A program made the translations under genes and the position numbers. The notes beneath the pieces were generated by a model that was given only the letters and a program-made list of their open reading frames with translations, had not been told where the DNA came from and searched no databases. A stretch of 58,986 nt of DNA, the filler included, from Sluysia triapertura (lineage: Eukaryota): NCBI GenBank assembly GCA_046118255.1. It is 4 parts of 4 records of this genome, joined end to end, with 100 filler letters (N's around TTAATTAATTAA, not from the genome) between each part and the next. Parts side by side here need not be neighbours in the genome. Positions count along the whole stretch, not along the records: positions 13,681 to 28,115 come from JBJNIA010259402.1; 3 more parts are not named here. The stretch is one strand, 5' to 3'. Positions 1 through 58,986 of this stretch are shown here, piece by piece (within the stretch, counting starts at the first letter, position 1; every line of letters begins with the position of its first letter).

Positions 1-13160: not shown

Positions 13161-13470
13161 ACTTATTGTATTAGTACATGTATGAAGCTTATTATATTTT
13201 CACAAATAGTGCACTTATTACATGTACATGTCTATCATTTTGTATCAATTTCTCCTGCCCTTTTCAATTCTGCGTCTTCCTCACTCATTTCTTATTGAAC
13301 AATTGAGTAATCTTATCTTTTCATAAGCAGAAATTAATCTCGCAAACAACGAGTGGAACCTTAAATACTGTAATTCCCGCTTCCTGCATACAATGTATTA
13401 AGAATCTTACATCATATCAAACTTGTAAATCAGTTTTTAAAATTTATTTTAATCTCTACAAAAGCTGCTC

Positions 13471-13527
<57 letters not shown>
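13471..13527. repeat. (AAT)n followed by (ATT)n, a self-complementary microsatellite
   Basis: Direct reading; the triplet flips orientation at ~13506. Confidence 0.9.
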
Positions 13528-13580
13528 AATTGTTTAAACGATCCATCGCAGAAGATATAGCTAGAGCGTTTATTTAGCCA

Positions 13581-13680
13581 NNNNNNNNNNNNNNNNNNNN
13601 NNNNNNNNNNNNNNNNNNNNNNNNTTAATTAATTAANNNNNNNNNNNNNNNNNNNNNNNNNNNNNNNNNNNNNNNNNNNN
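13581..13680. other. Artificial scaffold-joining linker (44N-TTAATTAATTAA-44N)
   Basis: Exactly 100 nt with a six-frame stop linker; identical at three sites. Confidence 0.97.
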
Positions 13681-14380
13681 GTTGATATAAAAAGATCTAG
13701 AAATAACAACTGCAAAGTCGTAGTCAAACTGTCGCATCACGAAATGTGTTTTGATAATGACAACATAATATTAAATCTTATTAATTTAAAATTTAATTTA
13801 TCTATACCCTCCATACATTTATTAAAAGCAATAGGGAGAGTTTGAACCTTCTATAATAATAATAATTGTTATTATTAATTTTATCATAGTTTTACGAATA
13901 CAAATTAGAATTTTTGTCTTTGTTATGCCTTAAAAACATTATTGCTATTATTGTACTTAACTTTTAAAACGTTTTTGTGAATATAAATTAGAGTTTTTTT
14001 TGCCTTTTTGTTATAGTACATAGTAAAAATTAAACAACTGAAAGAATTGTGTAACAATAATAGTAATTAGGAGTAAGCCATAATATTGAAATTAATTAGA
14101 ATTACTGCCATGGATTTAGATTAGTGTGGGAAAATTAATATGAAGCTTGACTAAACCTATTAAAAAACTCGTGTGGTACTAAATAGATGCCTTAATAGAG
14201 CAATACCAAAACTTCCTACAGGTATGTCGTTTAGATTTCCAATTTAAATCGTAAATTGTAGATGAACCCTTCTTACTTATTTTGTAAGTTTAAGGAAAAG
14301 ATAAAATACTTGCAATTCTATCTGCTTCATCTTTAAACAAACCCAACTCAAATTGTTTTTATTTAAATTTATAAAATATC

Positions 14381-14605
14381 GCCCCTCTTAAAAATCTACA
14401 TCTAATTTATTAACAATACATGCAAATTATTACTCGCTCTAATCCAGTATACCAAATAATACATGCTCACTCTAGCCAATCAGAACGATCTAATACATAA
14501 TAAAAAATGTACAAATTAATACCAAATCAAAGTTTAATATAATAGACATTATAACCAATAAAACACTAAACTAAACAAGTGCGCGCGAGTAAACCAGAAA
14601 GTGGG
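14381..14605 (-). mobile_element. LTR-retrotransposon 3' UTR fragment ending in a polypurine-tract-like AAGAGGGGCGA
   Basis: Same family as 12995-13160; purine run at 14391-14381 on the minus strand. Confidence 0.4.
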
Positions 14606-14763
14606 TATGATTCAGCGAGAACATTTTTATCTACTTTTTGGAAAAGCTACATTGAATGACATGTGTTGCTGAAACATATTATTGGAAATCTTGCGATTTA
14701 AATTAACGGAAATAACACAAATAATCATTGTTTTAATTAGTTTTAAATGTGTAACCAAGGAAT

Positions 14764-14826
14764 TATGTATTATAGAATAATCTAGAATTGTGTATTATAG
14801 AATAATCTAGAATTGTGTATTATAGG
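14764..14826. repeat. 25-bp tandem duplication inside a dispersed repeat
   Basis: TGTATTATAGAATAATCTAGAATTG repeated ~2.4 times; flanking CAAGGAATTATGTAT...AAAATGATTTTCAC recurs at ~35425-35550. Confidence 0.8.
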
Positions 14827-15435
14827 ATACACTTGAAAAATATTTAGAATGAATCCATATAAAAGAAAGATTCAGAATCTCATATTTATTTAATCAAAAA
14901 ACGTATTTCGCATTAAAAAATGATTTTCACAAATTAGATATAATTTGTTGAGTTCGTGCTTCTTATGTCTGAAGATTTTATAAGACTATATTTTGGTTAT
15001 CGTTTAAACTTATACTTGTCTTAAATTCGTTTGAGTATATGTTTACTGTTGTGGTACAGCCATTCAACAACGATTGTATTACGTCATAAACACTACATAC
15101 ATACACACACAAACCAAATTTTGAATCCGCATAGTCATGAGATTTTTCAGCAATCTTTATATTGTTTTTTCCAAACACTAACCCTTAAAACAACGGATTC
15201 ATAAAACAACGAAATATTTTAAACTATTATTTTATTCACTAACATAAGTAGAAATTATTTGTATGTTTTTCAACTTCTAATTATCATATTTCATTATTAT
15301 AGCAAGCTACATCGTCATCATAGTGTCTACCTCTCTACACTTATATTTTAACATATGTTTACAAAGTTTTACTCTGTGGTATATAAATAGAGTCAAGTTG
15401 TCAAATAATTGAGATATAATTTATCTCATATTATA

Positions 15436-15900
15436 ATATGAGCTTCAAAGTACTTCAAACGAATTAACAGGAAAGAAACCCACTTCAAAAGAAGTAAATC
15501 ATTTAAAGTGTGCCTTATTGCAACACGAAGAAAACGGATATCAAGTCATTATGAAAGCATTTGATATTTCTTGTGGTACATTGTATTTTTATTGAATATT
15601 TAAAATCTGATGCTGCTAATTGAAGATGCAGCCATTAAAAAGTAGATTGAACAAAAATATTTAAACTTGGATTTTGTTATGATGAAGAAAAGAAAAATTT
15701 CACTGAAAAAATTGAAGACCTCGATGGACAATTAGAAATTTAGAATCGAAAATAATATTAGCTAATACCGAAAAGGTGAATTATTAAATTTATAAATTAA
15801 TTTCATGTAGGGCTTGGAATTTGAAATGCACCTAGATATGGAAGACTGGAACCACGAAGAAAATTATGGCACACACTTTATTGTTGTTCAGCAGGTTAAA
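15436..15900 (+). pseudogene. Degenerate unidentified gene with a 35-nt intron
   Basis: Protein-like frames with stops (ELTGKKPTSKEVNHLKCALLQHEENGYQVIMKAFD...), GT..AG at 15776-15810, then GLEFEMHLDMEDWNHEENYGTHFIVVQQ. Confidence 0.3.
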
Positions 15901-16663
15901 ATTTTGTTGCAGGACTTACAAAATGATGAAATACTGATTGATGTTTTGATATTTTCATTTGACTTATGTTCTTATACATCCATGGGATTCTGTAGTTTAA
16001 AATTTATAATAATGTATTTATTAAATATATACAAATATATTAATATTCAAATACATTAAATTATTCATTTTTATTCATTTATTAATTGTACATTTGAAAT
16101 TTTGTATAAAGTAAAATACCTTAAGCACTATAATAAAGAATTTCGTGCTAAGTTGATTATAAATCAATTTTTTAAATACAAAGAACGCCAATAACTAAAT
16201 TTACGTTGTCAAACAGTAGCTATATCGTGTATATCATAGAGAAACACAGGCGATATAAGTTTGATGCCCAAATGTCAAAAGTTGAAAACATAATATTACA
16301 TAAATTACGTTTAAAGTTTTATTTATTCTTATAAGAATACCACAGAGTTTGATTGGTTACATATTCCATGTTGCATTGTTTATTAATATTAAGTTTACAT
16401 GAATGTTTAATTCTATTTAAAAATAACCGCTACCATATAAGGTATTAATATTAATTTGTTTCCTTCTCTTAAATAAGTTTAAGTTACAATTTTCGGTTCA
16501 GATTTATTTCAATCCGAATGTCAATTAAACTCATTTTATTAAACACTAAATCATTATAATTTTCTATTATCTCAATATCAATGCTTAAAGTGGAAAAACA
16601 TATTCTTTACTTTAGAGGTCGAAATTTCCCAAGACAAATAAGAAACATGTTTAAAAAGTAATT

Positions 16664-16993
16664 TTAAAAGTCATAAAATAAATACCTGTTGGTAATAATG
16701 CGGCAACGAACCATAAAGTGCTTTGCGATATTTTCTTTAAGTTCCACCACCATCTTTTGCCATTGCTTTGAAACAAACTCACTTGTAAATTGTACACGAA
16801 TAATATTTCTGTGCGTAGTTATGTCGTAACAAATTACTGTTTGTCTATGTGTATGATTTACATTAAGGTCTAAACATTTGTCAACAACACTCGATACAAG
16901 TTGCGCAACAAATTCCATAACTCTGCATTTACCATTTGAAAAAAAACTAAATTCTAATCATTTAATATTTAATAATGCCGTTTCGGTTTCCAT
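16664..16993 (-). pseudogene. Unidentified ORF broken by one in-frame TGA
   Basis: METETALLNIK*LEFSFFSNGKCRV runs in frame into the 84-aa track ORF; TGA at 16960-16958; donor-like CAG|GTAT near 16685. Confidence 0.3.
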
Positions 16994-17599
16994 TGATTAA
17001 ATTTTTAATGACTAATATAATCTAATATGCGGCCTTTATAATAAATACTTGCTAATACAACATAACTACGACTGAATGATTATTTATATATGCACATTAA
17101 TGACTAAGTAACTTCTGTTTTATTTGTATGCATCTAAGGGGAGAAAAGTTCTTTTGTCCCTATGAGCACACTTTTTATTGACTCAAACACAAATCAAATC
17201 CGACTTTGCCAAAAGGTGCGGATGTTAAGGAGGATAAAGATCGCATATTATATGATGGTTATGAATATGAAAACTGAGTAATTGTTTAACATTTGAGGTA
17301 TTAATTAAGTTGTTTAGTCAATGTTTTATTTATTCATCGCTAAATACTAAAATAAACTTATCAACTACAAAATTGATATACTCATTCCAATCAACCGAAA
17401 CCCTTTTTATTAAAAAACAATTTCCATTTTGCTAACACCAAATAAAACTAGATAAATCAAGATCGTTTCCAGGAGGGAATAGAATGATGGTCTATTTATT
17501 AGGTTTATATCTTCCACTGTACAAAATGTAACCAAATTTGTTATTTTAATGTTTTTAAAATTGTTTAATTTTCACAATTTATTGGTTTATTTGATATCA

Positions 17600-18160
17600 T
17601 TATATTTATCTTATCATATCATATTTTATAATACTTATCCTTGCTCCAGTGTCCATTAAACCTGATCTACCGTGCCATTTATTATGATTTATTTTCAACT
17701 TAATACAAAATATGCAACTTTTACTAAATCTAACATTATGAACTTTAAAAGTATTATTTTAATATTGCCACTTTATCAAACATACATTTACAATCAATTT
17801 TGCTCTAACCTCGTCATTTTCAGAAACGTTTCTACAATTCTGTAGATTCATTTTTATTGCTTCTGCATAATTTATTGAATTATCTTTACTAATATAATAT
17901 GTTTCTGTAAGGTGAACCTAAATCTTTGTCTATCTGCAGATTATGAATACATTTTTCCCTGCATGTAACATTATCTTTATTCGAATCGTTGGCATTCACT
18001 TTCAAAACAAATGTCACATATTTTATTTGATGTTTCACGAGGTCAAATTCCTACTTTTTAGGATGATATCCAGCCGAATATTATTGAATATCGAAGCTAT
18101 GTGGTTTAAAAAATTTGTCTTTTTATGCATAATTAATTTCAACTTCCAAATATTTGTTTC
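17600..18160 (-). pseudogene. Degenerate LTR-retrotransposon gag-protease remnant
   Basis: GLMDTGARISIIKYD at ~17662-17618 is a retropepsin D-T-G-A active-site motif; upstream frame is protein-like with many stops. Confidence 0.6.
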
Positions 18161-18287
18161 TTAATAGTAAACTTTATTAAACATCATTAAGGATGGCAAA
18201 AAGAACTTCAAGTTACCTGGAATTGAAAATTTTATTATTATTTAAATTTCTACTACAATTTAAAATCAATTATATTATAAATTTAAA

Positions 18288-18653
18288 ATGAATATTACAT
18301 ACTGTGATGACAGTGGAATAAAAAGTACATATTTAAATGCCACAAAAAAAATACCGCCAGAATTATTAGCAAGACTAATGAAATCGGAAAGAAAATGTAC
18401 TAGAGAAATATTAAACGAAAAATTAAAAGTAGCTGAACAAAGGAAAGAAGTTTGTTTTTATTTTCAAATTATAAGTTTCAGTTTTAAAATATCAATAGTT
18501 TCATTAATAAAGTAAATATTTTTGTTCTAGTCCCTACAAAATATTCAGCGACAAAAAATCATTGAACACCATAATAAAGTAGATAAGTTGAAGAAAATGA
18601 AAGCATTTTACAAACAATATTCTGTAGTAGATTCTCCAGAAATTGAATATTAA
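18288..18653 (+). CDS. Stathmin-like small protein, 2 exons (18288-18449, 18531-18653), 94 aa
   Basis: Phase-0 81-nt GT..AG intron joins EILNEKLKVAEQRKE to SLQNIQRQKIIEHHNKVDKLKK, resembling stathmin LEEIQKKLEAAEERRKS; ends TAA. Confidence 0.7.
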
Positions 18654-20257
18654 GCTATATGTATAGTGAAAACATGTTATGATATTCATTGAATAGTGGA
18701 GATGTTAAAAAGACTTCAGTTTTTTTTTGAAATTTTAAAGAAATGTTTAAATGACTCTGTTTATTTTTTTTTGATTCAAAAATTATTTAAAAATTTTATT
18801 TTAAAATTATGCCAATAAGATCGAATGATATTTTTATTGTGCATTAAAATATTTTTAAATGTTTTAAGTTACATTATTACTCGGTTTTAGTTAAGTTTCT
18901 AATAAATTTGTTTCAAATTATTTAATTTTCTTTAATTATTTAGTTAAACGAACTTAATGAATAATTGATAATTTTATATATTTATATATTAATATGTATG
19001 CTGTGGTTTTTATTAAAATTTACGTCGAAACCTACGGCAAAATAGAAAATCGAGCAGGATTCGGTTTCAGTAAGCGTCTTACGTCATGAAGTAGGCACCA
19101 ATGCAGCAAAGTAAGTTAAACGAAGCAAAATAAATCGAACCTTTAATTTTATAGTAAGAGGGTCAACTAATTCTAAATGAATTGTAAAAAAATTTACAAT
19201 TTGGATGGATAAGTTATATAATAAGAATAGAATTTAAAGAAAGACATTGTATGATTGTAATATTAAAACTTCTAAAAGCATTTAATATCTTTAATTAATA
19301 ATTTACGTGTATTTTGCCCCTCAATATATCGGGGAACCTTAAGAATAAAGTTATTCGAAATTGATTTTAAGATATTATTTTCCTTAAATGAAAAAAAAAC
19401 AAATTACTTGAATCATGGAAGAAATTTGTGGAAATCTAATGATAATGTTGCCGCGAATTAAATATCTAACAAAATTAGCTAAACTGATGGCTTAACCGAT
19501 TTGAAAATGATTGATTTGAAATTAGCGAATTTACAAATGGCTGTACTGAAAATGGCGATTTTCATTGTATTGATGCTAGTGTATATACTAGTCACTAAAC
19601 AATTAAAACCGATGGAATGTTCTAGAAGCTTCTATGCTATTGTAATGACTAATCTAATCTATTTTGTGTGTAGTGGTTCATTTATTACTTATTTTTATTT
19701 GTGCTAATCATTTATGTGCTCTATTTATAATATTGATCTTTATGCTAAATTGTGGAATTTTGTAAAAAATTTTTAAAAAAAAAATAAGTATGTTTTTAAT
19801 TTTTATTGAAATTATTAAATTAAATTATTTTAAATTAAATTTTTAATAAAATTATTTTTGAATTAAATTATTAAGCTAATGAGATTAAGTTATTTAATTA
19901 AAAAATTTTATTTTATTAAATTTTTGTTTATCGAAATATACCTTTTGTTTTAATCTGACTTCAAGGTCAGATTAAACTACTATATATACATTTACAAAAT
20001 CACATCAAAAAATTTTGATTATAAATCCTCACAACAAATCTTTACTTAAAAGTCTAATTATTAACAGTTAAAGAAGAAAGTTTCTATTTCGGCGCTGACA
20101 TTTGAATAATTTTATTTGGATCACGTTAGCTTGATTTTTATTAAGATCAGATATTCGTAGAATATCAATAGTAAAATTTACTTAAATTTTTGAATTTTTA
20201 TTTGGATCGTAAATGATCTCAGACAAAATATCATTTTAAAAAATTTCTTTTTATATT

Positions 20258-20324
20258 TAATAATAATAATATATTAATTTATATTGCGCTTATATCTACC
20301 GCGAAAGTACTCAAAAGCGCTTAA
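20258..20324 (-). mobile_element. L2-LINE/SINE-type 3' tail fragment
   Basis: Minus strand AAGCGCTTTTGAG...AAGCGCAATATAAAT...(ATT)n resembles L2-clade 3' tails; near-identical copy at 39710-39779. Confidence 0.55.
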
Positions 20325-20649
20325 GGTAAACTAAGCGCTTATTGTAACTTTATTATTTTTATTATTAATTTCTTATCTATAATCATTGTTATAATAAAAC
20401 TTAAACTTGTGGTTTGAATTTTCCTTGCTATAGCTTTAAAATCATAAAATCAGTTTATTCCAAAGATTTCACATACTAGAAGTTAAGTCTAGTAAGTAAA
20501 CTATATTTTATTCGATTCCATATAACGGAATCTACGCAATATTCTCATTTAAACTTACTACAATTGATATTTAATTTACTTAAATTATCATTTACTTAAG
20601 TGTTAAGAAGAACTTTTGTAATCCAAGTTAAGCATCTTTTCTTACGATT

Positions 20650-20706
20650 AAAATCCAACGGCTGGCCTTCGCTGGTAAGCCCAGTACGTTGGTGAACTCA
20701 CGCTAA
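20650..20706 (+). ncRNA. Conserved 57-nt structured motif, copy A (candidate cis-acting RNA element)
   Basis: 51/57 identical to the reverse complement of 22377-22433; stems CCAACG/CGTTGG, CTGG/CCAG, GTG/CAC. The repeat is directly seen; RNA function is inferred. Confidence 0.55.
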
Positions 20707-22376
20707 GTTTTATTAAATTTATTCTACACTTTTCTTACATTATTAAAGCTGTATTACTGAATAAAGATGATGATGATGATGTTAGCATAAGCGAATGTGA
20801 CATTGTAGATGAAGAACATTACATCTTGTTATAATTGATTTAATTAAATATATTACATTATATATATTACATTGCTTATAAGTAATTATATATTATATTT
20901 TGATTTAATTTAATATATTATGGTGCGCCTTATTTATAAAAATATTTTAAACAAAGTTCATTTTTTAACTTTTATTGACGATAGAACGTTTATATTAATT
21001 GATAACTGTTTGCATATTTAAATAAATTTTATATAAATAAAGTTTCTTCATTGGATGAGAACATAAAATTGTATTTAGATAAGTTTAGTAGAAAGTTTCG
21101 ATGAAGCTATTAACTGAAATTCATTTAATGGTTCTAATTATGTTTGCTTGTAATTTATATCTTAAATTATTCATTTTTAGAAATGTTACATTTACTCAAA
21201 TAAATCATGAATTGTCAATTAACAAAAAAATATTTCACACATTTTAATAATTTTATTAAAGCACTTTCTATTGTTTTATTAAAAAGATCAATATGCGTTA
21301 TTTTGTTAGTTATCAGCTAAAAAAATGCTTACATTTATAAATAAATGTATACTTCGTTTATGTATCATTTCAAATAAAGTATTAATTTAAATAATTATAA
21401 GTCAGATTTTTAATTAAAAAAATTCATTCATTTCGTCTCATTAGCAATAATTTTAGATAAATTATTTTAAAATATAGAAATTATAAACGAATGTTTTGTG
21501 ATTAATTGAATAAAAAGTAATTTGAAATTTTGTTTTTTTAATGAAAATTATTACATACTTGGTAAAATATTTCGTTAATTCATCCATTTTTTGCAAAATT
21601 GTCGACTTTCTGAATAATTTTCAATTGTTGAAATATATAAATATTACACTAGATGAATTATAAGTCGATTCTTAATTTTAATCTATTAAAATATTTTTAT
21701 TTTAATTAAAGATTAATTAAAATGTATTTGTTTTAATATTTTAAATTTTGTTTTTATGTTTTACAAAAATGTTATTTTATAAGACATTTGTAGTAGTTTT
21801 ACTTTTAATATCATAAAACTTAAATACAATAAATAACAAGATAAATATTTAATAATTTTAAAAGACAAGTAGTGAAACTAAAATGAGGAAAGCTGTGTTA
21901 CAACAATTGAATTTTCATTTTAAATAATTCCTAAACATTTGTTTTCTTTAGGCAGTTTTGCAATAATCAATGAAGTGTATTTACTACTAAATTATTTAAT
22001 AGTTTGTTCTCCATATATGATCGTTAGATTAATTTATTTATCATTTATTTAGGCCTTAGTGGTTTTATTTAATACACTGATTATTATATATCTAAATTAA
22101 ATTAAATCAAAACTTATCATAATTCCTATTGCAATATTTAATTGTGAACGGTTATTTTTATTTTATTATATAGCTGTAATCAAACGCTGTACATAAAACT
22201 TAGTGAGTTTTAAGTAAATACATTGAAACTTTGAATAATCTTGGAGTGTAAATAGTGTTTCGTAGCAATTAATTTATTATTTTATAACCCATTATCCAAA
22301 TATTTTGGACTAATTTTTAAACAATGAAAATTATGGATATTGTGAGAAAAGTAATATAATAGAATATGGTTAAAGT

Positions 22377-22433
22377 TTAGCGTGAGTTCACCAACGTACT
22401 GGGCTTACTGGTTAGGGCCAGCCGCTGGATTTT
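22377..22433 (-). ncRNA. Conserved 57-nt structured motif, copy B
   Basis: Inverted copy of 20650-20706; an A>G change turns an A-U pair into G-U on the gag-sense strand. Confidence 0.55.
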
Positions 22434-24240
22434 GTAAATAAAAAAACCTTAAGTGATGCTTAAAAAGAAATGCTCCAGAACCTCAATACTTAATTATATT
22501 TTTAATTGTCTTGAGTTAAGTCAAATAATTTTAGTTAATTTATCAAAAATAATAACAATGTTAATAAGATGATTTTTCGTTTATTCCCTTAAATACATTT
22601 TACGTCGTTAGATTTAAATTCTAACTTTGGAAAGCTTTTCTAATAATCAATTTTATAGTTAAAGCTATATAAATTAAATTATAAGCAAAAATTGATTATC
22701 AATAATTTATTTTTAAAACTTTTAATCAAAGAATGTACAAAATGGTAAATGAAAAATAATAATTTGCACTAATTAACTCCTTGAGTTAATGGATAATATA
22801 AATGATTTTATTAAAGAATTTTACGTTGGATCTATTATAAGATCCTAAAATTATTATTATAATATTTTAAGTAGAAATTTACGTTGGATACACGAAGGTA
22901 TCAGGCCTTAAAATAATTAAACTAGCGTGATACAATAAAATTTGAAAAGAATTGATTGTCTCTGGAACCGTAATGGAGAAAAAACTTGCAATTAAAATTG
23001 TAAAGTTGAAAAACAAGACTTTTGAAAATAAAATTGTGTTTTGTTTCTAAAATTTGAACATATTTATATCTGTTCTTAATCCGACTTTCATCAGATTAAA
23101 ACAAATATTGAAAACAAATTTATTTCAAGTTAATTTAATTTTTTAAAATCATAATAAATTACTAAAATAAATATAATTAATAATAATGCATCAAAAATAA
23201 CTAAAATTACTTACATTTAATAATATAAAAATATACTATCCAAAAACGACAAATAATCAAATAATTCAAATAATTACAATATGAAATAATATAATAAATA
23301 AATGTATTAATAAGTATGTTAAAATAATCAATAAATGTATGATGTATCAACGAGTGTACTATTATCAGTGAGTGTGTTATATGTTACCAATGAGTGTGTT
23401 ACAATACTAACAACGAAAAATATCTATAAAACGGTTTAAATGTTAATATGATATAAAGAATCAAGAGACAACTTAGAAATTATTTTACCAGTGTTAATAG
23501 ATTGATTCTTGTTCCACCGATAAATTCATCGATAAATACATAAATCCGAATTCGCGAGGAGAAAAATATTTCCGACGCCAATCCAACTATTTCTATTGCC
23601 TATTTCCACAAGTTTTTTATCCTTTTTTAAAATATACGTATATTCACTAATAATTTTTGAACTAGTTCAATTTTTATTAGGTAATAAAGCCAACTATATT
23701 AGCTTTTATAAATTTTTCGTTGTTATAGTATACCTTATTCTTAAAATTCTTTCGATTAATTTATTCTTGCATTTTGATATTCTTATTCCTAAAATCAAGC
23801 TGTATTTAATAACTAAGATAATCTTAGCTTCAAAATATTTATTATTCTCATGTTGTAAGGGCGTAAAGTTTTATTTTTGTCTTATTTTTATGTTTTATAT
23901 TTTTTATTATTTATATTTAAAAATTTTCAAAATTGTAAATTATTATAAAAATTATTAAAAAATTATTATTATTTAAAAAATTATAAATAAAATTTAATTA
24001 TAAAAAATTTAAATTTAAAAGAATGTTCTGAATTAAAGAATTGTTTTTTATACTCACAAAAACTATAAAAACAAATAGCAGTAGAACCATCATTTTGACA
24101 ATTTCAGTTTACTGATATAGTCGCCATTTTAAATTTATCAGTCATATTAGTTTCAACAATCCATTCATTATTTCGATTCTCTTTGGCATTCGAACTGTAA
24201 AAACTTGATTGTTTTGATTGTTACACTTGACTTATTGTGT

Positions 24241-25402
24241 TCACTGTACATTGTTATTATTATTATTATAATTATCATTAAACCTTACTTTCCTATTTGG
24301 GCTTTGGTATTGACCCCTTACCTTATTAAAATCCTGAGTGAATACATTTTGTCTTAATTTCCTACAATCTCTTGCATAATGTCCTTTCTTATTACAGTTA
24401 TCACAGATTAATTCTCCATCTATATTAGTTTGAGTCTTATTATTATTTTTATCATATCTTATTGGACTTTTGCTCCTATTCCTATTAAAACTAGAACTTG
24501 GTGGCCATCTTGGTGCTTGTCTCTGTTCATAATTAGAAGCACCATAATTACTTGCTCTATTTTGGAATCCTCTATTATTATTATTATTTCCTCTATAATT
24601 ATTTGAGTTATCCATGTTATTGTTTGAACTGTTTCTTCTATAATTACTTGAATTTCGTCTAAGATTATTTCTATCATTACCTCTATAATTATTTGAATTG
24701 TTATTACTTCTGTAATTATTTGAATTATTATTGCCTCTGTGTGGGCTATTACGTCGTTCCTGGCTATAATTATAATCATTCTATTCTTCATAATTAGATC
24801 TATTATCATTATAATTATTTCTTGTCATTTTAGGGCTCTTATCCCCTTTTTCTTCGTTGTCACTTACATAATCAATATTATTCTTATTTTTCTTTTGCAT
24901 AATTGAGCGGTCAATGCTCCTTAATATTTTAATTACTTCCGTAAAAGGTTTTCCATCTATTAAATTGATATAAGTTATTAATTCAGGTCGCAATCCAGTT
25001 TTTAATTTATCTTTTAATGTTAATTTTCTATTAGCTTCTGGAATTTTGGCTCTAGCAACAAGGCTTTTAATAGCGCGAACATATTCATATACAGATTCGT
25101 TAGGTTTTTGTATTCTAGTATTAAGCTTTTTTGCATTAACAAATTCATTCCAGGTTTGCTTATTATTATCACTTATTTCCTTATATGTCTGGATAGCAAC
25201 TCCAGTTAGGTAATTTTGGATCCGTTTTATTTTCTCGGCTTCATTCCAGCCGTTAGCTTCTGCTATACTTTCGCATTCAAATAAGAAATCGCAGAGATCT
25301 TCCTCTGCACAGTTAAACTTTTCATTTCGGGTAAAGCATTATTGGACGCATTTCTCTGGCTAATTGTGCCATATAATCTTTAAATTCATTTGGTAAAGCC
25401 AT
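24241..25402 (-). pseudogene. gag: Ty3/gypsy Gag (capsid, Asn-rich spacer, CCHC knuckle), one frameshift and one internal stop
   Basis: FLFECESIAEANGWNEAEKIKRIQNYLTGVA, MHR-like RIQKPNESVYEYV, KTGLRPEL, zinc knuckle CDNCNKKGHYARDC; frameshift near 25325, TAG at 24783-24781 links two track ORFs in the same frame. Confidence 0.9.
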
Positions 25403-28115
25403 GTAGTTCCTTAACTTTGATATGTAATCTTCTGAAAGTACTAATTGCTTATCTATTTTTCTTAAAGTTTACTAAATTTTCACGTTCCTTTTTTCAAAAT
25501 TTTCAAATAAAGAGTTCTCGAGCAAAATGTGTAGAATCCGTTGTAAAACGCGTAACCACACGTGCAACAATAAGAACACCGTGTAATATTAAATTAATTA
25601 ATCATAATGAGATTCCTATGTCGATAGCAGTACTGTCTTTAAAATATGAATATCAAAGACTAGTTAAAATTTTAAATTTGAATTCACGTGAATTAAAGAC
25701 TAAACGAGTATATTCTTGTGATGTTTTGCAAGAAAAGACTAATATTTTAATGAAACAAGCCTTTGGATGGTTCATGTGTCAGTTAGAAGACACGATACGA
25801 TTATATTTTATTTAGAGTCGTTTAAATTATTGATATTTAGTATAGATGCGTTTGATAACATCGAAGAATTGGTAACTTTGTTGTTCATGAGGCAAGAAAA
25901 TCGGTCAGAAAATATTTCAAAACCTATATTACAAACATACTTCATCACATACGAACATTTTGTACATTAACAAAACACTAAATAAACTACTTGACTCATT
26001 CAAAAGCAAACATAATTATCATGAGTTATGGTTATTGTTATCATGAACTCCATTGTAATAATAATTATAATAATTTCATATAATAATTCTTACAATAATA
26101 TCATAATACCATCAACACCATCATATTAAAATGTATAATAATTCCATTATAAATTTATTCCTATCATTGTTATCATTATGATTTCTGTTATTTTCACAAT
26201 TAATATTCTTTTTATTCTTTTTGTTTGTATGAATTTTTATATATTTATGTTTGTGTTGTTATTATTCACATTTTATTGCTTATAACTTTCTTTCTAACCC
26301 TCTTTCCTCAACTTTCTGGTGTTGAAATTATTGAATATATTATTCGCTTAGAACGATAACACAATTTGCTACTATTACAATTACTATAATCATTATTACT
26401 GTTACTATATTATTATTACTTCTACATTATTTTAAGATGTTGGAAAATAACTATATTTTCATAAATTCTGGTGACAGTAAAATAATAGATTAGAATACTG
26501 AAGTTAAAAAGTATCTTATTCATGTTGAATGATAACAAATTATATACTATTATTAAAATTATTATTATTATCATGTTTATTTTACTTTTAATTTTTAATT
26601 AAATTTTAACTGCTTAAAATAATCAGTTGCTAAAATTTAATTAAAATTATGTCTATTATTATTGTAATCACTGTTACTATTATTATTACTACAATTATTA
26701 TTAGTGTAAATACTACTACCATTACTACTATTACTACCAGTACTACTACTAAAGTAATACGATTACCACGACCGCTATTGCCACGACATATAAAATTATA
26801 AATAAAAATTATAATTTCAAGTCTATGATGAAATCTAACCAAGCAAGTACACAAAAATTTGAAACAAGTAAACTCCAAGCTGATTCACCAGATAATACTA
26901 TATTTATCAAGTATCCAAGATTAATCGTCGCGCTCTTTCAAATCCAGTTTTGATGTATAATCGAGATTTAGATGAATATAAAAATTCTCTTCATCGAAAT
27001 GATAGAAGTGAATTAAATGGTAATTATAAAGATTCTGCAAGAAAGTTAATAAATATGAATCTGAATGACTACATCTAATCACGAGTAATATCTGAAAATA
27101 CTGAAATATCTGAATGATTCATGGAAAAAATTCACGAATTTGAAACATCACTTGAAACTCAAAGTCTCGAATCTAAGGGAACAGAACCAATTATTCAATT
27201 AGCTATCGATGCTACAAAAAAGCAACAACAACATATCTTGGTATCATATTCTTGGCGACATTATTGAAGACATTGCAGCTAATATGAGTATAAATGAACT
27301 AAAAAACAAATTCAAGTATCTGAAAGATCTAATCCGTCAATGATATTATTGCTAAAATTTTTGGAATATTAAGGGTCGCGATATTATTAATTTTTACTTT
27401 TTATTTATTGTTGAATAATAAAAGTTTATGAAATTTTGTTGATTTGATGTTTGTAAAATTTAGTTTTGTTTTTATATGCCTTAAGCCTATGTTGTTTAAT
27501 AATTTATTAATAGTTAAAAATTTAATGTTTTAAATTGTTTGTTTAGTATATTAGCCAAAATCTCAATTACGAATAAATTTATAAAGTTATATAGTTTCAA
27601 ATGGTAATAAAGCTGTGTTGCCGGAAACGTCGCTGATTGCCGAAGTTTGATTTTCTATGTTGGAATGGGTCTCTTACCTAATGTAGTGTTTATTATTTAT
27701 CTGCTTATGGTATTATCATTTTTATTTCGCCAATTCGTGCAATATATAAGGACTTTTTGTGATTATATGATTAAGGATTTGAAGTCAACTTTTAGAAAGA
27801 TAAATGTTTTAATAGTTTCTAAATTTAATAATTCTTAATCAAATTAATAAAGTTCTAAATATAAAAACATTAAATAAGAATTATAATAAAAATAATATTT
27901 TAATAAACTTATTTTAATAAATAATATTTTAAGAAACTTATTTTCTTGGTTTTAGTAAATAAGTTAAGCTAGTGGTTAAGACCTAGCGTAAAATTCTGAA
28001 ATTTTAAGTTTTTTAATTAAAATAAGAACGTTTAGAAAACTTAAATAAACAAATTTACTTTTGCATGGATTTTCTAAAATGTTCGAATAAATTTTCATTG
28101 ATTAATAAATTTTGC

Positions 28116-28215
28116 NNNNNNNNNNNNNNNNNNNNNNNNNNNNNNNNNNNNNNNNNNNNTTAATTAATTAANNNNNNNNNNNNNNNNNNNNNNNNNNNNN
28201 NNNNNNNNNNNNNNN
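28116..28215. other. Artificial scaffold-joining linker
   Basis: 44N-TTAATTAATTAA-44N. Confidence 0.97.
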
Positions 28216-28432
28216 CCTCAAGTCCATCTCAAGCTTCCATAAGGTCTCAAACCCTTACATAGGTCTTTGGAACTCAAAGGTATTCTTTAACTGCTAACAT
28301 TATTATAGATGTTTTTACTTTTATTATTCTTATTCCAATAACATTTACCATGTTCAATCAATCACTTTGTATCATTTTATGACCTCACATTTTCTCACTC
28401 ATCCCCGGATACACAGTTGGGAAATCCCAACA
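28216..28432 (-). mobile_element. LTR-like repeat starting TGTTGGGATTTCCC
   Basis: Same family and terminus as 3590-3788 and 34900-35144. Confidence 0.6.
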
Positions 28433-30151
28433 GCTTTGAATTTAGCTCATTTATTTGTGTAAATGTACGAATGCACATTGCTTTATAAATATAAATTGTT
28501 ATTGAATATTATAAAAATTAATTAAAACCTTATTTAATAAATCTATTTTAAAATGTAAATTTCATTCAATATTATAAAAGTGTTTTCAAAAGTCAGTTAG
28601 TTAACTAATGGATTTCCATTAATAAAGTCATTGTGTTATATTAAATTAATTGATAAGGATAAATAATGAAGTCAAACTACATTCTGCATTAAAGAGATAA
28701 CAAATCGACAAGATAAGAAATTTTTTAAAATTTAATAAAATCCTACGGGAATGTCGCGAGAAGCATAAATCGTTAATCGTAGGCGAACCTTGACATTAAG
28801 ACAATTTGCATTACAGTTAAATAATAATATATTATATATTATATTCGAGATATATTTTATTATTTATAATGTATAATGTATACAATACATATTGTATATT
28901 ATATTCATGAACTCAAGCAGTAAGTTTATAAAATCATTAACAAAAAGTTGACCTTTGGTCAGTTATAAGACTTTATTGATAACATATTATCATCATTATT
29001 ATAATATTATTATTATTATTTTTGTATCAACATTAATTGTACTTTTAATATAAGAAGTAACTTTCTTTATCACTATTTTTGTATATTTTTGACTTAGTGT
29101 TGAACTCTAGTTGTTAGTAAACTTATTGTTACTGTTAATTTCTTTAGCACATTAATAGAGTTAGAGAATAGAAAATTGTGTTTATTGGACCGCAAGAAAA
29201 TATATTGAACATAATACTGCAAGATTATTGTCATCGATATTAATTTTATACAGTTTTAAACCAAATAAACATACTTTGATTTTAATATTCTAAAAAAGTA
29301 ACCCTAAAGTTCATATAACTTCATTTAAAGTTCATAAAAAAGTAGCAATAATAATATTAATAATGATAAAAAAATAATAATAATAATACAACAATCAGAT
29401 TAGAGTATGACTAAATCATAATTTAAACATTATAAAGAATAATAAAATGTAAACCAAACATAGATACAACACAAAATTTTGAAACAAAATCTTTAGATGA
29501 TATTTCACAAATATAGAAAATCTTGATAAAACAATAACAATAACAACAAAGGTCAATAGCAGTAAAAATAACAAAAAAATAATTTAATATATTTTCTTTG
29601 TTTTAATAATGTAATTTAATTCGTATTTTATTACAAATAAATAAAGTTCTTATATTACTAATAATAATGCAATCTGAAACTCTAATGATAATATCGATTA
29701 ATTAATGATTTTTTAAATTGCACGAATATCGATGTTTTTACATAATACGGAAGATGACGAGGATTTTAGGACGTCAGTTAAATTTATTTGTGCTTGGATC
29801 ATCGTTTACTAAAGATGATTCAATTTATACTTAAATTTTTAATTATCTACAGAGATTATGTGCTTAATAAATAGAATAACGACCACAGTCATTTTTTCCT
29901 CATGTGAAGAGAAAAAATTTATGCGTGTATGAATAATCATTTCGACATTATTATGGTAGCAAATATTAATTAGAAATATCATGTTTCAGATGATGTCAGT
30001 CTGCTAGTCTTCTTTTTTATTTCCTGCTAAAATCTTTTGGAAGACACCCCTGCAGGATTTTTATTAGAAGATTAATTAGAGAGAGTGCTAGTAACGGCCT
30101 GAGGGTCATACTTCTATGACTGCCTAATTTATTATACTGAGTAACCGAACG

Positions 30152-30318
30152 CAAACTTAAATACAATTTAGATATCAAAAACGACAAGTGTAATTTCTTT
30201 TACGTCATTTTATATTATCTTCGCTACTATTCTGCGAATAGTTGTCTTTGTAATGACCTGTTGCGTGATCTTATTCATTTTTAAAAATGCACCGAAGGAC
30301 TTTAGATTTAAACGAACG
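30152..30318 (+). mobile_element. 5' fragment of the Tc1/mariner-superfamily element at 46836
   Basis: TAGATATCAAAAACGACAA...TATCTTCGCTACTATTC...CGAAGGACTTTAGATTTAAACGAAC shared with 46853-47041. Confidence 0.8.
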
Positions 30319-30749
30319 TATCTTCGTTATTAAAAATTACTATGCAATGATTAACTACAAGCATGTTGAAGTTTAACATAACTTCTGAGTGTAGTGATTA
30401 TTTATGGAATTTATATATTATCATCAATCATATAATTGTAACACAAATATCAAATTAATCTATTTGAATTATTTGTAGAACAATAATTTACTTTTTTAAA
30501 GATTCAATTGGAGAAAGAATTGATCAAATTTTGTTCATTAATCGATTTTATGAGATGTAAACGAAAGTGAATTCTAAGAAAGAAAATCAATAATTGTATT
30601 GACGAGGGAGAGAGATAGATGAGAAGAGAATATCGTGTTGTGATAGGACGTAAATTGAGATGAGAATTTCTGTCACAATTTTCTCACAATTTGATTGGTT
30701 CTCTTTCTACTCACAACACATCAACACATACAATTGTAATGATGCTAAA

Positions 30750-30873
30750 ATGCTTGGTTATTTGAAACGTCGTTTTTCATCTGGAGATTTGCAAGGTGAG
30801 GCGGCTGATAATCGACAACAAGACGGTATAACGTCATTTTTAAATCCATTCAATACCGCTACTAGTTCATCTA

Positions 30874-30904
<31 letters not shown>

Positions 30905-33075
30905 ATCTACTGTTACTAGTGCCACTGGCTCGTCTACTGCAGGGGCGCTTAATAGACCAACTAACACTTCTATCCCAAACAGGACTAACACTATATCGAC
31001 TACATCGACTTCATATTCGACTGTGCCTACTCGGACTTCGCAAAATCAAGTTTGTTGTTACATTTCGATGAATTTACAAATTATGTATTTACAAATTTAT
31101 TATTTAAATGTTTATTGGATTTCAACTGTACTTTTCTAATCACGAGAAACATTTCAATCTATTATATTTGTGTGAGTCGATATTTCTTATTTCTGTCGTA
31201 TTGTCTCTTTTTTTCAGACTTCATTTCCGACACCTCGAGCAGCTTATCCAAGTGCGCCAACTTCCCCTACACGTTCTGCGAGTTCATCTTTTGCAGCTCC
31301 AGTCGTGGAGAGTATAACTGGTCAAATATCGAGTACCTTGTCCAGAGGTATATTCGGTGGAGGATCTAATTCTAGTTACAAATCTGGACAGGGTAAATCA
31401 AAATGTAAAATTATACTTATAATCGATGAACCTCACATTGATTGGTTAGATCCTTTTATAGCTTTATGTATTTTAAAAAAGTTCAAGTAAATGTTAATAT
31501 ATACCTCATTAATTAAATTTAATTACGGTTACCATGGAATAAATTTGTAAACAATATAATTCGAAATTTCTCATACTTCTTTTGTAAATCATCGCTATAG
31601 AAAATAATGAGTCACAGAAGCGAATTTCAATTAGGAGTTATTTTTTGTGATGCGATTCTGATTCTGCAGATGCCCTTGCACTGGAAATTTCCATTTCGAT
31701 AGCACAGCATTCGTATACGTCGCGATACTCAGTGTTTATAACTGAATATTTATGAGTTTTGAATAAATCGAATTTGTCTGGAAAAAGAAAATTTGGTAAA
31801 TATTCATTTTCTATTTCAATAAAACCCAAATAATAATGCTTTAAAAGGTCTAGGATACACATGCAATTCAGAATTTTCCATTGTGAGAAAAACTTCAAGA
31901 TGGATCATGCTATTTTCTAAGATGCGATTGGAAAACGCCCAAGATTGTCAAGGTCTACAAGAAATGCTGCAATCGTGGTACAGATGGTGATCTTACAGAT
32001 TCATCTAGTCGCTATGTTACTTGATTCACAGTTTGAGGATCACAGTGCTAAGAGATATTGTATGACTGTGTTTAGAATAAATTGTTTTATTTTTAATGCT
32101 GCATCACGTATTACGAATTCAGTGCAAAATCGATCAGAAGAAAATAAGATTCTGAATTAAGCAGAACTTTCAATGAGTATTTTTCAATGAGAACTTTCAA
32201 TGTCTTTATTTTTTAATGTTCGTATTGTGGATAAAATCGTAAATATATTGAATTGGTGCATAAGTTCAATAATAGGGTTTTTACAATTACGAAAAATGCA
32301 TACTGATCAAGAATAAAAAACATGCTAAAAAATTCCAGATAACAAAATGAATTTATTAAATCATTAGAAAAACAAATATTTGAGTTACAATGGTGAGATA
32401 CTCTCCGCCACAATCGATCACTTCATTCCACCGTTCTGACAGTGTCAGTCCCACATTTGAAGAAGCGTGGTGATTTTTGTGTTGTTCGTTCACTGACTGC
32501 CTTTTCTCCATAAACGCAACAAATCATTTTGGTGGCTTCTGCAGTGTTTAAATGTTGATTAAAATAGAAAAGGAGTAGATGCCTGAAATGTTCATTTTTA
32601 TCTCCCGGACACTCCATTTTAATGAGGGTAATGAAAGTGAAAGTTAGGCTAAAATGATTTAAATAGATAATTCAGCTGAATGAATATAACTCAAATCAGT
32701 TAAAGCAAGAAGTAGGTGTGTTTTCTTCGCAACAAATAAAACCGCACGAATTTATGCACCAACCCAATAATATTGATTTTCTCTCTAATTTCACAGGCCT
32801 CATTAAACTCCAATCGGAGGTTGATAACGTAGAAACACCAAATAAATAGATTGCTATGATTCTTAAGAGTTAGGATATGTACAAATATTTGGTTATAACA
32901 AATTCGGGTTATGCTTTGAATCAAAAGGACTTATAAGTGACATCATCTATCAGTCTCGATCTAAAATTAAATTAGTAACAAAAATTGTATTGGAAATATA
33001 AATTAAATTAATAATAAAAGTAATTATAGAAATTAATAATATAGAATTAATAAAATTTATAATATATTTATTGAA

Positions 33076-33113
<38 letters not shown>

Positions 33114-36100
33114 AATAATAATGATAATAATTGTAGTAAAGATGACGCATGAACAAATCGCTTACGACAATAAAGATGGTAGTGAGACACTGTCGTATAT
33201 ATTTAATAATATAAATATAAACGTCGTTATATTTAATAATAATAAATCAATATCGGAAAATTTACTTAATAAAATCTCAATAATTTTGTTAATCACTTAA
33301 TCCAATATAAAAGTATCAGAAATTTTCTTATTCTGATGGTAATATTTATTCAACCCAAAAATTAAATTCTTAATTTATTGATTACAAAAATCAAATACAA
33401 ATTGTTATTATAAGTCTCCACTGAACAAAAATAAAAATGACTAAAAAAGATTAACAATAATGGTTATAATAATAATAATAATCTATCTCAAAAACTAGAG
33501 GTGACACAAACACAAAAAATGTCAATATCCAGAAAATTTCAAATAGTCATAATACTTAAATATTTTCAGATAATTTTTAACCTAACTTAATGACGATTAA
33601 ATATTATAAAAAAATTTGGACAGGAATCCTCCCTACTATTTAAGAGTAATGCCTGAATTAAAAAATAAAATATTTAAAATTTCTTAAAATAAATTGAATA
33701 GGGAGTCTCCTACAAGACTAACCTAGGAACAGCCAAAAATCAAAACTAATATTTTAAAAACAAATTGAGTAGGGTGTCTCCCACAAAACAAAAATAAACT
33801 AAATAGAATTTCCCCCAAAAATAATAAAATAATAATAATAAAAACACTATTAAAATAATAAAATCAAAAAATAAAATATTTAATTCTTACCAAAAGCATG
33901 GATCTTCTAATGATTATAACTTAATTGTGCACTTGTGTTTTGTATTTTGTGTTAAAATTTTTCATTTTATACTCTCATAATCCAATCAATCCTAGATTTC
34001 ACAATCAAGCACTTTCTCACACAAATCATCAAAACCTCTTTGATAATTATACCTATAATTACATTATACATACTGTCAAACTTCTTTAGGTACAAAACAC
34101 AAAAATTTGATTTAGTATCAACCATCATTTTCTTTTACTCAATCTATATTCACTTAAATTACCTCCTCCCATTAAAATATCAATCAACAACAAAAATAAT
34201 AAAATAAAAATAATGAATTTAATTTCTCTTTTTAGAATTTAATTGATTTCCGATTTTTCACACCCAATTTTCTAATGAAAAATGTTTTAAGGTTCTTATT
34301 CTCAAACAAACCATTCTACAAATGTATGGATTCATCTCATATTCAATTCATTTCATTTGCATCATTCTAAGTATAAAAAATTCAGCATTTCTTAATTAAA
34401 AATTAATTAAAATTTGACTTTGTTCAATATTAAGGTTTTCCTTGCATGAACTCTGTCGAACCTTACCTTCATCAAAAAGTTTTTTCAAAACAAATACATA
34501 CACAATTTCAAATTCAACATAGTATTCCGCATTCAAAAGTTATTCACAAATAAGTTGATTTTTCTTAATTAAGTTAAGATTTTAATTAATTAATCTATTT
34601 TTAGACTTAATCTTCTTTTGTTTAAAGGTTTTATTAAGGTTTTAAAATTGTGTAGTAGTTTATAAAGCATTCAGGAGGCTCTAGATGTTTTCACCTTCTG
34701 ATTCCTTTTTCCAACTCTTCATGTTAATTATTACCATATTAAACTTATCTTTATTTTGAACAAAGATTTTATTTTTCAAAGATTTTAAAGATTTTAAACA
34801 TTACTTGAAGATCCCAAATGCCTATCAAGTTTTTAAGAATATCTAAAGTTTAATAAGGTCTTAGATGATCTCAAGCCTGATAAGCTCAAAGGTACACTAA
34901 TGACTTCAAAGGTATTCGAAGTTTATTTCAAGCTTCTACGAGGTCTCGACACCTAATATAGGTCTTTGGAATGCAAAGGTATTCTTCAACTCTCAACTGA
35001 ACTATGGTTATTTCCATCTTCGTCACTTTTTACTCCAACAATGCTTTATTGTTTCTGTTCATCATTTTGTATTAATTCTTCATACATTTGTAATTTCATG
35101 CGTTTCCCATCCATCATCTGTTCCACAGTTGGGCAATCTCAACATATGCACGATATTTTAGACAACATATGAGAAGGCTGTGTTTTATTTCATTAATGTA
35201 TAATTGATTTAATGTACAATTTAATGTACAATTGTTTTAATGTATAAATTGATGAAAGTACATTTGGTAATTAACTTAATTAGATTAATTAAAATGTGTT
35301 TTGTAAAATAATTTTGAATTAAAGTGATATGTTATGGAATAGCTGTACATTGAATGAAAGATGAAACACATTATTAAGTTAACGGAATAGGCAAGAAATT
35401 TTTTTAATTAATTTGAAGTGTTAACAAGGAATTATGTATAAAAGAATAATCGGATAAGCTAGAAACTCATGCAGAACAAATCCTTGTGAAGGAGCAATTT
35501 AATCTAAAAGCGTAGCGTTGATCTATTCTGCATCGAAAATGATTTTCACGTGATAGAAAATTATAGGAGAAAAATTTTAATATTTTTCTGGATATTAAAG
35601 TTTTGGTTAATTGTTAATTAACTATTTTGATTTATCCTTAAATTTTTATTCGTGACAATTGATATTTTGTTAATTTATATTCATTGTGAAAAGTGATAAA
35701 TTACATTAATAGTGATACAGAGAATATTTGTGAATTTAAATCTTAGTTTGATTTTCTGAGTTAAATTAAACAAATAAAATATCAATAATAGAAGATTGAA
35801 TAATTAACAAATCAGAATTATTTAATCGAGTTCGGCACCAGGTCGAATTACAAATATGAATGATGATAGTATTTTTCAGGTCCAAGTACTTCCGGGGACG
35901 AAGAATTTTTGGAGATTGGGAAATTCGAATCGAGCAAGCCCAATTTGGGGAGATAAATTTAGTGGGCTTCAGTGAAATGGGCTGTACAATTGACGTGCAG
36001 ATGGACAAATCAGGGACGAAGACGATGCGGTTAGTGGGATTCAAATATTTGTCAATTTCTTGATAAATTTTTATGAATAACATTTAATTATATTGATCAG

Positions 36101-38927
36101 AAGAATTTATATTTAAAATATGGAATGCCGACAACTTTTCTAACTCGATGATTTTATAGTGAATGGAAAACAATATTGTCGTGATCTTGACAAATGTTTC
36201 GGTGTTTCCTCTCAATTTCACGACATACAAGATTATCTTCCAGGAACTAATTAATGTCGCCACACGCATCCAAATTACTCTTTCACAAACTCGACGTAGT
36301 TCCAGAATTTCCATTGCATTTGTTGACTTTTTAAGACATACATAAATGCATCATCCGTTATTTGGTTCTTTGGAAACAACTAAGTATATTTTAACGACTT
36401 CCAATACCCTGAATTCATTCTGCCACATTCTCGAGACAGTTACTAATTATTTATAATCCTCCACACAATACTGAGGAACTCAAAATGCGAATCGCAAGAG
36501 ACAGTTTAACATGGGTTGCAAATTTGGTTCGCTTATCTATTTTAAAAATGAAACAAAAAATATTTAATTAATATTAAAATAAAATTACAAATAAAAATGC
36601 ATTAGGAATCTCAAGATATCGTAAAATCAAAATAAATAAAAAGAAAACTGAACAAATCTGTTCTCGTTACAAAGAGTACGGATCGCAGCCCGAGTAATTA
36701 TGGAGAGTTGTAATAATTACTTCAGGAAAATTACAAGTAAACTTTAATTTTAACAATGCAACTAAATCGATAAACGATATTATATTGAATAAAAAATCAA
36801 TTTAAAAAATAATATAAAACAAGTAAGGTTCAAATCGTTCGATGGCATATCCATACTTTGATCATTTGAAGATGAATCATTTCTGCATATTAAGTTATCC
36901 GTCAAATAATAACCGAGGAGAGAATACCGAGTAATTTAAGAAACCACTTCATCACGAGAAATTGTGATATAGTGATTAGTAATAGTAAAACTTTATTGCA
37001 TAATACAGGGATGGCCAAGCATGCGGCTCTTTGAAGGATTATTTGTGGCTCTCTATAAATGTACCCGAGTTCCCTTTAATACACACATTTTCAATAAATA
37101 TAATTTCTGTAAAAAAATTTTTCAAAACCTTTCTTGTGTACTTATTTAATACGTATTTTTAAATTTTGAAAACAGGCTCGGACTAGCAAGGAGCTTGGCC
37201 ACCCCTGGCGTAATATGTATAGATGATTAGCAGAAATTAACAACAAATTAATGCATAAAACATGGATAAATGTGACTGTTAATGGTACACTACGAATTGA
37301 TAAAATGATGATAATATTGACGTTAGAAAATTTTGTCGTTAACCTTTTATATTTAAGAAATATTTAAGATCATATATTTTCGATAATTTTTTGCAAAAAT
37401 TACAAGCATTAAATGTAGTTTTAATGCTAATAAATAGTTGTACTCAGATTTAAATGAATCTTTTATTGTTAAAAAAGTTAATGCTATTTATAAAATAACT
37501 ATTATTTCTTATATTGTTTTAAGTGAATTCATTCNNNNNNNNNNNNNNNNNNNNNNNNNNNNNNNNNNNNNNNNNNNNNNNNNNNNNNNNNNNNNNNNNN
37601 NNNNNNNNNNNNNNNNNNNNNNNNNNNNNNNNNNNNNNNNNNNNNNNNNNNNNNNNNNNNNNNNNNNNNNNNNNNNNNNNNNNNNNNNNNNNNNNNNNNN
37701 NNNNNNNNNNNNNNNNNNNNNNNNNNNNNNNNNNNNNNNNNNNNNNNNNNNNNNNNNNNNNNNNNNNNNNNNNNNNNNNNNNNNNNNNCAATTAATTATA
37801 AACATAATCAAATTTATAGGGATAAAATGGCACGCATTTAACGTAAACTTTTTTGACAAATGTATTGTAAAACAAAGCTTAAAATTTAAACTACTTACAT
37901 TAAGTGACTAACAATGATAAAAGCAACCAACAATTTTAAATTATTTCACAGTGGATTCTGTGATAAAGATGCTACTGGAAAGATGTAAATTAAAATCAAA
38001 AGTGATTTTCGAGAATATTCAGTGTTCTAAGAAAAGATTTATCTTAACAGCTTTAACAGTATAATGAAATAGAAGTAGCAGAAATAATAACAATAGAAAC
38101 AGTGGTAAAATAATAATACTAAAAAATAAGAATAGTGACAGAAAGCAAGAAACAACAAAACATATAGACATAAAGAGGAATAGAAAACCAAACATTGTAA
38201 CAACAATAGTAGTTATAACAACAATCACAAAGTTATTATGACAATTTAGTATTATGGCAATAGTCATTATCATTGTGATAACAATTATGATAATAATAGT
38301 AATAATTGCAAAATTATAGTAATTATAAATTATTATGACTGTGTTTATGTTTTATCTGAATTGAGTAATTCTTCTAGTAATTTATTTATGTAAGAAGTGT
38401 TGATTTGTGATGTAATGTGTTTATGATTGTTACGAGTTGATCTAGAGTCCACTGTGTAAGTGCATGTTAATCTATCATACTTGCATAAAGATATTAAAAA
38501 ACAATTTATAAATATTTTATCACTAAATGAGTGCCTTTGTCATCATATAAAAATATGGTACTAAACTTGAATAAGTTTGAAAAATGAAGATTGCTAAATA
38601 TTGTTTTAATGAACAAGTTATACATTAATAATATTTTGTAAAAATTTAAAATAACTGGTACTAAAAACTGAATATTTTACCGTTGATATGGAACTGAATG
38701 TACACCTCTCCTGGAAAAGTTTTCTATTGCTTAAATTGAAATTAAAATTACTGAATTATTCCGTAAATTATTTTAGTTCGTTTCGGCCAGACTTTGTTGT
38801 AATTCGACAATCCAGCAGCGATTCGGCAGAAGATCATCGAAATATTGTCATGGGCCTTCTTTACAGCGGACTACCGGCACTCAATTCATTACATGCCGTG
38901 TTCAATATGCACGAACGAGTCTGGATG
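30750..38927 (+). CDS. SYN: Synapsin, first four coding exons (30750-31049, 31218-31444, 35880-36029, 38777-38927); 3' part missing
   Basis: Domain A MLGYLKRRFSSGDLQGE, SAPTSP, domain C IIDEPHIDWSKYFRGRRIFGDWEIRIEQAQF and RSFRPDFVVIRQ...NSLHAVFN; all junctions GT..AG with matching phases (0, 2, 2). Confidence 0.95.
32248..32767 (-). mobile_element. Internally deleted mariner element in synapsin intron 2
   Basis: TIRs TTG(AA/GG)TTGGTGCATAA(G/A)TTC flanked by TA on both sides; transposase N-terminal HTH MECPGDKNEHFRHLLLFYFNQ...AEATKMICCVYGEKAVSERT at 32617-32423. Confidence 0.92.
33600..35144 (-). mobile_element. LTR-like element with downstream short-hairpin array; 3' boundary approximate
   Basis: Starts TGTTGAGATTGCCC at 35144; three spaced repeats AAATT..(G/A)(T/C)AGG..CTCC at 33612, 33691, 33762. 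Confidence 0.5.
37006..37207. mobile_element. hAT (Charlie/Buster-like) MITE, 202 bp
   Basis: TIRs CAGGGATGGCCAAGC / GCTTGGCCACCCCTG; 8-bp target duplication GCATAATA / GCGTAATA. Confidence 0.9.
37535..37788. other. Within-scaffold assembly gap
   Basis: Plain N run without linker; spanned in phase by synapsin exons 3-4. Confidence 0.95.
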
Positions 38928-39709
38928 GTATGTTTCGATTCCATGTTGTTAGGTTATTAGATTAAGGTTGTAAAAACAAATTTGGGTGTGAATTTCCAAT
39001 TCATCCTCATTCATTCATTCATCCTCTTTATGTATTTAAATTAACAAAAATAATTCTGCAACACAAAGAAATGAGTCTCAATTTCAATATATTCTAAACT
39101 TTACAGCAAAGTGTATAACAATACAAATAAGTCTTTATATTACAATTAATTTTTCTTCAATATAAATGAATCTTTTTACAACAACCAAATATAACTCAAA
39201 AATAAATCAGTCTTATGAAAATACACATCAATTATAAAACCCACTTCCAGAGCTGACACAACGTACATAAATGTTAGTACCCAAATAACAATAAATTAAT
39301 GAGAATAACTCAAGGTCAACTAAAATTCAAGGTCCACGAATAATTCAACTAAAAGTACGACTACGAAAGAGATAGGAGATTAAATCAGTGTTTGCTACTA
39401 CTGCGATAGGAGAGAATACCAAAATGTGTTTCTTTACATTTGTTGTTACTATCACCGCTATTGTTCGTATTATCATTGTTTTTATCTATTCAAAATCACT
39501 ACAGTTTACTTTCTTATCCATCACGGAATACCAAAAGTCATCGGATATAAAGTCACATCCCATTACAAACTTGGATGAACACCACCTAATTTGAGTACCA
39601 ACACAACATCTGTACGGTCTACACTAATTATTTGTACATCAAGTACTAGAAATAAAATGGCACATTTTTCGTAACATCAACATAAAAATGATAAAAATTA
39701 AAAATATTG

Positions 39710-39779
39710 TAATGATAATAATATATTAATTTATATTGCGCTCATATCTACTGCAAAGTAAGTACTCAAAAGCGCTTAA
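39710..39779 (-). mobile_element. L2-LINE/SINE-type 3' tail fragment, second copy
   Basis: Near-identical to 20258-20324. Confidence 0.55.
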
Positions 39780-39792
39780 AATAAATCATTCA

Positions 39793-39892
39793 NNNNNNNN
39801 NNNNNNNNNNNNNNNNNNNNNNNNNNNNNNNNNNNNTTAATTAATTAANNNNNNNNNNNNNNNNNNNNNNNNNNNNNNNNNNNNNNNNNNNN
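39793..39892. other. Artificial scaffold-joining linker
   Basis: 44N-TTAATTAATTAA-44N. Confidence 0.97.
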
Positions 39893-40392
39893 TTAACATT
39901 GTAGATATATTTTTATTTACTATATATAATTTATAATTTTTAATAGCATCCGCTTTTTCTTTTTGCTTCAGGGATACTAGAAATATAATATCCATTATTT
40001 CCGATCTGTCAAATCAGAAATGTAATATACATTCTATTTTTAATTATAAAAAATGTTTTCATCTTAAAAAATTAATTGAAATCTCTGTGAAACGTGCAGC
40101 ACATTATTTCGGAAAGATGTATTAATTATTAAAACCGATTATGAATAATCTTTCCTGTTTGATTAATTTTCATTGCATTTCACGACCTCAACGAACGAAA
40201 TACATTTGGAATCGGAGGAAATGATTGGACTCGTATGATCATGACTTTGTACTAATAAAAGTAATGCATTCTAAAATATTTGTGTTTTGTGGGGTGCCGA
40301 TCTACAGAACTCTGTAGTGTATCATCGCTAAGCTAACACTGTTTTACATTTGATTATTCTTATTATGCTTAAAGCTTTATATTTTTATTCAG

Positions 40393-41055
40393 CCTTGATG
40401 ATGCACGAAAAGCAAAGAGACGAATTTCGAATAGCGTTGCAGAAGAAGTCGCGCAGAATCTGCCAGATGAAAGTAGAACGCCTTTCTACCGAGAAAGAAT
40501 TGCTCACAGTTCGAAATTAATTTGTATTTTTTTAATTCAATTTGTTAAAAAGTACTCTCTAATTTCACAATAAACGTGATCTTGATTTAATCAATTTTAG
40601 TTGTAATTAGTTGTAATAATTATTAATAATTAATTAATGAAAATAATTATAATAATTAATGTTGTATTGAAGAAAAATTGTTGTTATTTCGAAGTTAACA
40701 GAAAGTGAAATAACGAAAGAAAATAAAATAACGATGTTATAAATAAATTTAAAAATTCAAAATAAATCATTATTTTCACTTTCAATTTTCTATCATGCTT
40801 AAACAGAAGAAAATCAGAAAATAACTGAATTATAAGTTCGATATTTATTCGTCAACGTATTCTGCTATTTTTGTTTTTGTTCTCACGCTTCAATAATTAG
40901 TATAAAATTTCTGTTTTTCGCAAATGAAATTTCATTGAAAATTATTGTTTATTAATAATAATAATATTATTATTATGATAAATTTTAGAAGAACGTAGTG
41001 GCCTTAGAAGATGTAGTCAAAGAACTAGGAGGCTCTGATGACCAAATTCGAAATT
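40393..41055 (+). CDS. Two internal exons of an unidentified coiled-coil-like protein (40393-40508, 40989-41055)
   Basis: GC-richer islands bounded by ttcag/GT and tttag/GTAAG; phase-0 splice gives LMMHEKQRDEFRIALQKKSRRICQMKVERLSTEKELLT|KNVVALEDVVKELGGSDDQIRN. An alternative donor exists at 41068. Confidence 0.5.
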
Positions 41056-42808
41056 GTAAGCCCAGATGTTAGTATTTCATTTGCTGTATGTAAATGTAAA
41101 TTCGAAGTTTGGAACATTTTTGAAATGAAAATGCTTTCTTTGAAATTTTACGAATAACCAAAATAATGAAAAACATCACACTTACAACGAAAATAGCACA
41201 TCTACCTAACAAAACATTAAACCAAATACGCAACCATGTAAACTTCTAAACATTTTAAACTCAAAATAACATGATAATGAAATCTCTCCTTCCATTTAAT
41301 TTATAACTTTTTTAACCTTTGGTGGATGACTGATTAAAAAGAAAGAGTAGTGGTCATGATTTAATATTTCGTTACTTTTATTGCGCATATAGCATGTGTA
41401 AGATTAGTGTGGTATGATTATTTTTCTAGATTTTAATCTACGTGAATTTCTTATGATATTAGACTTACTCACTTAAGATCTAATACGTAAGTGACGTAAA
41501 AAATAGTTATTTGGAGGCTTTTTATATGTAAAATGTCAACAGCCTAGTTAAAGAACTAATGTTATGATGTCAGAGATTTAGTTTCTGCCTTATTGCAATG
41601 ACAGGTTAAAACCATGTAATTTACATTGGATCCCAATTAAAAAGAATCTGCAAAAATGAAATTTTAATACTAAATTATCAAGACATGAAGTATTTTTGGG
41701 TAATTTTATGACTATATAAATTTATTACTGCATAAAAAGGATTTAAGTAATTATACAAACACAATTCAAACAGTTTATATTAAGACAAAAATTGGGTATT
41801 AATTGCAATTCGTATTTAATATACAATTCTTATTTTATTTAAAAAAATGTTACATAAACCATTTAAAGGGTTGAATAAAAATATTAAACAAAGATTTTGA
41901 GTATAATTTACATCAACTTTAAATAGTTGTTAAAACCAAAAATCCTAACAGAATTATGAAGTGATCGAAGCACATAATATCAATTGATGTTGATGCCCGC
42001 AGTAGAACTCCTTTCAAAAATCTGTGGCACTTTGTAAATGATGCAACATAACTTGCAATAATATATTAAAAATTTGTGAATGGTGGATTGCAACTTGAAA
42101 ATTAAGAATTAGTGAATTAAGAAATTGTGAATTATGTGTCTTATGTGTTAGTTGTTTATACTAGATTTTTGAATGTCACAAAGAATTCAAACAACAGCAA
42201 AAAATTTATAAATTGTTTTAAAAATATTCTTTATTCTTCAACAAATTTAATTAATAAATTAATCCACTAATCAACAGGTTCTTTTAAATTTTGTTAATTA
42301 TTATTTAATGTAAAATTATACATGAAAATTATTATTAATTAATAGAATGTACATAAAATAAAATAATGTTAATTTTTATAAATAAAGTTACATAAAACAT
42401 AACTATAACAGTATTACCTCAACATAACTTTCAATCATTCAATAAAAACACAACTACTATAACATTTGTGATACATGTATTATAGTTCTTGAAGCACATT
42501 AATAAATCTTTAATTTAAAAATTTATATTCAACATAAGATAAAAATAACACTTAATAATATTTGTTTTATAAAAAAATTGTTAAGTATTTTACTAAGTAC
42601 AACTAAGACTTTATCATATTCAAAACATACAATAAAAAATTCAGAATGCGAAAAAATGCATCTGCGAAACTTGCAAAATTATTTATCCGTTTTAAAATAT
42701 TTGACAAAACGGATTTATTTTCAAAAACTAAAAATCCCACGAACACAATAAAATATAAAAATTCATATCTTATTTCATAAATAACACAAAAAATTACGTC
42801 AACTTAAG

Positions 42809-43030
42809 ATACTAATTTTCCAACATCATACTGCTTCATTAATTACTTCACATTCACAATTAGTCGTTGATATCATTTTTAAATCATTTGGTCAGAATTC
42901 GTCCCTATTCGCATTTGAACGTCGAAATACTAGTTTTCCAACATCATCTGTTTTACTAACTACTTTTATTTCGCGCTTAGTCGTTGATATCATTATTAAA
43001 TCTTCTGATTTTAATTCATCCTTTGTAAAT
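42809..43030 (-). repeat. Tandem duplication of ~117-118 bp encoding a decayed 39-aa repeat
   Basis: Units start 42809 and 42927; minus frame DELKSEDLIMISTTKREIKVVSKTDDVGKLV / DEF*PNDLKMISTTNCECEVINEA. Confidence 0.7.
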
Positions 43031-45239
43031 ATGTTAAAATTTCTAATTTTTAAAGTTTTCCATAAAGTGTAATATTAAAACAAGCATTAAGGCAAAATCT
43101 ACAATGTACAATCATTTAGTTATCCTTTTCAATCCATAATTTGACATAAAATAAGTCTAATAAAGTTATACAAATTTCATCAAATTACATTATTAAATTA
43201 TGTAAGACAGCAAAGAGTTGCCTGATTACGGCGAACGAAACTGCAATAAAATTTCTGCACCAGTAATTACATGAACGAGTTATGTAATATAAAGATGAAT
43301 AATTAGAGCAGATAGATATCTTTGACGAGCTCTATTTGAAAATTTCAAAGATGGAAATCGAGAGTAGATGAACTGATCATTGAGAACACTTATAATTAGC
43401 AAGAATTTGAACTATATTCGAGAAAAGAAGAAGAGGTAATTCATTCAGAACGCAAACCTGGATTAAATATACGAAACTGTTCGATTCATCGGAACTAAGG
43501 AGATCTGGGATCACGAATACTACTATTAACGTTACGAGACACTAGGAAGTATCACTTCTAGCTATGGTCAATTTGATATATATTTTAGTTCTTATCAATT
43601 GTTTTTATCTTACAAATGTTTCGAGTATTATTTTTATTTATATTTTCTGATTGTAGTAGTGAACTTCAGATCAACTTATAATAATAATCACAAACAAACA
43701 CATACACTAATTAATACGTCCTACATAAACAAGTCATTGAGTAAATTACAACTCATCAAACCAGTACGTATTCATACGAAACATAAACACCGTTCTAATA
43801 ATTAACTTAATTGATTAAATCTCGTATATCATTATCGTAGTTGTTTTCATGTATGTCTGAGTGTTTCTATGCATATGTGTATATATGTGTACATCTTAAT
43901 TTTGTTATTAGTATTTTATCATTATTATTGTTGTTGTTATTTCCACTAATACCACGTATACCTAATGTATTATAATACTGTTTACTGTTAACTCTAGGTT
44001 TAAGTATTATATTTTTGTATGTTTTATTATTTTACTGAGTTATCACAATGAGTGACTTTACATTGAGATTTATTAAATTATATAAAGTTATTATTGACTT
44101 TGTCATTGTGATAAATATTTTGTTAAATATATCGCGATTCGAATTTGTTTAATTTGGTTATGGAGTCTTTTTCGTTAATTAAATATAATAACTAAACACT
44201 TAGAAACGAGATCTGGTCCGACTTTCGAGAAGATCTATAGAGTCCATATTTTCACTCATTTCTTCCGACCTGTTATTACGATCAGCTTTGTTTGAGATAC
44301 TGCTGCTTTTGTTTATTATTTTATACGCGATAACAACATAATTATCTGCAGTGATAAAAGTGAAAAAGATATAAGATAAATTTAGTATTTGGAAATTACG
44401 AAAGAGACTGGCACCGACAATATACGTAATAAATAGAAAACAAATAAGCTATAAACATTATAAATATACAAACTAATAAAATGTTGAATAAGGATGAAAA
44501 TAGAGCCGAGACCAATTTATAATCGTCTTAAATCCAAAATTAATTAGTGGAACATTTTAATAATTGTAAACTGTTGTATAATTCGGTCTTCACGACTCAG
44601 CAGTACTTGTGAAGAATGGAATAGAGAAATTGATGAAATTATTATTATTTTTTATTTATTACGTATCTTAAATTGATTTCTTATATATTCCATAATCTTC
44701 CAGTAATTTGACATTCTCTGGTAGCTGATTATATATTTTTGAATCACTTTATTATAATTATAATATTATTATTATCACTAGTAAAATTCTAATAGTTTAA
44801 AAAATATTTATTTTATTTCCGATACTAATTTTTCCAATAAATAATTAGGATTTCCAAAACTTAAACATTTGTAGATATTATTATATCATTATTCTTAATT
44901 TCATTCTTTAATTCTTTAAGATAAGATCTCGTTTTCACTGAAAAATCATTCTTCCTGCTGGATACCTTAGTAATTGCAAATTTCTCATTTTCCTGCATAT
45001 ATTCTATATTATTAGTTATAAATTAATATTTGATTTTGTCTCAGCTTTATTGTTATACTTTGATAAAGTTTACAATTTACTTTGATGACTGAGATTTATT
45101 TTTAAGCTTTAAAACACTATTTGAAGAAATTTTTATTAAAATTTATAACTTTAGTATTATAAAACATTATGCTTAAAAGATAATGGATAAAATTATTAAT
45201 ATAAATAATAAAATTATCAACAAAAGGACTTAAGCACCG

Positions 45240-45490
45240 TTACTAATTTCAAAAAGGAAAAACACTCCATTTAAGTAAATTGACACTCCAGTTATTAAAA
45301 TATCTACTGTAAAAGTTGATAAAACATTGTAACACATACATGGATTATATCCGAATTTAGAAGGATCCATGCGTTGATGGACGACCATGATGCGTTCTGA
45401 GAAATACAAATATAAATTTTTTATCGTTGCTAGTAACAATTAAACGTTCCTAACATGATTATCAGTCTTCCGAGCGGTCTTTTAAGAACA
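45240..45490 (-). pseudogene. Possible gypsy RT C-terminal remnant
   Basis: RMDPSKF then, in another frame, LQCFINFYSRYFNNWS, resembling PDPxKV...FLGLINYYRRFIxNFS. Confidence 0.3.
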
Positions 45491-46171
45491 CGAGAAAGAA
45501 AACTATTAAACTTAAAACCAACACATAAATTGTTTATCTTTATTTACTGAAAGCATTTTACGAATGAACTGCAATCAGTGAAACGTAGAGCAGATACTAA
45601 ATATACAGCTTGCATCACTTCAATTGACGAAGTGCGAAATAAGTTCGCATACTGAATGATCTGATAAAGACTAATGATACTGAATGACGAAATATGTAAT
45701 GAACAGTAAAAACAGAAACTTCGACCACTAGAGTGTTTAAAAGCAATGATCGTTTCAGTTCATTTGGTTTATTTCAATTAGTGGTTACAAAGGTATGCAA
45801 ATACTTACTTAAAATCCATTTTATTACTTTCTCTTTTTATAAATCTTGCATCTGATCTTCTAGCAGCTAAGAGAAATTTCTTATTATCTTTGACTCGTTT
45901 AGACATCTCCGAATTTTCAAATTTAAACATTTATTCTAAAAGTTTTTTTATATATAGATCGCTAAGCTAATATTTAAACAGTATGAAATAGCTACAAATA
46001 ATTATATTCAACCAAATTATTCCACTTTTATAGACGATTTATATTTTAATATCCAAAAATGAATGATTCATAAATGGACAATTTATTAAGTTCTTTTCCA
46101 GCAAGCATAAAAATAATAAAAATAATCGTAACTGTAAGGTCAAATGATTTAATAGAAAAAAATTAATTTAC

Positions 46172-46406
46172 NNNNNNNNNNNNNNNNNNNNNNNNNNNNN
46201 NNNNNNNNNNNNNNNNNNNNNNNNNNNNNNNNNNNNNNNNNNNNNNNNNNNNNNNNNNNNNNNNNNNNNNNNNNNNNNNNNNNNNNNNNNNNNNNNNNNN
46301 NNNNNNNNNNNNNNNNNNNNNNNNNNNNNNNNNNNNNNNNNNNNNNNNNNNNNNNNNNNNNNNNNNNNNNNNNNNNNNNNNNNNNNNNNNNNNNNNNNNN
46401 NNNNNN
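46172..46406. other. Within-scaffold assembly gap
   Basis: Plain N run without linker. Confidence 0.95.
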
Positions 46407-46835
46407 ACTATTATTACTACAGTTATTATTATTATCATTATTATTACTATAATCACTCGATCATAAAATCAACCTCTTTCTTTTAATGATAAAAGCACCT
46501 GGCGGAACTAACATAGCAATAAGAAAACCACTTCAATTTTTTGACTATTTGTGGTATTGTAAGTTCGTAGATAAATCTGTAATAGTCGTGTGCATCGTAC
46601 ACTTTTCTGATGTAACTTATGAAGGGTAGTCGTGGCAGCACACTGACTTAAAATTTCATTCTTGCTACATTTTAAAGCCTTGTTATAATCGTCATTACTT
46701 ATCTCATTATTCCAATTTAAAGGTAAGGCATACATAATAAGAAAATACTTCATTGGTTAATGGTGCAACTCGAAAAATTGTTCAATGTGATGAATGTGAT
46801 GTCCTCTTAAATTACAGAGTTAAACTTATTTTATC

Positions 46836-47249
46836 CAGGGTGCCCGAACACCAAACTTAAATAAAAATTAGATATCAAAAACGACAAATGTAATTTCTTT
46901 TATGTCATTTTATGTATTATCTTCGCTACTATTCATTTCCTTCTGCGTGATCTTATTGATTTTGTTCTGATTTTTGTTCAGCGTGCACTTCTGGATTCTC
47001 ATTCTTAAAAATGAAGCGAAGGACTTTAGATTTAAACGAACAAATGACCAAAGAACGCCTAAGACAATTGATCAACTAAAACAAAGTATTCAGCACGAAT
47101 GGAACCAAATTTCAGAGGAAACTTGCTAGAAAGTATGTCGCAGTGTTGTCAAAAGATGGTGTGCTTGTAAATACTAAATATACCTATTAAGTTTGTCGTT
47201 TTTGATATCTCATTTTTAGTTAAGTTTGTGGTTCTTTTGTGACACCCTG
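46836..47249 (+). mobile_element. Internally deleted Tc1/mariner-superfamily element (CAGGGTG termini)
   Basis: ~55-bp imperfect TIRs including AGATATCAAAAACGACAAA; TA after the right end; transposase C-terminal remnant PKTIDQLKQSIQHEWNQISEETC*KVCRSVVKRWCAC. Confidence 0.85.
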
Positions 47250-47431
47250 TATAAAATTTTAAGTTTTGATAAATAACTTAAAAGAAATCCTCTAATACCA
47301 TTCGTACACTTTTTTAAACCTTATTCGTAAAACGTTTTTCAAAAATTCAAAATGATTCAAATTAATAATTTTTTCGCGCTTGTACTTTTACTTCTACATA
47401 ATATATATCAATATATTGATTTTTCAAGGTG

Positions 47432-47434
<3 letters not shown>

Positions 47435-47487
<53 letters not shown>
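47435..47487. repeat. (ATT)n microsatellite
   Basis: Perfect triplet run. Confidence 0.95.
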
Positions 47488-47489
<2 letters not shown>

Positions 47490-47928
47490 AGAAAATAGAT
47501 TTATTTTTAAATTTTGTTATTTTACAAAAGTCACGACAAATTCAAATTTAATCCATCTAAATATTTAGTGTAACGATATGTATTATTATTATTATTATTA
47601 ACTTTGAATATAATACTTAAAATGCTTATCATGTTTTTTCAACCTTAAAAAACGTGACTTTTTAGCTCCTGCTTGAATTTTTAATTGCATTATTTAAATC
47701 AGAAAATAAATTATAATTATTATTACCAGCATCATTGTTGTCATTATTGTTGTCGCCATCATTGTCGTCTTTTCATTCATCCTTTGTAAATAATAATGTT
47801 TAGAACATTCGGAATGTTGAGATATTTTTATTTTTGATGTTTTCTGGAGAACAAACAAAATAATTCTTAGTGAAAAATTTATATTTATAATATTCATTAT
47901 CGAATAAATCATCATTCAGATACATTTA

Positions 47929-48579
47929 CAGTGGTGGCTAAATTATTAGACTAAAACAGGACAAATATTTTTGTTACCCTGGCCTGGAAATTCTTCAGAT
48001 ATGAATTCAGAGATTATCAAAAGGCGAGTTTCTACCCATAAACCAACCACCACGATGGGACTTGTTGAAACGCTAATAAGAATATGGCATCACGATGACG
48101 AGATCAAAGACTTGTGCCCCAAGTTCATCCGTGGTGTGCCTTTAAGGATCAGTAAGTTATTGGATAACAAAGTACATAATTTTTGGATGTTACTATTTTT
48201 ATCTATCATTTTACTTTCATCAGAATAACTATTTTCTACAAAAAAATACCGAGATCGAAAACATACAGAAATTTTATTCTTGTAGCATGTGATAACACAA
48301 TTTAATACAAATCAAATATGTACAAACTGTTGTATCAGTATACTTTGTTTGACCTTCTTTGTTATCCAATAATTTCCTGATCCTTAAAGGTGTATACCAC
48401 GGATGAGCTTGGAGCACATACTTTTATCAGGTTTTCAATAAGTTCAATAAACTCTCATTTTGACGATATGCCACAGATTTTCTATGGAATTAATGTCTGG
48501 AGAGTTTCCAGGCCAGAGTAGCAAATATTAAGAAAAGCAAAGAAAAACATATTTGTCCTGTTTTAGTCTAATAATTTAG
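47929..48579. mobile_element. Two inverted, deleted Tc1-like copies forming a fold-back unit
   Basis: Left arm (+) TA|CAGTGG then WPGNSSDMN; right arm (-) WPGNSPDINSIENLWHIVK (Tc1 WPxxSPDLNPIENLW motif); 31-nt perfect inverted match CTAAATTATTAGACTAAAACAGGACAAATAT. Confidence 0.85.
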
Positions 48580-48994
48580 TCTAATAAATCTCGATGTACC
48601 AGTTGAAAATATTCTTGTTGCTACTGATTTGATATTTTAAGTATAAAAAGTAGAACTATTGTTGTTTTTTTCAATCTATATTTGACGGTTTTTCGGGTAA
48701 TTGCTTTCGTAATATTGGTTTTGCACTCACAGATTTCAAAATGTCCATTTCAAAATTACTAATATCTAAACCATTTTTGTCATTTTTTCTAAACTTTTCG
48801 AGCACTTGTGATTAACATCATTTTCTATGTTCGAATGTTTGTAATGTTATCAAAACTATATTAAAAGGAGATAGTTAAAAGAAAAAAAGAACAAAGAAGA
48901 TTAATTATTTAGAAGTTTCGGGATGAAGTTAGTTTTAGTTAAAATAAAAGATTAACTGTATGTACACAATTACATAGATAATTACTGAAAACTA

Positions 48995-49305
48995 AATAAA
49001 ATCTTTATTCATCTGTTGTGCTGGCTTCTTATTTTCCTTCCATTTCATCAATGACTAACTCATTCGTTGGATACTCGGCTGTCTCTAAAGTGTCTTTAAC
49101 AAGATTACGAAGGTCAGAATTTTTCGGCTTTGAAACTTATGCTTGCAAGGATTATTCTCTATTGACTTCTCTGCATCCTCCAATGATATTTTCGGAATCA
49201 TTACTTCTCTGATCAGTAGTTTCTGTTTCAATTCTTTCATCATAATTTATCGTAAAATTACGCTGCAGTTTGAGAAAGTTCCAGATTTTGGACTTCTGGT
49301 CTATG
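48995..49305 (-). pseudogene. Degenerate unidentified exon
   Basis: After acceptor-like catag: QKSKIWNFLKLQRNFTINYDERIETETTDQRSNDSENIIGGCREVNRE*SLQA*VSKPKNSDLRNLVKDTLE, one frame with scattered TAA. Confidence 0.3.
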
Positions 49306-50021
49306 TATACAAAACTTTATAAATAAATTTAAAATTAGTATTCTATTTATATTTATATGTAGTTAAGTTATTACTAATATTTATTAAAATAATAGAAAAA
49401 ATAATAATTTAGATCCAAGTACCAAGAAAATCAGAGTGAAGAAATATATATCTGAACAGGTTACTAATTACATATTTACTTAAATTTAATTACATGTTTA
49501 ATTTAATTTAATTACATATTTAATTTATGTTAATTTATATTTAATAATTTACCTGTTCGTTTTTTAATTACATGCATTATTCATTCAGGCTAGCAATATC
49601 ACATATTCAGTACTTTGTCTCTTTTCGTACTTAGCTGCAAGTCTTAATAGTAATAACAACAACACTAACACTCCTGCCCAATCACCATTAGCAGCCAATT
49701 TTATTGGTTTACCAACAACTAATTCCAAATTAGCATTATCGAGCTCACCATCGTCACAATCTGTTATATCTCAAAACTCTGTTCAGTTAGATCAAGCAAT
49801 AATTCATAATTCATTATCTACTAATTCGTTATCATAATATAATTTATCAAAACTCGATTACCGCTTACAAAAAAATTTTGTCAATTTTCAATATTATTAT
49901 TTACTAATAAACATCAGTAGTACAATTTATTAAAATTTATAATCTGGTAATCTTGTTTGGTGATGTTTCTTACTTTTTATTGGTGATGTAGTGTTTATTG
50001 TGCATTTTTTAATTTTACGAA

Positions 50022-50036
50022 TTATTATTATTATTA

Positions 50037-50079
<43 letters not shown>

Positions 50080-50215
50080 ATTATTATTATTAAATCATCC
50101 AATCATTCCATCTTGTGCATAATAATAACTTATTAATAGTAGTGTAGCTAAGTAACATATTTTTAGTAAACAGATAGATTTATTATTATTATTAATATCA
50201 TTATTATTATTATTA

Positions 50216-50264
<49 letters not shown>
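50022..50264. repeat. (ATT)n microsatellite cluster
   Basis: Long triplet runs at 50022-50092 and 50180-50264. Confidence 0.9.
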
Positions 50265-50265
<1 letters not shown>

Positions 50266-52710
50266 AATGATGACACTATTGCATGACAATATGGGAAAAC
50301 TAAGCATTAGAAATTTGGATGCACGGTTAAGTCGACTCAGTTGTGAAATATATACATCAAATATTTGTAAGGTTTCCATTTGCTGAGTTTTTGCGAACTG
50401 CGTATTGAATGAAGCAACAAAAATCATTTCGTTGCCTGGAACCTTGATGTTTTAAAAATAATTGAAAAATTAACCATTTTTATTAGATCGGTATCTAAAA
50501 TCTGATTGGTTTATGTTCCTCATTTTTTATTGGTAATTTTCTTTATTATTATTATTATTATTATTATTATTTCATTTTTTTAATTACAATATTAAAGTCA
50601 TTATACTAAATAAATGTGTTATGATTTTAAATATTTATTTTTATGGTACTCGGTAACTCTATTCGTCGCAGGGTTGCTGCATAACATTTCATTTTAACCA
50701 ATGAACATTATTGTATGCTTTACGTTGCTAGTGTTGAAGCTAGTATAAATATTGGACTTATTAAATTTGATTGGCGGAATTTTCTGTAGTGTATGATCTA
50801 GGGTTTTGAAGCGCCGGACAAAACAAAATTGGGAGCCCTTTCATACAAGAACACACAAATTTACTGCGAATTTAAAAAAATAGTAAAGAAGGCAAAAAAT
50901 CAAAATTACACAATAAAGAACTGTGTAAAAATTAAAAAATGGTACAATAGTAATTTACTTGCAAGCGATACAACATATGGAATAACAACGAGCGCATCTG
51001 AAGTTTGGGCGACGAAGTAGAGTTAGAACTTTGAAAAGTAAGTTATGCTATTCCTGTTGCATACGTATTTGTCAAAAATTCAATACATAATTAATTAAAT
51101 TAATTTTTTGAAAAACAGTTTACAATATTAAAATAATTAGCGCGTCGTGACCTTCGTTTGGTATTATTAAAGAAAGAAATTTATTGCTTGCTAAAAAATC
51201 GGTGTCTCATGAAAAATGATCGATTTTAATTTATAAAATCTAAAAAATAATGAATGTAAAAAAATATTTTATTTTTATATCGGCGCCACGTTCAGTCCGC
51301 CCAGCTTGGCCGTCCCTTTATGTGAGCTAATTAAGTACTAAACAATTTCGATAACGTAGCATTTTTAGCAGAGTTCAGTTACAGTATACGATGTACAATA
51401 TCGATTAATGCACAATTTCTTGTAGCTTACTATTCTGTCTATTGTGTCTACTTTAAAATTATTAACAATAACAAAATTGTTTGAAATCTCGACATATTTC
51501 CAATAATCCAGTAGTAATTTAGGAGAAAATAAGTCAGATAGATTACTAGAAAATAATGGTTGATGATTAATTGTTCGCTTTCCTAGTTTAAACAGTTATG
51601 AAAGTTAAAAAACAAAAATGAGTTCGCCTACGTAATGCGGTTTATCTTAAAAAAGGACTCGTTCGTAGGATTTAATCGACGTAAAAGCTTAATAAAGAGG
51701 GTCACTATACTTCGAAATTACTTTTCACAATTAATAATATATCAAATATTTCTATATGTTATTTAATCTTATTCTATGAAGTCCTTTGATAAAATACTGT
51801 GTGAAGGAATTCTTAACACTTTCGGAGTAATGAGAGTTAATTTAAATTCTTAATTCTCTATTCAATTAATTAAATTCAGACCGATTTTAATTTTATACTT
51901 TCTAATCGGTTTTGATTTTATATTTTACTTTATAAACTTTGCAAATCTTCAAAAGGTGTTTAAATTTAGTTCCACGGCCATCGAAATCATCATCCAGCTT
52001 GCACGGCTCTCGCATTTTTCTTTCTTATTCTAAAGAACTCTCTCTTCCAAAATTTTAAGTTATTAATAAATCTATTATAACATTTTTTGTTGTCTTAGTT
52101 TAAATGTAAAATTTAATAATACATTTATAATCATTAATAAAATTAAACTAGATTTTGAAAAAAATTTTAAACATTTTTTGGTCATATTTTTAATTGATAA
52201 ACGAATAATTTTTCCATTAAATATAACTTTAATATATCTATCAAAACGAAACAGATGCTTTTAATACGTTATTAATTATTACAACTTACAAATATCAATA
52301 TTTACATAGAACCGCAATTATTTGCGTTAAAACCTTACTTAAATAGTAAAATAATTAATTTTTACTAAACTTTAAAATTAGTTTGCTTTAAAGTTTTTAA
52401 TACTAAAATCCATTATCAATCTGAATCAGTTATAAGAAACAATAATAAATGATTCTAAATAACTAAATATATATATCTGGAAGTTACAAGCACATTCCAA
52501 CGAATGAAAATTTGCTTTCTGAATTATTTAATGTTTAAATTGTGCAAAGTCATCAAAGAAATACAAATTTTATTAATATTTGAAAATCATCGAATTAAGG
52601 AAAAATATTCGTAATTTCGAATATGGGAAGTCAAGTTCCAAATGAATTGCAGTTACTCAAACCGAATTCAGAACGAAAAATTATCGAAATATCTGTAAAA
52701 ATATCTTAAT

Positions 52711-54282
52711 TTATTCGAATCTGCTATTGATATCTGAGTCCACTTTAACGTAAGAGTAGGAACCAAAATTGTTTCTATGTATCACTTGATTGTTGTTCAC
52801 AGAATATTCTGGAGAGCGTTTGCTGTCTACTTTGTCTTCTAATATTCCTTTAGGAGAAACACTGGGACTTTTGGAATTTTTTGCGGCCGGAGGAGTTGAA
52901 AAATCTTTATTACTACTGGAATTCTTAGCAGAATTTGGACTTTTGGTTAGGTCTCTGTTATTGCCTTCTAATTTATCAGCATATAATTCTAAATACTTAT
53001 TAAAATTATCTCGCCAGTTATTTCTGGGACACTCGGGGTTGTATAACTCTTCAAAATATTTAAAATTGGTCTCTACGGTATCAAAAGAATATATAATTTT
53101 CACTTTTGCCAAATCAACAGAAGTTGTTTTGATTTTATTAACCTTTTCACTCAAATTTGAAAAGAATTCACTAATTTTATTAGAGTCTTCTACTAGAAAT
53201 CTAACGAACCACTTGGTATCTATTAATACCAAGGCCAATAATTCTGATAACTTTTCTTTTGCTTGACTATGACCATTCATATCAACAATATCGCATAAGG
53301 CCAGCATCAGAGATATACAATTATCTTGATCTCGACACACTACCTTCTCAGGAGTGTCTCCTGCTACTTTTTCCAATTTACAGTCCCATCCGTAACGTCG
53401 AGGTCCGCAGAAATAAAAATGATACTGCATAATCTTGATTGCCAGAATAATCTGACTAAGCAACAATAGATTTTTATCGCAATAAATCAAATAACGCAAT
53501 AACCGTCGCGGAATTGATACCAGATCTACATCTTCTTTAGCTGAGTTTTTCATGGAAACTTTTTCAAACTTCATAATATCGAAATTCGGACTAATGGTAG
53601 CGATTAACTGTTCTATAAGCTTAAATAGTCGCAAGTTCGGTCGAAGTGTCATCTGAGCAATTGCATACTCAAATATGTCTTTGTAATGGAACACATAATT
53701 TTGACAAATGCGTCTGTATGGTAACTGTATGGGACTCTGCGGCATCCATCCGTAATTTAACAATGTTTCAATACATTCAAAACATTCTCTGCGAAACATA
53801 ATGCAATATGGATATATAACCATCAAATCGTTTCGATTTTCAAATCGTTCCAAATAATTAGTCACAAAACATGGCTGTAAAGATAAGTTTAAGGTTGGAT
53901 AAACTTCATTGGCATAAGATAATATATATCTGACAATTTTGGTTTTCTGAAGATAAATAGCCATTCCGATAGGTGTTAAATAAAGTACAGACTTTCTGTG
54001 GAACATTGGATTTCCATCTAGAGGAACGTCTGGAAATTGGCAATAGGTATTCAACAAATATTCGGGGTTCGTTAATATGACACGATAAATCCGATCCCAG
54101 TTGTCTGTCCGCAGCATGTTTAATAACCATTGAGTTTCTGAGTGTTGGAAGCCATAATAAGGAGGTACCGTATAAATCTGTCCCTGAGTTTTAAATATTG
54201 GTGGGTTTGGCAATCGTCCAACTTGTTTCAAACCACTGTAGCAAAATGACTGCATTTGGACAATTTGATCAATAGTTACCAT
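52711..54282 (-). CDS. Single-exon 523-aa protein with an N-terminal ankyrin-like repeat and Ser/Pro/Lys-rich tail
   Basis: 1572-nt ATG-TAA ORF; LYLTPIGMAIYLQKTKIVRYILSY fits the ankyrin TPLxxA...IVxxLL pattern; tail KSPNSAKNSSSNKDFSTPPAAKNSKSPSVSPK. No orthologue recognised. Confidence 0.8.
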   Translation of the reverse strand: MVTIDQIVQMQSFCYSGLKQVGRLPNPPIFKTQGQIYTVPPYYGFQHSETQWLLNMLRTDNWDRIYRVILTNPEYLLNTYCQFPDVPLDGNPMFHRKSVLYLTPIGMAIYLQKTKIVRYILSYANEVYPTLNLSLQPCFVTNYLERFENRNDLMVIYPYCIMFRRECFECIETLLNYGWMPQSPIQLPYRRICQNYVFHYKDIFEYAIAQMTLRPNLRLFKLIEQLIATISPNFDIMKFEKVSMKNSAKEDVDLVSIPRRLLRYLIYCDKNLLLLSQIILAIKIMQYHFYFCGPRRYGWDCKLEKVAGDTPEKVVCRDQDNCISLMLALCDIVDMNGHSQAKEKLSELLALVLIDTKWFVRFLVEDSNKISEFFSNLSEKVNKIKTTSVDLAKVKIIYSFDTVETNFKYFEELYNPECPRNNWRDNFNKYLELYADKLEGNNRDLTKSPNSAKNSSSNKDFSTPPAAKNSKSPSVSPKGILEDKVDSKRSPEYSVNNNQVIHRNNFGSYSYVKVDSDINSRFE

Positions 54283-55989
54283 ACAAGATTGTAAAAATAA
54301 AAGGACAACTAAAGTAGTTTACAAAGCATTGATTAATATGAATTATGAAAATATTTATTTTGACATTATAATAAAGTGGATTAAATTTTTAATTTTTTTT
54401 AGAATTTTCGATGATTAAAAATTAATTAACAATTTTGAACAAGTTCTATTTTAATATAACATGAATTTTCATTTAAAATAATCATTTCATTTAAATTTTG
54501 GATAAATTGAAAGGATAAAATATTCAAAGAAATAAAACAATTTTATTTTTCTACTTTAATATGCCTTATCTTTGTTTTTAACTTTCAACCTACACCAAAA
54601 TAAAATTGAGCAGGATTTGGCTACAGTACAAATATATGACATTAAGTGGGCGTATCAGTTAACTACAAATTGACACTTTTAACTAATATTTTAGTTATTT
54701 ATTAATGTGGAAAATACCTTGTTTCACTTTTTATCTAACGTCGCAACTATCCTTTGTCAAAGTTACTATTAACTTCCCTATGTTTTGTTCACTTTCTTAT
54801 ATATATACTTCAACCGATAAACACCTGAGTTTATACTACATTATCGATCATCTATTAAATTAGCTTGATCTACGTCAAAATTCAAAACCAAAACATATTA
54901 ACGAAAATCTTTATTATTAAAAATTTATAAAATTCAACAATCAGATGCAAAATTAGAAAAAGAATAAAATACCGATGGATTTATAATTAAATTTTTTATA
55001 ATTAATTTTTTGTAGATGTATTGTAGTTTAAAAATTATTTTACCCTCACAATAAATCGGGGGTTAAAAAATAATTTTACACATGTAATTTAAATGTATTA
55101 TAAGATTGACAATCAATGAGTGAAATCGCCCTGAACAATTTTAATAAAAATGTGCCATTTTACTAAAATTTTCCAATCATATAAAATCAAAAACTGTTTC
55201 AGATTAATGTTCCAAAGTAATAAATTGAGAGCGCTGAAAATCAAAAATCTAATTCCCGCGAACGTAATAAAATTATTCTCTTGACAACAATATCAAGCAA
55301 AATTATAATAATTTTAAATATTTTTTTGAAAAAAAGCAAAATAATTTGAAAAAACCGACTCTGACACTCTGACATTTGTCTGACACTCTTTTACGGAACC
55401 TTTAATAAGATTTAATAAGATAATACTCTCTCTGTTTATGAATTATTTTTCCACTTATTTATTTTAAGCAGATTGAAAATGTATGTATCAAAATCGATTC
55501 AAAATAAGTGCGATCTTCTAAGTACACTAAATACTAATTTTATACTTGTTCTGAATAATAGTCCATTTTATATTTTTAAATTAAAAATCAAATCGAAAAA
55601 TTAAATAAATATTTAATATATTTGAAATGAATAATTAAATGAATACGACCTAGTATCCAAAAATAGAAATGGGATTATTAATCATTATTAAAAGCATGGG
55701 TTAAGATAGTCAGAATTTTGGATCCTTTAATTTATATATAAACGACAATAATTATGTGGCACAGTTAATTGAGTCAGAATCTTAATATATTCTTAACTTT
55801 ATCATAATGTGTGTAACAGTGAACCAATCTCTTATTATCAATCGAGTATAACTAAATTAAGAATCAGTATCAATTATCACTCGAATATAAATCAGCCTTT
55901 TTATGAAAATATGAATCAATGGTCATACTCAGTTCCAGAAGCGTTGAGGTACAGCGAATAATAATAGTATAACTGACTATAATAAAACA

Positions 55990-56104
55990 AAATTGTTAGA
56001 CGAGACTAATATTTAAGTGGTCAGAGTATCGAAATGCGCAGGTGTAAAGCGAGAGGTCCTTAGCTCGATTCCCGGACAGTCCATTTTATGAAATCTAACA
56101 TTAG
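55990..56104 (+). mobile_element. Degenerate copy of the tRNA-derived repeat
   Basis: GTTAGACG...CCCGGACAGTCCATTTTATGAAATCTAACATTAG parallels 56250-56352. Confidence 0.7.
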
Positions 56105-56259
56105 TATCCAAACAACAATAAAAACTCAAGTCATTTATAAATAAATTTTAGTCAGTTTACTAAAGAATTATGAGATTCAATCAGTGTTTGTCTTGGAGTA
56201 GAAAGGCCTAAAAGTGCCATTTGGTAAAATTGACTATAATAAAATAAAATCGTTAGACG

Positions 56260-56331
56260 GGGCTGATAGCTCAGTGGTAGAGCATTCGAACTGCGCAGCG
56301 AAAGTCCCGGGTTCGATCTCCGGTCAGTCCA
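56260..56331 (+). tRNA. tRNA-like gene (Ala/Cys-type body, abnormal anticodon arm); probably SINE-like rather than a decoder
   Basis: Acceptor GGGCTGA/TCAGTCC, D arm GCTC/GAGC, T arm CCGGG-TTCGATC-TCCGG, discriminator A, TTTT at 56332-56335; anticodon arm TTCG/CGAA around 10 nt. Confidence 0.55.
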
Positions 56332-56906
56332 TTTTACGAATTCTAACATTAGCATATTGTCATAATCCCAAATTAACCGTTCTCTCTATGTTTTATCACT
56401 TATCATTCTCAAATCATTGCTTATGATTGTCCTTAAAACATATTTAGCATGATCGGAGAAATAACGAGAGCATTGAAGTTATTAATTGTCCATATAAGTC
56501 GATTCAATTACATAAGACATGAAATTCATGAATTCGAAAAGAGCTGAAGCATTGTAAGAATTGATATAGAAGAAGGAAATGAAAAAGAGTTTGTTTCTAC
56601 TTCTAAGAAAAGAGAAGGGAAATAAAGAATAATATAATAAGTTAAATGTGGAGTTTTGTTTAAAGATGCAGCCAAGTGTGAGTCGGAATAAAAAGCTTAT
56701 TTCTACATAGAATATTTAATATTAAAATACTAAACAATTTTTTGTCCGTTCTTTTTCAGAAAAAGAATGGGAACTCTTGTGTTATTTTTATATTTTGATC
56801 TTTTGTTTACAATTTTTGTATATATTATTTTTATATAAAAATTTTTTGGATTAAAAGCTTAATAGATCTCATTAGTTAAATTAATTCTTAAACAAAAATT
56901 ATTACA

Positions 56907-57790
56907 ATGCAAAAAATGCTAGACGAGTTAAAATTTAAAGGTAACTGGTACCTACAAATTAGCAGTATGAGAAATACCATTAAAAGATACTCCGAAGCCG
57001 TTAATTTAGTCAGTACAAATCATGTTTTCTATAGCGATAAGTCAAGTGATATTGTAAATGTGAAGCATGGCAAAAAGCATTAGATCATGCTGAATTTTCT
57101 ATTTTGATCCAATGTGAACGCGCAAAAGGACATTTACGCAGACCCACTCGACTAGAATATTTTGATAAAGTGATTGAGATGTATGGCGAAGCCTTTGATG
57201 TAGGGCTGAGTAAGTGACGATACCAAAGTAAAAAATTTCTTGATGCACTGGTTTGTTGCGCTGACGAAAATAAGTTGTGTCTATTAAATTGCACGTTATA
57301 TAAAAATGAAGCTTTTGCTTATTCTGAAATGAATGAGTTTAAGAAAGTTATCCATACGTTTAATAAGGCTGTACAAGCGGTCTTAAAAATAGAACAGACC
57401 ATATATTAACTGCAAGAACTTCTTCCGGAAAAATTAATGCACATGTTGAATCAAGCGTTCTTAATAATGCCAAACGATATTTCGAGAAGTCACACTCTGA
57501 GCATAGAGTACCGGATATTCGAAAGGAGTGCCTTGGAGTAAAAAGACAAAGCAAAGAAAATGTAAGAATTGAATTTAAAATTTAAAATTAGGATTTTGAT
57601 TTTAGCGTTGGAGCACCAGATGGGATTCAGAAGATAAAGAAAATGGTACTACGTATTTTACTCCAATTCGATTCAAGAATACCAGAGATAGTAACGGTAA
57701 GATTTAAAGTGTAGTTTAAAATTCAAGTATAGAAGCAAGCAGTCATCTATTCAAGTATAAGAAACACGCGGAAAAGATCATCTTCACCAA
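56907..57790 (+). pseudogene. STIP1: STI1/HOP (Hsp70-Hsp90 organising protein) pseudogene; 3' end approximate
   Basis: MQKMLDELKFKGN...YSEAVNLVSTNHVFYSDKS resembles TPR1; AKRYFEKSHSEHRVPDIRKEC resembles TPR2A end (KSLAEHRTPDVLKKC); EDKENGTTYF resembles TPR2B start; several frameshifts and stops; 44-nt GT..AG intron 57562-57605. Confidence 0.8.
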
Positions 57791-58399
57791 AACGTTGTGT
57801 ATATATTATGATTCGTGTAGGTGTATTTTATTTTTTGTTCATCTAATTCATCTATGTTTACAGAACTTGTGTGCTCAGTGTCTTATTCCTTTTATTATAG
57901 CAATTTGTTTTTATTAGATAGATGTGTTCTCGAGTTTTGTATAATAAATTTTAGTTCATGTTATTCGTCTTTAAAATTAAATAAATGTCAGAATTCGATC
58001 AGGTGCCTATTGAATGAAAAATAATTACATGTCTTCACAGCCAAACAACATTTAGTCACAGCAATAATAATTAAAACTTTATAAAATCATATAATCATCG
58101 TTAAAACTTACATCAAGCGTCATAAATAATTTTTTAATTTCAAATATTTTTATCATCTGTTATGATAAAATTAACAATTTTTATTATTTCTATTTATGTG
58201 GAACAGTTTGTATTTGTAAATATAACTTCCTCAAATCAAATAAATTAATATTACTCGTTTGATTGTCGCCATGACTTGTAACAGTTTACGAAAGCAAATA
58301 TCAAACATTCGTTGGCTGCTTGATCAACACTTACTTTATCTAAAATTTTCAAATTATCGAATATTATTAGGGATTTATAGAGATTCAATTGGCTAATTT

Positions 58400-58790
58400 C
58401 GTAAAAATTTTAATCTGATTCGATAAAATCATCACATCAACTTTTCTCGATTGCATTCATAAGTCTCAGACTCATTTTCTATACAGTTTCATAAGAGTTT
58501 CTTGGATTTTATCATTGATTGCCAAAATTTTGATCCTGGTTTCTTCTAGTTCCATAGTTGAAAAAGGATTATGTTTGTAGTCAACTTCAGGAAATGTTAC
58601 TTGAATTAAATGAGTAACTGGATCAAATTGTGAATTAAAATTGTAATAATGGCCACAACATTAAAGTTTAATACATTCTGATCTTGTTAAATTGTACAAT
58701 TCATGATCATCTATCAAGCGTAAAGTTTATATCTGCTGGTTAATATTTTCAAAACGTTCTTACAACAGCTGAAGTGCGTGATTTGTTCGA
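58400..58790 (-). pseudogene. Degenerate unidentified coding remnant
   Basis: Protein-like frame with stops: RLIDDHELYNLTRSECIKL*CCGHYYNFNSQFDPVTHLIQVTFPEVDY...MELEETRIKILAINDKIQETLMKL. Confidence 0.25.
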
Positions 58791-58986
58791 TTGTATATAC
58801 TTAATTGTATATATATGTAATAATTTTTTATTGTTGTTTATATATAAAATGTGTTAATGTAAAATTTAGTCTCGACTTCTTCTAAGTCTTTGAAATCTTA
58901 TGCGTTGTTTTTTTAATTTTATTTTATTAAATCTTTATCAAATTTAACTATGTCTGGATACTATTTTATACTCTAAAAATCCTTGC

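Follow-up and report, generated by a model that had tools for sequence, protein, structure and literature searches.

Several groups of non-autonomous retroelements invite comparison with the locus described here. In plants, TR-GAG and GAG-PROT-only LTR elements are non-autonomous and are defined as families with terminal repeats (PMC13570524). In animals, HeT-A of Drosophila is an element with gag and without pol (PMC4467039), and the mammalian MaLR are called non-autonomous in two papers (PMC1331978; PMC4724089). The Troyka LTR retrotransposons, which have non-autonomous members, are characterised by a CX2CX8-10HX4C knuckle and by LTRs of 100-400 bp with CG ends (PMC12440569). Moreover, the order GAG-ENV-POL is reported for elements of nematodes, bryozoans and flatworms (PMC13524379). 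A literature search with narrow phrases returned little on gag-only LTR families of animals, which does not imply their absence from print.

The DNA analysed here, called the window, is a stretch of 58,986 nucleotides from Sluysia triapertura (GCA_046118255.1). It holds a gag gene followed by a tail (copy B, minus strand), part of which recurs on the plus strand (copy A). With Ty3/gypsy elements (Metaviridae) and their deleted derivatives, the locus shares a capsid-fold Gag, a CX2CX4HX4C knuckle, repetition and a CA-ended tail; it is unlike them in having no pol, and an LTR pair, PBS, PPT and TSD were not found here. Like the plant TR-GAG and GAG-PROT-only elements, it keeps Gag and lacks enzymes, but it was met at one locus, as one dead copy without protease in an animal. 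The Troyka elements also have a gypsy-like Gag, whereas the spacing CX2CX4HX4C sets the window's knuckle apart from theirs. The GAG-ENV-POL errantiviruses with an HSV/gB-type Env are alike in that no protease comes next to Gag, and the window has a hydrophobic stretch after gag. However, the locus has neither an env ectodomain nor pol, and in the Gag tree the window's Gag falls at an open fork, with no placement among these env-carrying elements. The window's element could be a deleted derivative of a GAG-ENV-POL errantivirus. MaLR, which carry a gag-like ORF, and HeT-A are animal retroelements mobilised in trans. They differ from the window's element in that HeT-A belongs to the telomeric non-LTR elements and MaLR to ERV class III.

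Table 1 Features of the gag locus and of related fragments in the window
Feature	Position	Strand	Remarks
Gag scrap, end of capsid domain	3487..3589	+	another scaffold; 51.2 vs 28.5
5' part of copy A	19029..19334	+	recurs as two blocks at 54587-55061, with no match in B
74-codon hydrophobic open frame in A	19483..19704	+	no Pfam match
Copy A, shared region	19900..20739	+	terminal CA at 20739
GC-rich motif of copy A	20654..20706	+	32 identical nt shared with copy B; no Rfam family
Copy B, shared non-coding region	22341..23240	-	terminal CA at 22341
GC-rich motif of copy B	22377..22430	-	11-bp stem, one G-U pair where A has A-U
AT-rich stretch	23240..24010	-	no coding remnant detected, no significant homolog in window
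77 codons in gag frame	24010..24240	-	three stops and hydrophobic stretch, KD15 3.24
Decayed Ty3/gypsy-type gag	24241..25402	-	ATG at 25402, stop at 24241; capsid, N/R/S-rich linker, one CX2CX4HX4C knuckle
Likely 5' leader, repeated	25403..25972	-	upstream of gag; no LTR match, no convincing PBS
Piece matching A 20258-20330	39710..39785	+	adjoins scaffold end; absent from the sequence-only reading
Third, diverged motif copy	51619..51713	-	outer stem kept, one two-sided change; nothing matching upstream

A decayed gag gene without pol

The gag gene (Table 1) is genuine and encodes a capsid fold and one CCHC knuckle. In Pfam, zf-CCHC scores above its cut-off (23.9 vs 20.8 bits) and Retrotrans_gag below its own (19.7 vs 24.1, E 0.001); the PDB matches listed for a structure model of the Gag are capsid domains throughout, none of them at E<=0.001. 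The sequence-only reading had described a near-intact gypsy Gag that makes its own capsid. A capsid-like gag is indeed present, but it carries three lesions: a frameshift near 25336, an in-frame gap of 15 residues near 25135 within the capsid, which is unique to the window's Gag in an alignment of 16 sequences, and a stop at 24781-24783. A normal capsid protein cannot come from this copy. A hand tally of differences from other copies (30 in gag among the 40 listed, with 201 further ones beyond that list) gave an even spread of 10, 9 and 11 over codon positions 1, 2 and 3, as in neutral decay. With three lesions and even decay, the window's copy is neither unbroken nor under purifying selection.

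The Gag belongs to an unnamed lineage that is very abundant in the host, and its best database relatives share 29-43% identity with it. A profile search with the Gag gave six hits. In the 200 candidates of 200-639 aa, the word-indexed protein search found no match at E<=0.001; the 6110 candidates of 1979-5000 aa gave none either, which is weak evidence. Matches to PPR proteins were dismissed as spurious repeats. Loci of the relatives were not found in viral contigs; the only one in metagenome contigs is cut inside gag, so it has no downstream sequence.

That gag is not followed by pol, as first read from the sequence, is confirmed by Pfam in the sense frames, which detected neither pol nor env after gag. 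With stops read as X, 22300-24240 and 19020-20780 gave no family at E<=0.05 in any of their three sense frames, and the 196 ORFs of at least 48 aa that were scanned across the window had no match to RT, RNase H, integrase or env. A pol in the order PR-RT-RH-IN is absent at the locus, so the superfamily Ty3/gypsy is assigned from Gag alone, and no env matched there after gag. Gag itself turns up twice in the same ORF scan.

Among ten distant relatives with a tail of at least 150 aa after the last knuckle, a Pfam protease follows Gag in P0002 only; the other nine lack it, so a gag with no pol directly behind it is nothing unusual in this group. In the relative P0011 (30% identity), Gag runs into a Monjiviricetes_fusion domain, which makes it a Gag-Env fusion. 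The frame that follows gag in the window is possibly a signal-peptide or membrane-anchor stub, to judge from its hydrophobicity; a KD15 of 2.9 was reached by 11 of 348 control blocks. At the gag locus, where the 5' end of the element is undefined, the search gave no convincing polypurine tract or PBS and no target-site duplication, and the tail has no direct-repeat partner on the scaffold that would make up paired LTRs. We therefore infer the LTR identity of the tail.

A tail shared by two copies

The alignment of 19797-20743 (+) with 23238-22337 (-) scores 106, compared with 23.5+-2.2 in 12 shuffles. The copies have about 0.85 kb in common, with 70% identity over 700 aligned columns and 169 gap columns besides. 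Their homology stops at the same terminal CA, where 11 of the 12 last bases agree, and this common terminus resembles an LTR end; going by its sequence, copy B is likely the 3' part of an LTR. Copy A had been taken for a diverged collinear copy over 19020-20780 (+), which is true of the shared part, but A has no gag and 19020-19800 is not collinear. Indeed, 19000-19800 does not match the post-gag or upstream DNA of B (scores reached by 18-99 of 100 shuffles), and its score with gag was reached by 4 of 100 shuffles. The 74-codon frame of A is not significantly similar to the post-gag frame of B (571 of 2000 shuffles reach the score), nor did the ORF align with the signal-peptide-like tail of the relative P0030. 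The possibility that A and B are inverted terminal repeats of one DNA transposon was rejected because their best-kept parts face inward and their identity is 70%.

Gag and the structured tail occur together at one locus only; the remaining tail copies are without gag, and the other gag scrap is without tail. Of the proposed gag-only family, what stands is a gag without pol, a repeated family and a conserved terminal motif, but not a recurrent union of gag and tail. The further fragments assigned to it fared unevenly. The one at 51600-51920 contains the diverged motif (51619-51713, score 36.7 vs a null maximum of 24.0), but nothing upstream of that motif matches. The one at 54587-54880 matches the 5' part of A (54587-54651 vs 19029-19096, score 45.0 vs 26.1), but is no copy of B. 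A possible fragment at 2100-3500 came down to the gag scrap, while 2100-3480 is not a copy of the 3' region, and 10920-11580 gave no match at z>4, its best comparison being reached by 4 of 100 shuffles. A weak match of 27619-27673 to the 5' part of A (z 5.0) was not recovered by profile and was discarded.

The terminal motif and RNA structure

The block of 32 identical nucleotides spans 20675-20706 in A and 22408-22377 in B. A second shared hairpin lies at 19950-19975 in A (z -4.7) and has a counterpart in B (z -5.3); only these two hairpins are clearly shared, and in both of them a G-U change permits pairing on the gag-sense strand only. Beyond them, the hairpin arrays through which the element was proposed to recognise its RNA lack statistical support. 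Windows with z<-2 number 5 of 20 in the shared region of A and 4 of 21 in that of B, compared with 20 of 220 in five control stretches, and 155 of the 242 base pairs of A can form in B (null 148.8+-6.6; reached by 39 of 200 permutations). Overall pairing is conserved no better than chance.

In the tail region, no Rfam family or known ribozyme matched at the gathering score of its covariance model, all hits being sub-threshold. A covariance model and DNA profiles built from the three motifs found no further copies, and the 18-nt motif had 0 matches in viral contigs. A 15-nt form gave at least 120 matches; a tRNA was present in none of the 60 checked among the 80 listed, and the matches are ascribed to chance. 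By-eye fits of the motif to twister, HDV-like and pistol ribozymes and to a Helitron end also failed.

Depth and variants in public sequencing runs

In run X1, 24101 of a depth of 24174 differs from the window at the gag stop, and 2254 of 2776 at the frameshift; contigs of run X3 lose their fit to the window at 25132-25136, the site of the 15-residue gap. The summed depth in X1 amounts to 21,000-263,000 over gag (24290-25459), 1,200-17,500 upstream of it and 142-788 just after it (24030-24289), and single long pieces have a depth of 9-21, with one single contig at 3384. The drop of about 100-1000x right after gag hints that most gag copies continue into sequence other than the B-type tail; it is only a hint because depth in a run does not measure copy number, some records are lost to filters and the repeats at 24244-24285 were passed over. 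B-type sequence at 24107 is present in five contigs of X1, all with a letter other than that of the window, and the post-gag part is thus not unique. The summed depth of these contigs is 136, as compared to about 20 for single pieces. The same variants recur in runs X2 and X3 (shares 0.06 and 0.05), where depth is far lower; these runs need not be independent of X1, and their lack of cover at 24030-24224 proves nothing.

Origin of the locus

On balance, the locus is probably an old, internally deleted and decayed copy of a highly repeated Ty3/gypsy element, with a tail that is likely an LTR end. The three gag lesions, the even decay over codon positions, the drop in depth after gag, the common CA end and the missing protease in nine of the ten long-tailed relatives speak for such a copy; the five B-type contigs, the failure to find paired LTRs and the ORF scan, with gag twice and no enzyme or env, speak against it. 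A full-length parent would have formed particles from Gag, packaged its RNA in them and used its own Pol for reverse transcription. The present copy may have lost the internal genes when reverse transcription jumped between templates, or in a deletion that followed insertion; a few rounds of copying in trans perhaps came next, before the deleted copy decayed. On this view, copy A and the motif at 51619-51713 would be what is left of LTRs from sister subfamilies. Selection in active ancestors would have kept the 32-nt block, which may act close to the end of the LTR as a cis signal in integrase recognition, strand transfer or the formation of 3' ends.

The missing pol and env, both after gag and among the 196 ORFs, would also suit a genuinely non-autonomous subfamily: one that has retained gag, perhaps together with a short membrane anchor, that depends on Pol supplied in trans and whose cis signal is the terminal hairpin. 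The window would then hold one dead member. The five B-type contigs with their summed depth, the G-U changes that pair on the gag-sense strand only and the outer stem of the third motif, kept through a two-sided change, point in this direction. However, gag and tail were seen together once, A is without gag, the window's gag has decayed neutrally, depth is far lower after gag than on it and overall pairing does not exceed chance; we regard such a subfamily as rather unlikely. If gag and the structured tail were different repeats, a truncated gag beside a non-coding repeat family in a transposon nest, this would agree with the 0.8-1 kb or so that separates the shared region from the gag stop and has no match in the window, with the motif occurring twice without gag, with the gag scrap at 3487 lacking the motif and with the region upstream in B, which, unlike in an LTR pair, does not match the tail. 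Both lie on the same strand less than 2 kb apart, however, a coincidence that we put at about 5% given three motif copies in 59 kb (clustering ignored), and two separate repeats are clearly improbable. Hardly probable at all is that the 32-nt block joins the end of an LTR to a tRNA PBS, with the tails of A and B as 5' LTRs of other truncated elements. The identical block does end 17 nt past TGG, about the length of a PBS, and one tRNA-Arg end listed in supplement 1 of PMC13524379 agrees with the complement in its last 7 nt, in a comparison confined to tRNA ends of other organisms. Yet no CA directly precedes the TGG, the third copy has AGG there, no gag follows the block in either copy and the homology extends 33 nt further, to the CA end.

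As it stands, the decayed copy is an ordinary retrotransposon remnant. It is quite unlikely that the locus represents an invertebrate satellite subfamily from a GAG-ENV-POL gypsy lineage that has lost env and pol but kept gag and a membrane-anchor stub, and whose packaging and copying in trans go through a conserved terminal RNA hairpin of no described RNA family. If the subfamily that keeps gag were real, it would extend parasitism of the TR-GAG type to an invertebrate gypsy lineage and would offer a candidate for a short RNA signal, acting in packaging or strand transfer, that is open to direct probing.

Gag gene and downstream sequence

The gag gene, which lies on piece 13681-28115 of the four scaffold pieces separated by N spacers (GC content of the window about 25%), is broken (see table). 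In Pfam searches, zf-CCHC scored above and Retrotrans_gag below the cut-off. A search of 1.84 billion representatives yielded 25 matches at E<=0.001, of which 17 contain Retrotrans_gag at E<=0.001 and two are spurious PPR proteins. The AlphaFold model of the Gag (pLDDT 74.8) weakly resembles the capsid domains of MOAP1, HERV-K, RSV, PNMA2 and HIV (best E 0.014).

Features of the gag locus and other features of the window
Feature	Position	Strand	Remarks
gag	ATG 25402 to stop 24241	-	capsid domain, N/R/S-rich linker, one CX2CX4HX4C knuckle
gag lesion 1	near 25336	-	frameshift
gag lesion 2	near 25135	-	in-frame 15-residue gap; same gap in 0/15 aligned relatives
gag lesion 3	24781-24783	-	stop codon
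Tail B	22341-23240	-	non-coding, shared with A
Facing copy A	19900-20739	+	region shared with B
Inverted repeat	206-414 / 817-1025		209 nt, 91% identity; a 279-aa frame (694-1533) overlaps it
Three similar short hairpins	2860-3210	+	one bulged A each; z -2.9, -1.1, -3.0; 280 nt upstream of a gag scrap; matching neither A nor B
Mariner/Mos1 scrap	32426-32671	-	transposase HTH
Synapsin N-domain exons	35860-36060; 38655-38957	+	two separate exons covering overlapping profile parts; perhaps a tandem duplication
Long frame	52714-54318	-	535 aa, uninterrupted; no Pfam match at E<=0.1
tRNA-like repeat	56260-56331		Rfam tRNA, 49 bits; likely a tRNA-derived SINE; look-alikes 4560-4637, 7443-7622, 55967-56107

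The gag frame extends for 77 codons past its stop, with three further stops and a hydrophobic stretch, which is suggestive only, because 11 of 348 control blocks also reach a KD15 of at least 2.9. Reading 22300-24240 and A in all three sense frames revealed no Pfam family, and no match to protease or env was found after gag with the relatives P0002 and P0011 as queries. Of 255 ORFs in total, 214 were listed and 18 overlapping known frames were omitted; none of the remaining 196 (at least 48 aa, with enough complexity) encodes RT, RNase H, integrase or env. The synapsin exons point to an animal as the source of the window.

The conserved end of the tail

About 0.85 kb is common to A and B (70% identity over aligned columns). 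Both terminate at ...CA (20739; 22341) and agree in 11 of the 12 final bases, beyond which their flanks are unrelated. A 32-nt block is identical in both, which, given the 70% background, amounts to strong local constraint (by our own estimate, <1% by chance). The sequence-only reading had described A as a diverged collinear copy. Upstream of 19800, however, DNA alignment and protein search revealed neither a match to B nor a gag, and the 5' part of A recurs at 54587-55061. Thus, A is related to the tail of B and is no collinear gag-only copy. Similarity between the 74-codon hydrophobic frame of A and the post-gag frame of B is not significant (571/2000 shuffles, 53/348 control blocks), and the fragment proposed at 10920-11580 did not match.

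A and B have two hairpins in common at corresponding alignment positions, one at 19950-19975 in A (z -4.7 and -5.3 for the two copies) and the stem of the GC-rich motif (z -1.8 and -0.8). In each, one change leaves a G-U pair that can form only on the gag-sense strand. In a third motif at 51619-51713, the outer stem is kept with a two-sided change. One conserved terminal element is real, but the "hairpin arrays" were overstated, since only two hairpins are shared, pair conservation over the whole A/B region is not above chance (155/242 kept; 39 of 200 permutations reach 155) and Rfam has no family for it.

Relatives and further copies

A Pfam protease is present in one (P0002) of the ten relatives with at least 150 aa after the last knuckle, which include two near-duplicate pairs. 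P0011 is a Gag running in frame into a gB-type fusion/envelope domain (E 6e-19). In P0030, the knuckle is followed by a stretch resembling a signal peptide, without Pfam support. The long post-knuckle tails of P0014 and P0021 are partly alignable, without a convincing Pfam match. As the Gag falls in an open fork of a tree of 26 capsid regions (P0030, being too short, near-duplicates and PPR matches were left out), its possible derivation from elements with env counts as a lead and not as a result. Membership in Troyka was ruled out by knuckle spacing, CX2CX8-10HX4C there (PMC12440569) as against CX2CX4HX4C here.

Contigs from three public runs (X1-X3) were aligned to 24030-25972, and 5507 contigs of X1 fit. 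The gag is highly repeated in the host: summed depth in X1, which is no copy number, was 21,000-263,000 over gag, 1,200-17,500 upstream and 142-788 over the 260 nt after gag (records filtered; repeats at 24244-24285 skipped), as compared to a depth of 9-21 on single long pieces. These depths hint that most gag copies continue with sequence <80% like B's. At the stop codon the window disagrees with nearly all of the X1 depth, and at the frameshift with most of it. Those differences that are listed for gag number 30 and fall 10/9/11 on codon positions by hand count (40 differences shown, 201 not shown), so this copy decayed without selection. The same gag variants occur in X1-X3, runs labelled as different organisms, with depths in X2 and X3 only a few thousandths of that in X1; the three may be non-independent.

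Origin of the locus

A broken gag, no enzymes, a repeated gag and a repeated tail with a conserved end were observed. We lean towards a deleted Ty3/gypsy copy, now inert, whose tail would be an LTR end. Five X1 contigs with B-type sequence at 24107, none sharing the window's letter, argue against a one-off event. An LTR pair, PBS, PPT and TSD were searched for at the locus and none was found; that the shared block is an LTR end plus PBS seems very improbable. It is also unlikely, though less so, that gag and tail are chance neighbours.

A real gag-keeping subfamily is a possibility of some weight, well short of a deleted copy. The gag without pol, the repeated gag and the conserved tail end agree with the gag-only system of the sequence-only reading, but the gag of this copy is broken and decayed without selection. 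Overall, the observation of that reading was confirmed in part and its interpretation supported in part, with family-level claims drawn from the window together with a single public run and distantly related database sequences. Pol-less retroelements are already a known kind, as with the TR-GAG and GAG/PROT-only families of plants (PMC13570524), HeT-A (PMC4467039) and MaLR (PMC1331978, PMC4724089). A GAG-ENV-POL order is reported for nematodes, bryozoans and flatworms (PMC13524379); six words searched in the supplements of that paper turned up no Gag sequences. Given this order and relatives mostly lacking a protease, a gag not followed by pol requires no new system.

Follow-up and report, generated by a model that had tools for sequence, protein, structure and literature searches.

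The window analysed here, meaning the whole stretch of 58,986 nucleotides (59 kb), consists of AT-rich animal DNA and contains on its minus strand a broken Ty3/gypsy-type gag gene (24241..25402) made up of a capsid part (24781-25338) and a zinc-knuckle part (24241-24780), with interruptions near its start and between the two parts. The Ty3/gypsy-type assignment reflects the combination of a gag capsid fold with a CCHC knuckle. Profile searching placed zf-CCHC above the cut-off and gave a weak Retrotrans_gag match below it (E 0.001), and the predicted capsid part (pLDDT 78) has the PNMA2 and dArc capsids as its closest folds (best E 9e-4). A protein search returned 25 distant relatives of this gag at 28-43% identity and two more searches added none from 460 and 61 candidates. 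No pol (protease, reverse transcriptase or integrase) was found among the 10 window ORFs scanned. Low-complexity Asn/Arg-Gly-rich reading pieces upstream of gag (26000-26900, minus strand) gave no profile match and resemble a second decayed gag tail. The protein collection contains no close relative of this AT-rich animal host: an exon of TM9SF1 (9899-10357, minus strand) shows, over most of its length, no more than 62% identity to any of 39 database matches, which come from many animal phyla. Exons on the plus strand at 30654-31490 (near 30.7-31.5 kb) presumably belong to synapsin.

The window contains two copies of a GC-rich motif, copy A at 20650-20706 (plus strand) and copy B at 22433-22377 (minus strand), in inverted orientation and 1.67 kb apart. 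Copy B shares the strand of the broken gag and lies 1.8 kb downstream of it. We number the motif from position 1 at 20650 in copy A and 22433 in copy B. As the initial annotation had reported, the copies agree at 51 of 57 positions and are identical over the last 32 nt (positions 26-57). The six differences are at positions 9, 19, 21, 22, 24 and 25, and the earlier reading of five of them as clustered in a hairpin loop and of the sixth, at position 9, as producing a G-U pair on the gag-sense strand holds, the five falling in what we call loop 4 below (a 7-nt insertion and the next two positions). A near-invariant 52-nt core covers positions 1-52 (20650..20701, plus strand, in copy A; 22382..22433, minus strand, in copy B). 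The motif has a G+C content of 54% against 23-24% for the units around it, and the longest exact run in the global alignment of A and B, of 30 columns, lies within it, with runs elsewhere of 15 columns or fewer. A 26-nt part of the motif matches at exactly two places in the window, copies A and B, when up to three mismatches are allowed (0 of 100 shuffled sequences gave such matches) and lenient patterns found no third copy in the 59 kb. An 8-mer complementary to positions 36-43 occurs twice on the minus strand (22887-22880 and 22829-22822), some 400-450 nt upstream of copy B, and is absent from copy A.

Around the motif the copies are far less alike, in keeping with the diverged flanks described earlier. 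The surrounding units, A at 19679-20743 and B at 23337-22337, align at ~60% identity over ~1.1 kb (E 1e-40). Within the ~1 kb upstream of the motif three sub-stretches were each better than 200 of 200 shuffles, while downstream only 33-36 nt are common to both (5 of 200 shuffles equally good). As drawn here, unit A spans 19679..20739 on the plus strand (~1.06 kb shown) and unit B 22341..23337 on the minus strand (~1.0 kb shown), both with an unfixed 5' end and both ending in ...ACA, at 20739 and 22341 respectively. This shared boundary is probably the 3' end of an LTR; it resembles the integrase signal of animal Metaviridae LTRs as described in PMC3601003. Unit A is a probable solo or 3' LTR and unit B a probable 3' LTR. 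The LTR label is one that we infer, since no 5' LTR was seen (no copy of unit B upstream of gag, searched to 28110), the unit 5' ends are unfixed and similarity between A and B upstream of ~19680/23340 was not significant when alignments were compared with shuffles. The gag-bearing element may be truncated, and no long ORF lies between gag and unit B. Further upstream of each unit, a 9-mer starting TG after a purine tract occurs exactly twice in the window, at 19427 (plus strand) and 23610 (minus strand), as does a CG-rich 8-mer at 19452 (plus strand) and 23556 (minus strand), one of each upstream of each unit and with the order kept. These sites are a possible LTR start, at which alignments were not significant.

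Abundance and conservation of the motif

In order to describe the repeat, and for that alone, we used one sequencing run that contains the DNA of the window and is possibly its own sample (run X1). A 241-nt stretch around copy A was placed on by 2,535 of the 6,252,256 contig records of this run. Summed depth peaks at 636,333 inside the motif and drops to 8-24 in the unique flank beyond 20749; such depth is no copy number, short-contig overlap reaching up to 31-fold, and a rough reading is of a thousand to tens of thousands of motif copies. Three of the eight contig pieces listed stop at 20739, the ...ACA end of unit A. A purine run followed by TGTTAG, to which the initial annotation had drawn attention, does exist at 20780, but its reading as a polypurine tract of the element is disfavoured: it lies past the boundary common to the units, at a summed depth of 8-24 like that of unique DNA, and is therefore not a family feature.

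The same annotation had allowed that only these two copies exist and owe their likeness to local gene conversion, a possibility that the contig records contradict as regards copy number. Conversion or a recent duplication between functionless copies fits their inverted arrangement 1.67 kb apart. It is contradicted, barring an artefact that dominates run X1, by the thousands of contig pieces in which unlike flanks surround the motif, and the six differences cluster in one loop; we consider this explanation hardly credible.

Over 22200-25700, counted at 80% likeness, the motif bin reached a depth of 133,000 and most of gag, itself high-copy in run X1, one of 22,000-202,000, whereas the remainder of unit B had 240-2,900 and the stretch 23370-23720 had 13-47. 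At that likeness the motif is thus shared as widely as the gag coding sequence whereas its own flanks are not. The motif probably belongs to a gag-type retroelement. A single copy links motif and gag, and between the two lie ~350 nt at single-copy depth (23370-23720). No gag was found upstream of copy A, and copy A showed no significant homology with the region following gag (shuffles were equally good in 35 of 200 and 25 of 200 cases). These observations, together with the loss of significant likeness upstream of ~19680/23340, could also be accommodated by a twister-type ribozyme whose carrier, a 1-kb non-coding repeat or a short retroposon, has no relation to gag, the gene lying beside copy B by chance or nesting, and twister heads on non-LTR elements are known (PMC8501958). 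Such heads however start their element, while here ~1 kb is shared upstream of the motif and 33-36 nt downstream; the unit ends LTR-like in ...ACA on the gag strand; and motif and gag depths are of the same order, all of which makes an unrelated repeat improbable.

Inside the 52-nt core, variants listed with a share of at least 1% were at 22 (A, 33%), 31 (T, 68%) and 33 (T, 2%), an invariance that is somewhat overstated as variants near contig ends are unlisted. Positions 53-55 vary freely. Position 9 is A in 99.6% of depth, and the G9 (0.4%) and A25 (2%) of copy B are rare states among the variants listed. With T31 in 68% and A9 in 99.6% of depth, the compensated A-U state at 9-31 is probably the commonest in the family. 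The motif is a strongly selected, very abundant and real RNA element; no RNA dataset containing the DNA of the window was listed.

The initial annotation had also pointed to a 12-mer resembling a primer-binding site (PBS). Taking positions 41-52 as a 12-nt tRNA PBS, with the hairpin as a U5/PBS structure controlling the start of reverse transcription, would account for a segment that starts with TGG and for conservation that stops after 12 nt, and the 3' end of the one tRNA-like gene of the window (56260-56331, plus strand) would by a count made by hand pair with the segment at 10 of 12 positions, three of them the universal CCA. Its placement nevertheless makes priming very unlikely. The 12-mer lies 38-41 nt inside the CA-ending boundary and downstream of gag, with no gag-like sequence found downstream of copy A or B; no CA terminus directly precedes the TGG; neither a depth step nor a listed cluster of ends occurs at position 40; and pairing fails beyond position 52. 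The tRNA-like gene has an irregular anticodon loop and is repeated as pieces at 4560-4637 and 7443-7622.

Twister-like core and competing rod

The twister core (PMC5408937; PMC8501958, Table 1) begins with two adenines after the cut and a 4-bp P2, followed by a 2-nt T2 strand and a P4 that ends in a closing G-C pair. Its loop holds a 3-nt T1 strand, AA and the partner of T2, and after it come P2', GA and the strand that pairs in T1. Crystal structures show the 4-bp P2, the G-C closing loop 4, a 3-bp T1 beside A.A and a 2-bp T2 (PMC5408937). The initial annotation had judged by eye that the motif does not fit twister. Our analysis reverses this: the core topology fits and the pseudoknot pairs are compensated. 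Read as a twister, the motif has adenines A3-A4, P2 at 5-8/41-44, T2 at 9-10/30-31, P4 at 13-16/32-35, T1 at 25-27/47-49, A28-A29 and G45-A46. In copy A the nested helices P2 (with a U.U at its base) and P4 occupy 20654..20693, the loop-4 core of T1 strand (25-27), adenines (28-29) and T2 strand (30-31) occupies 20674..20680, the 7-nt loop-4 insertion 20666..20672 and the predicted general base G45 with A46 and the T1 partner strand 20694..20698, all on the plus strand. Twister geometry would put the cut between 20651 and 20652 in copy A and between 22432 and 22431 in copy B. Conservation begins at this predicted cut, with 117 and 65 loose ends before 20650 and 20651 respectively.

Each element of the core was compared with this scheme. 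A3 and A4, 3' of the cut and 5' of P2, are present in both copies without a listed variant. P2 has three Watson-Crick pairs and the U.U, and three further pairs are possible that would block T2. In T2, C10-G30 is available in both copies, while 9-31 is G-C in B and A.C in A. P4 has its three pairs and the invariant G-C, and its one listed variant (33 T, 2%) retains a G.U pair. T1 can pair in both copies beside A28 and A46, and G45 followed by A46 comes after P2 as expected of the general base. The 3' strand of L2 has 5 nt, as in Schistosoma twisters (PMC8501958, Table 1). What departs from the scheme is loop 4, which is not of a fixed short length with a conserved U.A pair (7-nt insertion; U24 in A, C in B), and P1, for which no pairing was found next to the cut, only weak displaced flank helices (-2.8 and +0.5 kcal/mol). 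The linker from T2 to P4 is only 2 nt. On account of the loop-4 insertion, the 2-nt linker, the lack of P1, a favoured alternative rod and the state of copy A, the motif is not a canonical twister.

A relaxed twister-topology descriptor run over both strands of the 59 kb gave two matches, copy A and gag-sense copy B, and 0 of 20,000 dinucleotide shuffles per copy. When the rod was kept and the letters of loop and tail were shuffled, 1 of 100,000 matched for copy A and 0 of 100,000 for copy B in each of three settings. The descriptor lengths were relaxed after the motif had been seen, and about eight families and two strands had been considered, so that the true odds are less extreme, though still small.

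The comparison with Rfam that the initial annotation had proposed gave no match at E<=10 for 106-nt pieces around either copy and two weak unrelated matches over 3 kb. Its view that hammerhead, HDV and pistol are absent agrees with our scan: in 4 strands of 177 nt we found no match to these or to the hairpin, HDV-like, hatchet and twister sister cores or to an HDV nested double-pseudoknot descriptor. The motif resembles twister sister in a short stem whose loop ends in AAGY and in a stretch of CUCA on the 3' side of P2. Twister sister lacks pseudoknots and is cut in the other strand (PMC5408937), and its cores are among those without a match in these strands. A 7-bp P2 with G12-C13 as T2 would fit the variation at position 31 and was rejected by geometric reasoning, there being no linker to P4. 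A type-P3 permutation leaves by eye no room for P1 and L1, and readings as a Helitron end, SECIS, 5S, vault/Y RNA, CTE or Pol III product had no Rfam support.

Mutants of the rice twister offer a measure of how far the letter changes might be tolerated, with values taken from columns of the PMC5113685 supplement counted by hand and pair swaps measured singly, not combined. Activity was 0.89 for the T2 A-U double mutant, 0.74 for a T1 G-C flip, 0.88 for T1 U-A, 0.61 for T1 G.U, 0.82 for the A-U found in copy B, 0.69 for U.U at the base of P2 and 0.53 for a loop U-to-C change. By this analogy each swapped pseudoknot or P2 pair of the motif would be one tolerated singly in rice (0.61-0.89). Against this, a 1-bp P2 extension cut the rice twister to 0.09, and the rice mutants equivalent to copy A, where A9 faces C31 and U40 is available, score 0.17 and 0.06; in run X1 about a third of depth has C31. 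According to PMC11662667, P1 is dispensable, flaws in P1 and P2 are tolerated and L2 strand length is immaterial, while T2 mismatches and loop-4 insertions lower cleavage. The same source places P5 on the 3' side of L2, so the 7-nt insertion of the motif is not P5. The motif may still work like a twister despite its non-canonical core.

The predicted fold of both copies on the gag-sense strand is however a rod, pairing 6-11 with 38-43 and 12-16 with 32-36, which results when the competing extension of P2 (9-12 with 36/38-40) forms. It is favoured by 9.4 kcal/mol over the nested helices of the twister fold, pseudoknots left out of the count, and a 3' hairpin (43-45/50-52) is within 0.7 kcal/mol of the predicted fold. 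The rod may itself be the working fold of a non-catalytic structured signal near the end of the element (dimerisation, packaging, strand transfer or export), its loop at 22-27 being self-complementary through tandem G.U and the twister signature a relic or accident. Positions 11 and 38-40, needed in the rod only, have no listed variant, a copy A dimer is predicted at -42.8 against 2 x -17.2 kcal/mol, and in the R regions of LTRs stem-loops are a known cause of conservation (PMC3601003). Yet the stability of the rod is ordinary (z -1.8 and -0.6 for the two copies), the dimer gain falls from 8.4 kcal/mol in A to 5.4 in B, whose loop is not self-complementary, and the rod leaves the fixed positions 3-4, 26-30 and 45-49 unexplained in an arrangement that is very unlikely given the rod. 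We regard a purely non-catalytic signal as a doubtful but serious contender.

We lean instead towards a conditionally folded twister variant that cuts the RNA of its element. Most likely the motif is a novel twister variant, placed close to the end of a terminal repeat in a gag-type retroelement. Of what the initial annotation inferred, we find support for a structured and strongly conserved element, here on the gag-sense strand of a retroelement-like repeat, with self-cleavage one of the functions that it had named, while priming from a PBS is disfavoured.

Proposed cleavage model and known systems

In the model that we propose the host element is a high-copy gag-encoding Ty3/gypsy-type family, and its RNA would be cut between motif positions 2 and 3, ~90 nt before the probable LTR 3' end. 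A3 would act as general acid and G45 as general base, with 25-27 pairing with 47-49 as T1 and 9-10 with 30-31 as T2. The off state would be the rod, extending P2 through 9-11/38-40, together with the 43-45/50-52 hairpin that hides G45, and refolding to the cutting form may follow co-transcriptional folding, chaperoning by the Gag nucleocapsid or RNA dimerisation. Bases 3-4, 25-30 and 45-49 would then matter just in the cutting fold and bases 11, 38-40 and perhaps 50-52 just in the rod and 3' hairpin; selection on two folds is our proposed reason for the near-total invariance of the bases, with the insertion as the sole free part. With each terminal repeat cleaved, the cut sites would set the ends of the packaged RNA, a role that hammerheads have in plant retrozymes. 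Should the unit be an LTR, cleavage of both repeats would leave a unit-length RNA without terminal repeat. In plant retrozymes such unit-length RNA has been proposed to be copied as a circle (PMC4918200). Extended fully, the model describes a twister-driven retrozyme in a Gag-encoding animal Ty3/gypsy-type element of thousands of copies, each LTR bearing a two-state twister, off as a hairpin and on by chaperoning or dimerisation (possibly with T1 formed between two RNAs), which cuts to unit length for a circular intermediate. This full version we consider unlikely.

Among known systems the motif resembles the rice Osa-1-4 twister (type P1, without P3/P5) in the order and spacing of N^AA (^ marking the cut), 4-bp P2, 2-bp T2, G-C-closed P4, 3-bp T1 beside AA, 5-nt L2 and GA before the T1 partner. 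It differs from Osa-1-4 and the Rfam twisters in swapped T1 and T2 letters, the 7-nt loop-4 insertion, the 2-nt linker, the want of a regular P1, a 3-bp competing P2 extension and the absence of an Rfam match. The T-variant twisters of Schistosoma mansoni Perere-3 share an A-rich cleavage loop, a poor P1, many genomic copies in a retroelement and conservation from the cut onward, but they head a non-LTR element with reverse transcriptase downstream and keep the canonical core letters (PMC8501958), whereas the motif sits towards the 3' end of its 1-kb unit and follows a Ty3/gypsy-type gag. With plant retrozymes (PMC4918200) it would share a self-cleaving motif in the terminal repeat of a Ty3/gypsy-dependent element; these however are non-coding, carry hammerheads and have ~330-bp LTRs, while here there is no hammerhead core, gag is adjacent, the unit is at least 1 kb and the host is an animal, and the unit is not a retrozyme as so defined.

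Pattern scans of viral, metagenome and prokaryote DNA gave no homologue of the motif outside its own genome. The loci returned (2, 11, 21, 0 and 1 in viral contigs, 0 and 15 in metagenomes and 12 in prokaryote genomes) are chance matches, and those checked for context lie in coding sequence. By eye, 10 of 11 and 20 of 21 viral loci look like the Walker A region of a phage helicase; one that was convincing at first (L009/L021) is antisense in a phage ORF, and another (L035) shares 25 nt but has no 5' half and is likewise antisense, within a long phage ORF. None of the 27 metagenome and prokaryote loci continues into the 3' core. No twister with a loop-4 insertion occurs in five passages of the PMC8501958 supplement. 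Retroelement ribozymes are on record from non-LTR and Penelope elements and from non-coding retrozymes (PMC6765202), and we found no twister in the LTR of a gag-encoding element in the literature searched, which excluded subscription journals.

Should the motif cleave, it would be a twister missed by the Rfam models, with both pseudoknots recoded and a built-in off state; twister searches would then under-count, and the relaxed descriptor used here offers a means of extending them. Such a large natural family, fixed in its core but diverged in its flanks, would make it testable what use a ribozyme has for an LTR element and how cleavage is restrained until it is needed. If it does not cleave, the motif remains an unusually conserved cis-signal of an abundant retroelement.

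Some further features of the window were noted. The 5' coding region of gag (25254-25246, minus strand) carries nine bases identical in this copy to motif positions 8-16; a long-range pairing of the motif with this twin was considered and dropped, one twin base differing in 89% of depth. An uninterrupted 523-aa ORF (52711-54282, minus strand) has no Pfam match and is absent from the protein collection. A remnant of a mariner transposase HTH (HTH_48, E 6e-13) lies at 32423-32671 on the minus strand, and a 209-bp inverted repeat of 91% identity (206-414 and 817-1025) is possibly a miniature inverted-repeat element.
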